A stretch of DNA of 64,000 bases from Bdellovibrionales bacterium. GTDB taxonomy: Bacteria; Bdellovibrionota; Bdellovibrionia; Bdellovibrionales; JAKFYE01. The position numbers and the translations under genes were made by a program. The notes under the pieces are model-generated. The model was given only the letters and a program-made list of their open reading frames with translations, ran no database searches and had not been told where the DNA came from. Below are positions 1 to 64,000 of this stretch, piece after piece. Within the stretch, counting starts at the first letter, position 1, and the number at the start of each line of letters is the position of its first letter. The DNA lies in contig OZ220494.1 in NCBI GenBank assembly GCA_965116215.1, positions 1,499,992-1,563,991 on the forward strand, written 5' to 3'.

Positions 1-1343
1 TTGCTGAACCAGATGTTTCAGATTATGTTTTAGAAGATATTCGACCTGAGGATTTTTATCAAACCTCCCATAAGAAGATTTATGCCGTTATTCAAAAACT
101 GCAGCAAAAAATACAGCCCATCGATCTCATTACTGTTTCCAATGCCTTGAAGGACTTAGGTCAACTTGATGAAGTAGGGGGGACGGCTTATTTAGCTGAA
201 ATGGTCAATCAGACACCTTTATCTGGAAATATAGAGTCTTATGCAAAAATCATTAAAGAAAAATCTATTCTTAGAGACCTCATCTCTGTCAGCCAAAATA
301 TCGTAGAGAAAGCCTACGATTTGAATTTTGAAGACATAGAATCATTTTTAGATCAGGCCGAGACAGAAGTTTTTAATGTTGTAGAAAAAAAAGACACTCA
401 AGGCCTAGTGCCCATTAGTGAAATTGTTAAAACAAGCGTGAAGAAAATCGAAGATCTGTATGAGAAGAAAGTCGATATCACAGGTATATCTACAGGATTT
501 ACCGACTTAGATAGAATGACGGCTGGTCTTCAACCTGGAGAAATGGTCATTATTGCAGCTCGTCCTTCTATGGGGAAGACAGCTTTCAGCTTAAATCTGG
601 CCACTTATGCAGCTCTAAAACAAAAAAAGAAAGTCGCCTTTTTCTCTGTAGAAATGTCAAAAGAAAATCTTATGCTGAGGTTATTGGCTCTGGAATCTGA
701 AATCAGTATGTCTGATATGCGGGTAGGAAAGGTGCCCGATAAGTCATGGACAAAATTAATAGGAGCAGCCTCTCAATTAAGTAGTGCCGAGTTATATATT
801 GATGACTCATCAGGTGTGAGTCCTTACGAAATTCGTGCAAAATGCCGTCGACTGAAAAGACAACAGGGACTGGATATCATTATAGTGGATTATTTACAGA
901 TAATGGATCTCAAGCAGAAGGTTGAAAGCCGAGAGCGAGCTGTTTCTGAAATGTCTCGAATGTTAAAAGCTATTGCTAAAGAATTAAATGTCCCTGTTGT
1001 GGCTCTTGCACAACTTAATCGTGGAGTCGAAGGACGAACTGATCGTAGGCCTCTTCTTTCCGATCTAAGGGAATCAGGCTCTATTGAACAAGATGCTGAT
1101 GTTATTATGATGCTTTATCGTGAAGCCTATTATGAAAAAGCCAATTCAGAAGATAGTGGTATAGCAGAAGTGATTGTCAATAAACAAAGAAATGGTCCCG
1201 TTGGAACAGTGAGATTAGGCTGGTCTGCTCAATATGGCCGCTTTTCTAATTTGGCACCGGCAAGTTATGTTCCACCCCCTGAAAAGAAAAAAGAGTCTAA
1301 AAGTTCCCCGATACCTAATTTTGCCCCCCCTGGTCCATCATAA
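1..1343 (+). CDS. dnaB: Replicative DNA helicase DnaB (5' end truncated by window edge)
   Basis: The frame of ORF 147..1343 stays open back to nt 3 (AEPDVSDYVLEDIRPEDFYQTSHKKIYAVIQKL...), so the TTG at 147 is not the true start. Walker A ARPSMGKTAF, Walker B-like IIIVDYLQ, SGSIEQDADV and NKQRNGP are typical of DnaB. Confidence 0.92.
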   Translation, partial: AEPDVSDYVLEDIRPEDFYQTSHKKIYAVIQKLQQKIQPIDLITVSNALKDLGQLDEVGGTAYLAEMVNQTPLSGNIESYAKIIKEKSILRDLISVSQNIVEKAYDLNFEDIESFLDQAETEVFNVVEKKDTQGLVPISEIVKTSVKKIEDLYEKKVDITGISTGFTDLDRMTAGLQPGEMVIIAARPSMGKTAFSLNLATYAALKQKKKVAFFSVEMSKENLMLRLLALESEISMSDMRVGKVPDKSWTKLIGAASQLSSAELYIDDSSGVSPYEIRAKCRRLKRQQGLDIIIVDYLQIMDLKQKVESRERAVSEMSRMLKAIAKELNVPVVALAQLNRGVEGRTDRRPLLSDLRESGSIEQDADVIMMLYREAYYEKANSEDSGIAEVIVNKQRNGPVGTVRLGWSAQYGRFSNLAPASYVPPPEKKKESKSSPIPNFAPPGPS

Positions 1344-1578
1344 TATCTTGGGTACTATACAGTTTGTCATCTTGTTCCAATAAAATAAATCTAGCAGAAC
1401 GCTTCTACGGTTGTCTGTTGTTCCCTATTCACTAATGCCAAGAGGGAATACAAACCCATTTATTTTCAAAAAAGTTATTTAAGTGTAGGGGTGTAGGTCA
1501 CCCCACTCCATCAGAGATCAACTGAATACAAAACAGTCTATTTTCAACGAATTTATTCAATATAGGAGTTAAAAATCA

Positions 1579-2730
1579 TTAACATTTTGTCAAAGCGTTT
1601 TCTAAGTCGTTGATGAGATCTTCTTGATCTTCAATACCAATACTTAGTCGAATAAAAGATTCATTAATACCCAGCTTTTCTAATATTTCTTGAGGAATAC
1701 TGGCGTGGGTCATTATCCCTGGATGTTCTGCTAATGACTCAACAGCTCCTAAACTTTCTGCTAAAGAAAAAATTTTTAGAGATTCTAAAAAGTTTGTTGC
1801 TGTATTTAAACCCCCTTTAATATAAAAACCTATCATTCCCCCAAATCCGCTCATTTGTTTTTTGGCTAAGGCGTAATGAGGGTGTGAATTTAATCCTGGA
1901 TAAATAACATGCTCTACTTTGGAATGTTGATTTAAAAATTTAGAAATAGTTTCTGCATTTTTATTATGAGTTCTCATTCGTACAGCTAATGTTTTTAAAC
2001 TTCTTAAACATAAAAAGGAGTCAAATGGACTCTGTATACCTCCTATCGCATTTGATAGATAGGCTATTTTTTCTGCAAGCTGATCACATGCTGTCACAAC
2101 GGCCCCTCCAATAATATCACTATGTCCTGATATATATTTTGATGTGGAGTGATAAGAAATATCAGCCCCTAGTTCGAGGGGACGTTGAAAGTAAGGGCTC
2201 ATAAAAGTATTATCAACGACAGAAATTATATTTTTTGTCTTTGCAATATCTGTAATTTTACGAATATCGATTAACTTTAATAAGGGGTTTGTTGGTGACT
2301 CTATCCAAACCATTTTTGTATTAGGACGTATTTCTTTTTGAAAATCATCGGCGTGAGTGAAATCAATAAAAGAAAATTGAAATCCATTTTTTTTAAAAAC
2401 ATCATTGAATAATCGACGTGTTCCACCATAGAGATCATCACAACAAATGACATGATCTCCTGTGTTTAATAATTGTAACAAAGTTGCTGTAGCTGCACAT
2501 CCAGAGGCAAATGCAAAACCATATTTTCCAGACTCTAAATTAGCAAGGCAGTCTTCATAAGCTTTTCGAGTGGGATTACTCGTGCGTGAATACTCATAAC
2601 CCTTATGAATACCGGGTGATGATTGAACATAGGTCGACGATAGATATACAGGTGTTATAATAGCACTTGTGGTGGGGTCGGGAGCTTGACCAGAATGAAT
2701 AGCACGTGTATCAAACTTCAGATTTTTCAC
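1579..2730 (-). CDS. PLP-dependent Cys/Met metabolism enzyme (cystathionine gamma-synthase / gamma- or beta-lyase family)
   Basis: Family motifs ESPTNPLL, VVDNTF and HSTSKYISGHSD (PLP-binding Lys). The 383-aa length is typical. Exact specificity (MetB, MetC or CGL) cannot be told from sequence by eye. Confidence 0.85.
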   Translation of the reverse strand: MKNLKFDTRAIHSGQAPDPTTSAIITPVYLSSTYVQSSPGIHKGYEYSRTSNPTRKAYEDCLANLESGKYGFAFASGCAATATLLQLLNTGDHVICCDDLYGGTRRLFNDVFKKNGFQFSFIDFTHADDFQKEIRPNTKMVWIESPTNPLLKLIDIRKITDIAKTKNIISVVDNTFMSPYFQRPLELGADISYHSTSKYISGHSDIIGGAVVTACDQLAEKIAYLSNAIGGIQSPFDSFLCLRSLKTLAVRMRTHNKNAETISKFLNQHSKVEHVIYPGLNSHPHYALAKKQMSGFGGMIGFYIKGGLNTATNFLESLKIFSLAESLGAVESLAEHPGIMTHASIPQEILEKLGINESFIRLSIGIEDQEDLINDLENALTKC

Positions 2731-2819
2731 AGAAAAACTCCTTGTTAAAGATTTCTCATACCATGCTATTATAAGAAGTCATCGATTTTTTCATTTATTG
2801 ATAGGTTCATAGTAGGGAT

Positions 2820-3644
2820 CTACTCCAGAAATAAGGAGAGTAATCCCACGCCCCATAAGTAGTATGCAAAAAGATCAAATCGCCCTCTGTTTACAATTTT
2901 GAGGAGAGCCATTAGAGCAAAAACTCCTGTAAAATAGGCCGTGACAAAACCTGATATGAGAACCCATTTATCTACACTAGCCCAGTCAACATCTTTGAGT
3001 TCTAAGAGAGTTGCACCTAGTATAGAGGGCCCAGAGAGTAAAAAGCTAAAAACAACTGCCATTTTAGGTCTGATTCCGATCAACATCCCTCCAGCAATTG
3101 TTGCTCCGGATCGACTGATTCCAGGTGCAATGGCTAAACCTTGAAAAATGCCGACGAGTAGAGATTTCTTTATATTTAAACTCTTATGATCCTCTTCAGA
3201 TAATGTGTGAGGTGAAGATATATTCTGCGAGTGATACTTAGGTATCCACTGTGTTAAAAATAGTAAAATCCCTGTTGTCAGAAAGAAAAAACCTGTGGCC
3301 GTTAAACTGTTAAAAAAAGAATGAAAAGTATCTTTAAAGGAAAGGCCAATAAGTGCTGTAGGTAGAGACCCCAATCCGATCAAAAGGGTTAAATGTAACC
3401 CTTTTGTCATTTTCAATTCTGTTGAAGCTTTATATATATCATTAAATATCCATTGAAGTGTTTTAAAAAAAATAGTGATGACAGACAGGAGTGTGGCGAG
3501 GTGCACGATAACATCAAATGCAACATTATGTTTTTCTAGACCTAATAATTTTTGAAAAAGAACAAGATGACCAGAGCTTGAGATAGGAAAGAACTCTGTT
3601 AAACCTTGAATGAATCCTAAAACTATAGAATCAAAAATATCCAT
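2820..3644 (-). CDS. uppP: Undecaprenyl-diphosphatase (BacA/UppP)
   Basis: Polytopic membrane protein with the two BacA signatures GLTEFFPISSSGHL and PGISRSGATI. Confidence 0.9.
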   Translation of the reverse strand: MDIFDSIVLGFIQGLTEFFPISSSGHLVLFQKLLGLEKHNVAFDVIVHLATLLSVITIFFKTLQWIFNDIYKASTELKMTKGLHLTLLIGLGSLPTALIGLSFKDTFHSFFNSLTATGFFFLTTGILLFLTQWIPKYHSQNISSPHTLSEEDHKSLNIKKSLLVGIFQGLAIAPGISRSGATIAGGMLIGIRPKMAVVFSFLLSGPSILGATLLELKDVDWASVDKWVLISGFVTAYFTGVFALMALLKIVNRGRFDLFAYYLWGVGLLSLFLE

Positions 3645-3765
3645 AAGTACTTATCCTGAAGATGTCTTAAACAAGCCCTTATAAAATTCTTAGGGTGTAT
3701 AATGTAAAAGTATTTGTCTTAAAAGTGTATCTTAATAACAAGTGCTCAATATAATTATACAAGTA

Positions 3766-4758
3766 TCATTTTATATCTGAGTTAGCAAAGAAATCAGAGT
3801 CACTTATGGTCCTATGTGTGTTGGGCTGAAGTGTAATGGATAAGGTGCCTTTTTGTTTTGAAGATTCCCATATAATAGTGTGGGTGCCAGAGGGAAGCTC
3901 TAAAACTTGAGGGGTATAACCGATAATCTTTTGGTTGAGTTTAATTTTTATCCAATTTTTACTTGTAATAGTCAGTTCAGAATTACTTGTTCGAGCCTGA
4001 GAACTGATATCGGAAAAGAAAATGATAAAAACCAGAGCAACAGACCGTGCCAGATAGTGGATATATGACTTTTGGGGAACAACTTGTGTGAGAAACAGAG
4101 GTGATTTATTTGATGATTTCTTTTTTATAATCTTCTGAACTCTGTCTGATAAGCTGGATTTTATAGGAGAGATATGTTTTTGCAAATGAGACTTTATTTT
4201 TATTAAGCTATCTAAATCTGAATTTAAAGATGGAGGCTCTCCTTTTAAGCGTGAATCTGCTATAAAATCTGGATGTCCTCTGAGATACTTTAAACTCATC
4301 AATCCAAAATCAATGAGTTTTATATGGCCGCTTTTTGTTAGGAGAATATTTCCCGGATGAAGATCTCCATGACAGATTCCTGCTTTATCTAAATCCAATA
4401 ATCCCTTTTTTATGCATGTATGGATATAATCCATCTCTTTTGTTGTGATTTTAGAGTGCTGGATGAACTCTTCTAAAGAAATAGCCTCCAAATATTCCAT
4501 GACAATGGCTAGTTTTCCATTAAGACAATCCCAACCTAGAATACGAGCACAGAATTCACTATTAATATTCAACAGATTATCGAGTCTACGTCCCAATACT
4601 AAAATATCTTCTGGAAGATTTAAAAATTTTATAGCACATATTTGCTCCATACATCCAGCAGTGTCTTTCTTTAAAGCTTTATAGACACACCCACTGAGAC
4701 CTTGCCCTAAAAACTCAGTGAGATGATATTGAACGCTACTTTCTGCCAATGAACTCAT
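3766..4758 (-). CDS. Hanks-type Ser/Thr protein kinase with TM anchor and C-terminal PEGA-like domain
   Basis: Gly-loop GQGLSGCVYKA, Lys in AIKF, catalytic loop HGDLHPGNILL and DFGL. These are followed by a hydrophobic helix (VALVFIIFF) and a beta-rich tail (IGYTPQVLELPSGTHTIIWES) resembling PEGA. Confidence 0.75.
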   Translation of the reverse strand: MSSLAESSVQYHLTEFLGQGLSGCVYKALKKDTAGCMEQICAIKFLNLPEDILVLGRRLDNLLNINSEFCARILGWDCLNGKLAIVMEYLEAISLEEFIQHSKITTKEMDYIHTCIKKGLLDLDKAGICHGDLHPGNILLTKSGHIKLIDFGLMSLKYLRGHPDFIADSRLKGEPPSLNSDLDSLIKIKSHLQKHISPIKSSLSDRVQKIIKKKSSNKSPLFLTQVVPQKSYIHYLARSVALVFIIFFSDISSQARTSNSELTITSKNWIKIKLNQKIIGYTPQVLELPSGTHTIIWESSKQKGTLSITLQPNTHRTISDSDFFANSDIK

Positions 4759-5390
4759 AATGATCTATCTAGCCCTCTTATTTGCCAGTTTCCTATGCTT
4801 TTGGATAGTACAATCGGAGGCAACATAGTTCTCTGTTATTTATTAAGATGTGGCCTATCCTTTTATAAAGGTCTTATCTATGTCAAGATAACTCTCTTTA
4901 TGACTTGTCTATTTGTTTTTCTTTCTATGAAGTCTATAATTTAATCTTGATATAATGTTCATGAACTCCTATTTTCGAATAATTCACTCAATAGTTATAC
5001 TGCTATCAATGTTGTTAATAGAGATATTAAATTTTTTACTGTTGTAGGATATTTTTTCATTCTATTTGGTGTGTCCAACTTTCTAGTCCAGGCTTTTAAC
5101 TTGAATCGGAAAAGGATTTTTATCTTTACTATTAAAGTGGATTTTCCAAAGTGTAGGGCGTATGCCAGATGGAGATGAACTCATTCTATTCTTGATTCGA
5201 TCAAGCACTATCCCAATAAGCTTTTTAAGCTTCGTTGAAGACAATTTGTTCTATGCTTGACTACATCGAGAGGAGTATTCAGTTTACGCTTTTAGCCTGC
5301 GGTAGAGACAAGCTGGGACCCTCAGAGCTGTCTGAAATTTTGGAAGATTTAAGAAAAACTCTTTTCTCCTCTTATTTAATGAAAAGAGGT

Positions 5391-5822
5391 CTATGGAGTT
5401 TTTTCACGCCAGCGCAGGGGATGTTTAATGTGATCGGAATTTTGATATTCAATATCTAAAATTCTCTCAGTAAGAGGCTTTATACATTGACTTTTTTTAT
5501 CTAAAAGACTTCGCATTTCTTTTAATAAATAGAGATTATCTGTCTTTTCAAGTCCATTCAGACAGAGATCTTCAATATCAGGCATTTTAACCCCATATAT
5601 TTTGACCAGCTTTTGACAATGAAGAGGAACAATGGATAGCTTTCTTTCAGTCAAACAGAATTTTTCAAGTTTAATTTTTTCTAATGCGATACGGTTGTAT
5701 TTTATGACTTTCTCTACTGAGGAGGCATGGACAAGATTATAAGCCCAAGTATCATAGATATCCTTTGCCTCTACTTCATATATTGGAAGATAGAATAAAA
5801 TAACATACAAAAAAGATTTCAT
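5391..5822 (-). CDS. Hypothetical exported protein
   Basis: N-terminal signal-like segment MKSFLYVILFYLPIYEVEA. There is a 4-nt start/stop overlap with the upstream gene (5819..5822), suggesting translational coupling. No family recognised. Confidence 0.4.
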   Translation of the reverse strand: MKSFLYVILFYLPIYEVEAKDIYDTWAYNLVHASSVEKVIKYNRIALEKIKLEKFCLTERKLSIVPLHCQKLVKIYGVKMPDIEDLCLNGLEKTDNLYLLKEMRSLLDKKSQCIKPLTERILDIEYQNSDHIKHPLRWREKTP

Positions 5823-6247
5823 TGATTGATAGCCTTAATAAGAGATGTGATTAAGGGACCTATATATAATAGAAAAAACGCAGGGAGAGTTGTTAAAATC
5901 AAAGGGAGGTAAAGTTTTGTCGGGAGGAGTTTGTAGTGTAATTCAATACGATCATCTACCCACTGCGAAATCTCTATCTCTAATTCTTCTAAAGATTTTA
6001 TAATAGACTGCCCATTTAAACCCTGATGTAAAATTTCAAAAAGAGCCTCTCTATAGATAGATATATGATTATTTTTACTTTTTTCTGGATCTATTTCATG
6101 GGCGATATACCAACTTCTAATATCTTTTGAGAAGTCAGAAGTATGGGAGTCCAAATAATGAGATATGCCATTACGTAAAGAGTTTCCAGATATTAATTGA
6201 TCTAAAATATAAAGAATAAATCCATGTATGGGGGCTAAAGCTTCCAA
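5819..6247 (-). CDS. Hypothetical membrane protein, possible T2SS-F (TadC-like) domain
   Basis: The pattern REALFEILHQGLNGQSIIKSLEELEIEI followed by LPTKLYLPLILTTLPAFFLLYIGPLI resembles a GspF/TadC helical domain plus terminal TM. It overlaps both neighbours (operon). Confidence 0.35.
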   Translation of the reverse strand: MEALAPIHGFILYILDQLISGNSLRNGISHYLDSHTSDFSKDIRSWYIAHEIDPEKSKNNHISIYREALFEILHQGLNGQSIIKSLEELEIEISQWVDDRIELHYKLLPTKLYLPLILTTLPAFFLLYIGPLITSLIKAINQ

Positions 6248-7053
6248 GATATATGTCTCCCTATTTTATAAATCCAAAGCCAACTGACAGTAAATAAGGC
6301 TAGGGATGGAAATAAAAAGTATTTTACGTTTTCGTATTCGAACTGATTGATAACAAAAATAAGTACTGCAAAGTATAAAACACTCAAACAGATCAATTGA
6401 AAGTAGATGGGAGTCCTAAGTTGTCCGGACTTATGTCGAAAATTACGATTTTTTTTCAAGATATTTTTTAAAGACTCTAATCGTTTGATTGCATATTGTG
6501 GATTTTTTTTAATTTGAACCATATCATCAATGCATTTTTCAATGTAAGAGTCATGTTGTTTTGTACCATCGATAGAAGGATTTAGGATTTTATCTTTAAT
6601 AAATTGTAACTTTTTTTGTGAAAAAAGATCTGAAACACGAGTAGATTGTGTTATAGCTTCGGAAAAACAGTATCCACTTCGCATTTTTAAAATGATTTTT
6701 TCTAAAAAGTGACAAAAATTGTCTTCGAATGTTACGTATTTCATTCTTTTTAATAAAATATCAATCCATTTTGTTAGAATAATTGGCAAAAGGATCATAA
6801 AAACACTAAACACGTTGTGAATTGGGCGAAACATTCCAATAATTCCTAAATATATAAGAAAAGTGGTGTGAATACTCCAATACTGAGTATTGGATATGAT
6901 CCATTGAGTGCGTAAGTGTATTAAATACGGACAAAAATTCCGACATGCATAGATTATAGTTATTAAAATAAATATGTTGCTCATAAGTTTCATAAAAAAA
7001 TAAATGCAAAAATTAAGCTCAAGTTTAAACTTTATGTTGACGAACATAGTCAT
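6235..7053 (-). CDS. Hypothetical polytopic membrane protein, possible T2SS-F (TadB-like) domain
   Basis: N-terminal TM helices, then FLEKIILKMRSGYCFSEAITQ ... AIKRLESLKNILKKNRNFRHKSGQLRTPIYFQLICLSVLYF, which is like the GspF/TadB domain layout. The true start may lie downstream of 7053. Confidence 0.35.
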   Translation of the reverse strand: MTMFVNIKFKLELNFCIYFFMKLMSNIFILITIIYACRNFCPYLIHLRTQWIISNTQYWSIHTTFLIYLGIIGMFRPIHNVFSVFMILLPIILTKWIDILLKRMKYVTFEDNFCHFLEKIILKMRSGYCFSEAITQSTRVSDLFSQKKLQFIKDKILNPSIDGTKQHDSYIEKCIDDMVQIKKNPQYAIKRLESLKNILKKNRNFRHKSGQLRTPIYFQLICLSVLYFAVLIFVINQFEYENVKYFLFPSLALFTVSWLWIYKIGRHISWKL

Positions 7054-7120
7054 GCTTGTACACTTTTAGATAGAACGCTTCTTGAAGTGTCATTGAAGTT
7101 TAGAACCCATCCTAGGAGGA

Positions 7121-7339
7121 ATGATGGCAAAGAAGAGAAAAAAGAAAGCAGCAACTAAGAAAAAGGCTACGAGAAGAAAAGCTGCAAAGAAAAAAACAAC
7201 TCGTCGCCGAAAGAAAAAGGCCGTTAGCAAGAAAAGGGGGGGGGCAAAGAAAAAAACAGCTCGTCGCCGAAAGAAAAAAGCTGGTGGCAGAAAAAAAACT
7301 GCGAAGAAGAGAACTGTTCGTCGTCGCAAAAAGAAGTAA
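7121..7339 (+). CDS. Lys/Arg/Ala-rich histone H1-like small basic protein
   Basis: 72-aa ORF made almost only of K, R, A, T and G. AGGAGG lies at 7114..7119 ahead of tandem ATGs at 7121 and 7124, and a strong intrinsic terminator follows. The antisense ORF 7090..7329 is its mirror image. Confidence 0.6.
   Translation: MMAKKRKKKAATKKKATRRKAAKKKTTRRRKKKAVSKKRGGAKKKTARRRKKKAGGRKKTAKKRTVRRRKKK
7184..7280 (+). repeat. Internal direct repeat inside the H1-like gene (two 37-nt units, 60-nt period)
   Basis: gcaaagaaaaaaacaActcgtcgccgaaagaaaaagG (7184..7220) versus gcaaagaaaaaaacaGctcgtcgccgaaagaaaaaaG (7244..7280), with 2 mismatches. They encode AKKKTTRRRKKKA and AKKKTARRRKKKA. Confidence 0.85.
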
Positions 7340-7365
7340 GCAGCAAATTTCTATTGCTGTTAGAG

Positions 7366-7393
7366 CCCTTGGGTCCTACCCAAGGGTTTTTTT
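7366..7393 (+). terminator. Rho-independent terminator of the H1-like gene
   Basis: Perfect 8-bp stem cccttggg / cccaaggg with loop tccta, followed by T7 (7387..7393). Confidence 0.75.
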
Positions 7394-7440
7394 ATAGAGC
7401 CCCTCTCTTTTATATGGATGAGAAAAGGTATGTAGAATGC

Positions 7441-8253
7441 TTAGAGGGCAATTCTCGCTTTAATTCCCTCCTCTTGGAGGAACTTTTTTATAGCTTCTTT
7501 GTCTAATTCTTTTAGACGCCAGATCATCTCTTTTATTAATGAAAGAGTTTCCTCTGTTTCTTCAGATCGTAAACCGTGGCTTATTGCAGCGATATCCCCA
7601 CTGATTTGAACTATATTTTTTAGTAATTCCTTCAATTGCTTCTGATTAGATGTTTTTTCCAACAACATTAAGGTTTTATTAAAATGAATTACGAGACTTT
7701 CCATTGTCTTTATGGTGTTTGACATCTGTGCTTTGTTTTCTTCAAAGAAATTTATGAGTTGTTTTGCCAGCCCATAGGACTGTGAAAGAAATTGATCGAT
7801 GCGTGGAGGATCTTCTCCTCTAACAATATCTCCTGATTGTATATGTGGTGAATCCAGAGTTCCTGGAGAGACTTCAATATACTTTTCTCCTATAATACCT
7901 GCCAAATTAATATAAAAACGACTGTCTTTTCGTATAGAACTCCATGCCGATTTAGAAATAGATATTTTTATGTTAAGTTTGACTTCTTCACCACCTGGCA
8001 TTTTCATTTCTGGATGAAAAACAATATCCTCGACCTTTCCTGCTTTGATACCCATAACCCTTACCGGAGAGCCGACCTCTATCCCCCCTGCAAAATTATA
8101 CATAACATTTAATGTATATGGGCTTGAAAAAGGATTAAAGGCACCTAAAAGATAGGCAAAGCTCACAACAAGAGCAAATGTAAGAAAAAATAAAACTCCA
8201 ACTTTAGTTTCAATATTCATATTTGTTCCTATTTTAAAAATACCCTTTCTCAT
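7441..8253 (-). CDS. MlaD/MCE-domain substrate-binding protein with C-terminal helical extension
   Basis: N-terminal TM (VGVLFFLTFALVVSFAYLLG) and an MCE core (GGIEVGSPVRVMGIKAGKVEDI). It is the last gene of the ABC operon. Confidence 0.8.
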   Translation of the reverse strand: MRKGIFKIGTNMNIETKVGVLFFLTFALVVSFAYLLGAFNPFSSPYTLNVMYNFAGGIEVGSPVRVMGIKAGKVEDIVFHPEMKMPGGEEVKLNIKISISKSAWSSIRKDSRFYINLAGIIGEKYIEVSPGTLDSPHIQSGDIVRGEDPPRIDQFLSQSYGLAKQLINFFEENKAQMSNTIKTMESLVIHFNKTLMLLEKTSNQKQLKELLKNIVQISGDIAAISHGLRSEETEETLSLIKEMIWRLKELDKEAIKKFLQEEGIKARIAL

Positions 8254-8329
8254 TTAATTCTAAAACATTTAAGATACCCCTATAGAAAAACAAGAGCTTT
8301 TAAACCATCCTCTGTTTTGTCTTCATCTT

Positions 8330-9103
8330 TTAGTAGAACAGAGAAAATCCCCAAGATAAAATAAAATCTAAGACAATAATAGCCACTGAGCTGGTGACTA
8401 CGCTGTTAGTTGTAGATATCCCTACGCCTTCAGCCCCTGGTCGGCAGTGTAATCCGAAGTAACAACTTGTTAATGGAATAACAGCTCCAAAAATAGTCCC
8501 CTTGATTATAGCTAATAAAAAATCATTCATTCCTACAAAACGGCTCATAACAGATAAAAAAGTACCGTAGGTATAGCCTAATTTAAAATGGCTGACTAAC
8601 ATGGCACCAAGTAAACAGGTGGCATTAGAGATAACAGTGAGACATATGCCTGCCATGATGCACGCTATGAGTCGGGGGACAACAATAAATTGTATGGGGT
8701 CAATGTTTAACATTTTAAGGGCATCTATCTGCTCTGTAATTTTCATGCTTCCCACTTCAGCTGTAATGCCTGCACCCACCCGACTTGTTAAAAGTAAGGC
8801 GGCCAAAATCACTCCCAATTCTCTTAGAATTAATAAAGTGGCAAAGCCGGGAACCAGAGCGTCGTTTTTAATAACGAGTTTCATATGAAAAGAGGATTCA
8901 ATCACTATGACTATCGACGCAAAACTGACACAAAATACAATGATCCATAGGCTTTGATTGGAAATGTAATAAAATTGTTGTGTGATGTCTTTAAATCGTG
9001 GGCGAGTGGAGACTAAGATCCAAAGGGTTTGAGTGAGCAATGTGATGTATTTTTTGACCGCTTGAATTATCAATATCAAATATCTTCCTATTATAGAAAA
9101 CAA
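8330..9103 (-). CDS. MlaE/YrbE-family ABC permease (copy 2)
   Basis: Polytopic protein with the MlaE signature MKITEQIDALKMLNIDP. Confidence 0.85.
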   Translation of the reverse strand: MFSIIGRYLILIIQAVKKYITLLTQTLWILVSTRPRFKDITQQFYYISNQSLWIIVFCVSFASIVIVIESSFHMKLVIKNDALVPGFATLLILRELGVILAALLLTSRVGAGITAEVGSMKITEQIDALKMLNIDPIQFIVVPRLIACIMAGICLTVISNATCLLGAMLVSHFKLGYTYGTFLSVMSRFVGMNDFLLAIIKGTIFGAVIPLTSCYFGLHCRPGAEGVGISTTNSVVTSSVAIIVLDFILSWGFSLFY

Positions 9104-9104
9104 G

Positions 9105-9872
9105 TCAATCTCCTAGTCCCAAGACGGTTTCACTTATAAGACTTGTGAGCCAATCACAAACGACAATAGATATCATTGTAATCACTGCTGTTTTAACAAC
9201 AGCATCTCCCACTCCCCTTGCTCCACCTGTTGTTGAATATCCCTTAAATGTACAAACAGTTGCCAAGACTATGGAAAAGGTAAGGCATTTAAATAACCCC
9301 GAGAGAATAGAATAAAATGTAACAAAGGTAGGTATGTGTCTAAAGTATTCAGCGATGCTTATATTTGAAAATGTTATTCCTAAAATAACCCCCCCAGCAA
9401 TAGACATGATGAGTCCAACACCTAAGAGGAGAAAGCTAGAGACAATAATGCCAATGAATCGAGGTAAAATAATCTCTTCAATAGGATTAGCCCCCAAACA
9501 ACGAATGGCATCTATTTGGTCTGTGACTTTCATAACGCCCAACTCTGCTGCAGTAAATGCCCCCACTTTTCCACTTAACATTAAAGCCATCAATAATGGC
9601 CCGACTTCTCGAAATGTCACACTTGTGACCAATCCACCCAAGGAGCCCAAAGCTCCAAATTCTTTAACTTGTAGTGTGAATTGCACAGCCATAATAGCAC
9701 CAACAAAAAATCCAGCCCATGCTGTCGTCGGCCAGCTCATTTGAAAAACCCTATAAATTTGAAAAACAATGGCTCGATAAGAACAGGGTTTTCGAAAACC
9801 TGTGATTAGAATTCTGTGCAAGAAAATAAAAATCTCTCCTGTATTAAAAAAGAAATGGGAGAAGGGCTTCAT
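9105..9872 (-). CDS. MlaE/YrbE-family ABC permease (copy 1)
   Basis: Polytopic protein with MKVTDQIDAIRCLGANP. It is clearly a paralog of 8330..9103. Confidence 0.85.
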   Translation of the reverse strand: MKPFSHFFFNTGEIFIFLHRILITGFRKPCSYRAIVFQIYRVFQMSWPTTAWAGFFVGAIMAVQFTLQVKEFGALGSLGGLVTSVTFREVGPLLMALMLSGKVGAFTAAELGVMKVTDQIDAIRCLGANPIEEIILPRFIGIIVSSFLLLGVGLIMSIAGGVILGITFSNISIAEYFRHIPTFVTFYSILSGLFKCLTFSIVLATVCTFKGYSTTGGARGVGDAVVKTAVITMISIVVCDWLTSLISETVLGLGD

Positions 9873-10609
9873 GTTCGATCCTCTAAAACCTCACTTAGAA
9901 AGGCTTTGACTAAAGGATTTTTACTCTTTTTTATTTCCTCTGGAGTTCCTTGCTCTATAAAGTGGCCTTGGTCCAAGATCATAATTCTGTCAGCAATATC
10001 CAAAGCGCATCCCATATCATGACTGACAACTAGAGAAATTGTTTTTAATTTACGAGATAATTTTTGTATCAGAGAATTGATAGCGTTCATGCTAATGGGA
10101 TCAAGTCCTGTTGTCGGTTCATCAAATAATAAGATTTGAGGTTGAATAGCTAGGGTACGTGCCAAACTGACTCTTTTTTGCATTCCATAAGAGAGTTCTT
10201 CGGGAAATTTGGGCAGGATAGAATTTTCTAAATGAACAAGCTGAATACATTCATGAATACATTCTTTAATTTCAATCTCTTTAAATTGAAAGTGTTTACG
10301 CAATCCAAAAGCTATATTTTCGTAAATTGTAAAAGAGTCAAAAAGGGCTGGCTGTTGGAAGACCATTCCGCATTTTTTGCGTATAGAAAAGTATTCAGAC
10401 TCTTTTAATTCAGATACATTTTGATCATTGATCCATATTTCACCCGTATCAGGTCTTAATAATCCCACAATACTTTTTAATAAAACAGACTTTCCTGTTC
10501 CTGAAACACCTAATATAAATAGAATTTCATTCTGTTGAACTTGAAAAGTAATATTTTTTAAAACCGATGTTGCACCAAAAGACTTGCTCACATTTTTGAA
10601 AACAATCAC
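9869..10609 (-). CDS. ABC transporter ATP-binding protein, MlaF-like (copy 2)
   Basis: Walker A GVSGTGKS, signature LSYGMQKRVSLAR, Walker B ILLFDEPTTGLDP. The ORF track extends to 10636. I prefer the GTG at 10609, which overlaps the upstream TGA stop as GTGA and gives MIVFKNVSKSFG. Confidence 0.85.
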   Translation of the reverse strand: MIVFKNVSKSFGATSVLKNITFQVQQNEILFILGVSGTGKSVLLKSIVGLLRPDTGEIWINDQNVSELKESEYFSIRKKCGMVFQQPALFDSFTIYENIAFGLRKHFQFKEIEIKECIHECIQLVHLENSILPKFPEELSYGMQKRVSLARTLAIQPQILLFDEPTTGLDPISMNAINSLIQKLSRKLKTISLVVSHDMGCALDIADRIMILDQGHFIEQGTPEEIKKSKNPLVKAFLSEVLEDRT

Positions 10610-11355
10610 TTCAGCCCCGTTAATGGGCCAATACATTCGCCCCTAATAAATTGTTGCACTCGTGGATCGGTATGTGTTTTTGTCTCGTGTTCATTGCCTG
10701 TTATAATAAGTTCTCCATTACATAAGAAACCAATCTGGTCTCCCAATTGATAGGCCCTATGTATGGTGTTGGTGACGAAAATAATTGTGGTCTGGTGTTT
10801 TTCTCTAGAACTCATGATGAGTTGGATGATTTTGCGACTAGTTATAGGGTCTAAGCCGGCTGTGGGATTATCATAAAAAATAACTTCTGGATTTAAGACT
10901 AAGGTTCTAGCAATGCTTAAACGCTTTTGCATCCCACCACTGATTTCATTGGGAAAAAGATCTTTGGCGTGCCAAAGATCAAAAGTCTTTAAAAAATATT
11001 TTATTTTTTGTTGAACTTCACTGTGATTAAAACTTCCTGATTCTATGAGTGGAAAACCAATATTTTCTGCAAGAGTTAAAGAATCAAACAATGCACCCCT
11101 TTGAAACAACATTCCCATGCGGCGCAATAAATGCTGACGTTCATTGCCACGTAATGTCACCAAATTTTTTCCATCAATTTCTACATGACCTGATGTTGGA
11201 GGAAGAATACCGGCGAGTATTTTTAAAAGGACAGATTTACCTCCTCCGCTGGGGCCGATTAAGGCCAATGAATTCCCTTTGTGCACCTCAAAGTGCACAT
11301 TCTTTAACACATCCTCTGAGTTCCATTTTTTGTTTATGTTAATAGCTCGAATCAC
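10606..11355 (-). CDS. ABC transporter ATP-binding protein, MlaF-like (copy 1)
   Basis: Walker A GPSGGGKS, signature ISGGMQKRLSIAR, Walker B VIFYDNPTAGLDP. Confidence 0.85.
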   Translation of the reverse strand: MIRAININKKWNSEDVLKNVHFEVHKGNSLALIGPSGGGKSVLLKILAGILPPTSGHVEIDGKNLVTLRGNERQHLLRRMGMLFQRGALFDSLTLAENIGFPLIESGSFNHSEVQQKIKYFLKTFDLWHAKDLFPNEISGGMQKRLSIARTLVLNPEVIFYDNPTAGLDPITSRKIIQLIMSSREKHQTTIIFVTNTIHRAYQLGDQIGFLCNGELIITGNEHETKTHTDPRVQQFIRGECIGPLTGLK

Positions 11356-11481
11356 AAATTTCCTTAGTTCACTTTTTCTCTTTTCAAATTGTACTTGAAA
11401 AGATCTATCTTAATATAGACTACAAAATAGAGTGACCTTAAGAAACTCTAAAGTTAATCTCTCACAACAAAGGATTGAACT

Positions 11482-12732
11482 GTGTCGCAATTTGATAAAA
11501 TTCAGATTCCCGCAAATGGTGATAAAATTCAATTAGAAGAAGCGGGACAGCTACAGGTCCCTTTTCATCCTATTGTGAATTTTATAGAGGGAGATGGTAC
11601 TGGTCCTGACATTTGGGCCGCAACATCTAAAGTTTTGGATTCCGCAGTGGAAAAGGCTTTTTCTGGAAAGAGAAAGATTCATTGGTGTGAAATATATGCG
11701 GGGGAAAAAGCCGGGTCTATTTATCATGGGGAGAGTCTCCCCGAAGAGACACTATCTGCTATGAGGGAACATATTGTTTCTATTAAAGGTCCGCTGGCTA
11801 CTCCTGTAGGAAGAGGTATTCGTTCTTTAAATGTAGCTATTCGTAAGGAGCTGGATCTTTATGCTTGTGTGCGGCCCTGTAAGTGGTATCAAGGTGTGCC
11901 TTCTCCGGTAAAACATCCTGAAGATGTAAATATGGTTATTTTTAGAGAAAATATTGAAGACGTTTATACGGGTGTGGAGTGGCCGGCAGGAAGTGCTGAA
12001 TCCAATGCATTTATTGAACTCGCTGAAAAATATGGAAAGTCTATCCGCAAGGGTTCAGCTATTGGTATAAAACCTATCAGTCGATGGGGATCACAGCGGC
12101 TGATTCGCAAGGCTATCCATTATGCTTTAGATAATAATTTGCCCAGTGTGACCCTTGTGCACAAAGGGAATATTATGAAGTTCACAGAAGGGGCATTTAA
12201 AGATTATGGTTATGAATTAGCAAAAAATGAATTTGAAAGTCGTGTGATTTCAGAGCAGGAGGTCTGGAAAAACTTTGAAGGTCAGTGTCCCAAAGGTCAA
12301 ATTGTTATAAAAGATCGGATTGCCGATAATATGTTTCAGCAAGTCCTTTTGAGACCCTCTGAATATTCTGTTATAGCACTGCCCAATCTCAACGGGGATT
12401 ATATGAGTGATGCCCTGGCCGCTCAAGTCGGTGGTTTGGGAATAGCTCCCGGGGCCAATATTGGAGATGGTTATGCTGTTTTTGAAGCCACTCATGGCAC
12501 AGCTCCCAAATACGCTGGACAAGATAAAATCAATCCGGGCTCTCTTATTTTGTCTGGTGCAATGATGTTAGAGTATTTGGGTTGGAAAGAGGCGGCTCAG
12601 CTGGTTGAAAAAGGATTACAAAATGCTATACGAAACAAGAAAGTAACGTATGACTTTCATAGGAGTATGGAGGGAGCAACTCTTTTAAAATGTTCTGAAT
12701 TTGGAGATGAAATTATTGATTCCATGGGATGA
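11482..12732 (+). CDS. icd: Isocitrate dehydrogenase (NADP-type, homodimeric class)
   Basis: GTG start. 416 aa with [18 protein letters not shown] and [25 protein letters not shown] (isocitrate/isopropylmalate dehydrogenase signature). Confidence 0.92.
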
Positions 12733-12744
12733 GGGTAAGATAAA

Positions 12745-13704
12745 ATGGACCAGAAAATCAAAAACGAAAAATCGCGAAGAGCGAAGATCTCTATTATTGG
12801 TGCTGGATTTGTTGGATCGACATGTGCACATTGGGCAGCGTCTAGAGAGTTGGGAGATGTGGTCCTTCTAGATATCAATGAGGGGGCAGCAAAGGGGAAG
12901 GCCCTAGATCTTTTTGAATCTAGCCCGGTGGTCTCTTTTGATTCGAAAGTTGTGGGGTCTTCTGATTATAAAGACACAACTGATTCTGATGTAGTTATTG
13001 TGACGGCTGGAATACCACGAAAGCCTGGAATGAGCCGAGAGGATTTATTAACAACAAATTCTAAAATTATGAAAGAGGTCTGTCATGGGATTGGGAAATA
13101 CACTCCGAATAGTGTGGTGATTATTGTGAGCAATCCTCTTGATGCAATGGCCTTTGTGGCCAAAGAGATTCTTGATTTTCCAAGGCATCGTGTGATTGGA
13201 ATGGCAGGGATTTTAGATAGTGCGCGTTTTCGATCTTTTATTGCTGAAGAGCTGAATGTTAGTGTCAAAGATGTACAGGCTTTTGTTTTAGGGGGACATG
13301 GAGACACTATGGTGCCAATGCCTAGGCATTGTTCCATTGGTGGTGTGCCACTGACAGAAATGCTTTCGAAAGATAAAATTGAAGCCCTTGTGACCAGAAC
13401 ACGTAAGGGGGGAGCAGAAATTGTAGGACTGTTAAAGACAGGCTCTGCTTATTATGCCCCCTCGGCGAGTGCTGTTGAAATGGCTGAAGCTGTTATAAAG
13501 GATCAACATCGTATTCTTCCCTGTGCCGCATTCTTAGAGGGGGAATATGGAGTGCATGGGCTATTTATTGGTGTTCTCTGTCGACTGGGTGGTCAAGGTC
13601 TTGAAGAGGTTATTCAAGTCCAATTGAATGAAGAAGAGAGAGCCCACTTAGATCATTCTATAAATGCTGTCCGAAGTTTGATAGATGTATTGAAGAGTCT
13701 TTAG
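12745..13704 (+). CDS. mdh: Malate dehydrogenase (LDH-like MDH)
   Basis: Rossmann motif IIGAGFVGST, then VIVTAGIPRKPGMSREDLL and catalytic GGHGDTMVP. Confidence 0.9.
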   Translation: MDQKIKNEKSRRAKISIIGAGFVGSTCAHWAASRELGDVVLLDINEGAAKGKALDLFESSPVVSFDSKVVGSSDYKDTTDSDVVIVTAGIPRKPGMSREDLLTTNSKIMKEVCHGIGKYTPNSVVIIVSNPLDAMAFVAKEILDFPRHRVIGMAGILDSARFRSFIAEELNVSVKDVQAFVLGGHGDTMVPMPRHCSIGGVPLTEMLSKDKIEALVTRTRKGGAEIVGLLKTGSAYYAPSASAVEMAEAVIKDQHRILPCAAFLEGEYGVHGLFIGVLCRLGGQGLEEVIQVQLNEEERAHLDHSINAVRSLIDVLKSL

Positions 13705-13723
13705 TGACAGGGAAAAAATAGAT

Positions 13724-14890
13724 ATGAATATCCATGAATATCAAGCGAAAGTTATTTTACGTCAATTTGGTGTGAAAACGCCTTCTGGAAAAATCGCTCA
13801 TTCTCCTGAAGAAGCTGTCTCTGTTGCAAAAAGTATTGGTGGCTCGCTTTGGGTTGTTAAAGCACAAATTCATGCCGGAGGGAGAGGAAAAGGTGGGGGA
13901 ATTCGGCTAGCGCATTCTATACAAGAGGTTGAAGATTTGACGAAGAAGTTTATTGGAATGAATCTTGTCACTCATCAAACAGGACCTTCGGGAAAGACAG
14001 TTCAAAAAGTTCTTGTTGAGGAGGGGTGTGATATTGCTAAGGAATACTATTTAGCTGTACTTGTTGATCGAACAACCGGTGGAATTACTTTTATGGTCAG
14101 TACCGAGGGTGGCGTGGATATTGAAGATGTGGCTCGCAAAACACCTGAAAAAGTTTATCGTGTTTCCATAGACCCTGCGTTGGGGATACAGTCTTTTCAA
14201 ATACGACAATTGGGTTTTGCTTTGCAACTCAGATCGGATCGCTTGAAAAAATTTTCGAAACTTATGTTTGGTCTATACGGTGCTTTTATTGAATCAGATT
14301 GTTCTCTGGTTGAAATTAATCCTCTGGTAGAAACTAAAGAGGGTGAGATTTTAGCACTTGATGCAAAAATAACCTTTGATTCAAATGCTTTGTATAGAAG
14401 GCCCCACATTGCTGAAATGAGAGACCTTTCAGAGGAGCAAGAGACTGAGATAGAGGCGAGTCGATATGGTTTATCTTTTATTAAATTAGATGGAGAAATT
14501 GGATGTTTAGTTAATGGAGCGGGTTTGGCTATGGCTACAATGGATATTATTAAGCTCTATGGAAGAGACCCTGCCAACTTTTTAGATGTTGGTGGGGATG
14601 CCAATGAGGAGCGAGTGACTGCTGCTTTTAAAATTATCCTTAAGGATAAAAATGTTAGAGGTATCTTGGTCAATATATTTGGTGGAATTATGAAATGTGA
14701 TGTGATTGCTGCTGGAATTATTGCAGCCTCAAAAGATATTGAAGTTAAAGTTCCTCTTGTTGTGAGATTAATCGGTACCAATGTTGAGAGGGGAAGACGT
14801 TTGTTGTCTGAAAGTGGATTAAATATTATATCCGCTGAAGACTTATCCAGTGCTGCTGCACAAGTTGTGCAAGCTATAGAGAGAGTTTGA
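13724..14890 (+). CDS. sucC: Succinyl-CoA synthetase beta subunit
   Basis: MNIHEYQAK start, ATP-grasp region and [15 protein letters not shown]. It is immediately followed by sucD. Confidence 0.95.
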
Positions 14891-14891
14891 A

Positions 14892-15761
14892 ATGTCTATA
14901 TTGGTTGATAAAAATACAAAAGTTATTTGTCAGGGTTTTACAGGTTCACAGGGCACTTTTCATTCTGAGCAGGCTATATCCTATGGAACTCAAATGGTAG
15001 GTGGAGTGACACCGGGAAAGGGGGGGCAAAAACATTTAAATTTGCCAGTTTTTGATACTGTTTGTGAAGCTGTGAATAAAACAGGTGCTACAGCTTCAGT
15101 TATTTATGTCCCTCCACCCTTTGCAGCAGATGCTATTATGGAGGCTGTTGATGCCAACATAGAGGTGATTGTCTGTATTACAGAAGGTATTCCTATTTTA
15201 GATATGGTGAAGACTAAATGTTATATGAAGGGGAAGAGTTCAAGGCTCATTGGCCCTAATTGCCCAGGAATTATCACCCCTGGGGAGTGTAAGATTGGCA
15301 TTATGCCAGGATATATTCATAGACCTGGTTGTGTTGGGGTTTTATCGCGATCAGGAACTTTGACATACGAAGCTGTTTATCAATTAACTCAAGGAGGTGT
15401 GGGTCAAAGTACCTGTATTGGAATTGGTGGAGATCCTGTCAATGGAACACACTTTATCGATGCTTTGGAACTTTTTAACTCTGATCCTGAAACACGAGCT
15501 GTGATGGTTATTGGTGAAATTGGAGGAACAGCAGAGGAAGAAGCCGCTGAGTATATTCAGCGTGAATTTAAAAAGCCGGTGACAGCATTTATTGCTGGAG
15601 GGACAGCCCCCGAGGGGAAACGCATGGGACATGCCGGAGCCATTATTAGTGGAGGAAAGGGCACTGCTGAAGATAAATTTGAAGCTCTTGCATCTGCTGG
15701 ATGTCATATTGTCCGCAACCCTTCAGATATGGGAAAAACACTTATTGAGAACATGAAATAG
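14892..15761 (+). CDS. sucD: Succinyl-CoA synthetase alpha subunit
   Basis: [23 protein letters not shown] and the phosphohistidine loop GHAGAII. Confidence 0.95.
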
Positions 15762-15774
15762 AGGAGAATGAAGT

Positions 15775-16200
15775 ATGGGCATAGAGCGCACCTTGAGTAT
15801 TATAAAACCCAATGCCATGAAAAAAAATAAAATTGGGACTATTATTGATCGTTTTGAAGAAAGCGGATTAAAAATTGTTGCAGCAAAGTTAAAACATTTA
15901 ACAAAAGAAGAGTGTGAAACTTTTTATGAAGAACATAGGGAAAAACCCTTTTTTGATGAACTTGTTCTCTTTATGGTATCAGGGCCTGTCTTTTTAATGG
16001 TACTATCTGGCGAAAATGCGATTGATCGCAATAGAGAAATTATGGGAGCTACAGACCCTGCTCAGGCAGCAGAGGGGACACTGCGAAAGCTCTTTGGGGA
16101 CAGTATGGGGGAAAATGCAGTTCATGGTAGTGATAGCATAAACAGTGCTGAACGAGAGGTTTCGTTCTTCTTTGACAAGTCAGAGATTCTCAGTAGGTAA
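15775..16200 (+). CDS. ndk: Nucleoside-diphosphate kinase
   Basis: [11 protein letters not shown] and the active-site NAVHGSDS. Confidence 0.95.
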
Positions 16201-16268
16201 GAGTTAACATGTTGCAATATCACTCGGAAAATACTGTGACTCTCTCTTGTTTCACTGAGTAAAAATAA

Positions 16269-17033
16269 GTGATGTTGAAAAACCTATATGTTTTTTTCAT
16301 GGTGTTGTCTTTCACAGGGTGTTCTTCTTCAAAAAAAAACACTAAGGAAATCGCTCGGTTTCATTTAGATATAGGAATGGCCCACCTAAATAATGGAAAG
16401 TACCCCGAGGGGCTTGCAGAATTGCTGAAGGCCAAGCGTCTAGACCCGGATAATCCTATCATTTTAAACCATCTTTCTTTAGGTTATTTTGTTCGTGAAA
16501 GATATTTTGAAGCAGAAAAGTGGTTATTGCGTTCTATTCAACTAAAACCTAATTATATGGAAGCACATAATAATTTAGGTAGAGTTTATATTGAAATGGG
16601 AAAGTACGATAAGGCCATTGAGCAACTCAAAATAGTTTTATCAGATTTAACATATTCTACACCTGAAAAGGCTCAGTTTAATTTAGCTACGGCTTATTTT
16701 AGAAAAGGTGAATATATTAAATCTCGTGATTTAGTTCAGTTAGTTTGGAAGACAAATGAGTTCCATTGTTCTTCCTTTGTTTTATATGCCAGAAGTCTTT
16801 ATGAATTAAAGGATTATGAAGAAGCGCAGAAGGCCTTTGAGAAGTCTTTGTTAAAGTGTAAAAAGGGAGGAGAGGGGAGGATGCCAGAAATTCGTTATTA
16901 TAATGCTTTGGCACTTTATAAACGAGGTCAGAAAGGAGAGTCTTTAAAAAAAATGCAAAATATTATCAAACTCCATCCTAAGTCTCCATATGCGAAGAGG
17001 GCATCGATTATATTGAGGGCTGTTGCTAAGTGA
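16269..17033 (+). CDS. TPR lipoprotein (PilW/PilF-like)
   Basis: Lipobox LSFTGC after a signal peptide, followed by several TPR units. The position between ndk and a RodZ-like gene mirrors the ndk...pilW-rodZ neighbourhood of other proteobacteria. Confidence 0.55.
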   Translation: MMLKNLYVFFMVLSFTGCSSSKKNTKEIARFHLDIGMAHLNNGKYPEGLAELLKAKRLDPDNPIILNHLSLGYFVRERYFEAEKWLLRSIQLKPNYMEAHNNLGRVYIEMGKYDKAIEQLKIVLSDLTYSTPEKAQFNLATAYFRKGEYIKSRDLVQLVWKTNEFHCSSFVLYARSLYELKDYEEAQKAFEKSLLKCKKGGEGRMPEIRYYNALALYKRGQKGESLKKMQNIIKLHPKSPYAKRASIILRAVAK

Positions 17034-17827
17034 AAGAAACGGGAAATTTATTAAAATCTGCAAGAGAAGAGAAAAATATTTCTCTCAAAGAAGTCGCCTT
17101 GGCAACTAAAATACATATAAACACCTTAAGGGCCATTGAAGGTGGAGATATGGATCACCTTCCTCATGTTGTATTTCTTAGAGGTTTTATTCAAGCCTAT
17201 GCATTGTTTCTTAAAATAGATCCTCAACCTATTTTAGATGTTTTTAAAGAGGAGATGGTTGAGCATCAAGAGGTGGAATCTCTTTCTCCAGTAAAGAGTG
17301 AGGATGAGGGTTCTCATAGAGCTGTTTCTGCAGCTAATAAGTCTTCCAACACTGTTCGTAATATTATGATAGGTATTGGTGCATTTATTTTGATTGTTTT
17401 TATAGGTTACTTGCAAAAGATAGTGAAGAAGTATGAGCAAGAGGCGAGTGTTCCTTTTAAAGGGGAAGTTATTGTCGGTGAGGATAGGGCCTTATCTCAG
17501 ACCACCGATTTATCGTCAACGACAATGATGAAAGCATTGACAACAACAAGTCGAGCTACAAAGCAGACGTCTTCAACCACTTTTACAAGAGTGGGGAGCC
17601 AAGAACTCATAGTGGAAGCCTTAGGTGCTGTCACTTTAAAGTATAAAATTGATGGGGAATCTTTTAAAAAAATTCAACTGCAACCAGAACAAACCCATAT
17701 TTTCAAAGCGGAACAAAGTCTTGAATTTGAATTTAGTGATGGCGGGAGGGTGAGTGTGATTCATAATGGTAGAGATATTGGTGTTCCTGGTATGTTGGGT
17801 GAGTCCTTAAAAATAAAATATCCCTAA
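17030..17827 (+). CDS. rodZ: RodZ-like cytoskeleton protein (HTH, TM, C-terminal beta domain)
   Basis: N-terminal XRE-type HTH (LKSAREEKNISLKEVALATKIHINTLRAIEGG ... FLRGFIQAYALFL), a single TM (IMIGIGAFILIVFIGYL), an S/T-rich linker and a C-terminal DUF4115-like block. Confidence 0.65.
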   Translation: MKETGNLLKSAREEKNISLKEVALATKIHINTLRAIEGGDMDHLPHVVFLRGFIQAYALFLKIDPQPILDVFKEEMVEHQEVESLSPVKSEDEGSHRAVSAANKSSNTVRNIMIGIGAFILIVFIGYLQKIVKKYEQEASVPFKGEVIVGEDRALSQTTDLSSTTMMKALTTTSRATKQTSSTTFTRVGSQELIVEALGAVTLKYKIDGESFKKIQLQPEQTHIFKAEQSLEFEFSDGGRVSVIHNGRDIGVPGMLGESLKIKYP

Positions 17828-17910
17828 TTTTATAAAACCTATAGTTCAATAACCACTCAGAATAGAATAAGCTCGTTTTTGTCTGGAGTTTGCCTTGTAA
17901 GATGTTTAGT

Positions 17911-18100
17911 AGGAAGAGTTTTTCTTAAGGCTCCCAAAAGCTCAAACAGCTCTTAAGGTCCGCAGCTCGTCTCCGCCGAAGGCTAAAGACCTTTGCTGGA
18001 TAATGCTCGATGCCGTCAAGCATAGAATAAACAATCTCTCTGCGGATACGCCCTGCGCCCCAGAAAACTCGTTTTGAAATCCTTAAGAAAAACTCTTCCT
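17911..18100. ncRNA. Candidate structured RNA (6S-like?) or inverted-repeat-bounded element
   Basis: Perfect 20-bp inverted repeat aggaagagtttttcttaagg (17911..17930) / ccttaagaaaaactcttcct (18081..18100) encloses 150 nt that are visibly more GC-rich than the flanks. Inner helices are tccgcag/ctgcgga and atgct/agcat. No credible ORF. Strand not determined. Confidence 0.3.
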
Positions 18101-18178
18101 CCCCTTTGTTATCTCAGTGGCACAAATCATTAAAAGGTCAAACAACTCCAAAGGCTACAGGTGGCTTGCAGAGTTATA

Positions 18179-18475
18179 TTAAAGTGTTTTATGGGGTATT
18201 TCTAATTCCAACCCTTCTACACATTTGTTCTGACAGGCAAGGCGTTCATAAGGTTTATACCCTAATATTTGTGCTTTTTCATTTTCTATTCTGTTTCTCT
18301 GGCCAAGTTGTTTCAGACCAGATCTAACAAACACACGGCATGTCCCACAGGTCCCCATGCCCTCACATTCATGATTTAATTTCACATTGTTTTTAATAGC
18401 AGCCTCCAAGATGGTGTCCCCGTCTGTGTAGGGGATAGGATCCGGCTGCGATAAAAAAAATACAGTTTTTGACAT
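18179..18475 (-). CDS. [2Fe-2S] ferredoxin
   Basis: 98 aa with the cluster motif CEGMGTCGTCRV plus a distal Cys (ERLACQNKC). Confidence 0.8.
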   Translation of the reverse strand: MSKTVFFLSQPDPIPYTDGDTILEAAIKNNVKLNHECEGMGTCGTCRVFVRSGLKQLGQRNRIENEKAQILGYKPYERLACQNKCVEGLELEIPHKTL

Positions 18476-18570
18476 GTCTTTATTTTATCTTAAGATTTGA
18501 AATAATTTAAGAGGTTTACTGTTATGCAAAGGGGCTTGAGTTCAACGTAGAGTTCAGATAGAGCATAGGT

Positions 18571-19185
18571 ATGCGTTTTGTCAGTTTTGATTTAGAGACA
18601 ACAGGATTTTTACCCGGTGTAGATCAAATCGTTGAAGTGGGAGCCATACGGTATGTGGATGGTTTTCCAGAAGCCTCTTTTGTCTCTTTAGTCAATCCCT
18701 TAAGGCCAATGAACTCTGAGTCCTCAAAAGTGAATGGTATCACAGATGACATGCTTAAAGATAAGCCGACTATTGATGATCTTTTAGAGCCACTGACTGT
18801 TTTTTTTGGTGACGATATAGCTGTGGCTCATAATGCTCCCTTTGATTTTCAATTTTTAGTTGCAGATTATAAAAAGCATCAGGTTCCAGCTCCTAGGGGA
18901 TTGGTTTTAGATACATGTGCCATTTCGAGAAAAGTTTTTCCCGGTCTGATGAATTATAAGTTAGCCACTCTAGCTCAGCATTTAAAAATTAAGTCAACAC
19001 AGTTTCATAGAGCCGAGGAAGATGCGTACTGTTGTGGTCAGCTCTTCCTGCACATTTTAAATAAAGTCTCTCAAGGTGATAGAGATAAAGATAGAGATGC
19101 CCTTATGGCTTTGTCTAATAATTTAGCACTTGAGTATCCTATGATTCACAAGCAGCCCAAACAATTAAATCTGCCTGATTTTTAG
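18571..19185 (+). CDS. DEDDh 3'-5' exonuclease (DnaQ/epsilon-like domain protein)
   Basis: ExoI FDLETTG, ExoII AHNAPFDFQFL, ExoIII HRAEEDAY. Confidence 0.8.
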   Translation: MRFVSFDLETTGFLPGVDQIVEVGAIRYVDGFPEASFVSLVNPLRPMNSESSKVNGITDDMLKDKPTIDDLLEPLTVFFGDDIAVAHNAPFDFQFLVADYKKHQVPAPRGLVLDTCAISRKVFPGLMNYKLATLAQHLKIKSTQFHRAEEDAYCCGQLFLHILNKVSQGDRDKDRDALMALSNNLALEYPMIHKQPKQLNLPDF

Positions 19186-19437
19186 TGCCTCATTTCTTGA
19201 GAAGAACTATTTGTACATTCCTAATGATATGTATCATTAACAATTATTTTATTGTTATACTTATGCCTTATGATGCTCTAAGAAAATACAAAATTTTCTT
19301 GTTATTTTAATATCTTGGGAATCTTCTCCTTTTTGAGACCGACCTTGTCATGCACATTTTTTATCTGTGACTTAAAAACGACGCTGATGTCATACTGACT
19401 GGCATAGGGGATTTATTTTTTTCATCATGGGGGGGGG

Positions 19438-20838
19438 ATGGAAAACCAGAAGTTTTATAAGCAACTTCATTCTTTTTTAGATTCTTTTAAGCTCTTTTTT
19501 ATAATTTTTGTTAGCGGTGTTTTTGTTGTCCATCTTCCAGTTTATGGTGAACTGTCTTGTTATTCAAAGGGCAAGGTTCAATCCAAATCTATAAGATCAA
19601 GTGGAGTCCAAGAGAAGGTAGAGGGTTTATTATCTGAGTTAAGAAAGAGAAAAATAACTAAAGGATTTCTAGAGGATTTGTTATCTCATTTACAGCAGAA
19701 AGGATATCGATCCTTTCTGTATAATATGAAAAAAAATGACTTGTATCATGTACTTTCTGTTGTGAATCAAAAAGAGGCAAATCAGTTACTATTTAATTTA
19801 ATAAGGGGGGCTTCTGAAAGGGTAGAGCTAACCCAGAAAAGGATTTATGATATTTTACCTAATTTAAAGAAAAAAGAAGTCTATGATTTACTATCTGATT
19901 TAGTTTTATCTAAAGATCCCAATAAATGGCATGATTTGTTATTTGGTTTAAGTCCACAAGAGCTATATGAGACCGTATTGTCTCGCTTTAGTAGAAAAGA
20001 GCTTTCTGATTTGAGGAAGAACTTTCAATATAGGGTGAGAGGGGCTCATGCCAATCGTTCTTTTATTAGTTTTGATATTTCTGAGCGCAAATCTGGAAAC
20101 ACGAAATTGAAAGAGCAAAACGAATCTGCTTCTTTTGTTGTGATAGATTTAGAAACCGGGGGTTTAAGTTCTAAAATACATGAGATCACTGAGGTGGGGG
20201 CTATTCGCTATGTCAAAGGTCGTCCTGAGTCGGTTTTTGAGACGCTTGTGTGGACACCAAGTAATTGGTTGAAGCAAGAGGCTCAGAAGGAAGTCGTTAA
20301 ATTAACAAATATTACAGATAAGATGCTTCAAGATAACAGCCTCCTTGGAATAGACGCAATTATAGAGCCACTGATTCAGTTTTTAGGAAAAGATCTTGTT
20401 GTTGCCCATAATGCCTCTTTTGATGTTGGTTTTTTGCGTACTGCCTATATGCGACTCAATAAAAGTATTGAGATATTTAACGAGTCCATTGAAATCTATA
20501 ATAAAGAACGCAATACAAAAGTGACCAAAATTGATGAAATTAAAAAACCTGATGGTTCCATTATTGACACTTTAGCTCTGTCTAGAAGAATGTTGTCAGG
20601 TGTGGGTAGTCATGCCTTGGGGAATTTAGTGAAAGCCTTAGATATTAGAACTTATGGTCCTATGCACCGAGCTAAGGAAGATTCCTATTGTTGTGGAGAA
20701 GTTTTTCTTCATATTTTAGATAAGATATCTCGTGAATCTCGTTTTACAAAAGATGAGGTGTTCAAAGCCCTTGCTGATGAGACTATAGGAGATGGTTATT
20801 ATTCTCGAATTGTCGATTACTTGCTCGAAAATAATTAA
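19438..20838 (+). CDS. DEDDh 3'-5' exonuclease paralog with an N-terminal extension of about 230 aa and a signal-anchor
   Basis: C-terminal half has IDLETGG, AHNASFDVGFL and HRAKEDSYCCGEVFLHIL, paralogous to 18571..19185. The N-terminus has a hydrophobic helix (FKLFFIIFVSGVFVVHLPVYG) followed by a helical region. Confidence 0.7.
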   Translation: MENQKFYKQLHSFLDSFKLFFIIFVSGVFVVHLPVYGELSCYSKGKVQSKSIRSSGVQEKVEGLLSELRKRKITKGFLEDLLSHLQQKGYRSFLYNMKKNDLYHVLSVVNQKEANQLLFNLIRGASERVELTQKRIYDILPNLKKKEVYDLLSDLVLSKDPNKWHDLLFGLSPQELYETVLSRFSRKELSDLRKNFQYRVRGAHANRSFISFDISERKSGNTKLKEQNESASFVVIDLETGGLSSKIHEITEVGAIRYVKGRPESVFETLVWTPSNWLKQEAQKEVVKLTNITDKMLQDNSLLGIDAIIEPLIQFLGKDLVVAHNASFDVGFLRTAYMRLNKSIEIFNESIEIYNKERNTKVTKIDEIKKPDGSIIDTLALSRRMLSGVGSHALGNLVKALDIRTYGPMHRAKEDSYCCGEVFLHILDKISRESRFTKDEVFKALADETIGDGYYSRIVDYLLENN

Positions 20839-21099
20839 AAAAATCCATTCTGAAAAGAAGAAGATAATAAGATGCTTCCTTTTTGTTGTATTCGAATATG
20901 GACGTCATAGATTTTTATAGAGATCAAATAACTGAAATTAGAATATAAAGTCTGTATACTTTATTTTGTTTGATAGGGGTCAAATGGTTGCCATTGTAGT
21001 GATACGGTATATGAAGGGGTTATTATTTGATGCTATGAGAGGATTCTCCTATCTAAAATAGAACTTCCAAGAGATATGGGGGCTTCAATCACACACTCT

Positions 21100-22722
21100 T
21101 TAACATTTTACTTTATGGGCTATGGGGTAACGTCTTCCGCGTCCAAAAGAGCGATTAGAAACACGTAAAATGGGTGGGGATTGCCACCTCTTGAACTCTG
21201 AATTGTACATAGCTTTCAGGGTCCATTTGTCTACTGAAAGATGAGCGGGTCGACATTTGACAACTAATCTTTCTATTGCAGGATCCAATTCGTCATATGG
21301 AGGAAGTACGTCTGTATCTTGCTGATTGGGGCTTAATTCTGCAGTAGGGGGTCTAGAAATAATTTCTGAAGGAATAAGTTTTCTTTCTTTATTATAAATC
21401 TCACAGAGTTCATAAACTTCTTTTTTTAACAAATCTCCAAGAGGTGCCAGTCCCCCACACATATCTCCGTAGAGAGTCGCATAACCTGTTGCATATTCTG
21501 ATTTATTTCCCGTCGTGAGCAGGAGGCTATCTTCTTGGTTAGATATGGCCATAAGAATAACCCCTCTTAAACGTGCCTGTATATTTTCACTCACTTGCTG
21601 GGTGGGATGTGAATTAAAGAGTTGTTCTAAGTCTGTCATCATTTTTTTATAAATATCAGTTATTTTATAAGGTATGCATTTTATACCTAAATTTTTTGAA
21701 AGTCTTTTTGTCCATTTTAAACTTTGAGGGCTGGAATAGGGGCCGGGTAGGGCCAAGGCTTTTACAGCCTCTGCGCCCAAGGCGTCCACAGCTAAACAAG
21801 CGACCAGAGCAGAATCTATTCCTCCACTGAGTCCGAGGTGGGCTCGAACAAATCCTGTCTTTGTTACAAAATCTTTAATTCCAAGAACAAGAGCTTCACG
21901 AAGAGACTCTCTGCCGGTAGGGAAATATTTATTTTCTGATGTTGTGTGCTTAGAATTTCTAGATTGAAGGTTATAAACTTGAAGATCTTCTTTGAAACGT
22001 AAACATTGGACAGGGTTTTTACCCTGTTTATCAAGGACAAAACTAGAGCCGTCATATATGATTTCATCCTGTGCCCCAACCATGTTGACATAGACCACAC
22101 TGGCTTTGAAGAGCTTTCGAGTAGAGTCGACCACTTTTTTACGTCTTTTGTGTTTATCCTTTGAAAAAGGTGATGCACTTAAATTAATGACAAGATCTAT
22201 TTTTTGATTTTCGAGTTTTCTAAGGGGATTTTCGGCGTAGTCGACTCCATTTTTTTCCCATGACCAGATATCTTCGCAAATGGTGATAAGTATATTTTTA
22301 CCTTTGAACTTAAGAATATTTTTTTTAAGATCTCCTTTTTCAATGTGTCTTGGCTCATCAAATACATCATAGGTTGGTAAAAGTTCCTTAGAAAAAATTT
22401 TTGGCCTCTGACCCTTTTGTAAGAGAGCAACAGAATTTTTATATTTTTTTCCTTTAGTTGTATTGAAAGATACAAAACCGACTAGGGCAGCAATGTCTTT
22501 TGGAAGTTGAGTGACTATTGCATTTAAAGTTTTTATTTGTGCTTTGACAACAGAGGACTGCTCTAGTAAATCACTTGGCCAGTAGCCAAATAAAGACATT
22601 TCTGGAAAGACAACAAGGTCACAATTCTTCTGTTTGGCTTGTTGAATATAGCGAATAATCTTTGCCTTATTTTTATCAAATGCACCTATATGAGAATTAA
22701 TTTGGGCTAGGGCTACACGCAT
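21100..22722 (-). CDS. nadE: Glutamine-dependent NAD+ synthetase
   Basis: N-terminal CN-hydrolase domain (FPEMSLFGY, ICEDIW) fused to an NAD synthetase PP-loop (LGLSGGIDSA). Confidence 0.9.
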   Translation of the reverse strand: MRVALAQINSHIGAFDKNKAKIIRYIQQAKQKNCDLVVFPEMSLFGYWPSDLLEQSSVVKAQIKTLNAIVTQLPKDIAALVGFVSFNTTKGKKYKNSVALLQKGQRPKIFSKELLPTYDVFDEPRHIEKGDLKKNILKFKGKNILITICEDIWSWEKNGVDYAENPLRKLENQKIDLVINLSASPFSKDKHKRRKKVVDSTRKLFKASVVYVNMVGAQDEIIYDGSSFVLDKQGKNPVQCLRFKEDLQVYNLQSRNSKHTTSENKYFPTGRESLREALVLGIKDFVTKTGFVRAHLGLSGGIDSALVACLAVDALGAEAVKALALPGPYSSPQSLKWTKRLSKNLGIKCIPYKITDIYKKMMTDLEQLFNSHPTQQVSENIQARLRGVILMAISNQEDSLLLTTGNKSEYATGYATLYGDMCGGLAPLGDLLKKEVYELCEIYNKERKLIPSEIISRPPTAELSPNQQDTDVLPPYDELDPAIERLVVKCRPAHLSVDKWTLKAMYNSEFKRWQSPPILRVSNRSFGRGRRYPIAHKVKC

Positions 22723-22754
22723 GACTTACTATTTAGAGATTTAATGAAGAAATG

Positions 22755-23177
22755 TCACGCTTCACTCTCGATTTCATCGGATACAGGTAGAAATAATTCT
22801 TGAAATTTGGGACTCTGGGCCAGTTGAATGCGTTGACTAAAGCCATCTGCGTACCCATGCCAATGTTTGATCGTTTTTTCCGGGTACATCCAGCAAAAAT
22901 ATCCTTCACCAGAGTCAAAGTCAGCCAGCCACAGGCCCCTAGGTATGGCACCTAACTTTTCTACTTTGCTTTGCCAGGTATCAATTTTTTTGTTGAGTTT
23001 TTGTTCGAGGATATTAGCTGCTTTTTTATTTTTTTTTTCAAAATTTTCTAATTGATATATCATAAATTCAACATCATCGTTGTACTTTTGAGTAATGTGA
23101 TAAATAACAGATAAAACTTTCTGCGCTTCTTGGATAGAAAATGTATGTTGACCCTTAATGTGTATAAGTTCCCCCAT
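22755..23177 (-). CDS. DUF2203-family protein
   Basis: 140 aa. The N-terminal FSIQEAQKVL and the C-terminal GLWLADFDSGEGYFCWMYPEKTIKHWHGYADGFSQR match my memory of the DUF2203 pattern. Confidence 0.5.
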   Translation of the reverse strand: MGELIHIKGQHTFSIQEAQKVLSVIYHITQKYNDDVEFMIYQLENFEKKNKKAANILEQKLNKKIDTWQSKVEKLGAIPRGLWLADFDSGEGYFCWMYPEKTIKHWHGYADGFSQRIQLAQSPKFQELFLPVSDEIESEA

Positions 23178-23651
23178 GTACTTGCTCCCCCCACTAAATA
23201 TTTATTAGGTCGCATTCAGTGAGTTCTTTCAAGTATTTTGTTTTGCGCAAAGTAAATTGTGTCCGGATATAATATACAAGACGTTAGGATTGTTTTTTTT
23301 ATATATTATTTTTTATTTCTATAGAGTTTGGTCAGATGGGATTCTATTGGAGTGATTTTTTATAAGTATCTTTTTGACTCATGTGCGCTCTCGTAGAAAA
23401 TACAAAGTCTTTGTTCTTACAGAGTGATTTTAATAGGTAATAATTGACCACAGATAAAATTGTGAATAGAAATCGGACACAAAGAAGCCAAAAAATTTAG
23501 CATTTTGAATCCCTATTAAACAGAGATGATATATTATATTTTATTATAGGAGGAATTAAAATCGCACATTTTTATTTTTCAAACGTAAGGCTCAAGTTAC
23601 AATGACCCAAGGCTTCTATGGGCCGCAACGCATCTTGAGTATTTTCTATAA

Positions 23652-24512
23652 TTATCCCTGCATGTTTTTTTTGATTTGATAGAGTTGCCCACCTATAACG
23701 AGAATAACGATGAGAATAATACCAAAGATGAGAAGATATTTTATATATTTACCCCATGATATATCTATTTCTAAGTCAACGTTCGATAGTTTTTTTTCTC
23801 TTCTTTCAATCAGAGCCCCTCTATAAGAGGAACTGATATCTCTTTGTGAGGCTTCTATCTTTGGTTTTCTGAGTTGGGCCTCTTGTTTTTTCTGTCCTTT
23901 ATCGGCACTTATATATCTCAATCGACCCTGTGCAAGATTATCTGTGCTATTGCTGGAGAGAGGATTTTTTCGTAATGATAAGGGGATGCCTTCCTCTGTC
24001 CCATCTAGGTTTTTTATATTGCCCTTATTGAGGCCTACTTTTTTAGTGCGACCAGTATTGGAAAATTGAGATAGATCATCACTGTAACTGATTTGTGAGC
24101 CTGAGCCTCTTAAAGATCTCTTACTAGGGGAAAGGGGAATAATCTTAGAATCAGGCCCTTCTGATAGGGTTGCTGCATTCTGACTTGCTGGAGCCTGCTG
24201 ACTCTGATTCGTTGCACTGGGAGCATTTGTATATGGAGATGGGTTTGATCCTCCTGTTTTTGCCGATCTATCAACTTGATATTTAAAACCTTGGTATTTT
24301 ATATTACAAATTTGCGACCCTGGTAGTGAACCCGTTTGTAATAGGCAAGTTAAATAATCTCCCATCAGCATATCTGTGTAATCACGAATACTCTGATTGA
24401 ATTGAACAAGAAGACCTAGACTAATAGCTGTAATGAAGATGAGTAAAAGGATATATTCTAGAAGGGCCTGTCCTCTTGTACTTAATATTTGCAATATATG
24501 TTTTTTGTCCAT
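23652..24512 (-). CDS. Hypothetical protein with prepilin/Flp-TadE-like N-terminus and C-terminal TM anchor
   Basis: N-terminus STRGQALLEYILLLIFITAISLGL has Gly then Glu at +5, as in class III signal peptides. A long S/P/Q/N-rich low-complexity middle is followed by a C-terminal TM (YLLIFGIILIVILVIGG). Confidence 0.4.
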   Translation of the reverse strand: MDKKHILQILSTRGQALLEYILLLIFITAISLGLLVQFNQSIRDYTDMLMGDYLTCLLQTGSLPGSQICNIKYQGFKYQVDRSAKTGGSNPSPYTNAPSATNQSQQAPASQNAATLSEGPDSKIIPLSPSKRSLRGSGSQISYSDDLSQFSNTGRTKKVGLNKGNIKNLDGTEEGIPLSLRKNPLSSNSTDNLAQGRLRYISADKGQKKQEAQLRKPKIEASQRDISSSYRGALIERREKKLSNVDLEIDISWGKYIKYLLIFGIILIVILVIGGQLYQIKKNMQG

Positions 24513-24570
24513 TTTAAATTGGAAGCCTCCTCATTTTGAGAATTCCCCATCCTATATTATACTATGAAGT

Positions 24571-25920
24571 GTGAAAATTTTTGGAATAAGAAGAGAAACA
24601 CGACCCCTTTACAATAGAAAATCTTTAAAAATCAATCATTTCACTTTATTTTTTCTTCCCCTTTTTTATTTTACATCCTTTTCTTATGCAGAAGATGTTT
24701 TAGATGAGATGGTGACAGAATTTTTAGAGATGGAAGATGTGCAAGATATTGAAAGGGGTATCTCAAAAGTTGTTGAAGGAAAAATCGTAGGTGATGGTGC
24801 ACAGACGATCAAAAAGAATAGGGATGAAGGGAGGAGCAAAGAGGGTATACGCAATGTTTTGGGGGATGGGCCGGAGACTCAAGTTGTTTCAAAACAACAG
24901 AGTGTTTTAGAACTCATGGAGGCTTTAAGAAAACAGCCTCGGAGTGCAGAGCTTCATTATAAAATAGGTAGAGCTTATCTGGATCAGGGCAATACAGAAA
25001 GGGCGATTAAGCATCTACGGATTGCAAATTATCGACAAAATGATGAGAGGCTGCTTTGGCTGTCAAGAGCGTATGAAAAAGCTGGGCAATATAAAAGACA
25101 GGTGAAGGTCATCGAAATTTTTCTAAAAAAATACTCTGCCGGTTATGATATTCTCTTAGAGTTTGCACGTGCTTATTTAAAAAATGATGAGACTTCACGT
25201 GCGATATCTACTTTTAAAAAGGCCATATCTCTTGAGCCAAAGAGGAAACTAGCGTATGTCGAATCCATTAAAGCGGCTGAATTAAAGGGTCAATCTCATG
25301 AACTTCAAATTCTTCTGGAGGCGATGAAGAAGCGATTTGATAAAGAGCCCTTTGTTTATAATAAATTTTGTAAGTACTACTTCAATCAGTCTTTTTATAA
25401 GAACGTGGAGATATGTCGAGAAGCCATTGAGCTAGATCCTGATTTTGCAGAAAATCATATCTATTTAGGTATGGCCTATATACAACGAGAGGATATTGAA
25501 AAAGGTAGTGATCTTATTTTTAAAACAGCAAAGAGATTTCCCTCCTCTTCATTTGCTCAAAAAACAGCGGGAGACCTTTCTATAAAGAATCAAAATTGGC
25601 AAAGAGCTGCTGGATATTTTAGTCAATGTGTACGAGCAGATAATAAACACGAGTATTGTTTTCTAGAGCTTGCTAAGGTAAAGTTTCAGCTAGAGGAGTA
25701 TAAAACAGCTTTAAGTCATTTTAAATCTGCCTGTGACTTACAACCTTTAATGCGTATAGAAATAAGAAAAGCTATAACAAAACTTATCTTCAAAAGAAAA
25801 GATAACTTAAAAAGACGCTATGAATATGTCTATCAACAATGTGGAAAGATATCACAGGCTGATCTTTCTTTTTTAGATAAAAAAGTGTATGAACTTGTCC
25901 GGCTTACAACCTATTTTTAA
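24571..25920 (+). CDS. TPR-repeat protein (exported or membrane-anchored)
   Basis: N-terminal hydrophobic segment (FTLFFLPLFYFTSFSYA) followed by multiple TPR-like A/Y/L periodicities (YKIGRAYLDQGNTERAIKHL and others). Confidence 0.55.
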   Translation: MKIFGIRRETRPLYNRKSLKINHFTLFFLPLFYFTSFSYAEDVLDEMVTEFLEMEDVQDIERGISKVVEGKIVGDGAQTIKKNRDEGRSKEGIRNVLGDGPETQVVSKQQSVLELMEALRKQPRSAELHYKIGRAYLDQGNTERAIKHLRIANYRQNDERLLWLSRAYEKAGQYKRQVKVIEIFLKKYSAGYDILLEFARAYLKNDETSRAISTFKKAISLEPKRKLAYVESIKAAELKGQSHELQILLEAMKKRFDKEPFVYNKFCKYYFNQSFYKNVEICREAIELDPDFAENHIYLGMAYIQREDIEKGSDLIFKTAKRFPSSSFAQKTAGDLSIKNQNWQRAAGYFSQCVRADNKHEYCFLELAKVKFQLEEYKTALSHFKSACDLQPLMRIEIRKAITKLIFKRKDNLKRRYEYVYQQCGKISQADLSFLDKKVYELVRLTTYF

Positions 25921-26011
25921 AAATTTGAACGATGGTGAATAGAATATCAAAAGTGAGGGTCAATATATGCCTTTCTGAGGTGTATTGAGATTTGCATGAC
26001 TTTTTAAAGAT

Positions 26012-26617
26012 ATGCATTTTCGAAGAATGATTTCAGTATGTGCAATATGTGGCTCATGGCTTTCTAGAAAAGATATACTGTGTGCTTATTGTGAGTCTAT
26101 TATTGGTCGATGCCCTTTGTATTATTCATCTAAAATAAATCTGCCTACTGTCTCTCTTTTGAAATGGACATCCGAAAATCAATATTTTATTAAAAATTTA
26201 ATGCTTTGCCAAAAAGGAGGTTGGTCGAAGTATTTTTACTCCTTTGTGGCTTCTAAAATTTTATTTTCTGAAATGAGCCGACACAATGCTCCTTTACTTG
26301 TTCCATGTCCTTCTTTTAAGAACAAAACTTCAAATCATGCCTATGAGCTGGCTCAGGCCATTTCTCAATACTGGGGTGTAGATATTTTTGATGGATTAAA
26401 AAACCTATCATCAGCTAAACAACAGAATTTAAAGCGTTTGGAAAGATGGAAGATTTCTATTAAGAGATATAAAACAGTCAAGTCATTTCATTCATTGATT
26501 CTGGTAGATGATATTATAACAACTGGGGCAACAGTTCACGCCTGTTGGAAGGCTATGGGCTCTCCTCTAAATACAAGCGTTTGGACTATTGCCTGTAAGG
26601 AAGAGCAAATTCTTTGA
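26012..26617 (+). CDS. ComF-family phosphoribosyltransferase-domain protein
   Basis: N-terminal Cys pairs (CAICGSW...CAYCES) and a C-terminal PRTase motif LILVDDIITTGAT. Confidence 0.7.
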   Translation: MHFRRMISVCAICGSWLSRKDILCAYCESIIGRCPLYYSSKINLPTVSLLKWTSENQYFIKNLMLCQKGGWSKYFYSFVASKILFSEMSRHNAPLLVPCPSFKNKTSNHAYELAQAISQYWGVDIFDGLKNLSSAKQQNLKRLERWKISIKRYKTVKSFHSLILVDDIITTGATVHACWKAMGSPLNTSVWTIACKEEQIL

Positions 26618-26648
26618 AAGCCAATGATAATTTGTTAAGGTCCTTCTT

Positions 26649-27470
26649 ATGTATTTTCTGCGGTGTATTTGTTTAATATTCTTTAGTGTCTATAGTTTGA
26701 ACAAAGCCATTTCTTCTAATCAAGAAAAAGGGGCTTATAAGCCGGTCTTTAAAAAAGTGTTCTCTGGTCCATATCATCATAAAAAAAAGTCTCTTCAGGA
26801 ACGTGATTTCAACTCCGTGCTTGGCAAGAAAGTATCTTCGGAAAAGAAGAAATCAACAAAGCAAGGGCCAGGAAATAAAGAAAAGGAGATTTTAAAAAGA
26901 GTTTTAGAAAAATATTCAAAGACTAAGTCTATAAAGATGAGGGTTAAAAAAACACTTCATCTAAATCTTATTGAACAAAAAAAAGAATATCAGGGGGAGT
27001 TATTGATAAAGGAGGGTGGCCGACTGCGTCTTGATCTCAAAAAACCAGAAAAATCTTTAGTTATTATCAACAATAAAATCATTTGGTCGGTATCTTATCC
27101 AAGTGATCCTGAGTTTGATAAGACAATTCGAGTTCTCAAATTTTCGCCATCCAGTGACTTAAGATCTCAGTTTTTATTTTTATCTTTGATAGGGAAATCA
27201 GATTTATTAGAGGTTTTCAAAATTAAATCAAGTAAGAAAAAACATCATAATCTAGAATATTTTCTAGAGCCTAAAAAGAGGATAGATCGTATTAAAAAAC
27301 TAGAAATAAATATCAATTTCAAAAAAAGTATCATTGAAAAATTAACCTATACTGATGATTTGAGTAATCGGACTGTCTTCTCTTTTGATAAGATTCGCTT
27401 TCAAGAGCCCTTGGAAGATAGAGTATTCGAATTTGTACCACCTAAGAATGCAGAGATAACCACTTTGTAA
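26649..27470 (+). CDS. LolA-like outer-membrane lipoprotein carrier family protein
   Basis: Signal peptide, then a pattern resembling the LolA fold: IKMRVKKTLHLNLIEQKKEYQGELLIKEGGRLRLDLKKPEKSLVIINNKIIW. Confidence 0.45.
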   Translation: MYFLRCICLIFFSVYSLNKAISSNQEKGAYKPVFKKVFSGPYHHKKKSLQERDFNSVLGKKVSSEKKKSTKQGPGNKEKEILKRVLEKYSKTKSIKMRVKKTLHLNLIEQKKEYQGELLIKEGGRLRLDLKKPEKSLVIINNKIIWSVSYPSDPEFDKTIRVLKFSPSSDLRSQFLFLSLIGKSDLLEVFKIKSSKKKHHNLEYFLEPKKRIDRIKKLEININFKKSIIEKLTYTDDLSNRTVFSFDKIRFQEPLEDRVFEFVPPKNAEITTL

Positions 27471-27731
27471 CTTTAGTCATCAACAAAGTTTTGGGTTATT
27501 TTTCATGAAAAACTAGAAACTCATCAAGATTTGAACTCATAACTTATTTTTGTATATTAGACTCTTGTACAGGTCACCGTTGACATTTTTTATTATCAAT
27601 GATTGGCTAAAAATAGAAGTGTAAATTTTTTGTAGAGGGTGGTGGATGTGTTTTTAGGGAATGTAGTTATAGTTTATGTGTTTTCGGCCTTGGCCCTCTT
27701 TATTATTAATATTATTATCAGTCAGTAATTT

Positions 27732-28286
27732 TTAATGTTTGGGGTAGTAGATCTCTGGATAGTTGCGCCCCAGTTCCAGGTGATCCATTCCATACCCAAT
27801 AATATAGCGATCTTCAATTGTTTGTCCAACATAGTTTGGTTGAATATTGGTGACTCGACGAGCTGGTTTGTCAAGAAGAGTGGCAATTTTTAGAGATGCT
27901 GGCTTGGAGGCTAAAATATAATTATATAGAAAGCTTAAAGTTCTGCCTTCATCAATAATTTCTTCTAAAATAATGACATTTTGATCAGTTATGCTAACAC
28001 TTATGTCCTTTAAAATATGAAAACCATCTTTATTATTGAATCCTTTTTGGAGTAGGGGGTTAGCAGAGTGTCTTGTAAGCTGAACAAAATCAATTTGTTG
28101 ATGGAGTTGTAAAGCCCGAGAAAGATCAGCTGCAAAATGTATAGACCCTCTAAGATCTCCAATTAAAATGACTTCCTGTTCTTGATAATCTCTCTCAATA
28201 TCTCTTGCTATCTTTAATATCAGTGCTTCAATGTCCTCTTTTGATAGGAATATGGTCATTTCATTCTTTTTTGTTTTTTGGCCCAT
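27732..28286 (-). CDS. hpt: Hypoxanthine(-guanine) phosphoribosyltransferase
   Basis: PRPP-binding motif VIILEEIIDEGRTL and typical N-terminal and C-terminal blocks (YIIGYGMD). Confidence 0.85.
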   Translation of the reverse strand: MGQKTKKNEMTIFLSKEDIEALILKIARDIERDYQEQEVILIGDLRGSIHFAADLSRALQLHQQIDFVQLTRHSANPLLQKGFNNKDGFHILKDISVSITDQNVIILEEIIDEGRTLSFLYNYILASKPASLKIATLLDKPARRVTNIQPNYVGQTIEDRYIIGYGMDHLELGRNYPEIYYPKH

Positions 28287-28298
28287 TATAAACTCCCT

Positions 28299-29024
28299 TT
28301 AGGTGCCTAGATCTGTGACTTTAGACTCTTGGGCGACTCGTATGTAGTTGTGAACGTCTTGGTTTTTGGGGTCTCTGGCCAGAACATTTTCCCACTCTTC
28401 GACGGCATCGATAATAAGGCCAGTATGGTATAGAATTAAACCCAGTTTGATGCGAGCGGGAAGATAATCGGGACGCTCTCTCCTTAATGTTAGAAGTTCT
28501 TTTTTAGCTCTCTCAATATTGCCATCATTGATAAAACATTCAGCAATTTTCATTTTTGCTTTTGTTGAATCTTTTTTCAATTGTATCGTTTTAAAGTATT
28601 GTTCAAGAGCCTCTACATACATCTTGTTTTGAAAATAAATATCACCAAGTTCAATATGTTTTTGATAAAGCACTTTTTCTAAAAAAGGATCTGTTTTTGT
28701 TTTTTTTCTATTCAATGCCTTTTGTGCATCTAGAAAGATCTTTTTCCCTTCCTCATATTGCCCTAAATCGTTGAGTATAATGGAGAGACCTACACTGGCA
28801 TCTGTATAACTGGGATCAATATCCAAAGCTCTCTTAAACGTAGCTATGGCTTTTTTGAACTTCCCTCGATCATAGTATATTGTTGCTAACATTTGAAAAA
28901 CTTCAGGGTTTTTATTATCTATCAGTAAGAGTTGATTCAATATTTGTTCAGTCCGACTATATTTTCCATCGATAAAGCTTGCTCTTGCCATAGAAAGCAT
29001 ATCTGTTGCATCAATGTATGCCAT
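28299..29024 (-). CDS. TPR-repeat protein
   Basis: Repeated TPR units (for example YDRGKFKKAIATFKRALDIDPSY). It overlaps bamD by 14 nt. Confidence 0.6.
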   Translation of the reverse strand: MAYIDATDMLSMARASFIDGKYSRTEQILNQLLLIDNKNPEVFQMLATIYYDRGKFKKAIATFKRALDIDPSYTDASVGLSIILNDLGQYEEGKKIFLDAQKALNRKKTKTDPFLEKVLYQKHIELGDIYFQNKMYVEALEQYFKTIQLKKDSTKAKMKIAECFINDGNIERAKKELLTLRRERPDYLPARIKLGLILYHTGLIIDAVEEWENVLARDPKNQDVHNYIRVAQESKVTDLGT

Positions 29025-29787
29025 AGTCTAACAGTGCCTTTTTACTTTTCAATGCTATGTTTGACCCCTTATCTAGTGATATGAGCCGCTTTAAGTACTT
29101 CTTTCCATCTTTTTTGTTATTTATTCTTAGGGAACTCATCCCAGCCCCATAGAGAGCTTGTGGTAGAAAGTGCGTATCTTTATAGTAATTAATGACATTT
29201 TTATACCTCATAAGCGCACTTTTAAATCGATTGGCCTTAAAATAAAAATCTGCAATATAGATTTCCTTCTCTGCAAGTTGCAATCGAATATTTTTTATTT
29301 GTTTTTTTGCTTTGTCTACATATTGAGATTCTGGATAGTTTTTTAAAATGCGTTTAAAGTACTTGAGAGCTGATGAAGCTTCCGTGAGATCTCTATCAAT
29401 AGATTTCGGCAATTGTTGAGCGTGGCTCATTCCTTGTCGAAATGTGATGTAGTCTGGTCTATGGCGAGGGTGATGCTCTTGAAAAATATGATAGGCCATC
29501 TGCGCTTCTATCCAGTTTCCTCGCTTATAGTGAATGTCAGCAATTCTCACCTTGGATAAAGTGGCGTATTTGCTATAAGGGTGTTTATTTTGTACATCTT
29601 CATATTTTATAATGGCTTCGTTATAACGTTTATCTTCTTCATGCTTTTGAGCCAGTTCAAAGGCTTTCTGTGGGGAAGTATTTTGTTTTGTATACAGCGA
29701 AGAACACCCCAATGTGAGTAGAAGAGATAAAATGAGGGTGAAGTGAGTGACTTGAAGCATTTGTACACATTTAATTCTAGGCCGCAT
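29011..29787 (-). CDS. bamD: Outer membrane protein assembly factor BamD-like lipoprotein
   Basis: Lipobox LLTLGCSS, about 250 aa of TPR-like repeats and YxxA periodicity (YADKAKKQI, IADFYFK). The rluD-pgeF pair, a bamD neighbour in E. coli, lies about 7 kb downstream here. Confidence 0.6.
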   Translation of the reverse strand: MRPRIKCVQMLQVTHFTLILSLLLTLGCSSLYTKQNTSPQKAFELAQKHEEDKRYNEAIIKYEDVQNKHPYSKYATLSKVRIADIHYKRGNWIEAQMAYHIFQEHHPRHRPDYITFRQGMSHAQQLPKSIDRDLTEASSALKYFKRILKNYPESQYVDKAKKQIKNIRLQLAEKEIYIADFYFKANRFKSALMRYKNVINYYKDTHFLPQALYGAGMSSLRINNKKDGKKYLKRLISLDKGSNIALKSKKALLDYGIH

Positions 29788-29793
29788 ATGAAG

Positions 29794-30903
29794 TCAATTT
29801 GAACTACCCGTCTTTGTTACCGATGTCTGCTCTAAGTGCTGATATAATTCAAAAAAGGTCAATTTAAGGATGCTTGTTACGGGTATGGAAATAATCATTC
29901 CGAGGACACCCATAGCCTGAGCACCTACAATAATAGCAACGATAACAGTAATAGGATGTAAATCCACAATTTTGGCAACAACAAGAGGGATGATAAATAA
30001 GATATCAATGAGCTGAGCAATGAAATAAATACTAACGATAAGCGTCATCACGACCCATGATTCTTGGTTAATCAATGCAATGGCTAAAGCGGGAATGGCT
30101 CCAATAATGGGTCCTATATATGGAATGAGATTTGTAAGGCTGGCAAAAAGGGCGAGTATGATAGCAAAGGGAAAACTAATGATGGACAGCCCTATCCAGA
30201 CAACAAGGCCTACAATACCCGCTTCAAAAAGACGGGCACGAATAAAACTCCCCATTTGATTGTTTATTTGATAGGTCAAAGAAAGAAGAGGCTCAAATAG
30301 ATTATTGGGTACAAATACTAAAGATTTTCTATAGAGTGACCTACCATCTTTTAACATAAAGAATGAAAAGAATGGGGCCAAAAGGAAAATCGTAAAAATT
30401 TGTGTTGTCTTTTTTGGAATGTGAGCCAGTGTGGCCCCTACCCAATTTTCGGTTTGTGTTAACAATGTTTCAGCAATATTCAATTGATAAAAAGGATTTA
30501 GAAAGGTATTTGCTTGAGACTGAAATCCTATCATAAGGTTTTGAAGACCTAAAATATAATTGGGGAATTCATTTTGAAGGGCAGTAAACTGCTTGTTGAA
30601 AATAGGAAACAACATAGCAATTCCGAGTGTCATGAGTAAACCAATAGGTAAAAATACAAGGATAACTGATAGGGTTCGATCCACTTTTTGTCTTTCTATA
30701 AAATCAATCATTGGTTTAAACATATATGTAATAACATAGGCTAAAATAACTGATAGGAGAATATTTTCTACAATTAATAAAAGAAAGAGCAAGAAGCCTA
30801 TTCCTCCTAGAAAAACAAAAAATTTTAATCTTTTTTTGTTTTCAATGGTTTTAAGAGGGGAATTCATTTTTACTTTTTCCCTCAAGATTCGATAGTGCTT
30901 CAA
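29794..30903 (-). CDS. AI-2E family (PerM/YhhT-like) transporter
   Basis: Polytopic protein with the characteristic LTNLIPYIGPIIGAIPA block. An alternative start is at M13 (30867). Confidence 0.8.
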   Translation of the reverse strand: MKHYRILREKVKMNSPLKTIENKKRLKFFVFLGGIGFLLFLLLIVENILLSVILAYVITYMFKPMIDFIERQKVDRTLSVILVFLPIGLLMTLGIAMLFPIFNKQFTALQNEFPNYILGLQNLMIGFQSQANTFLNPFYQLNIAETLLTQTENWVGATLAHIPKKTTQIFTIFLLAPFFSFFMLKDGRSLYRKSLVFVPNNLFEPLLSLTYQINNQMGSFIRARLFEAGIVGLVVWIGLSIISFPFAIILALFASLTNLIPYIGPIIGAIPALAIALINQESWVVMTLIVSIYFIAQLIDILFIIPLVVAKIVDLHPITVIVAIIVGAQAMGVLGMIISIPVTSILKLTFFELYQHLEQTSVTKTGSSN

Positions 30904-31417
30904 TTTCTTTTTTCAAATTTGATATGCTATTTGATGTTTCTTTCAATCTATGGCCTAAAATTTCAGCTAATTGAAAAATAATTTTTGCCCCTAGGGAAGG
31001 CTGTCTTTCTAAAAGCTCTAAAAGGTCGGGTTTAAAGAAGCCAATAAGATATGTGTCTTCTGCGGCTGTAGCAGTTGCCATTCGAGCCCCTTTGTTTTCT
31101 ACAAGAGCAAGCTCTCCAAAGAAATCATTTTCTTTTAATTGCGTGATAAGAGATTCTTTTTCCGAAGCGTTTGATCGAGTTTTTTGAACGGTGATATTCA
31201 CAGTACCATGTGCGATGATATACATTCCAATGCCAATTTCTCCTTGTTTAAAAATAGTTTCTCTAGCGTGATAGTGGCGTGAGTGTACTATTTTTTTTAA
31301 AAATCGTAATTCCTTTAGACTTAAATTTTTAAATAATAAATTATTGCTAAGAATGTGTATGATACTCCTTTGTTCTTGTACCTTTTTAAAAATATTTTCC
31401 CAAAGAGAGCTTATCAC
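30851..31417 (-). CDS. Cyclic-nucleotide-binding domain protein
   Basis: cNMP-binding cassette: FKQGEIGIGMYII ... FFGELALV ... RMATATA. Confidence 0.75.
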   Translation of the reverse strand: MISSLWENIFKKVQEQRSIIHILSNNLLFKNLSLKELRFLKKIVHSRHYHARETIFKQGEIGIGMYIIAHGTVNITVQKTRSNASEKESLITQLKENDFFGELALVENKGARMATATAAEDTYLIGFFKPDLLELLERQPSLGAKIIFQLAEILGHRLKETSNSISNLKKEIEALSNLEGKSKNEFPS

Positions 31418-32133
31418 AACTGTTTTCCCCAGCTAATGATGGATGTATTTTCATGTATCCATCCTGTTCCACCTGATGGAGCAGTGACTTGTAACCAAGA
31501 ATGTAATTTTTTGTGAACAAGAACTTCGATGCCTTCTTTGATTTCAAAGAGGGTCGCTTGATTTTTGTTTGGTCCAGAATGAGCTTCTGCCTTAGGTACT
31601 ATGACGGTGACTCGCATTGTGTGCTGATCTTTGATTTTATACCCTAAAGCTAGTCCAAATATGAATGTACAGCAGAAGAATGTGAATAAAGCGATCGGGA
31701 AAGACGTTTGTTGCGTTCTTTTATGGAGGTAGTTTAATCCTGTAGAGATCATGAGAATGAGTCCTAGTGTAAATAGGCCCATAAGAACATCAATGGGGAT
31801 TTTTCTAAAGATATCTCTTAACGTAAATGTCGTATTGTGAGGGGAGTTGATAAAGTCCAGAGCTTTTTTGATTTCAGAAGTGTAGGGATCTAGATATTGT
31901 GCACGGCGTAAATACCCTAAGGCTCTTCCTTGGTTTCCTCTCTGTAGTTCTGTTAGGCCCAAGTTATACAATACAGTGCTATTATGTGGACTTTTCTGAA
32001 GTGCTTTTAAAAAATATACACTAGCTTGTTCATATTGCTGTTTTTGATAACTCTTTAGTCCGTTAGAGAATGAAAGAGGTGGATTTGCAGCACTTGTTAT
32101 AGGCAAGAGAATCAGAATAAAGAAAAATTTCAT
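31414..32133 (-). CDS. TPR, TM and SH3-like domain protein (BatE-like layout)
   Basis: Signal peptide, TPR units, two TM helices and a C-terminal SH3b-like block (WLQVTAPSGGTGWIHENT). Confidence 0.5.
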   Translation of the reverse strand: MKFFFILILLPITSAANPPLSFSNGLKSYQKQQYEQASVYFLKALQKSPHNSTVLYNLGLTELQRGNQGRALGYLRRAQYLDPYTSEIKKALDFINSPHNTTFTLRDIFRKIPIDVLMGLFTLGLILMISTGLNYLHKRTQQTSFPIALFTFFCCTFIFGLALGYKIKDQHTMRVTVIVPKAEAHSGPNKNQATLFEIKEGIEVLVHKKLHSWLQVTAPSGGTGWIHENTSIISWGKQL

Positions 32134-32409
32134 GTCAATTATTTTAAAAATGACTGAAGTGAATGTCCAATTGATTTTAGAGTGCCATCTCTAAAGTCGT
32201 CGTTTTAATGGAGTCTAAGAGATTTTCTAATAAAATGACAAGAATTTGAAAAGAAGAGTTCTTATTTTAGAACACTTCTAAGTTATAGGTGGTCTGTGAG
32301 ATAGATCTTATCGCATTTTTGGTTTATATGACTGATGGCTTTTTAACTGCTAAAGGTGCATAGAGTTCGGTGAATGATATAGAGAGAAAGATTTTAGAGA
32401 GGAAAAACT

Positions 32410-33744
32410 TTGGATTTAATAAAAACATGTCAGAGTTTAGTTTCAATAGATAGCTCTCCTTCACATGGTACAAGGGGAATTGTACAGACTTTAAGTTCGT
32501 TGGCGCAAGATTTGGGGTTACAGGCGTCTATTATTGAAACTTCTGTGAAAGAATATTGCAATATTTTAATAGGTCCTAAAGGACGACTCTCGGAAGAGAG
32601 TGTACTTTTTTGTAGTTATTTAGATACACCCTTGCCGGGCACTTATAGTCTGTGGGATGAAACTTCTTATAATCCTTTTAATTGTATGGTTCGGAATGGT
32701 CGTATTTATGGATTGGGTGCGAGTCGGGGCAAACTTGATTTTGCCTGTAAATTAAAGGCGGCCTCTTATTTTGTAAAAGAGAAACTCAGCCGCCCCTTTC
32801 TTTTAGTGGGTACATTTGGTGAAGAGATGGGGCTTATTGGTCCTAAGTTACTGCTTAATTCAGGAAGGCTAAATGGAAGAAGAGCTTTTATTGGAGCCTG
32901 TTCTCACTTGAAGCTTGTTCAAAAGACACACAGTGTATCTTTATTTGAGATCCATATTCCGTTTTCTCATGAGGAGATTTTTATTAAAAGAAGAAGCGAT
33001 AAAGAAGAAAGTGCGGTCACACAGAGCCGTATATTTAAATCAGATTCAGGCTATGCTTTTTCAGGGAAGAAACTAGAAAGTGCTGCTTTAAAACTCGTCA
33101 AATATCTTTCTCAGTTGCCCAGTGATAGAATGGTATTATCAGCCTTTGGTGGCACGAGTATGGTTTCTTGCCCAAGTGAAGCTGTACTAGAGCTGGATTT
33201 ACAGGCCAGTGTAAAAGAGGGGATTGGACAAAAACTTATTCATGTCTTTGAGCAGTTGTCCGATATAGAAAAGGATTTGAAAGATATAAAAGATGACAGC
33301 TTTATTGTACCTCATGCCATACTTAATGTTGGAACGTTACAAACGAATACATATGGTATAACGGTGGGCGTTTGTTTGACTTTTCCACCAGAAAACTCAA
33401 AACAGAGAGAAGAGTCTATTATCAGAAAGTTGAAGTATAAGATGGCTGCTATTGGGGCAACAGTTATTTGTAAAGAGAAAAGAGCCGCTTATTTGTGTAA
33501 AAAAGACTCAGAGTTTCATACTACTGTGGAGGAAAATCTTAAAACTTTCTATTCTGGAGATACGCAATGTAATTTGATTGCTCATAGAGGCAGTATATTC
33601 AATGAGCATATGATTGATTGTGTATTTATTGGACCAGGAGATGGAGATGGCCATTTTCATTCAGAAAATGAATACAATTTAATTGCAGATTTGAAGACAT
33701 CTGTTCGATTTTATAAAAGTATGATTGAAAAATTTTGTAAATGA
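32410..33744 (+). CDS. M20 (ArgE/DapE/CPG2)-family metallohydrolase homolog
   Basis: TTG start. M20 blocks are recognisable (LIKTCQSLVSIDS, GTFGEEMGLIG, HFHSENEYNLIADL). Two canonical ligand positions appear substituted (see findings). Confidence 0.55.
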   Translation: MDLIKTCQSLVSIDSSPSHGTRGIVQTLSSLAQDLGLQASIIETSVKEYCNILIGPKGRLSEESVLFCSYLDTPLPGTYSLWDETSYNPFNCMVRNGRIYGLGASRGKLDFACKLKAASYFVKEKLSRPFLLVGTFGEEMGLIGPKLLLNSGRLNGRRAFIGACSHLKLVQKTHSVSLFEIHIPFSHEEIFIKRRSDKEESAVTQSRIFKSDSGYAFSGKKLESAALKLVKYLSQLPSDRMVLSAFGGTSMVSCPSEAVLELDLQASVKEGIGQKLIHVFEQLSDIEKDLKDIKDDSFIVPHAILNVGTLQTNTYGITVGVCLTFPPENSKQREESIIRKLKYKMAAIGATVICKEKRAAYLCKKDSEFHTTVEENLKTFYSGDTQCNLIAHRGSIFNEHMIDCVFIGPGDGDGHFHSENEYNLIADLKTSVRFYKSMIEKFCK

Positions 33745-33995
33745 AAATTTTGGAAGGCATTCTATTAGATGTGATATGCACGGACTGTGTGATTTGTACC
33801 GATTTTGATTTATAAAAAATATAAAGTGTTAATCCACATGGGTGTATATAAGGTAAATGTCAAAGTATGAAGAAATGATTAAAGCCAGTGCTTTAACTTT
33901 TGATATTTTTGAGGTCGAAAAAAGTGTGGTGCAGTTGCAGAGGGGATGGGACATGGAGACATCCAAATAGCCTTTTTACTAGAAAGGGAATTATT

Positions 33996-35048
33996 ATGAA
34001 ATGGGTTTTTAAAGGGCTACTTATCATTACTTTATTTGGAGTGATAGGTGTGAGTTTTGTCTCTTATCACTTTTTAAACACTAGTCCATCTTCAAATAAC
34101 AAAAAAATTATTTTTGAAGTCAAACCTGGGCCTTTCATTGTTGTGGCACAGGATCTGAAAAATAAGGGACTTATTTCGAACATGCTTCTTCTTAGGATTT
34201 ATGTGAAACTCACCTCTCAAGCTGAATCTGTGCGTGTGGGGGAATATATGTTAAATTATCAGATGACCCCAGTTCAGATTTTAAAAATACTCTCCTCTGG
34301 GGACTCTATTGAATATAACGTTACTTTTCAAGAAGGACTCAACCTTTACGACATTGCAAATATTCTTGATGAAAAAAAACTAGTGAATAAGACAACATTT
34401 ATTAATCTTTGTCATTCTAAACCCTTTATTAAAGAGCTTATAGGAGAAGAGAGATACTCTTTAGAAGGATATTTATTTCCTGATACATACAAGTTCAATA
34501 AACAGATGGGGGGTAAGGAAATTATACGTAGATTTATTAAACAATTTAATAAGAACATTAAAATTGTGTTGAATGCTAATAATAAACTGTCTATGAATCG
34601 ACATGATCTTGTTATATTAGCTAGTATTATTGAAAAGGAAACAAGTTATGCAGAAGAAAGGAATTTAATTTCTTCTGTGTTTCATAATCGGCTAAAGAAA
34701 AAAATGCGATTGAGTGCTGATCCAACAATTATATACGGAATTTTGGATAAAACGGGTGTTCATATTTCAAATATTAAGAAAAAACATCTCAATGATAGTA
34801 ATAACATATACAATACCTATCGGAGAGGAGGGCTTCCCTTTGGTCCAATTTCTAATCCAGGTAGGGAGTCTTTAAGTGCAGCTCTCAATCCTTCTCGTTC
34901 AGATTATTTATATTTTGTTTCTAGAAACAACGGTACTCATGTGTTTTCTAGAACTCTTAAAGAACATAATGTGGCTGTGAGAAAGTTTCAACTCAATAAG
35001 AAGGCACGGCAGGGTAAATCTTGGAGAGATTTGAATAATAAAAAATGA
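33996..35048 (+). CDS. mltG: Endolytic murein transglycosylase MltG (YceG)
   Basis: N-terminal TM, LASIIEKET, SVFHNRLKKKMRLSADPTIIYG and YNTYRRGGLPFGPISNPG. I prefer the ATG at 33996 (MKWVFKGLLI...) over the TTG at 33900 in the ORF track. Confidence 0.85.
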   Translation: MKWVFKGLLIITLFGVIGVSFVSYHFLNTSPSSNNKKIIFEVKPGPFIVVAQDLKNKGLISNMLLLRIYVKLTSQAESVRVGEYMLNYQMTPVQILKILSSGDSIEYNVTFQEGLNLYDIANILDEKKLVNKTTFINLCHSKPFIKELIGEERYSLEGYLFPDTYKFNKQMGGKEIIRRFIKQFNKNIKIVLNANNKLSMNRHDLVILASIIEKETSYAEERNLISSVFHNRLKKKMRLSADPTIIYGILDKTGVHISNIKKKHLNDSNNIYNTYRRGGLPFGPISNPGRESLSAALNPSRSDYLYFVSRNNGTHVFSRTLKEHNVAVRKFQLNKKARQGKSWRDLNNKK

Positions 35049-35247
35049 ATATCTATTTATACCTCTATATTAAAACTTTTATCATTATTTTTTATGTATA
35101 ACTAAAAGAGTGTAAGTTTAGATTTAATTATAAAAATCAAAAACTCTATAGATTGTTACTTCCTATGGCTTTTACAAAATCTCTAAAGCTGGTCATGAAA
35201 CTTATTATTAAAATACTCAGGAATAAATCTCTTAAGTTGCTTGAATC

Positions 35248-35706
35248 TTAGATATTAAAATTAAATTCTTCAAGCTTTTGAATGTCAGGGTTAAATTGAT
35301 AGATATTCAGCTTAGCCATAAAGTTTTTGTTAAATGAAGGAACGATAACTTCCATTCTATTGTCCCCATTGATATCCTCTATAGCAAGATTTGTAGATTC
35401 ACCATTGAAATTAAAGTATCCGTCCCTGTGGTCTTCTAAGAAAATACGATCCAATAAGGAGGGAGTTTGTTTGGAGTTATTGTCACCATAAATTTCGATC
35501 AAGAGTCCTTCGTGAGTTCGTATCTTTAAGATATAAGATATATTTTTAGAATGTGTAAGATCACTTTGTATAATAGAGAGGACTTCCCTGTGTTCAGAAT
35601 TGAAAGTATTCTTGATAATCGTGCGTAGACCAGGATGTAGGGGTATTATAAAACTGAAAGTAAATCCTAACAGGAGAAAGGCTTTAAAGAGAATTTTATT
35701 CTTCAT
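35248..35706 (-). CDS. Hypothetical exported protein
   Basis: Signal peptide MKNKILFKAFLLLGFTFSF. EDINGDNRMEVIVPS resembles an FG-GAP/VCBS-type repeat. No firm family. Confidence 0.35.
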   Translation of the reverse strand: MKNKILFKAFLLLGFTFSFIIPLHPGLRTIIKNTFNSEHREVLSIIQSDLTHSKNISYILKIRTHEGLLIEIYGDNNSKQTPSLLDRIFLEDHRDGYFNFNGESTNLAIEDINGDNRMEVIVPSFNKNFMAKLNIYQFNPDIQKLEEFNFNI

Positions 35707-36046
35707 AGATAAATACCCTTCTGGATTCGTATGAGTGACTAAAAAACATCGTTACAAAGAAGTTATTATTGATAGTGGTGCTTCTGAACTTATACACTAC
35801 AAAGATAATGCCACTGAGAGACCTTTAGAATATAAAAAAATAGTAAATTAAATTAAGAAGTTAGTGGATTTTTGGGTATTTTATCCATATAAATATGTTT
35901 TTAAAGTGTTTAAATGTTAGACGGTTATATGGAATTCTAAACAACTTAAGATTTTATCTAGGGTCAAAATTCTTAGAGAGGGGCATTTTATATGAGACTC
36001 TCTGTTTATGGGATGGTTGGCTTGGTTTTTGCCTTTTATATTTTAA

Positions 36047-37144
36047 ATGTATCGGACTGTCCTTCAGCTTAGCTTTTTTCTATATATATTTTTGTTTTCT
36101 CTTCCTTTAGTGGCTGATCCTGCTTGTTTACCATTTTCAGAGTTTTCCCGTCGCTTCTGGGGAGCCAAATTTTTAAAAGGATATAAGCCTTTTGATTTTC
36201 GAAAGCATCCAATGACAGTTGGTGTGGAAGTTGAGCTGATTACGCCTGTAAAAGTAAAATATAGAAATGGTTCAAGAAGCTATCAAGAGCCTTTGAATCT
36301 TAATGAACTCAATTTAGAAGGAGCAACTCAGAGAGGGCAAGTGAGAGAAAGGTTAGCTCAAATTATTTATAACACGATTCAAAAAAAATTTCCTTATATT
36401 CAATTAGGGATAAAGCGAGATTATCTGCTTGGAGAATATGAATATACTGTACAATATAAACTCAATGACCGGCTATATGAATATGAAGTTAAAGAAGACA
36501 TATCAATTGAGGCCCCTCCTGTATATATTGGAGTCGAAATTGCTTCTCCAAAACTTTATAATCAGAAGGATATCAAATTATTTTATGATATTTTAAAGGA
36601 GCTTAGAGCAGAAGGAAAGGTTAAGACATCTTTTTTATCAGGAGTTCATGTGCATGTGGGTTTTCCACACGCAAACCCTCAAGAGGTTGCATTGACCTTA
36701 GCTCTTTTTTCTCAATTTGAAAAACAGATCTATACAGCCTTTTCTGTTTTGCCTTATAGAAGAACAGAATATGCTAATTTTGTAGGAGATAAAACACTTC
36801 ATTTTTTGCAACAGAAGGACATATTTACGATAAATGATTTAATTGGAATTGTAAAAGATAGGAATCAGGGTTTGAATATTAGACCACTTAAGGACGGGGA
36901 CTTTAAGACACTGGAGTTTCGTCTGTTTAATAGTTCTTTTAAATCTGCAGAGATTGATCGAATGATCAAATTTTCTCGGGCTTTTGTCAAATCTATACGT
37001 GAGAAACATCCACAATTATTAAAATTAATTTTTGAAAATAGAGATCTAGAAGCCGTCCCATTTAAAACACTTGTAGAAATCCTGGGTCTTAAAAAACAAG
37101 ATATGCTGCCCGTTGAAATTAAGCGTAGATCGGTAGCTTATTAA
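36047..37144 (+). CDS. Amidoligase-like protein (glutamine-synthetase/GCS2-like fold) with N-terminal signal peptide
   Basis: Signal-like N-terminus MYRTVLQLSFFLYIFLFSLPLVADP. Motifs TVGVEVELITP, IGVEIASPKL, GVHVHVGF and LEFRLFNSS match the carboxylate-amine ligase / putative amidoligase pattern. Confidence 0.5.
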   Translation: MYRTVLQLSFFLYIFLFSLPLVADPACLPFSEFSRRFWGAKFLKGYKPFDFRKHPMTVGVEVELITPVKVKYRNGSRSYQEPLNLNELNLEGATQRGQVRERLAQIIYNTIQKKFPYIQLGIKRDYLLGEYEYTVQYKLNDRLYEYEVKEDISIEAPPVYIGVEIASPKLYNQKDIKLFYDILKELRAEGKVKTSFLSGVHVHVGFPHANPQEVALTLALFSQFEKQIYTAFSVLPYRRTEYANFVGDKTLHFLQQKDIFTINDLIGIVKDRNQGLNIRPLKDGDFKTLEFRLFNSSFKSAEIDRMIKFSRAFVKSIREKHPQLLKLIFENRDLEAVPFKTLVEILGLKKQDMLPVEIKRRSVAY

Positions 37145-37211
37145 GCTATCTAAGATCTCCTGGCGCAACAGTTTTTATTATTTACTGTGATGTCTTATTT
37201 GTTTGTGGGGG

Positions 37212-37871
37212 TCACCCTGTGTTCGAGATCTTAATATAAGAAATTTGTCTTTTAGACTCTCCTTGGCGATAGGAAAAATAATTATTGTTTGAGAAAGTGT
37301 CGTCATCATGAATATAAATGTTATGAGAAGCTATGCCATAGTTCATCATTTGGATTTTTGCGATCCAACTGAGGTCAACGTATTTTTTGTTAAATTTCTT
37401 ATGTATAGCCTCTTTGGAGAGCAGAGATAGTTTTTCAGCTATATCATTGCTGACTTCAAATGATTCTTTTTGAATGTGGGGCCCTATGAAAATCAGTGAG
37501 TTGTGACTAAAAGATAATGTCTTTAGACTTTTAAAAACAATATATTTTTCTAAGCCCTTCCAGCCGGCATGAATACCTAGAGCTAAATTCTTTTTTAGAT
37601 CAATAGCAAAAATAGGTAAGCAGTCTGCTGTTATAATTCCAAGTGCTATGTTTTTTACAGATGTCCAATGAGCATCTGCTTTATGGGGGTTTTTATTACA
37701 TACTTGAGATGAATAAATGAGCGTTTCCCCATGGACTTGCTTTAACAGTCGTGTTTCAAATTTTTCAGACAAGAACAAAGTTTTTGTATAATTCCTATTT
37801 CCAAAAAACACCTCAAATGTTTTGGAGATAATTTGTGTACCTTTTTCTTGCCTTTGAAATGTATAATACAT
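37212..37871 (-). CDS. pgeF: Peptidoglycan editing factor PgeF (YfiH, laccase-domain protein)
   Basis: QVHGETL, ADAHWT, ITADCLPIF and IHAGWKG motifs. Confidence 0.8.
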   Translation of the reverse strand: MYYTFQRQEKGTQIISKTFEVFFGNRNYTKTLFLSEKFETRLLKQVHGETLIYSSQVCNKNPHKADAHWTSVKNIALGIITADCLPIFAIDLKKNLALGIHAGWKGLEKYIVFKSLKTLSFSHNSLIFIGPHIQKESFEVSNDIAEKLSLLSKEAIHKKFNKKYVDLSWIAKIQMMNYGIASHNIYIHDDDTFSNNNYFSYRQGESKRQISYIKISNTG

Positions 37872-37926
37872 TTTCTCTCATTATATAATGATCTGACTTT
37901 TAATTGAAAGTTTTCTAAAAAACTTT

Positions 37927-38946
37927 TTACTCATAGGATTCTTTAAATCCCCCTAGACTCAGGAGTTTTTTCATATCATCGGGCCAACCGATCTCATAAG
38001 TCATCTCTTTTTGTGTTGTTGGATGTATGAATTTTATTTTTTTAGCATGTAAAGCAATTCTATTAAATTGCGCAATATAATCTCTAAGAGGCTTTATGTT
38101 TATGTTTTTCTTTCGCTTTGAGCTGCCATATTGATTATCACCTATAATGGGATGATTTATACCATTTAAATGAATGCGAATTTGATGAGTTCTTCCTGTC
38201 TCAATAGATAAGTGAAGCCAGCTAAGTCCATGCTCACTATTTTGAAGAACCTTATAATGACTAATAGCCCTTTTCCCCCCCTCTTTTGTATTTGTATACA
38301 GTTTACGGTTTTTAGGATGTCTAGCGATATATGTGTCAATGGTATCAAATTCTTTTTTGGGAATACCATATGTAATGCCCCAATACTCTCTTGAAATAAT
38401 TCTTTTTTTAAAGTTAAAAACTAGTTTTTCGTGAGTTTTATTATTCTTTGCAACTAATAGCAATCCACTTGTGTCTTTGTCTAATCTATGTACTATTCCA
38501 GGTCGATTTTTAGAAGATCCTGAAGAAAGATATGGAGTATGATGAATAAGTGCATTAACTAAGGTGTCCTTAGAGTGTCCAGCAGAGGGGTGTACAACTA
38601 ATCCAGAGGGTTTATTGAGAACAATAAGATCATCATCTTCAAACAAAATGTCTAAGGGAATATTGGCAGGTTCAAGGATATCACTTTTTGTATTAGGGAT
38701 AGAAATATAAACAACTGTTCCTGCCTTACATTTTAAAGAGGGTTTAATTTTATTTATATTATTTATTTTTATATAACCTCTTTGAATTAACTTTTCAGCT
38801 TGTGAACGTGTTTGAATTTGAGGATGACATGAGAGAACTTGATCTAGTCTCTGAGAAGAGGTTTTCTCTGAAATAATAACTTTAGATTGTTTTTTCACTT
38901 TAAATTTGAGTGGTTTTTTTATAGAATGCCATATAGGAATTAGCAA
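37927..38946 (-). CDS. rluD: 23S rRNA pseudouridine synthase, RluD/RluA family
   Basis: S4 domain (QRLDQVLS), catalytic HRLDKDTSGLLLVAKN and GRTHQIR. The start is probably the GTG at 38898, two nt beyond the upstream stop, giving an E. coli-like N-terminal length. The ORF-track start overlaps the neighbour by 47 nt. Confidence 0.85.
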   Translation of the reverse strand: MLIPIWHSIKKPLKFKVKKQSKVIISEKTSSQRLDQVLSCHPQIQTRSQAEKLIQRGYIKINNINKIKPSLKCKAGTVVYISIPNTKSDILEPANIPLDILFEDDDLIVLNKPSGLVVHPSAGHSKDTLVNALIHHTPYLSSGSSKNRPGIVHRLDKDTSGLLLVAKNNKTHEKLVFNFKKRIISREYWGITYGIPKKEFDTIDTYIARHPKNRKLYTNTKEGGKRAISHYKVLQNSEHGLSWLHLSIETGRTHQIRIHLNGINHPIIGDNQYGSSKRKKNINIKPLRDYIAQFNRIALHAKKIKFIHPTTQKEMTYEIGWPDDMKKLLSLGGFKESYE

Positions 38947-39577
38947 TTTTTTTTGTATCCAGTCCTAAAGCCTGTGCATAAGAAACAACAAACCCTCTTA
39001 TAAAAACAGGAGCGGGCAAACATTCAAAGGTATTTTCCTCGATGGCTTTAAGGTAGCTGATATTGACTTTGCTTGTAGAACTAAGCATTTCAATGCCTAT
39101 ATTTTTTGATTCCCTTATCTTTTTTAAAAGTGATCCGTCCAGCATTTCTATTTTTGATGTATCAAAAGGTGGCTCCACTTCTTTAGTTTCTGTTATTTTT
39201 TCTCTTTTAATAGAATTTGATTCTAATTTATCAAATAAGGATTGTGCAGACTCTTCTTTGATTGTGTAATTATTTTTTATCATATTTGAATATTTCTCTA
39301 AGAGCTCGTTTTGAGATTTTTTATATTCTGAAGTAATTTCTTTTTTAGGAAGAGACTTATTGTGTTCTAATGTTTTAGATCTAAGGACTTCATAGGCTTC
39401 GTCGAGTAATATATTTAAATCTTTAATTTCTTGTTCGGTAAAGGTAGAGAGGAGATCACCGTTTTTAGAATTATAAACTTGCTTAGCATTAATATAGGAA
39501 TTATGAATTTCTTCTTTGGTAAAATAAGGATGAGCTTCTAAGATATCATAATAGATTTGTTCTGAGTATGATTCCAT
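38900..39577 (-). CDS. Cytoplasmic protein with degenerate J-like N-terminus and RodZ-type HTH C-terminus
   Basis: N-terminus YYDILEAHPYFTKEEIHNSYINAKQVYNSKNGD (J-domain-like, no HPD). C-terminus LKKIRESKNIGIEMLSSTSKVNISYLKAIEENTFECLPAPVFIRGFVVSYAQALGLD (same HTH type as 17030..17827). No TM. Confidence 0.5.
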   Translation of the reverse strand: MESYSEQIYYDILEAHPYFTKEEIHNSYINAKQVYNSKNGDLLSTFTEQEIKDLNILLDEAYEVLRSKTLEHNKSLPKKEITSEYKKSQNELLEKYSNMIKNNYTIKEESAQSLFDKLESNSIKREKITETKEVEPPFDTSKIEMLDGSLLKKIRESKNIGIEMLSSTSKVNISYLKAIEENTFECLPAPVFIRGFVVSYAQALGLDTKKIANSYMAFYKKTTQI

Positions 39578-39787
39578 TTCTTATATTGTATTATAAAATA
39601 GATTTTCTAGTAAGTTTTAAGAAAAAGAGGTCTAGTGGTTGTTTTAAAACTCTTTATTCTTATAAAAAAATCTTTGGTTTTGGATTAATAAACATTTCAA
39701 TTTCAAGATGAATCTTCTCTTTTACAAAAAAGTTTTCATATGAGATGAGCTTTGAATATTATATACAAATTATTCTTTAAAAATGTG

Positions 39788-40501
39788 TTAGGGTTTTAAT
39801 AAACCTCTCTTTAGTTTTTCTTCAGCAGCCGATGGGCGGATATAAAATGCGTTTATTGCTTCCCATGATTGGCCTACAGGACAATTATCTAGATGAGAGG
39901 CTTGTAAAGCTAGAGTCACTGCAGAGGGATAATCTTTGTGTTGGGAAGTTCTAATGAGATTTTTTTTGAGGTTCTCTGAAAATAAGTGGTGATAGCTTTG
40001 AAAGCCATTACCTAGACAAATGTGTTGCTCATTAATTTCCTGTTCTAAATTGGAAGCCTCAATCACTTCAATAGGAGAAAGCCATTCCCATAACCCCCTT
40101 CTTTGTTTCATTCGACGCCTGAAGAGCTTACCCCCTTGGGCATTATTAATAATGAGTAGAGGCTTTGATGATTCAACGGCAAATCCTATAGTATCTAATG
40201 TATTAAATAAGAAAGCTTTTTTTGAAAAAATATAGCAAAAGGTTTTTGTGATATTTAAGCCTATACGAATGCCAGTGAAACTTCCAGGGCCAACAGAACA
40301 TGAAAAATAATCTATATCTTCTATTTTTAAATTTATTTCTTTCAGGAGGTTTTGTATAAAGGGTGTTGTTACTTCTCCGTGGGATGTATTGCGTGTCCAA
40401 TGGAATTCTTTTCTAATTTTTCCATCTATGGCAAGAGCAACGCTACCTACTTGAGTACTTGTTTCTACTGCAAGGATTTTCATTTTAAAAACTGAAAACA
40501 C
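39788..40501 (-). CDS. tsaB: tRNA t6A37 biosynthesis protein TsaB (YeaZ)
   Basis: ILAVETST ... VGPGSFTGIRIGL, 237 aa. Confidence 0.8.
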   Translation of the reverse strand: MFSVFKMKILAVETSTQVGSVALAIDGKIRKEFHWTRNTSHGEVTTPFIQNLLKEINLKIEDIDYFSCSVGPGSFTGIRIGLNITKTFCYIFSKKAFLFNTLDTIGFAVESSKPLLIINNAQGGKLFRRRMKQRRGLWEWLSPIEVIEASNLEQEINEQHICLGNGFQSYHHLFSENLKKNLIRTSQHKDYPSAVTLALQASHLDNCPVGQSWEAINAFYIRPSAAEEKLKRGLLKP

Positions 40502-42242
40502 GAAGAATGTCGTTAAATAAGGCTAAAACCATTAAACATAGAAGAAGTATAAGACCTACTTGTTGAGCTATTTCCATTTTTCTCATGCTTAAAGGCGCAC
40601 CTCTAAGAGCTTCAATAATGAAGAAAACCAAATGCCCTCCATCTAAAACAGGTATAGGTAAAAGATTTAATATAAAGAGATTGAGGGAAATAATAGCCAT
40701 AATTTTTAAGAAAGGGACAATCCCTATTTTAAATGTTTCGCTAGCTAGTTGGCCGATCATAATGGGTCCCCCAATGGACTTGGTCGAAACTTTGTTTTGG
40801 ATGAGCCTTAAAAAACCAACACAAATGTTTTTAGTCCATTCAAGAGTTTTTATTATCCCTTCCTTTGTAGCAATAATGGGATTGTTTGTTCGATGGATAA
40901 AAGTCATTGGTTTGGCTGAAGAGAGAGTCCCCAATATCCCAAGGGCATATGCTTTCTTTTCTTTTCCACTCATGGGATCTGTTTGAGAGGTTTTCTTAGG
41001 AGTTATATTGTGCTTTTTAAGATCCCCTTTTCTATAGACAGTAATATTTAATGTTTCTATTTTATCAGGGTTAAATGATCTGACTGTTTTTACGAGTTGA
41101 GTCCACCCAAGTATACGAATATCATTTACAGACCAGATCATATCTCCTTTTTCTATTCCGGCAGCTAGAGCGGCTGAGTCTTCCATAACTTTCGAGATGA
41201 AAAGTTCTGCGGGTCCAATTCCCAGAGAGAAAAATAAATCATTAGCACTTTTATTTTGAGGATCGATGGGGATTTCTATAGTCTCTGTTGTTGTCTTATC
41301 ATTTTTAAGGCTGCGCTTGATCTTTAGAGAGAGTGTTTCTTTTTGTTCCTCCAAGGCTGTATTGACATGATCTATAAGTTCTACCCATCGAGTGACTTTC
41401 TCTTGGCCTATAGCTGTGATGATGTCATTGGTCTTAAGTCCTGTCTGTTTTGTTAACTCTGGTCGAAAGACGCCAATCATCGTTCCCTTAAAGGTATAGT
41501 CGAGCCCCTCAATATGCCCAACGTGAGACTCTGACTTTAAAACATTCTTATTTTCTGTGAGAGTCGTTGTGCCTTTAAGAGCAAGACCTTGCCCTTTTCT
41601 TGATATCTTAAATTCAATAGGGTTTTTGTTGTTTTTCTCAATGATAGTTTTAACATCATTCCATGTGTAGACAGGTGTTCCATTAACGGTTTCAATTTCG
41701 TCATAAGTTTGAAAGCCCATTTTATAGGCTTCAGATGAAGGATTGATATCTCCAACAACGGGTGAGAGGAGTTTTTCTCCTATTAAGGCTATTGCAAAAA
41801 ATAACAGAATAGCAAAGAAAAAATTCATTAAGGGTCCTGCAAGCACAATGGCGATCCGTTGACCAACTGTTTTATTGAGAAAAGAGACCTTTTTCATATC
41901 ATCAGGAACGTCTGCTGTTGGATCATCTCCATACATTTTTACATAACCGCCAAAAGGAATTAGAGATATGCAGTATTCAGTATCTCCTCTTTTAAATTTA
42001 AAAAACTTTTTTCCAAAACCTAAAGAGAAAACTTCAACACGAACGCCACAATATTTGGCGACTAAGAAATGTCCCAGTTCATGCACAAAAATTAATAACC
42101 CTAATAAAATAATAAGGGGAACTATAAAGGAAACGCCTTGTTGGACGTAATGAGCAAGTATATCCATTAGAATATCATAAACATTGGGCTCAGAGGTTAC
42201 AATCAATGCCTTATCATTACATTGCAGTTTGTCGTTATTCAA
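40485..42242 (-). CDS. rseP: RIP (site-2) zinc metalloprotease RseP, long form with an extended PDZ region
   Basis: HELGHF zinc motif, NLLPIPVLDGGH C-terminal motif and PDZ-like blocks (GDMIWSVND, NDIITAIG). Synteny with cdsA. Confidence 0.85.
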   Translation of the reverse strand: MNNDKLQCNDKALIVTSEPNVYDILMDILAHYVQQGVSFIVPLIILLGLLIFVHELGHFLVAKYCGVRVEVFSLGFGKKFFKFKRGDTEYCISLIPFGGYVKMYGDDPTADVPDDMKKVSFLNKTVGQRIAIVLAGPLMNFFFAILLFFAIALIGEKLLSPVVGDINPSSEAYKMGFQTYDEIETVNGTPVYTWNDVKTIIEKNNKNPIEFKISRKGQGLALKGTTTLTENKNVLKSESHVGHIEGLDYTFKGTMIGVFRPELTKQTGLKTNDIITAIGQEKVTRWVELIDHVNTALEEQKETLSLKIKRSLKNDKTTTETIEIPIDPQNKSANDLFFSLGIGPAELFISKVMEDSAALAAGIEKGDMIWSVNDIRILGWTQLVKTVRSFNPDKIETLNITVYRKGDLKKHNITPKKTSQTDPMSGKEKKAYALGILGTLSSAKPMTFIHRTNNPIIATKEGIIKTLEWTKNICVGFLRLIQNKVSTKSIGGPIMIGQLASETFKIGIVPFLKIMAIISLNLFILNLLPIPVLDGGHLVFFIIEALRGAPLSMRKMEIAQQVGLILLLCLMVLALFNDILRVFSF

Positions 42243-42247
42243 ATTTT

Positions 42248-43051
42248 TTACATAAAAAATTTATAAAGATATAAGATAGGGGCGGCGAAGAGGAGTCCAT
42301 CAATACGATCTAAAACACCACCATGCCCGGCCATAAAATATCCGCTGTGTTTGACTTCAGCGACTCTCTTTAGGACGGACTCAAAAATATCTCCCATAGG
42401 GCTCAATATCCCCATCAGCAGTCCTAATAGGAGGGCTGTTTCCAATGGGATAAATAGCCAAAGAAGGTGATTGAGAGTAAGAAAAGCAATAACAGAGGCT
42501 AAGACTCCTCCAAGAGCACCCTCCATAGACTTATTTGGAGAAATTGTTTTGACTAAAGGGTGTTTTCCAAAAGTGCTTCCTATACAATAGGCAGTGATGT
42601 CATTAACAAAAACAGTTGTTGTCAGAAGAACAAACCACTGTAGCCCATCTTCCCATGTGAGAGGGGTTAAAATGAGTCCGCATAAATAACCCGTATAGAG
42701 AAAACCAAAGAGTCCATTTTTTGAAAATCTGAGTTTTTCCTTATTGGACCAGTGAGGATTTAGTAAAAGCGATAGACTTATAAATGATATAGAGCACAAT
42801 GCAAATAGAGAAGAAATGAATTCAGAACTATAAATTGTACATAAAGTGATAGCAAAAGAGTGAGTAACAAATAAAAGTAAAGATAGGAAAGAAGTCTTCT
42901 GTTTGAAGAGGTAGTTTAATTCCACTTGCGCTATAAAAGCAATACATAGACCAAGGATTAGAATTCCCGTTTCCTCAGCAATAAACCAGGAGAGCGTAAA
43001 TACGCCTAAAGCTATAAAAGTGGATAGAGTTCTTTTTCCTAATGCGAGCAT
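42248..43051 (-). CDS. cdsA: Phosphatidate cytidylyltransferase
   Basis: Signature SMEGALGG ... KRVAEVKHSGYFMAGHGGVLDRIDG. Confidence 0.87.
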   Translation of the reverse strand: MLALGKRTLSTFIALGVFTLSWFIAEETGILILGLCIAFIAQVELNYLFKQKTSFLSLLLFVTHSFAITLCTIYSSEFISSLFALCSISFISLSLLLNPHWSNKEKLRFSKNGLFGFLYTGYLCGLILTPLTWEDGLQWFVLLTTTVFVNDITAYCIGSTFGKHPLVKTISPNKSMEGALGGVLASVIAFLTLNHLLWLFIPLETALLLGLLMGILSPMGDIFESVLKRVAEVKHSGYFMAGHGGVLDRIDGLLFAAPILYLYKFFM

Positions 43052-43782
43052 TCAAGTTCCATAGGTTGGGTAGGTTGGGACTCTTTTCCAAAACGGCGTT
43101 CCCGGGTTTTAAATATATTTAATAAATATAAGAGGTCATGTTCTGTGAAATCAGGCCACAAGGTTTTTGTAGTAATAAATTCTGTATAAGCTGATTGCCA
43201 TAGGAGAAAATTAGATAAACGATTTTCTCCACTTGTTCGTATAATCAGATCAGGGTCAGGTATCCCAGATGTCCAAAGCTGAGAGGAAAATAAATCTTCA
43301 TTAATATCTTCAATGTTTAACTGACCCTTTTGAACGTCAGTAGCTATTCGCTTTACGGTGTCAATAATTTCCTGACGTGAGCCATAATTGAATGCAATGG
43401 TCAGTTTTAGACCTGTGTTCTGTTTAGAGGCCTCCATGACACTGGCGATTTCTTTTTGTATATCTATCGGTAATGGATCCGAGAAACCAATACATTGTAG
43501 GTTTATATTTTTTTTAACAAGGTTTTCTTTATCTCTCTTTAAATAATGTAATAAGATTTTTATAAGAGCATTCACTTCTTCTTTTGATCGCTTCCAATTT
43601 TCAGTACTAAATGCAAAAAGAGTCAGATGTTTTAATCCAATTTCAACAGCTTTTTCAACTATGCGTTTGGCGGCTTTACTTCCTCTGACATGGCCCCAGA
43701 TACGATGATGTCCTTTTTGGATAGCCCAGCGTCCGTTGCCATCCATAATAATACCTACATGTTGAGGCCATTGTGTATTCAT
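43039..43782 (-). CDS. uppS: Undecaprenyl-diphosphate synthase (isoprenyl transferase)
   Basis: HVGIIMDGNGRWA, FSTENWKR and IRTSGENRLSNFLLWQSAY. Confidence 0.92.
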   Translation of the reverse strand: MNTQWPQHVGIIMDGNGRWAIQKGHHRIWGHVRGSKAAKRIVEKAVEIGLKHLTLFAFSTENWKRSKEEVNALIKILLHYLKRDKENLVKKNINLQCIGFSDPLPIDIQKEIASVMEASKQNTGLKLTIAFNYGSRQEIIDTVKRIATDVQKGQLNIEDINEDLFSSQLWTSGIPDPDLIIRTSGENRLSNFLLWQSAYTEFITTKTLWPDFTEHDLLYLLNIFKTRERRFGKESQPTQPMELECSH

Positions 43783-43783
43783 T

Positions 43784-44347
43784 CTAAATTGTGAGAATAT
43801 CTTTCTCTTTTTTTACACCCATTTCATCTATTTGAGATATAAATGTATCGGTGAGTTTCTGTATCTTATTTTGAAAATTTTTACTGTCGTCTTCAGAAAT
43901 TTCCTTATCTTTCAATAAATGTTTGATTTTATTATTCGCTTCTTGACGATGCAATCTTATTGATACTCTTGTATCTTCAATAAGTTTTTTGACATTTTTT
44001 ACAAGCTCTTTTCGTCTTTCTTCTGTCAAGTTAGGTAGTTTGAGGCGAATGACTTTTCCATCATTAATAGGAGTCATTCCAATATCACTTTTAATAATAC
44101 TTTGTTCAATTTCTTTGAGCATTGAAATTTCCCATGGGACAATCAAAAAAGATTTTGCATCAGGACAGCTAACAGCAGCTACTTGGCTAAGGGGAGAAGG
44201 GGTTCCATAATATTCTATCTTAATAGAATCTAGTATGGAAACGTTTGCTTTTCCTGTGCGGACTTTAGAAATCTGATTTTTTAAAGAGGTTATTGATTTT
44301 TCCATACTCTTTTGTGTGTCTTTATAGATATTATCAATCATTATCAC
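43784..44347 (-). CDS. frr: Ribosome recycling factor
   Basis: [19 protein letters not shown] ... [14 protein letters not shown]. Conserved pyrH-frr order. Confidence 0.95.
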
Positions 44348-45062
44348 ATCCTCTAATCATTGTTCCTATTTTTTCGCCTAAAACAGCACGTTTTATATTG
44401 CCAGAGATGTTCAAATTAAAAATAAGGATGGGTAATTTATTTTCCATACATAAACTAATAGCTGTAGAGTCCATCACCTTTAATTGCTTTTGAAGGACAT
44501 CTATATATTTGAGTTTCTCATATTTTTGTGCAGTAGGATGATCTGTAGGGTCTTTGTCAAACACGCCATCTACCTTGGTGGCTTTAAAGATAATATCAGC
44601 GTTGATTTCCATAGCTCTGAGGGCAGCGGCTGTGTCTGTTGTGAAGTATGGATTTCCAGTTCCTGATGCAAATATGACTAGACGATCTCTTTCTAGATGT
44701 CTTATTGCGCGTCGACGAATATAGGGCTCTGCGATTTCTGCCATTTCGATAGCTGATTGAACACGTGTTTGTATACCTAAATTCTCTAGAGCTTCTTGTA
44801 AGGCCAGAGCATTAATACATGTGGCTAACATACCCATGTAATCGGAATTGGCTCTATCCATACCGTAGGTTGAAGCGGCTACTCCTCTGAAAATATTGCC
44901 ACCACCAATAACAACTCCAATTTCTAATTTTAATTGAAAAATTTCAGCAATTTCTTTTGCAATTCTTTGAATGACTTCTGGTTGTATTCCATAACCATTT
45001 TGCCCTGTGAGGGCTTCACCACTGATCTTTAATAAAATACGTTTGTAAATAGGGGTTTTCAA
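44334..45062 (-). CDS. pyrH: UMP kinase
   Basis: [18 protein letters not shown] and [16 protein letters not shown]. Confidence 0.95.
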
Positions 45063-45064
45063 TT

Positions 45065-45715
45065 TTATACCTTTAAAGCTTGAGCCACTTCTTCTGCAAA
45101 GTTCTCTGATTTTTTTTCTATTCCTTCCCCGAGTTCAAAACGAGAAAATCTGCGGATAACAATATTCTCACCAATACTGGCTATTGTTTGTTTTAACAGA
45201 TCACCTACAGTCATATCTGGATCTTTAATATACTTTTGAGTGACAAGTACATGTTCTGTTTTCCATTTTTTAATTTGTCCAGATACAATCTGATCTAAGA
45301 TCTCTTTCTTCTTTCCTTGTTCTTGTGCTTTAGATTTTAAAATTTTGATCTCTTTTTCTACTAGAGAGGGGTCTAGCTCATCGGTATGAACACATAAAGG
45401 ATTTGCTGCAGCTATGTGCATCGAGATATTTTTTACAAAATCTTTGAATTTTTCATTTTTTGCGACAAAGTCTGTTTCCGAATTGATTTCAACAAGCACT
45501 CCAATACGTCCTTCACCATGAATATAACTGGCGACTAGTCCTTCAGTTGCAATACGTCCTGCTTTTTTTGCAGCAGCACTCAATCCCTTTTTTCTGAGCC
45601 ATTCAATAGCTTTGTCTACATTGCCAGAATTTTCCATAAGGGCTTTCTTACAGTCCATCATGCCCGATCCAGTTCTTTCACGTAATTCTCTAACAACTTT
45701 TGCTGTTACAGACAT
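45065..45715 (-). CDS. tsf: Elongation factor Ts (short form)
   Basis: [22 protein letters not shown]-like N-terminus. At 216 aa it is the short EF-Ts class. Confidence 0.9.
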
Positions 45716-45769
45716 ATGTTTTTCTCCTCTATATTGAATGCAATAAAAAGTATTTTAAATTTTAGTTTC

Positions 45770-46705
45770 CTAGTCTTGTCCAGCGGTGTCATCTTTTTCA
45801 ATAATGTCGCCCTCTTTGTTTTCCATTGATTCCGACTCTAATTCCATCTCAATTTCAACTTCTTCTGCGGTTCCTGCTGCAACGAATTTACGATTTGTAA
45901 CTTTCACGACAGAAGGTCGTGAATCATCTACTTTTTTCTCTTTGTCTGTTTCTGGTTTTTCCCGGCCTTTGGCTTTGGTTTTTTCTTCTGCTTGTTCTGA
46001 GAATTTGTGTTTATTGGCATCCCACTCCTTAGCTCCTTCTTTATACGCTTCAGTGACCAATTGACAAAAAAGTTTGATCGATCGGATGGCATCATCGTTT
46101 CCGGGTATCGGAAAATCAACAGTCTCAGGATTTGTATTTGTATCTACGATAGCTATGACAGGAATTTGAAGACGTCGTGCTTCGGCAACGGCAATATGTT
46201 CTTTCTTAATATCTACAACAAACATAATGCCAGGAGGCTCTTTCATCTTTCTAATCCCCTCAAGGCATTCATTCAGTTTTGTATATTCTTTATTTATCCG
46301 TGCTCTTTCTTTTTTATTGAAATATTCAAGTTCCCCTTTTTCTTTCATCAAGTCTATTTTATGAAGACGGTCGATACTTGTTTTTATTGTTGTAAAATTT
46401 GTTAAAGTTCCACCCAGCCATCGTTTGGTTACAAAGAATTGATCACAACTTTTAGCGGCCTCTTGGATAGAAGTCACAGCTTGTTTTTTTGTGCCTACGA
46501 AAATGATTTTGTCCCCTTGAGCTGCTCTTTTTTTTATAAAATCTAAAGCCCTTTGAGTTGCATGTACTGTTTTTTGAAGATCAATAATGTGGATGCCTCC
46601 ACGTACACCAAACACGTAGGGCTTCATTTTGGGATTCCATCTTTGTGTTTGGTGCCCAAAGTGGACTCCAGCGTCTAACATTTCTTTCATTGTGACCTGT
46701 GACAT
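45770..46705 (-). CDS. rpsB: 30S ribosomal protein S2 with charged C-terminal extension
   Basis: AGVHFGHQTQRWNPKM and the rest of the S2 core. About 70 extra C-terminal residues are rich in E, K and D. Confidence 0.95.
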   Translation of the reverse strand: MSQVTMKEMLDAGVHFGHQTQRWNPKMKPYVFGVRGGIHIIDLQKTVHATQRALDFIKKRAAQGDKIIFVGTKKQAVTSIQEAAKSCDQFFVTKRWLGGTLTNFTTIKTSIDRLHKIDLMKEKGELEYFNKKERARINKEYTKLNECLEGIRKMKEPPGIMFVVDIKKEHIAVAEARRLQIPVIAIVDTNTNPETVDFPIPGNDDAIRSIKLFCQLVTEAYKEGAKEWDANKHKFSEQAEEKTKAKGREKPETDKEKKVDDSRPSVVKVTNRKFVAAGTAEEVEIEMELESESMENKEGDIIEKDDTAGQD

Positions 46706-47006
46706 AAGACCTCCTGCTCTGGTTTGGCCACCCCTCCGAAAGGAAAATCTTTAAAGACACCAGTGGAGTTTCAGAGGGTGAGTTTATTATATAAAGTGGT
46801 TTAAGTAACATAGTCCACCTCAAGCGTCCAATAGAAATGCTCTTCATTTTATGAGGCTCATGACACTTTGAGTGAAAGGCTCCTATCTTAACTTACTGTA
46901 ATAATTGTAAAAACAAGTATTTTTCCGTTCAAAGAGAGATCAGAGTTTGCATTCCATAAGATATCATCTTCTTTTTTGTTCTCTCAGGGTCTGAAATCAT
47001 TTTTCA

Positions 47007-47495
47007 TTAAAGCTCCTGTAGTTTTATAGTTGATATACATTTATTCATATCTGAAGGATCTAAGAGATCCATAAAAGATAAGATAAGAACTTTTTCTTGA
47101 GAATGTTTATCATTGTCTCTATAAAAACTTCTGAGGTGGAAGAATAGACTCACAGACTGACCTATAACTTTTAATCTAATTTGACTTTGCCCATTTTCAG
47201 CGGAGACTTGACCTATTCCTATTTCTAAGTGTGTTTGGGCATCGTGTAGAGTGACAATGAATGAAGTTTTCTGAGAGTCTCTTTCTAATCGAAATCGGAA
47301 ATAAGCGTGTGAAAATAACGGGTGTGAGAAAGATTTATTATCTAAAGCCCACATCGAGGATTCCAGCTGGTCACCGAGTGGAAAGGGCTCCCCTCCTCCG
47401 ACAAAGTCATTCCAGCATCGAGGAGTTGATGACTTTGCAGTAGATGTCCAGCAACTCCCCAATAGTATAATAAGGACTAGCATTAAATGTTTCAT
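47007..47495 (-). CDS. Hypothetical exported protein or lipoprotein
   Basis: Signal peptide MKHLMLVLIILLGSCW (possible lipobox LGSC). No family recognised. Confidence 0.35.
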   Translation of the reverse strand: MKHLMLVLIILLGSCWTSTAKSSTPRCWNDFVGGGEPFPLGDQLESSMWALDNKSFSHPLFSHAYFRFRLERDSQKTSFIVTLHDAQTHLEIGIGQVSAENGQSQIRLKVIGQSVSLFFHLRSFYRDNDKHSQEKVLILSFMDLLDPSDMNKCISTIKLQEL

Positions 47496-47505
47496 CTTAA
47501 CCCCC

Positions 47506-48627
47506 TTAAGTTTCTAAGCACACCTTGGCTGTTTTATTAAGATAGTAACCATTTTTTGCTCTGAAAATATATTTCGGTTTATCATAATCTGCTTCTATAA
47601 GTCTCCGTAGTCTTTTAATAGTGACATATATTTTGTTGTCATGTGATGAAGGATCATAGCTTTGATTCCAAACCTTTTCTACAATAGATTGTTTGGAAAA
47701 GACATGACCCGGCCGCTTTACAAAGAGATGTAGTAAGTCTAAAAGAATAAACTGATTTTTGAAATCAATTTTGCCCTTCTTTTTTTCAAATAAAGACTTA
47801 GTTGTGGCATTAAAAATCAAGTCATAATTATCTCCACCGACAACACCAAAGTCTTTAAGGGCTTCGTCAAGATCTTCAGAGAGGGTTTTTAAGTTTTCGG
47901 CATCTGTTAATTTCCTAGCTAGCTTGAGATAGAACCCTGCCATTTCTTTTTCACCGATGTCCTTATATGTAATTCCCATGGCATAAAGAAGTTGCAAGTA
48001 CATGAATAAATTTTTTTGAACCTTGATGCTTTCGTAGGCTTTCCAAAAAATTTCAAGAGCTTGTTCATATCGGTTGAGTTTGTAGAGCAAAAAGCCATTG
48101 AGAATTTCTGCTCCTAGCTTCAAATCTTTTAAATCTAAGGCCTGAAAAAAAATTTCGAGATTATAAATTTCACGTAATGCCTTTTCATAATGTCCTTGTT
48201 GACTATAAATAATAGCTAGAGCATGGATGGCATAAGATATGTCCTTTTTATTATTTTTCTCTAGAGCCATGGCTAAGGATTTTTGGAAGTATTCCAATCC
48301 TAAGTCCAATTGCTTTTTATAGACGGCACAGATTCCCAGTGTGTAGTACGTTTTTGCATTCAACTGAAATTTTTCTTTTAATACAAAGTCTTGTAGCGTT
48401 TCTTTTATTTTGTGAATTTCAATGTCATCTTGGCGTTCAGCATATATTCGTAAAAGTAAATTTAAGACTTTTAAATAATTATCAAAATCTTTTGCCTCAA
48501 GGAAAAGCTCTGCTGATTCGGACCCTTTTTGAATGGCTTTGGTAAAATCACAGCGATCTCTATAAAGTTCGCTAAATTCTAACAGAGAGAGTGCAGTTTC
48601 TTTTTGAGTCCTCGTGGAAGGCATCAT
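47506..48627 (-). CDS. TPR-repeat transcriptional regulator with C-terminal OmpR/PhoB-type winged helix
   Basis: N-terminal TPR-like repeats. The C-terminus VFSKQSIVEKVWNQSYDPSSHDNKIYVTIKRLRRLIE ... YIFRAKNGYYL matches trans_reg_C. No receiver domain. Confidence 0.6.
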   Translation of the reverse strand: MMPSTRTQKETALSLLEFSELYRDRCDFTKAIQKGSESAELFLEAKDFDNYLKVLNLLLRIYAERQDDIEIHKIKETLQDFVLKEKFQLNAKTYYTLGICAVYKKQLDLGLEYFQKSLAMALEKNNKKDISYAIHALAIIYSQQGHYEKALREIYNLEIFFQALDLKDLKLGAEILNGFLLYKLNRYEQALEIFWKAYESIKVQKNLFMYLQLLYAMGITYKDIGEKEMAGFYLKLARKLTDAENLKTLSEDLDEALKDFGVVGGDNYDLIFNATTKSLFEKKKGKIDFKNQFILLDLLHLFVKRPGHVFSKQSIVEKVWNQSYDPSSHDNKIYVTIKRLRRLIEADYDKPKYIFRAKNGYYLNKTAKVCLET

Positions 48628-49055
48628 TCCCCCATGTCGATGCGTGAGGGTATTTCTTACAGGATCTTAATAAATGGTCAAGTTTTAAACATTATTTTTT
48701 AGCTTAAAAACTCTCCCCTGTGCTGATAAAAAATCATCTGTGAGTGATCTCTTTTGTGTGGCTTTGAAAAACTCAGATAAAGAGCTTAATTATTAGGCAT
48801 ACTCTTATTGAAATCAATGCTTTAAAGTCGAGGAGATCTCTACGGTTTTAGGACTAAGATTCTTATTAGGGATGTGGACTGGGCTCTACTTTCATTTTAC
48901 GACTCTCAATAATCCCTTCGGAATAGCCGAGGTCCTATTAAGGTTGTGATCTGTTGTGGGCCCATCTTTCATAGGATCTCGTGCTCGATTATTCCTTTTA
49001 GTGGATGGCCCTAAATGGTTGTGAGTTCAAGCTTAATAGCTTTTGTGCTAGAGCT

Positions 49056-51512
49056 TTAATGATGCTGCTGTAGGGAATGGCCAGTATAGCGAGCTCGTAT
49101 TCCATGGGTTCTTTCTGCCCGCACTTTAAACAGATCAGAGGCCTTTTTGATATCAAGAGCATTAACTAAAACTTGATCAACATGGTCTACAAGGATGATT
49201 TTTAAATCTTTTTTCACTTCTTTAGGGATATCTTTAAGAGACTTTTCGTTTTCTTTAGGTATGATAACAGTTTTTATATGAGTTCGGTGGGCTGCTAATG
49301 TTTTTTCTTTTAAACCGCCAATAGCTAAAATGCGTCCCCTTAAAGTGACTTCGCCAGTCATTGCCACCGTTCTTTTGACAGGGATTTTTGTAATAGCGGA
49401 GACAATACTTGTGATAATGGCTATGCCAGCGGAGGGCCCGTCTTTGGGTATAGCTCCTGCAGGGGCATGAATATGGACGTCTATATTTTGGTAAAATTCT
49501 GTGTCGAACCCAAATAAAGGACCTCTGGACCTCACATAACTGAGGGCTGCAGAGCAAGACTCTTTCATGACATCTCCAAGTTGACCAGTAATCGTGAATT
49601 TTCCTTTTCCAGGAACGACAGAGACTTCAATGGCTAATAAGTCACCTCCTGCTTCTGTCCATGCGAGTCCATTTGTCAAACCAATTTCATTTTTGTCTTC
49701 TAATTTATCTTGCTTAAAATCGGGACCTTCTAAGAGTGTGTTTATTTTCTTTAGTGTTATAGAGATGGGTTTTTGGGTATTTTTTTTAAGGATTTCTCGT
49801 GCGACTTTTCGACAAACTGTTGCAATTTTTCGTTCTAACCCGCGAACACCTGCTTCACGTGTATACCCTTTTATTAAAGTTTGAAGGGCACTATCTGTAA
49901 ATGAGATTTTTTTATCTTTAAGTCCGTGATTTTCTATCTGTTTGGGTAATAAGTACTGTTTACCGATGTTGAACTTTTCTATAAAAGTATATCCTTCAAT
50001 ATGAATGATTTCCATTCGATCCATTAAGGGCTTGGGAATTGTGTGTAAACTATTTGCCGTAGTGATAAACATAACTTTAGAAAGGTCATACTCAACTTCT
50101 AGATAATGATCTTGAAAAGAAATATTTTGTTCGGGATCGAGAACTTCTAATAGAGCAGAAGAGGGGTCACCTCGAAAGTCAGTGCTCATTTTATCAATTT
50201 CATCTAATAACATAAGAGGGTTACCTGAATTGGCCTTTTTCATAGACTGAATAATTCGACCCGGCATTGCTCCAACGTATGTTCGACGATGTCCTCGTAT
50301 TTCAGCTTCATCTCTGACTCCTCCCAAAGATATGCGTACAAATTTTCGATTCATAGCTCTGGCTATAGATTTTCCAAGTGAAGTTTTTCCTACCCCTGGG
50401 GGGCCAACCAGACAGAGAATGGAACCCTTTAATGATTGATTAAGGGTGTGTACAGCTAAATGCTCTAATATTCTTTCTTTAACTTTTTCTAATCCATAGT
50501 GATCTGCATTGAGAATTTTTTCTGCTTTTTCTAGATCCTTTTTAACAGGAGCATATTCTAACCAAGGTAAAGAGATCATCCAGTCTATATAGTTTCTGAT
50601 AACAGTTGCCTCTGCACTCATCGGTGACATCATTTTTAGTTTCTTGATCTCTTTTTGGGTTTTGGTGAGAGCCTCTTTCGGCATTTTCTTTTTTTTCAGT
50701 TGAGTTTCTAACTCTTGAATTTCAGCTTGAAAATCGTCTTTTTCTCCCAGCTCTTTTTGGATAGCTTGCATTTGTTCGTTGAGATAATACTCCTTTTGAG
50801 AGCGTTCCATTTGTTTTTTTATGCGGCTTCGGATTTTCTTTTCTACTTCTAGGATTTCAATTTCAGATGTCATCATTCCCAGTAGCTTTTCTAAGCGTTG
50901 TCCAGGGTCTGATATTGTTAAAATGGTTTGTTTATCTTCAATTTTCAAATTGAGTTGAGCCACAATAATATCAGCCAGTTCACTGGGTTGATTAATGGTA
51001 GAAATTTTCATAAGTACTTCAGGAGGAATTCTTTTATTGAGTTTTACGTAGTTTTCAAATGTTAATTTGATAGATCTCATTATAGCACTGGCTTCAACGG
51101 GGTGCTGCGGGACTTCTTTTAGCTCTTCAATTTTGATTTCAAAATATTTCTCTGTTTGAAGATATTCTTTAATTTTCACTCGTGATTTGCCCTCCACAAG
51201 CACTTTAACAGTTCCATCGGGAAGTCTTAACAGTTGAATAATTGTACTGCGAGTTCCAATATCATAGATTTCATTAGGTTTAGGATCGTTTGTTTTGGCC
51301 TCTTTTTGTGCTGCCAAAATAATGGAAGATCCTCGATTCATTGCCTCTTCCAGGGCGTGAACACTTTTTTCTCGACCAACGAACAGTGGCATCATCATGT
51401 GGGGAAAAACAATTAAATCTCTGAGAGGAAGTAAGGGGAATTGGTCATGGGGCACTGATATGTTGTTTTCAGATTCTCCAGTTTCCTTTTTGTTATTTTT
51501 TGTATCATCCAC
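49056..51512 (-). CDS. lon: ATP-dependent Lon protease
   Basis: LON N-domain, Walker [10 protein letters not shown], protease Ser in KDGPSAG and Lys in IGGLKEK. Confidence 0.96.
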
Positions 51513-51553
51513 GATACACTCTCCTTCATATTTTGAGAAGGTGGGGAGAATAT

Positions 51554-52852
51554 CTATGCGCTTTCGGCCTTGCTCCCCCTTTTGACTTTCTCAATTGTTG
51601 CTTTTTTATCCTTACGTTGGTAAATGAGTTGAGGTTTTTCTTCACCGCGAATAACCCTATCTGTAATTATACATTCTTTAATGTCTTTCTTGGAAGGGAT
51701 TTCATACATGATGTCTAGCATGGCTGTCTCCATAACACCTCTGAGGCCTCTAGCCCCTGTTTTTCTAGACAGAGCCTCTTCGGCAATAGCTATGACAGCC
51801 TCTGGTTGAAATGTCAGCTTCACGTCTTCAAAACCAAATAGCTTTACATATTGTTTGGTGAGTGCATTTTTGGGCTTTTCTAGGATGTCTATTAGGGCAT
51901 TTTTTGTTAAAGTGTCTAAAACGGCAGCAACTGGAAGTCGACCAATGAATTCAGGAATAAGACCAAACTTAACAAGATCATCTGGTTGCATTAGCCTGAG
52001 AATGTTACTGGACTGTTCTTTTTCTTTTTGGGTTTGAATATTAGCAACAATACCCATTGCTTTGTTGGAGACTCTGCTTTCTATGACTTTATCTAGTCCG
52101 ACAAAAGCTCCACCTACGATAAACAGAATATTAGAAGTATCAACTTGAATGAATTCTTGTTGAGGATGTTTCCTTCCGCCTTTAGGTGGCAGGTTGGCGA
52201 CGGTGCCTTCAAGAATTTTCAAAAGAGCTTGCTGAACCCCTTCCCCAGAGACATCTCTTGTGATCGAAGGGTTTTCCGATTTTCTACAGATTTTATCTAT
52301 TTCATCAATGTAGATCACACCCTTTTCTGCTTTTTCGACATCATAGTTAGCAGATTGCAGTAAATTGAGAACAACATTCTCCACATCTTCTCCAACGTAT
52401 CCAGCTTCTGTTAAAGTTGTTGCATCGGCCATGGCAAAAGGAACATTTAAGATACGAGCAATAGTTTGAGCGAGAAGAGTTTTTCCTGAACCTGTGGGAC
52501 CGAGGAGGAGTATGTTGCTTTTTTGTAATTCTACATCGTCTTTTTTGTTTTTAGATGTGATTCTTTTGTAATGATTATGAACGGCGACAGAAAGAGATTT
52601 TTTGGCTAGCTCCTGTCCTATGACATAATCATCCAGATGCTGCTTTATGGTTTTAGGAGTGGGAACTTTGAAATCTGCATCATTTAGTGTTTCGCGTTTA
52701 TTTTCCTCTTCGATGATATCGTTACAAAGATCGATACACTCATCGCAAATGTAGACATCAGGTCCTGCGATCAGCTTCTTTACCTCTTGTTGCGTTTTTC
52801 CACAAAAGCTACATGATAATTGTTGTTTTTTCGAATTGCCTTTTTTACTCAC
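51554..52852 (-). CDS. clpX: ATP-dependent Clp protease ATP-binding subunit ClpX
   Basis: Zn-finger CSFCGK...CDEC, Walker [18 protein letters not shown] prefer the GTG at 52852 (GGAGG upstream; 13 residues before the first Cys, as in E. coli) over the TTG at 52894 in the ORF track. Confidence 0.95.
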
Positions 52853-53480
52853 TCTTGTCCTCCATGTTTTTTCGGCTAGAGACAATTTGATCAATGAGCC
52901 CTAATTCTTTTGCTTTATCAGGGTCCATAAAATGGTCTCTGTCCATGGCTTCCACCAAAAATGTATAATCCATATTAGTATGACTTTCGTAAATTTTTGT
53001 TAAGTGTTCTTTTGTTTTTATCAGCTCCTTTGCATGTATTTCTATATCGCTAGCTTGACCTGAAAGTCCACCTTGTAGAAGGGGTTGGTGTATCATAATT
53101 TTGGAATTGGGAAGGGTGTATCGTTTTCCCTTTGTGCCAGCAATTAATAAAAGGGATCCCATGCTGGCCGCCAATCCTGTGCAGATAGTTGTTATATCAC
53201 ACTTTACAAATTGCATAATGTCATAAATGCCTAAACCTGCAGTGACGCTACCGCCAGGGGAATTTATATAGAGTTGGATATCTTTTTCAGGGTTTTCCAT
53301 TTCAAGGAACAACATTTGGGCAACAACTAGGTTAGCAATTTCGTCAGTGATAGGTGTGCCTAGGAATATAATACGGTCCTTTAGCAGTCTGGAATAAATA
53401 TCATAACTTCTTTCACCTCGAGATGTTTGTTCAATCACCATTGGTATTAACGCCATGGGTGTGCCCTCTTTTTTGTTCAC
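52845..53480 (-). CDS. clpP: ATP-dependent Clp protease proteolytic subunit
   Basis: [21 protein letters not shown], catalytic Ser in GLAASMGS and His in IMIHQP. Confidence 0.96.
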
Positions 53481-53758
53481 TTTAATTCTCCTCTAATTTT
53501 ATCAAAAATCATTATGTCTTCGCCGCTTTGTCAAAAGTGTCCGCAGTGAGATTATTTTATGCTTAGTTTTATTAAGTCTATCGGGTTTTTAAAGTTCAAA
53601 GTGAACCTTTAAAACACTTTTAATTGATGGGTATTTTATGCTAAGCTGGCTATTGTTCCATTTTAATAATAGAGAAAATATTTTAAAGATGGCTTGTGCC
53701 ACAGTATTTTCGTTTTTTAATAGGAAGAGATTGTCTCATTTTGGCTCAAGGAGATGTT

Positions 53759-55246
53759 ATGTTGACTCTAAATATAGTAGAACCCAATTGTGTTAAAGAG
53801 CAATTGGGTGTTGTTTTTATAGCAAAGTCCTCAAGAGAGGGTCATAGTTGGATTCATTCATTGCCCTCTCAGTGTGTGAAAAATTTTAAGGCGTATTATG
53901 ATGAAAGTGTATTTACTGGAAAAGTAGGGGACTTTGCTTTTTTAAAAAATCAGACTTTTGAAAACAGTTCGGATCTTTTGGTTGTGGGTCTTGGTTCACA
54001 TGTCAATCATGAGTCCTTGCGCCATGTTTTGGGTCAAGTTGTTTTAAAACTGAGTGCGTATAAAGTTTTCAATATCAATTTGCATGTTTCTACTCTAAAT
54101 CGCTTTTTTAAAAGTGAATTTGAATTGGGAAGGGCACTTGCTGAGGGGTTCTTACTGAGTGCGTATTCCTATAAGTCTTATTGTTCAAAAAGTCAGAAAA
54201 AGGGTCAAGAATTATGTGTGGATATAGTGACCTCTGTTAAAGGAAAGAGGCGTCTTTTGCAGGGTGTGAATGAAGGGCGTGTTATTGCAGATGCTACAAA
54301 TTTTGCACGTTGGTTGGGGGATAGTCCTGGGAATTTTATGACTCCGACACAGTTAGGTAAAGAGGCTCGGAAAGTGGGAAAGGGCGTTCGAGTTACAGTT
54401 TGGGATAGAGCACGTATTGAAAAGGAGAGAATGGGTAATTTACTGGGGGTATCTAAGGGAAGTGGTGAGTCACCCACTTTTATCATTATGGAATATAGGG
54501 GTGGGCCAGCATCGAAAAAGCCCATCTGTCTTGTGGGGAAGGGGCTGACGTTTGACTCTGGTGGTATTAGTTTAAAACCTCCTCTTTCGATGGATGAAAT
54601 GAAATATGATATGTGTGGGGGTGCGGCTGTTATTGGTGCTTTAAAAGCTATTTCGGCTTTAAAGCTGAAGGTGAATGTTATAGGAATTGTTCCTGCATCG
54701 GAAAATATGCCGGGCCCTTTAGCCAATAAGCCAGGGGATATTACAGTCGCTCGGAATGGTAAAACAACAGAGGTGAATAATACAGATGCTGAAGGGCGAC
54801 TCATTTTATCAGATGCCCTTTGTTATGCCTCAGAAAAGAAACCAGCATGTATAGTCACTACAGCGACTTTAACGGGTGCTATTATTATTTCTTTAGGGAA
54901 TATACATACGGGGCTATTTACAAGAAATGACAGATTGTCCAAAGTTTTAAGGGCTGCATCGCAAAAGTCTGGAGAAAATGTTTGGCAACTTCCTCTGACG
55001 GATGAACATAGTGATGATATGAAGGGGACGTATGCCGATCTTTCAAATATTGGTTCTACTCGAGGGGCACAGAGCTGTCAGGCGGCAGCTTTCTTGAGTG
55101 AGTTTGTGGATGAGAAAATTCCTTTTGCACATTTTGATATAGCGGGTACAGCATGGAATGTGGGTCACCGTAAGGCGTATCATCCGAAAAAGGGTGCAAC
55201 GGGTGTAATGGTGAGAACATTTGTTGATTTTGTTCGTCTGTATTGA
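53759..55246 (+). CDS. pepA: Leucyl aminopeptidase (M17)
   Basis: VGKGLTFDSGGISLK and the M17 signature NTDAEGRL. I prefer the ATG at 53759 (AAGGAG 5 nt upstream) over the GTG at 53696. Confidence 0.9.
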   Translation: MLTLNIVEPNCVKEQLGVVFIAKSSREGHSWIHSLPSQCVKNFKAYYDESVFTGKVGDFAFLKNQTFENSSDLLVVGLGSHVNHESLRHVLGQVVLKLSAYKVFNINLHVSTLNRFFKSEFELGRALAEGFLLSAYSYKSYCSKSQKKGQELCVDIVTSVKGKRRLLQGVNEGRVIADATNFARWLGDSPGNFMTPTQLGKEARKVGKGVRVTVWDRARIEKERMGNLLGVSKGSGESPTFIIMEYRGGPASKKPICLVGKGLTFDSGGISLKPPLSMDEMKYDMCGGAAVIGALKAISALKLKVNVIGIVPASENMPGPLANKPGDITVARNGKTTEVNNTDAEGRLILSDALCYASEKKPACIVTTATLTGAIIISLGNIHTGLFTRNDRLSKVLRAASQKSGENVWQLPLTDEHSDDMKGTYADLSNIGSTRGAQSCQAAAFLSEFVDEKIPFAHFDIAGTAWNVGHRKAYHPKKGATGVMVRTFVDFVRLY

Positions 55247-55266
55247 TGTTTAGTAGGATAAAAAAT

Positions 55267-56139
55267 TTACTTTTTTTGTAAACTCTGAATATCATCTATA
55301 GATAGGCCAGTGATTTTTTGGATGGTTGAGGTGTCAAATTTTTCTTTTAGCATTTTCATGGCGACTTTTTTTAAGCCTTCCTCTAAGCCTTCTTCACGGG
55401 CAAAATCTTTTTCTGCCATCTGGTCACGAAGAAACTTTATTCGAGCCTCTTCTTCCATTCTGAGTTCCTCATCTTTTGATAGGCGTTTTAGATGGACTAC
55501 GGCTTCTTTCATATCTTGATTCCTGTTTGATAATACTTGTAGTTCATTGGGTTTTATTTCGTTTGAATGCTTTAAAGTATAGCACCATTGATCTCGTATA
55601 TCAATTAAATCCTCAATCTTCTTGTTAAACTTCTTTAATTCTACAAATATAATTTTTAAATCATTATTGAAACAGAAATGTGGAGGTTGATCTGAGAGTA
55701 ACGAAAAGCAAGTGACAAAGTCTGTAGACTCTTTGAATACTTTAAAATCAGTAGTAAAAATGAGTGAATAGGTGGGGGAAACCTTCTTATAGGGCTCTGA
55801 GACTGTTAAATCTTCAGTGTAGAGTTTGGCCCAATAAAAAAGGACTCTGGATAAGAAATCTTTCTTTTGAGATGCTTGCATTTCTACATTGATTTTCTCT
55901 TTATTGTTTAATCTTAATTTTAAATCTAGAATAATCTGCTTTTTTTCTTTTGTATCTGGAAGGTTTTGAGAATTAAGAATATCGATACGCTCGATCTTTT
56001 GATCAGGGAGTAGGGGCAAAAAGGCTTTAAGCAAGGAGAGGAGAACTTTTTTATTTTTTGTAAAATAGATCTTAAACATGAGATCTTGAGTGAGCTTAAT
56101 GTAGGAATTTTCTGATGGCTTTATATGTTTTTTTCTCAT
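55267..56139 (-). CDS. Rpn-family recombination-promoting nuclease / PD-(D/E)XK putative transposase
   Basis: N-terminal PDDEXK_2 pattern LTQDLMFKIYFTKNKKVLLSLLKAFLP ... IILDLKLRL..EKINVEMQ. The C-terminal helical tail ends ...TIQKITGLSIDDIQSL, typical of this family. Confidence 0.75.
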   Translation of the reverse strand: MRKKHIKPSENSYIKLTQDLMFKIYFTKNKKVLLSLLKAFLPLLPDQKIERIDILNSQNLPDTKEKKQIILDLKLRLNNKEKINVEMQASQKKDFLSRVLFYWAKLYTEDLTVSEPYKKVSPTYSLIFTTDFKVFKESTDFVTCFSLLSDQPPHFCFNNDLKIIFVELKKFNKKIEDLIDIRDQWCYTLKHSNEIKPNELQVLSNRNQDMKEAVVHLKRLSKDEELRMEEEARIKFLRDQMAEKDFAREEGLEEGLKKVAMKMLKEKFDTSTIQKITGLSIDDIQSLQKK

Positions 56140-56506
56140 TTTTTACCTCTAATTTTTCTGATGTCTCTTTTTATTTGTTTAATCGCACAGGATTATTTTT
56201 TATAAAAAAATATATAAAGCAAAATGGAGGGCCGTCTGAAATGTAAAAGAACACTTCATGATGTCCGAAAATAGAGATGTCGCTCGGGAGAGCTTTTTAT
56301 TTTAATGGTATGGTATATTTATTGACCTTAAGAGCAGCCGCTTTCTTTTAAGGAAATTTTAATAAGAGTTTCATTCTCCACCTTTTATGACTCTGCTCTA
56401 TTCTAAAACTCATTATCTGCCCCATATTTTGGATCATTTCAAAATTTCATTATTCTATTTTATTCTAAAACTGGACAAATCCTTTGATTTTATGTTCTAA
56501 AAAATT

Positions 56507-56944
56507 ATGCCTATTCAAGCAGAACAGAGCCGCATTGTTCAGGTGTTTCGTCAAATTTCTTCTTGGGAGGAGAAGTACAAGTTGATTATTCAAAAGGGGA
56601 GAGGTTTGCCTGAGCTACCGGAACATCTGTATGAGGATAACTATCTTGTGAGAGGGTGCCAATCCAAGGTGTGGATGCATGCTGAATTACAAGAGGGGAG
56701 AGTGCAAATTCAGGCAGATAGTGATGCAGCTATTGTGAAGGGATTGATTGCCCTTTTGATTGAAGTGTATTCTGATCAAACTCCAGAGGAAATTTTACAT
56801 TCAAAGCCAGACTTTATTAAGAAGATAGGGCTTAATGTGAGCCTATCTCAAACTCGAGCGAATGGACTTGTGGCTATGATTCAACAAATTCATCTCTATG
56901 CTCAGGCTTTTCAGGCCATGAAAAAATCTTCTGTAAAACCCTAA
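56507..56944 (+). CDS. sufE: SufE-family sulfur acceptor protein
   Basis: Conserved persulfide Cys context VRGCQSKVW, 145 aa. No sufS or sufBCD in the window. Confidence 0.85.
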   Translation: MPIQAEQSRIVQVFRQISSWEEKYKLIIQKGRGLPELPEHLYEDNYLVRGCQSKVWMHAELQEGRVQIQADSDAAIVKGLIALLIEVYSDQTPEEILHSKPDFIKKIGLNVSLSQTRANGLVAMIQQIHLYAQAFQAMKKSSVKP

Positions 56945-57212
56945 ATTGATATCTAGGGTAATGTTATAGAGATGCAGATGAATATCTATTCCATTTTGTT
57001 CTATCGACTCCGAATATCTTAGAATGTAAATATAAATACGGACATAATCCAGTGGCTATAGAGAATCACTTCCTATCTTTGAGTCAAGATAAGGACCTTA
57101 CTTTGATGCAGTTATTGAAATTGTCTTACTTTGCTTTTTCCATATGGAAGGAAAATTCTTTTGATAGAGGATCTATGATTGTTTTTACTTCAATTCCAAT
57201 ATCTTAAACATA

Positions 57213-57321
57213 AAGCAAGTATATAAAGAGATTAAGATCTCGAGAGAGGTAGCAGGGTCCACGAAAGTACACCACTTGGTTGAAGCAAGTATATAAAGAG
57301 AGATAAGATCTCGACAGAGAG
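57213..57321. repeat. Two imperfect direct repeats of 36 and 39 bp separated by 34 bp (70-bp period)
   Basis: AAGCAAGTATATAAAGAGA-TTAAGATCTCGAGAGAG (57213..57248) and AAGCAAGTATATAAAGAGAGATAAGATCTCGACAGAGAG (57283..57321). The unique spacer is gtagcagggtccacgaaagtacaccacttggttg. Confidence 0.8.
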
Positions 57322-57580
57322 TCTGTTCTCTCTCTCGTATTGAAACAATTGAAAAAGAGATTGCGACTGGAATTTGTTTTATATTGAGATGTAAAATGGA
57401 AATTCAGTCATTGCTCTAAAGTATAAAAATATAAAAGCCGACAACGAGGACTGTTATAACTGTCAAATTCAATTTAAACAATCAGCCTATCGAGATCTTT
57501 TGTGCCAGTTTGTACATATTCTGTATTTTATTAACAGAATACAGAGAAATGGTTTGTTTTTATCCAAAGAGGGGGAATTG

Positions 57581-59401
57581 ATGAAAATACTTTTGGGGCT
57601 TTGGGAGAAACATCCGATGTCAGTTATTTTAATAGGTGTCTTCTTTTTAATTACTGTTGGTTTTCTGATCCGCAAGTGGCGAGTTTTATATAAAGAGACA
57701 AAGCGTTTAAAAAATGATATTTATGACTCTACTCATACACTCCCTCAGAGTGATCATAGGAATACCTTTGCACAAGATTATGGTCAAAAGATCGATCCAA
57801 GGCTGAGTGAGGAGAGGTGTGTTTTTAGTCATTTGTGGAAAGAATTTACTGAGCAATTGATAAAGCCAACATCCAATAGTAAAGAGCAGGTTTTTCAAAA
57901 CAGTATCCGACCTCAGAAATTTTTTACATTAGAAGCTCTTTGTAAGAAAAAGGGAGGGCTCAATTTAAAATCTATGGAATCTGTTTCTGGGATATTAGTT
58001 GCACTAGGAGTTTTGGGAACTTTTTTGGGACTAACTCTATCTTTATTATCCCTATTGGATCCTTCTGGAATTAAGGTCGATGATTCCACTATTAAGAATC
58101 TTCTTTCAGGTGCCAGTGTTGCCTTTATCACTTCTGTTGTGGGGCTTTTTTGCAGTTTGGTATTTAGTGTTGTATTCGATCGTAAAATATTTCAAGTGGA
58201 GTGTAGCCTGGAGGATTTTAACTCTAGGCTGGAAAAAAGCTGTAAGTTTATAACGGAGGAGCATCTGTTAAATGAACACTTGGCGCAACTGAATAAACAT
58301 TTGGGGAGTATGGATGAGGCAATAGCATTAAAGGTTGGCGATCAAATAGAGTGTATGGGCGAAAGACTTCGGGGAGAGATTTCAAAGGGCCATCAAAATA
58401 TATCAGAAAAGTTTCTCTCTGATATTGTGAATAAAATGACTTCAGGTCTGGGAGAGTTTTCTAAAAAACAGATGGCCACTATAGATCACACCTTAACGGT
58501 TCTATCAGAGAACCTTCCTTCTTTATTATCAGATCTTAAAAATGTACAAAAAGAAAGCGAAAGCCAAGTGAAAGAAGTTCTAAGTGATATAGCCGTTAGT
58601 GCTAGGGATAGCCAGCAGTCAATAAATACATCTCTTGCCGAGACAGTTTCAAATATGAAAACTGAATTTGAGGGTATAATTGATAACTTGAAGCAGGGTA
58701 TGAGTGAAACTCTTTCTCATTCTTCAGGTGAGATGAAAGAAGTCATATCTTCTCTTGGTCAGGTGAATCAAAAAATTTTAAAGCGGGCCAATGAGTCACA
58801 TGCCGTTTATACAAGATCGTTCAATGAAACAGCTCATAAACTCCATTCTTTTGTGAGTCGTCTGGAAGAAGCCCTATCTGAAATCAATGGCACTACAAGT
58901 GAGAATATTAGAGAGGCGATTGACCATTTTTATAAAGCGGCAGAAAAACAAGAAGAGATTGCTGAAAAAAATCAACAGCACATTCAGTCCTTAAATAATT
59001 TAACGGAGTCTTTGCAACCTCTTCCCCATTCTTTATCGAAGATCACTCAAGACTTTTCTGAGCTTGTTCAACAAATCAATAACTCTAATGAAAAATTGCA
59101 GACTTCGTGGAGCAATTATGAATCTCGATTTGAAAATGTTGATAAATCTGCAAAGGAAGTATTTGAGAAAATAACAGAGGGTTTAAAGGATCTGTCAAAT
59201 AAGAGTGCTAATTATATTCATGAGTTAAACGGAAAAACGAGTGAAATATCGGGGCATTTTTCTGGAGCTGTTGAAGATTTAAGGGAGTCTATTGACGACT
59301 TTTCAAATAAACATCCTGAATATAATAAATTCTTTCATTCGGTTGAAAAGCTAAGCAAGGCTATTGAGGATCTTTCAAGTCATAGAGAAAAAGCGAGTTA
59401 G
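57581..59401 (+). CDS. zorA: ZorA-like protein: MotA/ExbB/TolQ-type channel domain with a helical tail of about 400 aa
   Basis: Start chosen at ATG 57581 (AGAGGGGG 5 nt upstream). Three TM helices carry the MotA/ExbB signatures SGILVALGVLGTFLGL and ASVAFITSVVGLFCSL. Residues from about 200 to 606 have no hydrophobic segments and are E/K/S/L/N/Q-rich (coiled-coil-like). It is the first gene of a four-gene operon. Confidence 0.78.
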   Translation: MKILLGLWEKHPMSVILIGVFFLITVGFLIRKWRVLYKETKRLKNDIYDSTHTLPQSDHRNTFAQDYGQKIDPRLSEERCVFSHLWKEFTEQLIKPTSNSKEQVFQNSIRPQKFFTLEALCKKKGGLNLKSMESVSGILVALGVLGTFLGLTLSLLSLLDPSGIKVDDSTIKNLLSGASVAFITSVVGLFCSLVFSVVFDRKIFQVECSLEDFNSRLEKSCKFITEEHLLNEHLAQLNKHLGSMDEAIALKVGDQIECMGERLRGEISKGHQNISEKFLSDIVNKMTSGLGEFSKKQMATIDHTLTVLSENLPSLLSDLKNVQKESESQVKEVLSDIAVSARDSQQSINTSLAETVSNMKTEFEGIIDNLKQGMSETLSHSSGEMKEVISSLGQVNQKILKRANESHAVYTRSFNETAHKLHSFVSRLEEALSEINGTTSENIREAIDHFYKAAEKQEEIAEKNQQHIQSLNNLTESLQPLPHSLSKITQDFSELVQQINNSNEKLQTSWSNYESRFENVDKSAKEVFEKITEGLKDLSNKSANYIHELNGKTSEISGHFSGAVEDLRESIDDFSNKHPEYNKFFHSVEKLSKAIEDLSSHREKAS

Positions 59402-59415
59402 GAAGGAGTGTTTGC

Positions 59416-60318
59416 ATGAAGGGTCTATCTCAATACAGCCTTTGTTTTAGTGATGTCATGATGGGACTTTTGTTTGTTTTTATATTACTTCTTGTAAAAT
59501 TTATGCTGGAGTCTCAAGAGGCTAAAAAAAACTTTGAGAGTCGTAGAGAAAAATTATTAAATCCTCTGAAGAGCAGAGCAGAATTGTTGTTGGAAATAAA
59601 AAATGCAATGAAAAAGAAGGGAATAGAAGTTCAGATCGATCAAGAAAATGGTGTGCTCACTTTAGAGAATATGAATTACTTTGATAAAGGCCGTTATACA
59701 TTGAGTGCTAAAGGGAAAAGGCAATTCACAAAGATCAAGGAGATTCTAGCGCAAAATATCATATGTTATTCTGATTTAGAGACATTGAAAAAGCAGGATT
59801 CAAGGATAGAGAACCGCTCGGTCTGGAAGTCTTATTATAAGCAGTGTCCTAAGAGCAAAAATGCCTTGATTGATTCTATTTTGATTGAAGGCCATGCGGA
59901 CCCTACACCTATTGGTCCTACCTTAAAGCGCAAGGAGAACATTCAAACCAATATAGACTTGGCCATGAAAAGATCTCAGACGATCTTTTATTTTTTAACA
60001 GAGTATAAAGAGTCTAAAGCAAAGGGTAATTATCTCTATTATTTATTAAACAAAAGGGGGAATTCCTTATTTGGTATCACATCTTATGGGAGTTTAAGAC
60101 CGAAGCATTCAGGAAAATCAAGGGATCGTTCTCCCCCTCCCCCTCCCCCTTCTCCTTTTTCTGCCTCAAAGGCCACAGATTATGATCGTGTTCCCTCCTC
60201 TGAGGGCCATGAGGATCGGCGTATTGATATGCGGTTTATTATGGCTCAACCAGAAAAATTAAAGTTAGAACTCAGGAAAATTATAGAAAATAGGAGTCAT
60301 ACAGAGTATGCAAAGTAA
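59416..60318 (+). CDS. zorB: ZorB-like protein: MotB-type TM/plug plus OmpA-like peptidoglycan-binding domain
   Basis: N-terminal CFSDVMMGLLFVFILLL (conserved Asp before the TM, as in MotB/ExbD-type stators). OmpA-like blocks ILIEGHADPTPIG, NIDLAMKRSQTIFYFL and RRIDMRF. It starts 14 nt after zorA. Confidence 0.8.
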   Translation: MKGLSQYSLCFSDVMMGLLFVFILLLVKFMLESQEAKKNFESRREKLLNPLKSRAELLLEIKNAMKKKGIEVQIDQENGVLTLENMNYFDKGRYTLSAKGKRQFTKIKEILAQNIICYSDLETLKKQDSRIENRSVWKSYYKQCPKSKNALIDSILIEGHADPTPIGPTLKRKENIQTNIDLAMKRSQTIFYFLTEYKESKAKGNYLYYLLNKRGNSLFGITSYGSLRPKHSGKSRDRSPPPPPPSPFSASKATDYDRVPSSEGHEDRRIDMRFIMAQPEKLKLELRKIIENRSHTEYAK

Positions 60319-61789
60319 ATTTTTTTTAAAAGACTTTTTAAAAAGTGAAATAAAGAGAAAAAATTCAAATTCTGTTTGGGATAATCTCTCTGAAAAGATA
60401 GCCCCCTATAAAAATGAAATAGAGAGGCATATCGCAAAACTGAGTCATTGTGAACTCAAAGAACGACCCACTTTGAGTGTAAAAGATATCTATGATGGGT
60501 ATCAAAAAATCTGGAATGAACATCAAACCATTAGGGGCGTTTCATCCAGAGAGTTAAAGGACTATTTTTTTATTTTATTTTCTAATCCTCAAGAGGGAGT
60601 TTCTACAGGTTTGTATGACGGCCCAGAGCAGTTTGATGATTTTTTGAATGTTATTGTTGAAAAAGGTCGGCAGAGTTATTTGAAAAGACTTATTTCAGAA
60701 CTATTTTATAATTATCCTAAAGATGAAGAATTTTTTGGGAGATTAGAAAAAGTATTTACCCACTTAGACAGAAAGAGGAGAAGTCATCAGTCTTTATTCA
60801 AAGCTCATATACAATTTCGTCTGATTGGGAAAGAGGGTCCTTCTCATATAGCAAGAGCTATATTAGATCCACAAAAGGAATTGTCTTCTGATGTTCTCTC
60901 TAAGATTTGGTTAAAAGAGCGACATCTCTTAGGAGGAATCGGGAAAGCTATTGTGAAAGAGCTTTGTAATCTGGCCTCAGAGCCTATTGAGCGAGAAGAT
61001 AAAGCCGTCTTAGATCGTTTTTTAGACTATCTCTCCAACAGTCGTGCTGTTTCCGCTAGGGAGGAAATCTCCAATTCAGATATGGGACCCACAGCCCGAT
61101 TTACTGATCCCAAACCTATTGTCTCTGTTTTATTGAGGCCCTTTGAAAATCAGATGCCCTCAAGGTCAATACAAAATACCATCACACAATTTCTAGATCG
61201 ATATGTTGGGGATCCACGTTTCAAGTCTGAAAAATGGATGGCCATGGGTAAGGAAAAGGAGATTTTTTTAAGATGGAAAATCGGTGAAACTATAGAAGAT
61301 TTTTTATCACTCCTTTCTTATACTGCCAATCAGGATCCTATGGCTCAGCGAATGTGGGGTTATCGTAAAGAATTTATAAAGGCATACTGGGAGGCTGGCC
61401 ATATAAGAAAAGCTTGGATTGTTTTGGGAAGGAAGGATTATGACAATCGATTAAAGTTTTTAAAAAGAGACTTTAATGGTTATGGAAAAATTATTAAAGG
61501 GGCACAGAGTAATCACTCTTGTTTACTTCTTCAAATTGGTGATCTGATTCTCTCTGAATGGAATTATAATGGAAAGGTAAGGATTTGGAATGAAAATGAA
61601 GAAGATAAGCATTCCCCTCCTTTCTATAAAGGAGAATATTCAAAAGAGGATTTGGTGAGTCCCTCCCAAAAAAAATTTGTTCATAGACAGGATAAACGAT
61701 ACAGTTGGCAGAAAAAACTGAGTTGGTATATTGAGGAAAACACTGGCATTGAGTGCCCTGATGTCCTTTTGAGAAAAATCTATATATAG
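60308..61789 (+). CDS. zorC: ZorC-position protein (expected EH-signature domain protein)
   Basis: 493-aa soluble protein that overlaps zorB by 11 nt and ends 13 nt before the SNF2 gene. The call rests mainly on operon position. The C-terminal block NHSCLLLQIGDLILSEWNYNGKVRIW is where an EH-signature would be expected, but I cannot verify the domain by eye. Confidence 0.6.
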   Translation: MQSKFFLKDFLKSEIKRKNSNSVWDNLSEKIAPYKNEIERHIAKLSHCELKERPTLSVKDIYDGYQKIWNEHQTIRGVSSRELKDYFFILFSNPQEGVSTGLYDGPEQFDDFLNVIVEKGRQSYLKRLISELFYNYPKDEEFFGRLEKVFTHLDRKRRSHQSLFKAHIQFRLIGKEGPSHIARAILDPQKELSSDVLSKIWLKERHLLGGIGKAIVKELCNLASEPIEREDKAVLDRFLDYLSNSRAVSAREEISNSDMGPTARFTDPKPIVSVLLRPFENQMPSRSIQNTITQFLDRYVGDPRFKSEKWMAMGKEKEIFLRWKIGETIEDFLSLLSYTANQDPMAQRMWGYRKEFIKAYWEAGHIRKAWIVLGRKDYDNRLKFLKRDFNGYGKIIKGAQSNHSCLLLQIGDLILSEWNYNGKVRIWNENEEDKHSPPFYKGEYSKEDLVSPSQKKFVHRQDKRYSWQKKLSWYIEENTGIECPDVLLRKIYI

Positions 61790-61802
61790 TTTGGGAGTTT
61801 AT

Positions 61803-64000
61803 ATGGAATTTAAAGTCAACGATGATTATATAATATTTCAGTTTAAAAAAAAGGAACTCACAGACGATATCAAGGGATTGTTATCTACATTAGAGGCTAA
61901 ATACGAAAAGGGTTTGGCCTATGTATCACATGCTCGTCTCGCCGATAGCAATGCTCATGAGATAAAAAAATTAGGACTTCCCGCTGTTTACCCACACCGT
62001 TTAGAGATAAAAACAAGAGGGCGACCCATAACCCCTGCTTTTTCTTCAGAGCAAATATATTCTGATGAACAATCTAGAAAGTTTTATCAAGTCAAAAGAG
62101 TCGGTGTTATTTTAGAATTAGATGGTAAAAAATTTACTTTAACAAACCCTCACTTTCTTTTTTTAGAAAATATAGAAAAGCTGTCTTCTCATATTAAAAG
62201 TCCCGGGGAGCGTTTGCGCCTTTGGTCTGAAGTTATAAAGACAGCTCCAAAAGAATGTGTATCAGCCAATAAAGAATTGCTCGATTTTTCTTTTATTCAA
62301 GCCAATCAATTTTGTTTAGATAAGAAAGTTCTCTTTGGGCAGGAGTTTAAAATTGTTCCGGATCTGATTTATACAAAAAATGAAGGCGATGAAGAATGCT
62401 CTATAAGTCATCAACTTCCAAAGGGCATTTCGCAAGAATTTAAACAGGGATTTTTGAAATCAGATGGTGTTGATCCCTATTATAAAATTGGCCCCTGCTA
62501 TATACAGATTTCAAAACCCTTGAGGATTTGTTTACAAATTATAAAAAAAATAAACGAAGAGCCTTTGGAAAATAGACGGGCCTTCTATATGTCTCCTATG
62601 GAGAGAATTAAAAATGAGCTTTCTGAGGATTTACCAGAAGATTTGATAGAAGATATATTTTTTGAAACGAAACAATTTATAAGTGATCGCATTTCTCATA
62701 TTGGAAAGTGGGTTCCAAAGTTGGGAGTTTATGTTGACCCTGAGAGTAACAACCCTTGGTTTCCAAAAGAGAATATTGTGTCCAAAATCGGAAACAGCCT
62801 CTTTCACTTTAATCCTGATGATTTGGATAAAGTTATCACAGATATGGAAGAGAAAAAGGAAAAAGGGGAAGACGTTTTTATTTATAAAGATCAAGCCGTT
62901 CCTATTAATGATGAAAGCATTTCAGAACTTAAAAGGGTTCGGAGGAATATCATTAGAGAAGGTGAAAATCTAACCAGTCTATCTGATGAATCAAAACAAA
63001 AGAAAAAATTATCTAGATTAGTGGCTATTATAAAGGATAATATTGATAATACCAAAGTTTATGAGTCTAGAAGACGTGAGCCCAGGGATTTGCAAAAAGG
63101 GATTCCCTTAGAGTTAAAGGATAAATTCAATAAGTATCCACATCAAGAAGAGGGCTTGTTTTGGCTGCAAGAAAATTTTATATGTGGAGTCCCCGGAGGG
63201 CTTTTGGCAGATGATATGGGGCTTGGAAAGACGTTTCAATCCCTTGCCTTTTTATATTGGTATAAGCAGTGTGTTTCAGATGCAAAACCTGCATTGATTG
63301 TGGCCCCCACAGGTCTTTTAAAGAACTGGCAAGATGAGTGTGAGGAACATTTGTTACAACATGGAGGACTAGGAAGGAAATATAAGGCCTATGGGGAATC
63401 TTTTAGAAGGGATAGAAAAAACTCCGTATTATCAGTCATCGAAGAAATGAAAAAAGCAGATTGGGTTTTGACAACTTATGAAGCGGTTAGGGATCATCAT
63501 AAGAATTTTTTTATTAAAGTATCATGGGGTATTGTCATATTTGATGAAATCCAAAAAATAAAAAATCCTAACTCATTAATGACAGATGCGGCAAAGGCTC
63601 TTGCGAGTGATTTTTCTATCGGTCTGACAGGAACTCCTATTGAGAATAGTTTTGTCGACTTATGGTGTATATCAGATTGTTTACGTCCAAAAATTCTTGG
63701 TTTATTAAAGGATTTTCATAATAAATATATAAGAGGTAAAGGAAATGGAGGTGAAATTCAAGAAAAGTTTAATCAGAACACCCCTCCCTTTATGTTAAGA
63801 AGAATGAAAAGTGACATACTTCATGATTTGCCAAAGAAAAACATTATTGTAAAAAAGGTAAATATGACAGATGAACAAAAGGAGGTCTATTCCGAAGTAC
63901 TGAGAAAAACAAAAAACAAAGAATATTCAAATAGTCTTCAGGCTCTCACATTACTCAGGCGATTTTCGATTTATCTTCAAGATTGCGTTGAAGACTCCAA
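61803..64000 (+). CDS. zorD: ZorD-like SNF2-family helicase (3' end beyond window; ORF absent from supplied track)
   Basis: My own translation from ATG 61803 (GGGAG at 61793..61797) is open to nt 64000. SNF2 motifs are YPHQEEGLFWLQENF, GGLLADDMGLGKTFQSLAFL (motif I, about 63195..63250), IVAPTGLLKNWQDE, VIFDEIQKIKN (motif II, about 63535..63565) and GLTGTPIENSFVDLW (motif III). Confidence 0.82.
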   Translation, partial: MEFKVNDDYIIFQFKKKELTDDIKGLLSTLEAKYEKGLAYVSHARLADSNAHEIKKLGLPAVYPHRLEIKTRGRPITPAFSSEQIYSDEQSRKFYQVKRVGVILELDGKKFTLTNPHFLFLENIEKLSSHIKSPGERLRLWSEVIKTAPKECVSANKELLDFSFIQANQFCLDKKVLFGQEFKIVPDLIYTKNEGDEECSISHQLPKGISQEFKQGFLKSDGVDPYYKIGPCYIQISKPLRICLQIIKKINEEPLENRRAFYMSPMERIKNELSEDLPEDLIEDIFFETKQFISDRISHIGKWVPKLGVYVDPESNNPWFPKENIVSKIGNSLFHFNPDDLDKVITDMEEKKEKGEDVFIYKDQAVPINDESISELKRVRRNIIREGENLTSLSDESKQKKKLSRLVAIIKDNIDNTKVYESRRREPRDLQKGIPLELKDKFNKYPHQEEGLFWLQENFICGVPGGLLADDMGLGKTFQSLAFLYWYKQCVSDAKPALIVAPTGLLKNWQDECEEHLLQHGGLGRKYKAYGESFRRDRKNSVLSVIEEMKKADWVLTTYEAVRDHHKNFFIKVSWGIVIFDEIQKIKNPNSLMTDAAKALASDFSIGLTGTPIENSFVDLWCISDCLRPKILGLLKDFHNKYIRGKGNGGEIQEKFNQNTPPFMLRRMKSDILHDLPKKNIIVKKVNMTDEQKEVYSEVLRKTKNKEYSNSLQALTLLRRFSIYLQDCVEDS

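What the first reader, a model, noticed from the sequence alone, without database searches (positions are those of the whole stretch)
57581..64000. Four-gene MotA-like / MotB-like / ZorC-position / SNF2-helicase operon: a type I Zorya (ZorABCD) anti-phage defence system
Seen in the sequence: four same-strand genes are packed with a 14-nt gap, an 11-nt overlap and a 13-nt gap. Gene 1 has three TM helices with MotA/ExbB/TolQ channel signatures (GILVALGVLGTFLGL, AFITSVVGLF) and then about 400 aa of helical tail. Gene 2 has the MotB-type N-terminus with a conserved Asp (CFSDVMMGLLFVF) and an OmpA-like peptidoglycan-binding domain (ILIEGHADPTPIG ... RRIDMRF). Gene 3 is a 493-aa soluble protein. Gene 4, found by my own translation because it is not in the ORF track, carries SNF2 helicase motifs I, Ia, II and III. 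No flagellar, Tol-Pal or TonB/ExbD genes are nearby, so this is not a motility or import stator. Established knowledge: this domain order (MotA_ExbB; MotB_plug/OmpA; EH_Signature; SNF2 helicase) defines type I Zorya, first reported in the 2018 systematic defence-island screen by Doron and colleagues. In that model ZorAB is thought to act as a proton-driven envelope-anchored sensor motor, with ZorC and ZorD as DNA-targeting effectors. Inference: this locus is a functional Zorya in an AT-rich lineage that may be predatory or Bdellovibrio-like, at the edge of an accessory region. I cannot claim a new family. The divergent features are the compact ZorA, the Pro-rich insert in ZorB and the poorly recognisable ZorC, each noted separately.
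Basis: partly seen in the sequence, partly recalled or inferred. Interest (0 to 1): 0.92.

Follow-up and report, generated by a model that had tools for sequence, protein, structure and literature searches.

The report
Divergent type I Zorya phage-defence operon
This is a complete but very divergent copy of the known four-gene Zorya type I anti-phage system in a small-genome Bdellovibrio-like bacterium; its one unusual feature is an HNH nuclease domain on the end of the ZorD helicase.

Summary
Four + strand genes lie at 57581-59401, 59416-60318, 60308-61789 and 61803 to beyond 64000, separated by a 14-nt gap, an 11-nt overlap and a 13-nt gap.

They match PADLOC ZorA1 (8e-43), ZorB1 (4e-46), ZorC1 (9e-75) and ZorD1 (2e-231 for the full protein). 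AlphaFold models of genes 3 and 4 have E. coli ZorC (8R68) and ZorD (8QY7) as their best PDB fold matches. The residues shown experimentally to be essential in E. coli Zorya are conserved in all four proteins. The type I Zorya reading is therefore supported, and the Bdellovibrio-like host guess fits the Lon protease relatives.

- ZorC is easy to recognise with profiles (Pfam EH_Signature, 121 bits).
- No MotB plug domain is detected.
- The visible flank is housekeeping genes with the same GC content, not an accessory region.
- The roughly 600-aa ZorA and the short ZorC are normal for this clade.

One feature lay outside the window. The full ZorD (1003 aa) ends in an HNH nuclease domain, with invariant catalytic residues across 36 relatives. 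E. coli ZorD lacks it, and no PADLOC ZorD model aligns to it.

Verdict: a new member of a known kind, of low to moderate interest.

The parts
56945..57580 (+). 636-nt sufE-zorA intergenic region, presumed to hold the promoter. It contains a pair of ~37-nt direct repeats (57213-57249 and 57283-57321, period 70).
   Evidence: Sequence read. The repeats are unique in the window (0 of 100 shuffles reach 2 matches) and are listed. They are absent from the syntenic intergenic region of L002. No promoter stands out above chance. Their role is unknown.
57581..59401 (+). zorA: 606-aa MotA/ExbB-like inner-membrane subunit. TM1 is at 57617-57676, TM2 at 57980-58057 and TM3 at 58106-58177. The cytoplasmic coiled-coil tail is at about 58250-59398 (residues 224-606).
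   Evidence: PADLOC ZorA1 8e-43. Pfam MotA_ExbB 27.2 bits against a 22.9 cut-off. Matches E. coli ZorA 8QYD/8QYY, with Thr147, Ser184->Ser185 and Glu86/Glu89->Glu88/Glu91 conserved. Hydropathy and 3.55-residue periodicity.
59416..60318 (+). zorB: 300-aa MotB-like subunit. It has one TM helix with Asp13 (59452-59454) and an OmpA-like peptidoglycan-binding domain carrying the N179-x2-L182-x3-R186 motif. A Pro-rich insert spans residues 232-262 (60109-60201).
   Evidence: PADLOC ZorB1 4e-46. Shewanella ZorB 8VVN aligns with Asp24 = Asp13. Alignment with the Klebsiella ZorB1 and with clade relatives.
60308..61789 (+). zorC: 493-aa soluble EH-signature protein. Glu417 is at 61556-61558 and His459 at 61682-61684. 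It consists of the core domain only.
   Evidence: Pfam EH_Signature 121 bits and PADLOC ZorC1 9e-75. E417, H459, D302, R304, W310 and W467 are invariant in 35 homologues. The AF2 model has pLDDT 86, and its only significant PDB fold match is ZorC 8R68.
61803..64000 (+). zorD, first 732 of 1003 codons. It contains a ZorD-type N-terminal domain and SNF2 lobe 1 (GLGKT at 63219-63233, DEIQ at 63543-63554). Helicase_C (residues 743-855) and the HNH nuclease (residues 948-991) lie beyond the window.
   Evidence: Translation. The full protein P0001 is 100% identical over the 732 aa. PADLOC ZorD1 2e-231. Pfam SNF2, Helicase_C and HNH. E. coli ZorD 8QY7 matches at 2.6e-90 by sequence and 3.6e-48 by fold over 981 columns.

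Best explanation
The locus is an intact type I Zorya (zorABCD) anti-phage defence operon. It sits in the chromosome of a small-genome (about 1.8 Mb), AT-rich Bdellovibrionota-like bacterium.

Proposed mechanism, by homology with the E. coli system:
- ZorA and ZorB should form a ZorA5B2 proton-driven inner-membrane motor.
- The ZorB peptidoglycan-binding domain engages the cell wall when a phage perturbs the envelope.
- Proton flow through ZorB Asp13, past the ZorA Thr147/Ser185 filter, turns ZorA and its pentameric coiled-coil tail. Scaling from the E. coli tail gives a length of about 50-55 nm.
- This recruits and activates the DNA-binding protein ZorC and the SNF2 translocase/nuclease ZorD near the membrane.
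- ZorC and ZorD then destroy the injected phage DNA.

In this clade ZorD also carries a C-terminal HNH endonuclease. I infer that this domain performs or assists the DNA cutting.

Shown here: gene content and order, family membership, conservation of the essential residues, and the predicted folds. Inferred: stoichiometry, proton drive, the trigger, the phage-resistance phenotype and the role of the HNH domain.
For: - Profile matches of all four proteins to ZorA1, ZorB1, ZorC1 and ZorD1, plus Pfam MotA_ExbB, EH_Signature, SNF2, Helicase_C and HNH.
- Canonical same-strand, tightly packed zorABCD order.
- Residues essential in E. coli Zorya I (PMC11946911) are conserved. These are ZorB Asp; ZorA Thr147/Ser184 and Glu86/Glu89; the ZorB N-x2-L-x3-R peptidoglycan motif; ZorC Glu/His; and ZorD Walker A, DE(A/I)Q and Glu651 = Glu512.
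- The ZorA tail of 384 aa has a strong 3.55-residue periodicity.
- The ZorC model matches 8R68 as the only PDB hit below 1e-3. The ZorD model matches 8QY7 over 981 columns, including the N-terminal domain.
- The same four-gene operon with HNH-ZorD is intact in L001, L002, L005 and L007; L008 is cut by the contig end within zorA. The ZorD proteins in these loci are 33-71% identical to the one here.
- In L005, L007 and L008 the operon sits beside integrases; L007 and L008 also carry restriction-modification and abortive-infection-type genes.
- HNH residues C948, C951, D960, H961, N977, C982, C985 and N986 are invariant in 36 sequences.
Against: - No experiment exists for this or any close relative.
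- Pairwise similarity to the characterised enterobacterial system is very low: ZorA 20%, ZorB and ZorC not significant by BLASTP, ZorD 33%.
- None of the four proteins reaches NCBIfam's curated Zorya cut-offs.
- ZorC lacks the C-terminal globular domain that E. coli ZorC needs for DNA binding.
- The ZorA tail is about 124 residues shorter than in E. coli, where every truncation tested abolished defence.
- The ZorB cytoplasmic N-terminus is 13 residues shorter, so the Met1/Phe2 tail plug may not exist here.
- In this genome the visible flank is housekeeping genes rather than a defence island.
Confidence: 0.9

Rival explanations
1. Genes 1 and 2 form a motility or envelope stator, such as a MotAB flagellar stator, an AglRS gliding motor (known in Bdellovibrio), or TolQR/ExbBD. 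Genes 3 and 4 would then be unrelated neighbours.
For: ZorA has weak matches to TolQ structures (E about 5e-4) and to Pfam MotA_ExbB. Bdellovibrio uses TolQR-like AglRS gliding motors (PMC12505986).
Against: Twenty ZorA-specific models outscore any generic match. The 384-aa coiled-coil tail is a Zorya hallmark that MotA, TolQ and ExbB lack. The genes overlap or abut zorC and zorD, and the four genes travel together in five other loci. No flagellar, Tol-Pal or TonB genes were found among the ORFs scanned upstream.
Confidence: 0.02
2. The operon is a resident relic. It is still open-reading but no longer an effective defence, or it has been re-purposed (for example, envelope-stress-coupled DNA processing). 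It is chromosomally fixed next to sufE with host-like composition.
For: GC equals the genome background. The sufE-zorA junction is shared with a relative whose ZorD is 71% identical (L002). The visible neighbours are housekeeping genes.
Against: All four ORFs are intact. The catalytic and structural residues are invariant across 35-36 homologues that are only 23-71% identical, which indicates purifying selection on function. In other relatives the operon lies in typical defence or mobile contexts.
Confidence: 0.06
3. Gene 4 belongs to another SNF2-based system, such as Dpd (DpdE), DISARM (DrmD) or a phospholipase D/helicase system, rather than to Zorya.
For: DpdE and DrmD models also match the helicase core (best DpdE 5e-91, DrmD 8e-26).
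Against: The ZorD1 models score far higher (2e-231) and extend through the ZorD-specific N-terminal domain (residues 34-929). The fold match to 8QY7 covers 981 columns. No dpd or drm partner genes were seen in the scanned ORFs or the operon.
Confidence: 0.01

Closest known systems
E. coli type I Zorya, EcZorI (Hu et al., Nature 2025, PMC11946911; PDB 8QYD ZorAB, 8R68 ZorC, 8QY7 ZorD). The near-identically sized Klebsiella plasmid system L006 is a second reference.
   Same: It shares the zorABCD order, a 3-TM ZorA with a long helical tail, and a ZorB with a TM Asp and a linker-less peptidoglycan-binding domain. ZorC has the EH-signature core, and ZorD has the specific N-terminal domain plus the SNF2 core. 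All mutationally essential residues that I could map are conserved.
   Different: - ZorA is 606 aa against 729 aa, so the tail is about 124 residues shorter.
- ZorB is 300 aa against 246 aa, with two inserts (one Pro-rich) and a cytoplasmic N-terminus 13 residues shorter.
- ZorC is 493 aa against 560 aa and lacks the linker and C-terminal globular domain.
- ZorD is 1003 aa against 1080 aa, with a shorter N-terminal domain and an added C-terminal HNH domain that EcZorD lacks.
- Pairwise identity is 20% or not significant, except for the ZorD core at 33%.
Shewanella sp. ANA-3 type I Zorya (Mariano et al., Nat Commun 2025, PMC11890865; PDB 8VVN)
   Same: The ZorB N-terminal and TM region aligns at 2e-10, with Asp24 equal to Asp13 here. 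The proposed 5:2 motor model is the same.
   Different: That paper, following Doron 2018, describes ZorD as carrying an Mrr-like nuclease. The nuclease domain here is HNH.
Type II Zorya effector ZorE (HNH endonuclease)
   Same: An HNH nuclease acts as the DNA-cutting module downstream of a ZorAB motor.
   Different: Here the HNH is fused to a type I SNF2 ZorD and ZorC is present. No ZorE model is among the 25 best PADLOC matches listed for the HNH tail; Septu PtuB-type HNH models lead the list (5e-9).
Mrr-type ZorD proteins of most other type I Zorya systems
   Same: They have the same ZorD N-terminal domain plus SNF2 core, with a C-terminal nuclease add-on.
   Different: The nuclease families differ. 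Of the 120 best ZorD homologues listed, 41 carry PF01844 (HNH), 46 carry PF04471 (Mrr_cat) and 33 carry neither.

Membership tests
Zorya type I (Doron 2018 / PADLOC definition) | Four genes zorA-zorB-zorC-zorD on one strand, in that order | tested here: met
   Coordinates and junctions. Each gene's best PADLOC hit is the corresponding type I model.
Zorya type I | ZorA: a MotA/ExbB-type 3-TM channel subunit with a long C-terminal helical tail | tested here: met
   PADLOC ZorA1 8e-43 and Pfam MotA_ExbB 27.2 bits, above the 22.9 cut-off. Three TM segments and a 384-aa tail with 3.55-residue periodicity. Matches 8QYD.
Zorya type I | ZorB: a single TM helix with the universally conserved Asp | tested here: met
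   Asp13 lies in the TM segment and aligns to Shewanella ZorB Asp24.
Zorya type I | ZorB: an OmpA-like peptidoglycan-binding domain joined to the TM helix without a MotB plug or linker | tested here: inconclusive
   PADLOC ZorB1 models align along most of the protein (4e-46) and the N179/L182/R186 motif is present. Pfam OmpA is below its cut-off (22.6 against 27.2 bits). No structure model was made. No MotB_plug hit was obtained.
Zorya type I | ZorC: an EH_Signature domain with the Glu/His pair | tested here: met
   PF15611 at 121 bits against a 27.5 cut-off. E417 and H459 are invariant. E417 aligns to E400 of the Klebsiella ZorC. Fold match to 8R68 with probability 1.00.
Zorya type I | ZorD: an SNF2-family helicase with intact ATPase motifs and the ZorD-type N-terminal domain | tested here: met
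   PF00176 at 175 bits, plus Helicase_C. GLGKT, DEIQ and Glu512 are conserved. PADLOC ZorD1 2e-231 over residues 34-929. 8QY7 fold match at E = 3.6e-48.
Zorya type I | ZorD: an Mrr-like nuclease domain, as in the original description | tested here: not met
   PF04471 is absent. The C-terminus is PF01844 HNH instead. This feature is also absent from the experimentally validated E. coli ZorD, so it is not strictly defining.
Zorya type I | Confers phage resistance that requires all four genes and the proton-motive force | not testable with these tools
   Needs plaque and EOP assays and mutants.
Zorya type I | ZorA5B2 stoichiometry | not tested
   Would need a multimer prediction or cryo-EM.
NCBIfam equivalogs ZorA1 (NF041794), ZorB1 (NF041788), ZorC and ZorD (NF041790), the narrow enterobacterial-type families | Whole-protein score above the curated cut-off | tested here: not met
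   ZorA1 scores 45 bits against 750, ZorB1 16 against 400, ZorC has no hit, and ZorD scores 377 against 1500. The broader antiphage_ZorA_1 subfamily scores 159 against 190. The locus is therefore not a member of these narrow equivalog families. It would probably not be named Zorya by NCBI's pipeline.
Flagellar stator MotAB | MotB plug and linker, flagellar gene context, and a short MotA cytoplasmic domain | tested here: not met
   No plug hit. There is a 384-aa tail. No flagellar genes were found among the ORFs scanned.

The most novel reading that the evidence does not exclude
The window belongs to a coherent, undescribed sub-lineage of type I Zorya. Its features are a ZorA of about 600 aa, a ZorB with a short N-terminus, a core-only ZorC and an HNH-tailed ZorD. 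I saw at least 36 full-length ZorD sequences of this kind, mostly on contigs of 1.3-2.9 Mb.

In this sub-lineage, phage DNA would be cut by a dedicated HNH endonuclease carried on the SNF2 translocase. That differs from the ill-defined nuclease activity of the helicase core reported for E. coli ZorD. It would link the type I (ZorCD) and type II (ZorE HNH) effector logics. It would also give a cleaner system for asking which part of ZorD cuts DNA.
Probability: 0.45. Interest if true: 0.45.

Novelty: new member of a known kind. Interest (0 to 1): 0.3.

Why it matters
Zorya is already well characterised in E. coli, so finding another copy changes little. Three modest points follow from this one.

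1. It extends type I Zorya to small-genome Bdellovibrionota-like bacteria. The sequences are so divergent that NCBI's curated models do not reach their naming cut-offs.

2. The residues conserved between this copy and E. coli, at 20% identity or less, single out a minimal set. These are the ZorB Asp, the ZorA Thr/Ser filter and Ca-site glutamates, the ZorC Glu/His network and the ZorD ATPase motifs. They are likely the true mechanistic core.

3. The invariant HNH tail on ZorD, the missing ZorC C-terminal domain and the 25% shorter ZorA tail are natural variants of features that were essential in E. coli. They could be used to test which requirements of the published model are general.

Tried and rejected
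- Exact look-ups of ZorC, ZorB, SufE and the full ZorD in the contig index all failed. Exact DNA scans of the genome and metagenome collections found nothing. The source contig and the sequence downstream of zorD therefore could not be recovered. Only the full ZorD and ZorC proteins were found (P0001, P0242).
- A genome-contig scan with ZorD returned one irrelevant Lachnospiraceae helicase. The host lineage therefore rests on named Lon homologues only.
- Sequence searches of ZorC against the PDB, both single-sequence and with a 35-sequence profile, did not reach E. coli ZorC. Only the fold comparison did.
- Rfam and tRNA scans of the window were empty. The promoter and terminator scans were at chance level.
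- I considered that the two 37-nt repeats upstream of zorA might be a mini CRISPR-like array or an operator. They differ by an indel, occur only twice, and are absent from the syntenic relative, so I left them unexplained.
- I considered whether the short ZorC is unusual. It is not: most of the 150 best representatives of 1175 ZorC-family clusters are 430-490 aa.
- I considered whether the HNH tail is ZorE-derived. No ZorE model is among the 25 best PADLOC matches listed; PtuB-type HNH models lead.
- L004 looked like a ZorC plus HNH-ZorD pair without ZorAB, but its 483-aa neighbour does not align to ZorC.

Full report
OBSERVATION

The ORF list shows three tightly packed + strand ORFs at 57500/57581-59401, 59416-60318 and 60308-61789. 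Translation from 61803 gives a fourth frame that stays open for 732 codons to the end of the window. The junctions are exactly as reported: a 14-nt gap, an 11-nt overlap and a 13-nt gap. Each ATG is preceded by a Shine-Dalgarno-like motif (GAGGGGG, GGAAGGAG, TAGGAG, GGGAG). That supports ATG 57581 as the zorA start rather than the mechanical TTG at 57500.

Hydropathy analysis finds three TM segments in gene 1, one in gene 2 and none in genes 3 and 4. The last 384 residues of gene 1 contain four prolines. They show a hydrophobic periodicity of 3.55 residues, with power 151 against 50 +/- 10 (maximum 83) in 200 shuffles. This is the signature of an amphipathic or coiled-coil helix.

IDENTITY

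Against PADLOC-DB the four proteins hit ZorA1 (8e-43), ZorB1 (4e-46), ZorC1 (9e-75) and ZorD1 (4e-153 for the window fragment, 2e-231 for the full protein). Pfam gives:
- MotA_ExbB at 27.2 bits (cut-off 22.9);
- OmpA at 22.6 bits (below the 27.2 cut-off);
- EH_Signature at 121 bits (cut-off 27.5);
- SNF2-rel_dom at 175 bits.

That test is passed.

The full-length ZorD of this very genome was recovered from the protein collection. It is P0001, 1003 aa, 100% identical over the 732 window codons, on a 1,824,586-bp contig. The exact ZorC was recovered as P0242.

STRUCTURAL AND RESIDUE-LEVEL COMPARISON WITH THE CHARACTERISED SYSTEMS

Hu et al. (PMC11946911) showed the following for E. coli Zorya I.
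- ZorA5B2 is a proton-driven motor with a tail of about 70 nm (ZorA residues 223-729).
- Defence needs ZorB Asp26, the ZorA Thr147/Ser184 filter, the Glu86/Glu89 Ca site, and ZorB peptidoglycan-binding residues Tyr151/Asn152/Leu155/Arg159.
- It also needs ZorC Glu400/His443, and the ZorD DEAQ box and Glu651.

The corresponding residues here are as follows.
- ZorA aligns to 8QYD/8QYY with Thr147, Ser185 and Glu88/Glu91 conserved.
- ZorB Asp13 aligns to Asp24 of Shewanella ZorB, 8VVN.
- ZorB keeps N179-x2-L182-x3-R186.
- ZorC Glu417 aligns to Glu400 of the Klebsiella reference ZorC. Glu417, His459, Asp302, Arg304, Trp310 and Trp467 are invariant in a 35-sequence alignment.
- ZorD keeps GLGKT, DEIQ and Glu512, which equals Glu651.

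An AlphaFold2 model of ZorC has mean pLDDT 86.4. Its only PDB match below E = 1e-3 is 8R68, E. coli ZorC (probability 1.00, 434 columns, 13% identity). The ZorD model has pLDDT 78.8. Its best match is 8QY7, E. coli ZorD, at E = 3.6e-48 over 981 columns. That is twenty orders of magnitude ahead of generic SNF2 remodellers, so the ZorD-specific N-terminal domain is shared.

HOW DIVERGENT IT IS

The annotated Klebsiella plasmid Zorya I (L006) has ZorA 729, ZorB 246, ZorC 560 and ZorD 1082 aa. BLASTP against it gives:
- ZorA 20% identity (1e-14);
- ZorB nothing significant;
- ZorC E = 0.62;
- ZorD 33% over the helicase core.

None of the four proteins reaches NCBIfam's curated cut-offs for Zorya proteins. 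Consistent with that, none of these proteins carries a source-given name in the collection.

The tail is about 384 against 507 residues, so about 53 nm by proportional scaling (my inference). It is nevertheless normal for the clade: ZorA is 581-606 aa in L001, L002, L005 and L007. It also falls within the 487-727 length range of the PADLOC ZorA1 models.

The Pro-rich insert of ZorB (residues 232-262) is a variable loop before the last strand of the peptidoglycan-binding domain. It is shared in degenerate form with L002 and absent in L001, L005 and Klebsiella.

ZorC ends where the E. coli core ends (His + 35), so it lacks the linker and the C-terminal globular domain that E. coli ZorC needs for DNA binding. 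This short form is the common one, however. Most of the 150 best representatives among 1175 ZorC-family clusters are 430-490 aa, with alignments running to their C-termini.

THE FEATURE THE WINDOW HIDES

ZorD continues beyond the window with Helicase_C (743-855) and then a C-terminal HNH endonuclease domain (PF01844, residues 948-991, 8e-8).
- E. coli ZorD stops right after the SNF2 core; the alignment ends at our residue 899 and its residue 1065 of 1080.
- No PADLOC ZorD1 model aligns past our residue 944.
- No plasmid-borne ZorD listed covers the tail (the listed matches end at residue 911 or earlier).
- In a 36-sequence alignment spanning 33-71% identity, C948, C951, D960, H961, K963, P964, N977, C982, C985 and N986 are invariant (five loci are shown). 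The domain is therefore under selection.
- Of the 120 best ZorD homologues listed, 41 carry HNH, 46 carry Mrr_cat and 33 carry neither.
- The literature I could search attributes an Mrr-like nuclease to ZorD and HNH to the type II effector ZorE (PMC11890865). I found no description of an HNH-ZorD.
- The 25 best PADLOC matches listed for the tail are led by Septu PtuB-type HNH models and include no ZorE model.

CONTEXT AND HOST

The nearest named Lon homologues (71-75% identity) are from Bdellovibrionales/Bdellovibrionota MAGs.

Upstream of the operon the ORFs I scanned include lon, clpX, clpP, pepA, sufE, rpsB and rseP-type genes and other housekeeping genes. A PD-(D/E)XK transposase-like gene lies at 55267-56139. 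I did not scan the ORFs at 42248-45715. There are no tRNA genes or Rfam hits in the window.

Operon GC (0.358) equals the rest of the window (0.360). The closest relative, L002 (ZorD 71% identical), has the same sufE-zorA junction and a housekeeping gshA immediately downstream.

Other relatives carry the same operon in different places. L001 has an unrelated context. L005, L007 and L008 have it next to integrases. L007 and L008 also carry restriction-modification, RloB/AAA_21 and Vsr-methylase genes. The system therefore behaves like a mobile defence module across the clade. In this genome, on the visible side, it sits among core genes.

MECHANISM

The best-supported explanation transfers the E. 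coli model.
1. A ZorA5B2 proton motor senses envelope perturbation through the ZorB peptidoglycan-binding domain.
2. Rotation of the coiled-coil tail recruits and activates ZorC (DNA binding) and ZorD (ATP-dependent translocase/nuclease).
3. These degrade the incoming phage DNA close to the membrane.

Shown here are the gene set, family membership, conserved essential residues and folds. Everything dynamic is inferred. For this clade I further infer that the HNH domain supplies or augments the cleavage.

RIVALS

A motility or Tol-type stator, a Dpd/DISARM helicase and a decayed relic are each disfavoured by the evidence listed in the Rival explanations section.

VERDICT

This is a correctly identified type I Zorya. 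It is a new, highly divergent member of a known kind with a noteworthy but modest domain variant (HNH-ZorD).

Noticed in passing
window 57213-57249 and 57283-57321: Two ~37-nt direct repeats lie 70 nt apart in the 636-nt sufE-zorA intergenic region. The first 19 nt are identical (AAGCAAGTATATAAAGAGA), followed by TAAGATCTCGAGAGAG in one copy and TAAGATCTCGACAGAG in the other. They are unique in the window and absent from the syntenic region of L002. They could be an operator, a promoter element or a mobile-element scar.
   Followed up: partly
beyond the window end; P0001 residues 948-991: ZorD carries a C-terminal HNH endonuclease. E. coli ZorD lacks it and no PADLOC ZorD model aligns to it. 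Its catalytic residues are invariant in 36 homologues.
   Followed up: yes
window 55267-56139 (-): A PD-(D/E)XK (PDDEXK_2, Rpn/transposase-like) gene sits between pepA and sufE. It is the only mobile-element-like gene among the ORFs I scanned near the operon.
   Followed up: no
window 59416-59454: The ZorB cytoplasmic N-terminus has only 12 residues before the TM Asp, against 25 in E. coli. The Met1/Phe2 plug of the ZorA tail entrance described for E. coli may therefore not be conserved. L001 and L002 share the short form.
   Followed up: partly
L004 811-1836 and 6553-11087: An HNH-tailed ZorD-like helicase (31% identical) occurs without adjacent zorAB and beside a 483-aa protein that does not align to ZorC. 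A truncated Helicase_C+HNH fragment lies next to a transposase. This is a possible orphan or decayed effector.
   Followed up: partly
L005, L007, L008: In relatives, the same HNH-ZorD zorABCD operon sits next to integrases. L005 also has ScoMcrA-like and WYL genes. L007 and L008 have type I/IIG restriction-modification, RloB/AAA_21, SocA_Panacea and Vsr plus DNA methylase genes. These are classical defence-island contexts, unlike the visible flank here.
   Followed up: partly
window 57581-64000: None of the four proteins reaches NCBIfam's curated Zorya cut-offs, and they carry no source-given names in the collection. Such divergent Zorya systems probably go unnamed in standard genome annotation.
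   Followed up: yes
window 47506-48627 (-) and 36047-37144 (+): A TPR protein fused to a Trans_reg_C (OmpR-type) DNA-binding domain, and an Amidoligase_2 gene, sit among housekeeping genes. They are unrelated to the finding.
   Followed up: no

What the first reader, a model, noticed from the sequence alone, without database searches (positions are those of the whole stretch)
61803..64000. Large SNF2-helicase ORF missing from the supplied ORF track because it runs off the window
Reading from ATG 61803 (13 nt after the zorC stop, with GGGAG at 61793..61797) gives at least 732 codons with no stop. The two short ORFs listed inside it (62631..62894 on the minus strand and 62683..62973 on the plus strand) are artefacts. 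The first 440 aa or so precede the helicase core and have no motif I recognise. The core starts at YPHQEEGLFWLQENF and continues through GGLLADDMGLGKTFQSLAFL, IVAPTGLLKNWQDE, VIFDEIQKIKN and GLTGTPIENSFVDLW. The helicase-C lobe and any C-terminal nuclease-like region lie beyond nt 64000.
Basis: seen in the sequence. Interest (0 to 1): 0.6.

Follow-up and report, generated by a model that had tools for sequence, protein, structure and literature searches.

The report
Truncated zorD gene of Zorya operon
The open frame at the window's end is the first 732 codons of zorD, the helicase-nuclease effector of an ordinary four-gene type I Zorya anti-phage operon; the only unusual point is that the full protein ends in an HNH nuclease, not the Mrr-like domain usually described.

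Summary
Frame +1 from ATG 61803 stays open for 732 codons to the window edge, while the other five frames carry 38-78 stops.

The gene is zorD. It is the last gene of a tight zorA-zorB-zorC-zorD operon (57581..64000+), which is a type I Zorya defence system. A database protein, P0001 (1003 aa), begins with exactly these 732 residues. It supplies the missing part: Helicase_C at 743-855 and a C-terminal HNH nuclease at 948-991.

The "unrecognised" first 440 aa are the ZorD-specific N-terminal domain. Its only significant match among solved structures is E. coli ZorD (8qy7), where that domain autoinhibits the enzyme.

The two nested ORFs are artefacts.

The HNH tail replaces the Mrr-like domain usually ascribed to ZorD; E. 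coli ZorD has no separate nuclease domain. The tail is intact in 42 of the 121 ZorD relatives held, and four of five related loci examined keep the zorABCD order. I found no paper describing this architecture.

Verdict: a real, ordinary member of a known system, with a modestly interesting nuclease swap that lies outside the window.

The parts
57581..59401 (+). zorA. Encodes the MotA/ExbB-like motor subunit with a long helical tail. The ORF tool lists it from TTG 57500, but the probable start is ATG 57581, preceded by AGGGGG at 57570..57575.
   Evidence: PADLOC ZorA1 E 1e-42 and Pfam MotA_ExbB. PDB ZorA 8qyy/8qyd E 3e-9. Start inferred from the sequence and from PADLOC alignments that begin near residue 40 of the long ORF.
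59416..60318 (+). zorB. Encodes the MotB-like stator and peptidoglycan-anchor subunit. The conserved Asp is present in FSDVM (D13).
   Evidence: PADLOC ZorB1 E 4.4e-46. PDB 8vvn_B, a ZorB-type MotB-related protein, E 2e-10, with FSDVM aligned to FSDLM.
60308..61789 (+). zorC. Encodes the EH-signature protein, which binds DNA in E. coli. It overlaps zorB by 11 nt.
   Evidence: Pfam EH_Signature E 9.4e-35. PADLOC ZorC1 E 8.6e-75.
61793..61797 (+). GGGAG ribosome-binding site, 5 nt upstream of the zorD ATG.
   Evidence: Read directly in the sequence.
61803..64000 (+). zorD, codons 1-732 of 1003, cut by the window end.
   Evidence: Open frame. PADLOC ZorD1 E 3.6e-153. P0001 is identical over all 732 aa and is 1003 aa long. 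M1 is conserved in at least 90% of 31 homologues.
61803..63122 (+). ZorD N-terminal domain (aa 1-440). By analogy with E. coli ZorD it is the autoinhibitory domain.
   Evidence: The A1 profile aligns positions 56-183 to EcZorD 86-217 (i-E 1.2e-6) and continues from 297. In the NTD-only AlphaFold model (pLDDT 78.7) the only significant PDB match is 8qy7, E 5.2e-13. P60, P186, P265, R296, W319 and N413 are invariant across 45 ZorDs of all tail types.
63141..63938 (+). SNF2 ATPase N-lobe (aa 447-712). Contains Walker A GLGKT at 63219..63233, DEIQ box at 63543..63554 and motif III TGTP at 63627..63638.
   Evidence: Pfam SNF2-rel_dom E 2e-51. G473, G475, K476, T477, E512, D581, E582, Q584 and T609-P612 are invariant in 31 homologues. 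E512 aligns with EcZorD E651, and D581/E582 with D730/E731.
62631..62894 (-). Nested antisense ORF (87 aa). An artefact.
   Evidence: Lies wholly inside conserved zorD coding sequence.
62683..62973 (+). Nested out-of-frame ORF (96 aa, frame +2 relative to zorD). An artefact.

Best explanation
The ORF is zorD, the last gene of a chromosomal type I Zorya anti-phage operon (zorA-zorB-zorC-zorD). The host is an uncultured bacterium that is probably a member of Bdellovibrionota.

The full protein (1003 aa) has four parts: a ZorD-specific N-terminal domain (1-440), an SNF2 ATPase motor (N-lobe 447-712, C-lobe 743-855), a linker, and a zinc-finger HNH nuclease (948-991).

Proposed mechanism:
- Established for E. 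coli Zorya I: ZorA5B2 is a proton-driven motor anchored to peptidoglycan. It senses envelope perturbation at phage entry and signals through the long ZorA tail to recruit ZorC and ZorD.
- Inferred by homology: here too the N-terminal domain holds ZorD autoinhibited until it is recruited, and the SNF2 motor then engages and translocates on DNA using ATP.
- Inferred from the architecture: in this clade the DNA is cut or nicked by the appended HNH domain. E. coli ZorD has no such domain.
For: Gene order and spacing are those of a tight operon: a 14-nt gap, an 11-nt overlap and a 13-nt gap. All four genes hit PADLOC type I Zorya models: ZorA 1e-42, ZorB 4e-46, ZorC 9e-75, ZorD 4e-153 for the fragment and 2e-231 for the full length.

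The closest solved structure is E. coli ZorD 8qy7. The profile match is E 6.9e-131 and covers both the NTD and the core. Foldseek on the full-length model gives E 8.7e-49 over 977 columns, against about 500 columns for other SNF2 proteins. The NTD-only model has one significant hit, 8qy7.

The ATPase residues needed for EcZorD activity are invariant here: DE of the DExQ box, and E512, which corresponds to E651 (PMC11946911).

The HNH domain scores Pfam 32.8 bits against a cut-off of 21.4. C948, C951, D960, H961, N977, C982, C985 and N986 are invariant in 31 homologues down to 32% identity. The motif is intact in 42 of 121 relatives. The model shows a beta-beta-alpha element at 957-987.

Synteny supports the assignment. 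zorABCD with an HNH-type zorD occurs in L002, L003, L005 and L006. L003 has the same sufE-side insertion site as the window.

There is precedent for an HNH effector under ZorAB control: ZorE of type II Zorya nicks DNA (PMC11890865).
Against: No experiment exists for this clade.

The NCBIfam ZorD equivalog scores only 377 bits against a cut-off of 1500. ZorA is also below its subfamily cut-off, and ZorB and ZorC have no NCBIfam hit. This is therefore a divergent lineage: 24% identity to EcZorD in the structural alignment.

In EcZorD, DNA degradation is attributed to the SNF2-containing C-terminal domain and depends on the ATPase site. The HNH domain may therefore not be the only or the main nuclease.

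The last 271 residues, including Helicase_C and HNH, are not in the window. They rest on P0001 coming from the same genome; the contig DNA could not be fetched.

The interdomain geometry of the model is unreliable (pTM 0.46).
Confidence: 0.88

Rival explanations
1. It is ZorD, but as in E. coli the DNA degradation depends on the SNF2 core. The HNH tail would be auxiliary: for example a nickase that creates an entry site, a DNA clamp, or a vestige.
For: The EcZorD C-terminal domain (503-1080) has no recognised nuclease domain. It still degrades DNA, and this depends on D730/E731 and E651 (PMC11946911). The same residues are invariant here. The third catalytic position of the HNH is Asn, not His (CN in all 42 tails). 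That form is seen in nicking or lower-activity HNH enzymes (from general knowledge, not tested here).
Against: The zinc-binding cysteines, DH and Asn are strictly conserved across 31-71% identity, which argues for a selected catalytic function. Other ZorD clades carry a different nuclease (Mrr_cat PF04471) at the same position. That suggests the tail is the interchangeable cutting module.
Confidence: 0.25
2. It is an SNF2 helicase of another system (Dpd DpdE, DISARM DrmD, a RapA-like housekeeping remodeller) that merely sits next to zorABC.
For: PADLOC DpdE models also match (up to 304 bits). DrmD and NCBIfam SCO1167 or pilus-regulating Snf2 models match the core.
Against: ZorD models score 2.5-fold higher (769 bits) and align from residue 16-34, that is through the NTD. 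DpdE and DrmD models cover only the core, from about residue 364-445. The NTD fold matches only EcZorD. No dpd or drm genes are adjacent. The zorABCD order recurs in four other loci.
Confidence: 0.03
3. The locus is a decaying or inactive remnant, or the long ORF is an assembly artefact.
For: One related locus (L004) has an HNH-type zorD without adjacent zorAB. It also has a 341-aa Helicase_C+HNH fragment beside a transposase gene. This shows that such loci can be rearranged.
Against: In the window all four genes are intact, tightly spaced and carry their key motifs. An independent database entry has the identical 732 residues within an intact 1003-aa protein. A 71%-identical orthologue sits at the same sufE site.
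Confidence: 0.03

Closest known systems
E. coli type I Zorya ZorD (EcZorD, PDB 8qy7/8qyc; Hu et al., Nature 2024, PMC11946911)
   Same: Same operon position after zorABC. Homologous N-terminal domain and SNF2 core (profile E 6.9e-131; Foldseek E 8.7e-49 over 977 columns). The Walker A, the DExQ box and the ribose-contacting Glu are conserved.
   Different: Only about 24% identical. EcZorD ends about 15 residues after the SNF2 core and has no separate nuclease domain. This protein adds a tail of about 100 aa with a CxxC...DH...N...CxxCN HNH finger. Its NTD is about 60 residues shorter (440 vs 502).
Mrr-type ZorD (the architecture given by Doron et al. 2018 and in PADLOC: 'SWI2/SNF2 helicase, Mrr-like nuclease')
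   Same: NTD plus SNF2 core plus a C-terminal nuclease module. Hit by the same PADLOC ZorD models. NTD residues P60, P186, P265, R296, W319 and N413 are shared.
   Different: The C-terminal module is Mrr_cat (PF04471, a PD-(D/E)xK fold) in those proteins and HNH (PF01844, a beta-beta-alpha-metal fold) here. The proteins are about 28-31% identical.
ZorE of type II Zorya (a stand-alone HNH endonuclease that nicks DNA; Mariano et al. 2025, PMC11890865)
   Same: An HNH nuclease acting as the effector downstream of a ZorAB motor.
   Different: ZorE is a separate protein in a three-gene system with no ZorC and no SNF2 motor. No ZorE model is among the 25 best PADLOC hits of this HNH tail, which are PtuB, PDC-M01B and HNH_I-A. 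No specific relationship is therefore shown.
Phage GVE2 HNH endonuclease (PDB 5h0m) and Septu/retron PtuB HNH
   Same: Closest solved and profiled relatives of the tail. 5h0m matches at E 2.2e-6 over the FYxSxEW...CxxC...DH...NLQxLC...C motif. PtuB models match at E 6e-9.
   Different: Those are small stand-alone nucleases. 5h0m has His at the last catalytic position, where this clade has Asn.
DpdE (Dpd system) and DrmD (DISARM) SNF2 helicases
   Same: SNF2 ATPase core in a defence context.
   Different: They lack the ZorD NTD, the zorABC partners and the HNH tail, and their scores are much lower.

Membership tests
Type I Zorya system (zorABCD) | Co-oriented, adjacent zorA (MotA-like with a long tail), zorB (MotB-like), zorC (EH signature) and zorD (SNF2) | tested here: met
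   57581..59401, 59416..60318, 60308..61789 and 61803..64000+, all on the + strand. PADLOC E 1e-42, 4e-46, 9e-75 and 4e-153.
ZorD | SNF2-type ATPase N-lobe with Walker A and a DExQ box | tested here: met
   Pfam SNF2-rel_dom E 2e-51. GLGKT 473-477 and DEIQ 581-584 are invariant in 31 homologues.
ZorD | Helicase C-lobe with motif VI | tested here: met
   Outside the window. P0001, identical over 732 aa, has Helicase_C at 743-855 (E 1.5e-15). Q846, D849, R850 and R853-Q856 are invariant.
ZorD | ZorD-specific N-terminal domain homologous to EcZorD residues 1-502 | tested here: met
   Profile match 56-183 to 86-217 (i-E 1.2e-6), continuing from 297 to 429. The NTD-only model's single significant PDB hit is 8qy7, E 5.2e-13.
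ZorD | Reaches the curated NCBIfam equivalog score (NF041790, 1500 bits) | tested here: not met
   377 bits for full-length P0001 and 242 bits for the window fragment. It is a divergent lineage and would not be named ZorD by that model.
ZorD (as first described) | Mrr-like (PD-(D/E)xK) C-terminal nuclease domain | tested here: not met
   Pfam finds HNH at 948-991 and no Mrr_cat. Mrr_cat is present in many other ZorD hits. EcZorD also lacks it, so it is not universal in the family.
ZorD | Autoinhibited ATP-dependent DNA degradation, and recruitment to ZorAB on infection | not testable with these tools
   Known only for EcZorD (PMC11946911).
HNH endonuclease (PF01844) | Beta-beta-alpha-metal motif with a catalytic His and Asn, plus zinc-binding Cys pairs | tested here: met
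   Pfam 32.8 bits against a cut-off of 21.4. C948, C951, D960, H961, N977, C982, C985 and N986 are invariant. The model has strands 957-961 and 978-982 followed by helix 983-987. 5h0m matches at E 2.2e-6.
HNH endonuclease | Metal-dependent DNA cleavage | not testable with these tools
   Needs purified protein.
Type II Zorya effector ZorE | Specific sequence relationship of the HNH tail to ZorE | tested here: inconclusive
   No ZorE model is among the 25 best of 51 PADLOC matches to the tail. Matches ranked lower were not shown.

The most novel reading that the evidence does not exclude
HNH-tailed ZorD may define a distinct, so far undescribed architectural subtype of type I Zorya. In it the SNF2 motor delivers a dedicated HNH nuclease, the same chemistry as the type II effector ZorE. 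If so, ZorD's C-terminal tail (none, Mrr or HNH) would be an interchangeable cutting module. This clade would then be a cleaner model than E. coli ZorD for separating translocation from cleavage.
Probability: 0.4. Interest if true: 0.4.

Novelty: new member of a known kind. Interest (0 to 1): 0.27.

Why it matters
Mainly annotation hygiene. A complete, apparently functional Zorya I system sits at the window edge. Its largest gene is invisible to an ORF lister that drops edge-running frames. None of its four proteins reaches NCBIfam naming thresholds, so standard pipelines would probably label them generically.

A secondary point concerns the nuclease. E. coli ZorD degrades DNA without any recognisable nuclease domain, and that remains mechanistically unexplained. 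A sizeable set of ZorDs, 42 of the 121 closest relatives, carries an intact HNH finger at the C-terminus. This offers a natural test of whether ZorD tails are the cutting module and the SNF2 core only the motor.

Tried and rejected
- Fetching the source DNA beyond nt 64000 failed. Exact look-ups of P0001, ZorC and ZorB found no recorded gene. The genome-collection scan returned only an unrelated Lachnospiraceae SNF2 gene at 32% identity. The C-terminus therefore rests on P0001.
- Rfam found no RNA family anywhere in the window.
- The promoter and terminator scan of the sufE-zorA spacer found nothing on the + strand.
- ZorC has no sequence-level PDB match. Its identity rests on Pfam and PADLOC.
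- I tested whether HNH-type ZorDs form one clade. A neighbour-joining tree on the SNF2 core gave two pure HNH clades (32 and 5 members) that were not resolved as sisters. Distances between them (0.55) are about the same as to non-HNH ZorDs (0.52-0.56). Single versus repeated acquisition is left open, because the method is too crude.
- I considered that the HNH might be a homing-endonuclease insertion. I rejected this because it is at the same C-terminal position with intact catalytic residues in all 42 tails.
- Literature searches for ZorD with HNH or Snf2 found only the generic statements "ZorE = HNH, ZorD = Mrr-like".

Full report
OBSERVATION. Translating window 61803..64000 on the + strand gives 732 codons without a stop. 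The other five frames of the same span hold 38-78 stops. GC by codon position is 0.45/0.30/0.29, a coding-like pattern. The upstream ORF ends with TAG at 61787..61789, GGGAG lies at 61793..61797 and the ATG at 61803, so the gap is 13 nt as stated. The quoted motifs are all present: YPHQEEGLFWLQENF from residue 445, GLGKT at 473-477, IVAPTGLLKNWQDE, DEIQ at 581-584 and TGTP at 609-612. One is antisense and the other is in frame +2 of the long ORF. Both lie inside strongly conserved coding sequence and are artefacts. The ORF lister by design omits frames that run off the source, which is why the gene was missing from the track.

IDENTITY. Pfam places an SNF2-related domain at residues 447-712 (E 2e-51). 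The PADLOC defence library gives ZorD as by far the best family. The fragment scores E 3.6e-153, aligned from residue 33. DpdE and DrmD models are weaker and cover the core only.

The three genes upstream are ZorA, ZorB and ZorC. ZorA hits PADLOC at 1e-42, has a Pfam MotA_ExbB match, and matches ZorA structures 8qyy/8qyd at 3e-9. ZorB hits PADLOC at 4e-46 and matches 8vvn_B, with the FSD motif conserved. ZorC hits Pfam EH_Signature at 9e-35 and PADLOC at 9e-75.

Spacing is that of an operon: a 14-nt gap, an 11-nt overlap and a 13-nt gap. The zorA ORF is listed from TTG 57500. An ATG at 57581 behind AGGGGG is the likelier start. This is a type I Zorya system.

THE MISSING C-TERMINUS. A protein search returned P0001 (1003 aa), from a single 1.82-Mb contig held by NCBI and ENA. 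It begins with exactly the 732 residues encoded in the window. Pfam finds Helicase_C at 743-855 and an HNH endonuclease domain at 948-991 (32.8 bits against a cut-off of 21.4). I could not fetch the contig DNA itself, so this part rests on P0001 coming from the same genome.

THE FIRST 440 RESIDUES. PADLOC ZorD models align from residue 16-34 onward. A profile built from 31 homologues (A1) matches E. coli ZorD (PDB 8qy7) at E 6.9e-131. Its positions 56-183 align to EcZorD 86-217 (i-E 1.2e-6), and positions 297-902 align to 429-1065.

An AlphaFold2 model of the whole protein has pLDDT 77.7 and pTM 0.46. Its best Foldseek match is 8qy7, at E 8.7e-49 over 977 columns. All other SNF2 enzymes align over only about 500 columns.

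A separate model of residues 1-440 has pLDDT 78.7. It has exactly one significant match in the PDB, again 8qy7 (E 5.2e-13); everything else has E above 0.5. Six NTD residues (P60, P186, P265, R296, W319, N413) are invariant across 45 ZorDs of all tail types. The region is therefore the ZorD-specific N-terminal domain. In E. coli that domain packs against the SNF2 domain and keeps the enzyme autoinhibited (PMC11946911).

THE TAIL. ZorD has been described as carrying an Mrr-like nuclease domain (Doron 2018, as cited in PMC11890865; PADLOC descriptions). The structurally characterised E. coli ZorD ends just after the SNF2 core. Its C-terminal domain degrades DNA in a manner that depends on the DEAQ box and on E651.

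Here the tail is an HNH finger. C948, C951, D960, H961, N977, C982, C985 and N986 are invariant in 31 homologues down to 32% identity. An intact CxxC...DH...N...CxxCN motif is present in 42 of the 121 relatives retrieved, while many of the rest have Mrr_cat or no tail domain. The model shows two strands and a helix at 957-987, as expected for a beta-beta-alpha-metal fold.

The nearest solved relative of the tail is the phage GVE2 HNH nuclease 5h0m (E 2.2e-6). The nearest defence profiles are Septu PtuB, and ZorE is not among the best 25.

The motor residues required in EcZorD are conserved: D581/E582 correspond to D730/E731, and E512 to E651.

CONTEXT ELSEWHERE. zorABCD with an HNH-type zorD occurs in L003 (71% identity, at the same sufE-side site as the window, followed by a convergent gshA). 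It also occurs in L002 (62%), L006 (58%) and L005 (33%, inside a defence island). L004 (31%) has a zorC-sized gene plus an HNH-type zorD. It lacks adjacent zorAB and has a Helicase_C+HNH fragment beside a transposase gene.

A crude neighbour-joining tree on the SNF2 core gives two pure HNH clades that are not resolved as sisters. I do not claim a single origin.

The window's flank is housekeeping: clpP, clpX, lon, pepA, sufE, rpsB and rseP. The operon's GC content (0.34-0.38) is close to that of the flanking sequence. The best named Lon relatives are Bdellovibrionales MAGs at 71-73% identity, so the host is probably a member of Bdellovibrionota. This is an inference from one marker.

MECHANISM.
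- Shown here: gene order, domain architecture, conserved catalytic motifs, and homology of both the NTD and the core to EcZorD.
- Established elsewhere (PMC11946911): ZorA5B2 is a proton-driven, peptidoglycan-anchored rotary motor with a long cytoplasmic tail. After phage-induced envelope perturbation it recruits ZorC (DNA-binding) and ZorD. Full-length ZorD is autoinhibited, and its C-terminal part degrades DNA in a manner that requires an intact ATP-binding site.
- Inferred: the same sequence of events applies here. In this clade the SNF2 motor positions or feeds DNA to the HNH finger, which nicks or cuts it. ZorE, an HNH nickase, is the effector of type II Zorya (PMC11890865), so an HNH nuclease under ZorAB control has precedent.
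- Main mechanistic rival (about 0.25): the SNF2-core-dependent activity seen in E. coli is the real effector, and the HNH is auxiliary.

COMPARISON AND NOVELTY. The protein meets every structural criterion for ZorD that I could test, with two exceptions. It has no Mrr-like domain, which E. coli ZorD also lacks. It also falls far below the NCBIfam equivalog score (377 against 1500 bits). The NCBIfam ZorA match is likewise below its cut-off, and ZorB and ZorC have no NCBIfam hit. It is therefore a divergent new member of a known system.

I found no paper describing an HNH-tailed ZorD. However, such proteins are already numerous in public data and are picked up by PADLOC models, so I rate the architecture as a modest variant at most. 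The window itself contains only the unremarkable part of the gene.

VERDICT. This is an ordinary zorD cut by the window edge. Interest is low (0.27). The only lead worth keeping is the HNH-for-Mrr swap.

Noticed in passing
window 57213..57319 (sufE-zorA spacer, 56945..57580): The 636-nt spacer upstream of zorA holds an imperfect direct repeat of about 37 nt: AAGCAAGTATATAAAGAGA..TAAGATCTCGA(G/C)AGAG, two copies 70 nt apart. The 19-mer occurs nowhere else in the window (0.03 expected by chance). There is no Rfam hit, no consensus promoter on the + strand, and only weak folding (z -1.8). It may be a regulatory site for the operon.
   Followed up: partly
window 57500..57581: The zorA ORF is listed from TTG 57500, but ATG 57581 with AGGGGG at 57570..57575 is the likelier start. 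That gives 606 aa, similar to the 583-606 aa of ZorA in L002, L003 and L005.
   Followed up: partly
window 55267..56139 (-): A PD-(D/E)XK_2 'transposase' (Rpn-like) gene lies between pepA and sufE, about 1.4 kb upstream of the Zorya operon. GC dips locally to 0.31. In L003 an 87-aa gene occupies the position before sufE. This may mark a variable or insertion-prone site.
   Followed up: no
window 57581..61789 and P0001: None of the four Zorya proteins reaches an NCBIfam naming threshold. ZorA scores 158 against 190 bits, ZorD 377 against 1500, and ZorB and ZorC have no hit. PGAP-style annotation would probably leave this system unnamed, although PADLOC models detect it clearly.
   Followed up: yes
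L004 811..1836 and 6553..11087: A distant HNH-type zorD (31% identity) is preceded only by a 483-aa zorC-sized gene, with no zorAB within 8 kb. A separate 341-aa Helicase_C+HNH fragment lies next to an HTH_Tnp_1 transposase gene. It looks like a rearranged or orphaned effector pair.
   Followed up: no
L005 11721..16566; L006 14108..18049: Other HNH-type Zorya I loci sit among further defence-like genes. These include a ScoMcrA-like DNA-SBD/HNH_2 protein, a WYL protein, AAA_11/AAA_12 helicases, a small HNH protein, and an RNase_H_2+AAA_30 protein of 1107 aa. The window copy instead sits among housekeeping genes.
   Followed up: no
window 49056..53480 (-) and whole window: A clpP-clpX-lon cluster is present. 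The best named Lon relatives are Bdellovibrionales or Bdellovibrionota MAGs at 71-73% identity, and one unnamed hit reaches 91%. The host is probably an uncultured member of Bdellovibrionota with a genome of about 1.8 Mb. No tRNA, rRNA or other Rfam family was found in 64 kb.
   Followed up: partly
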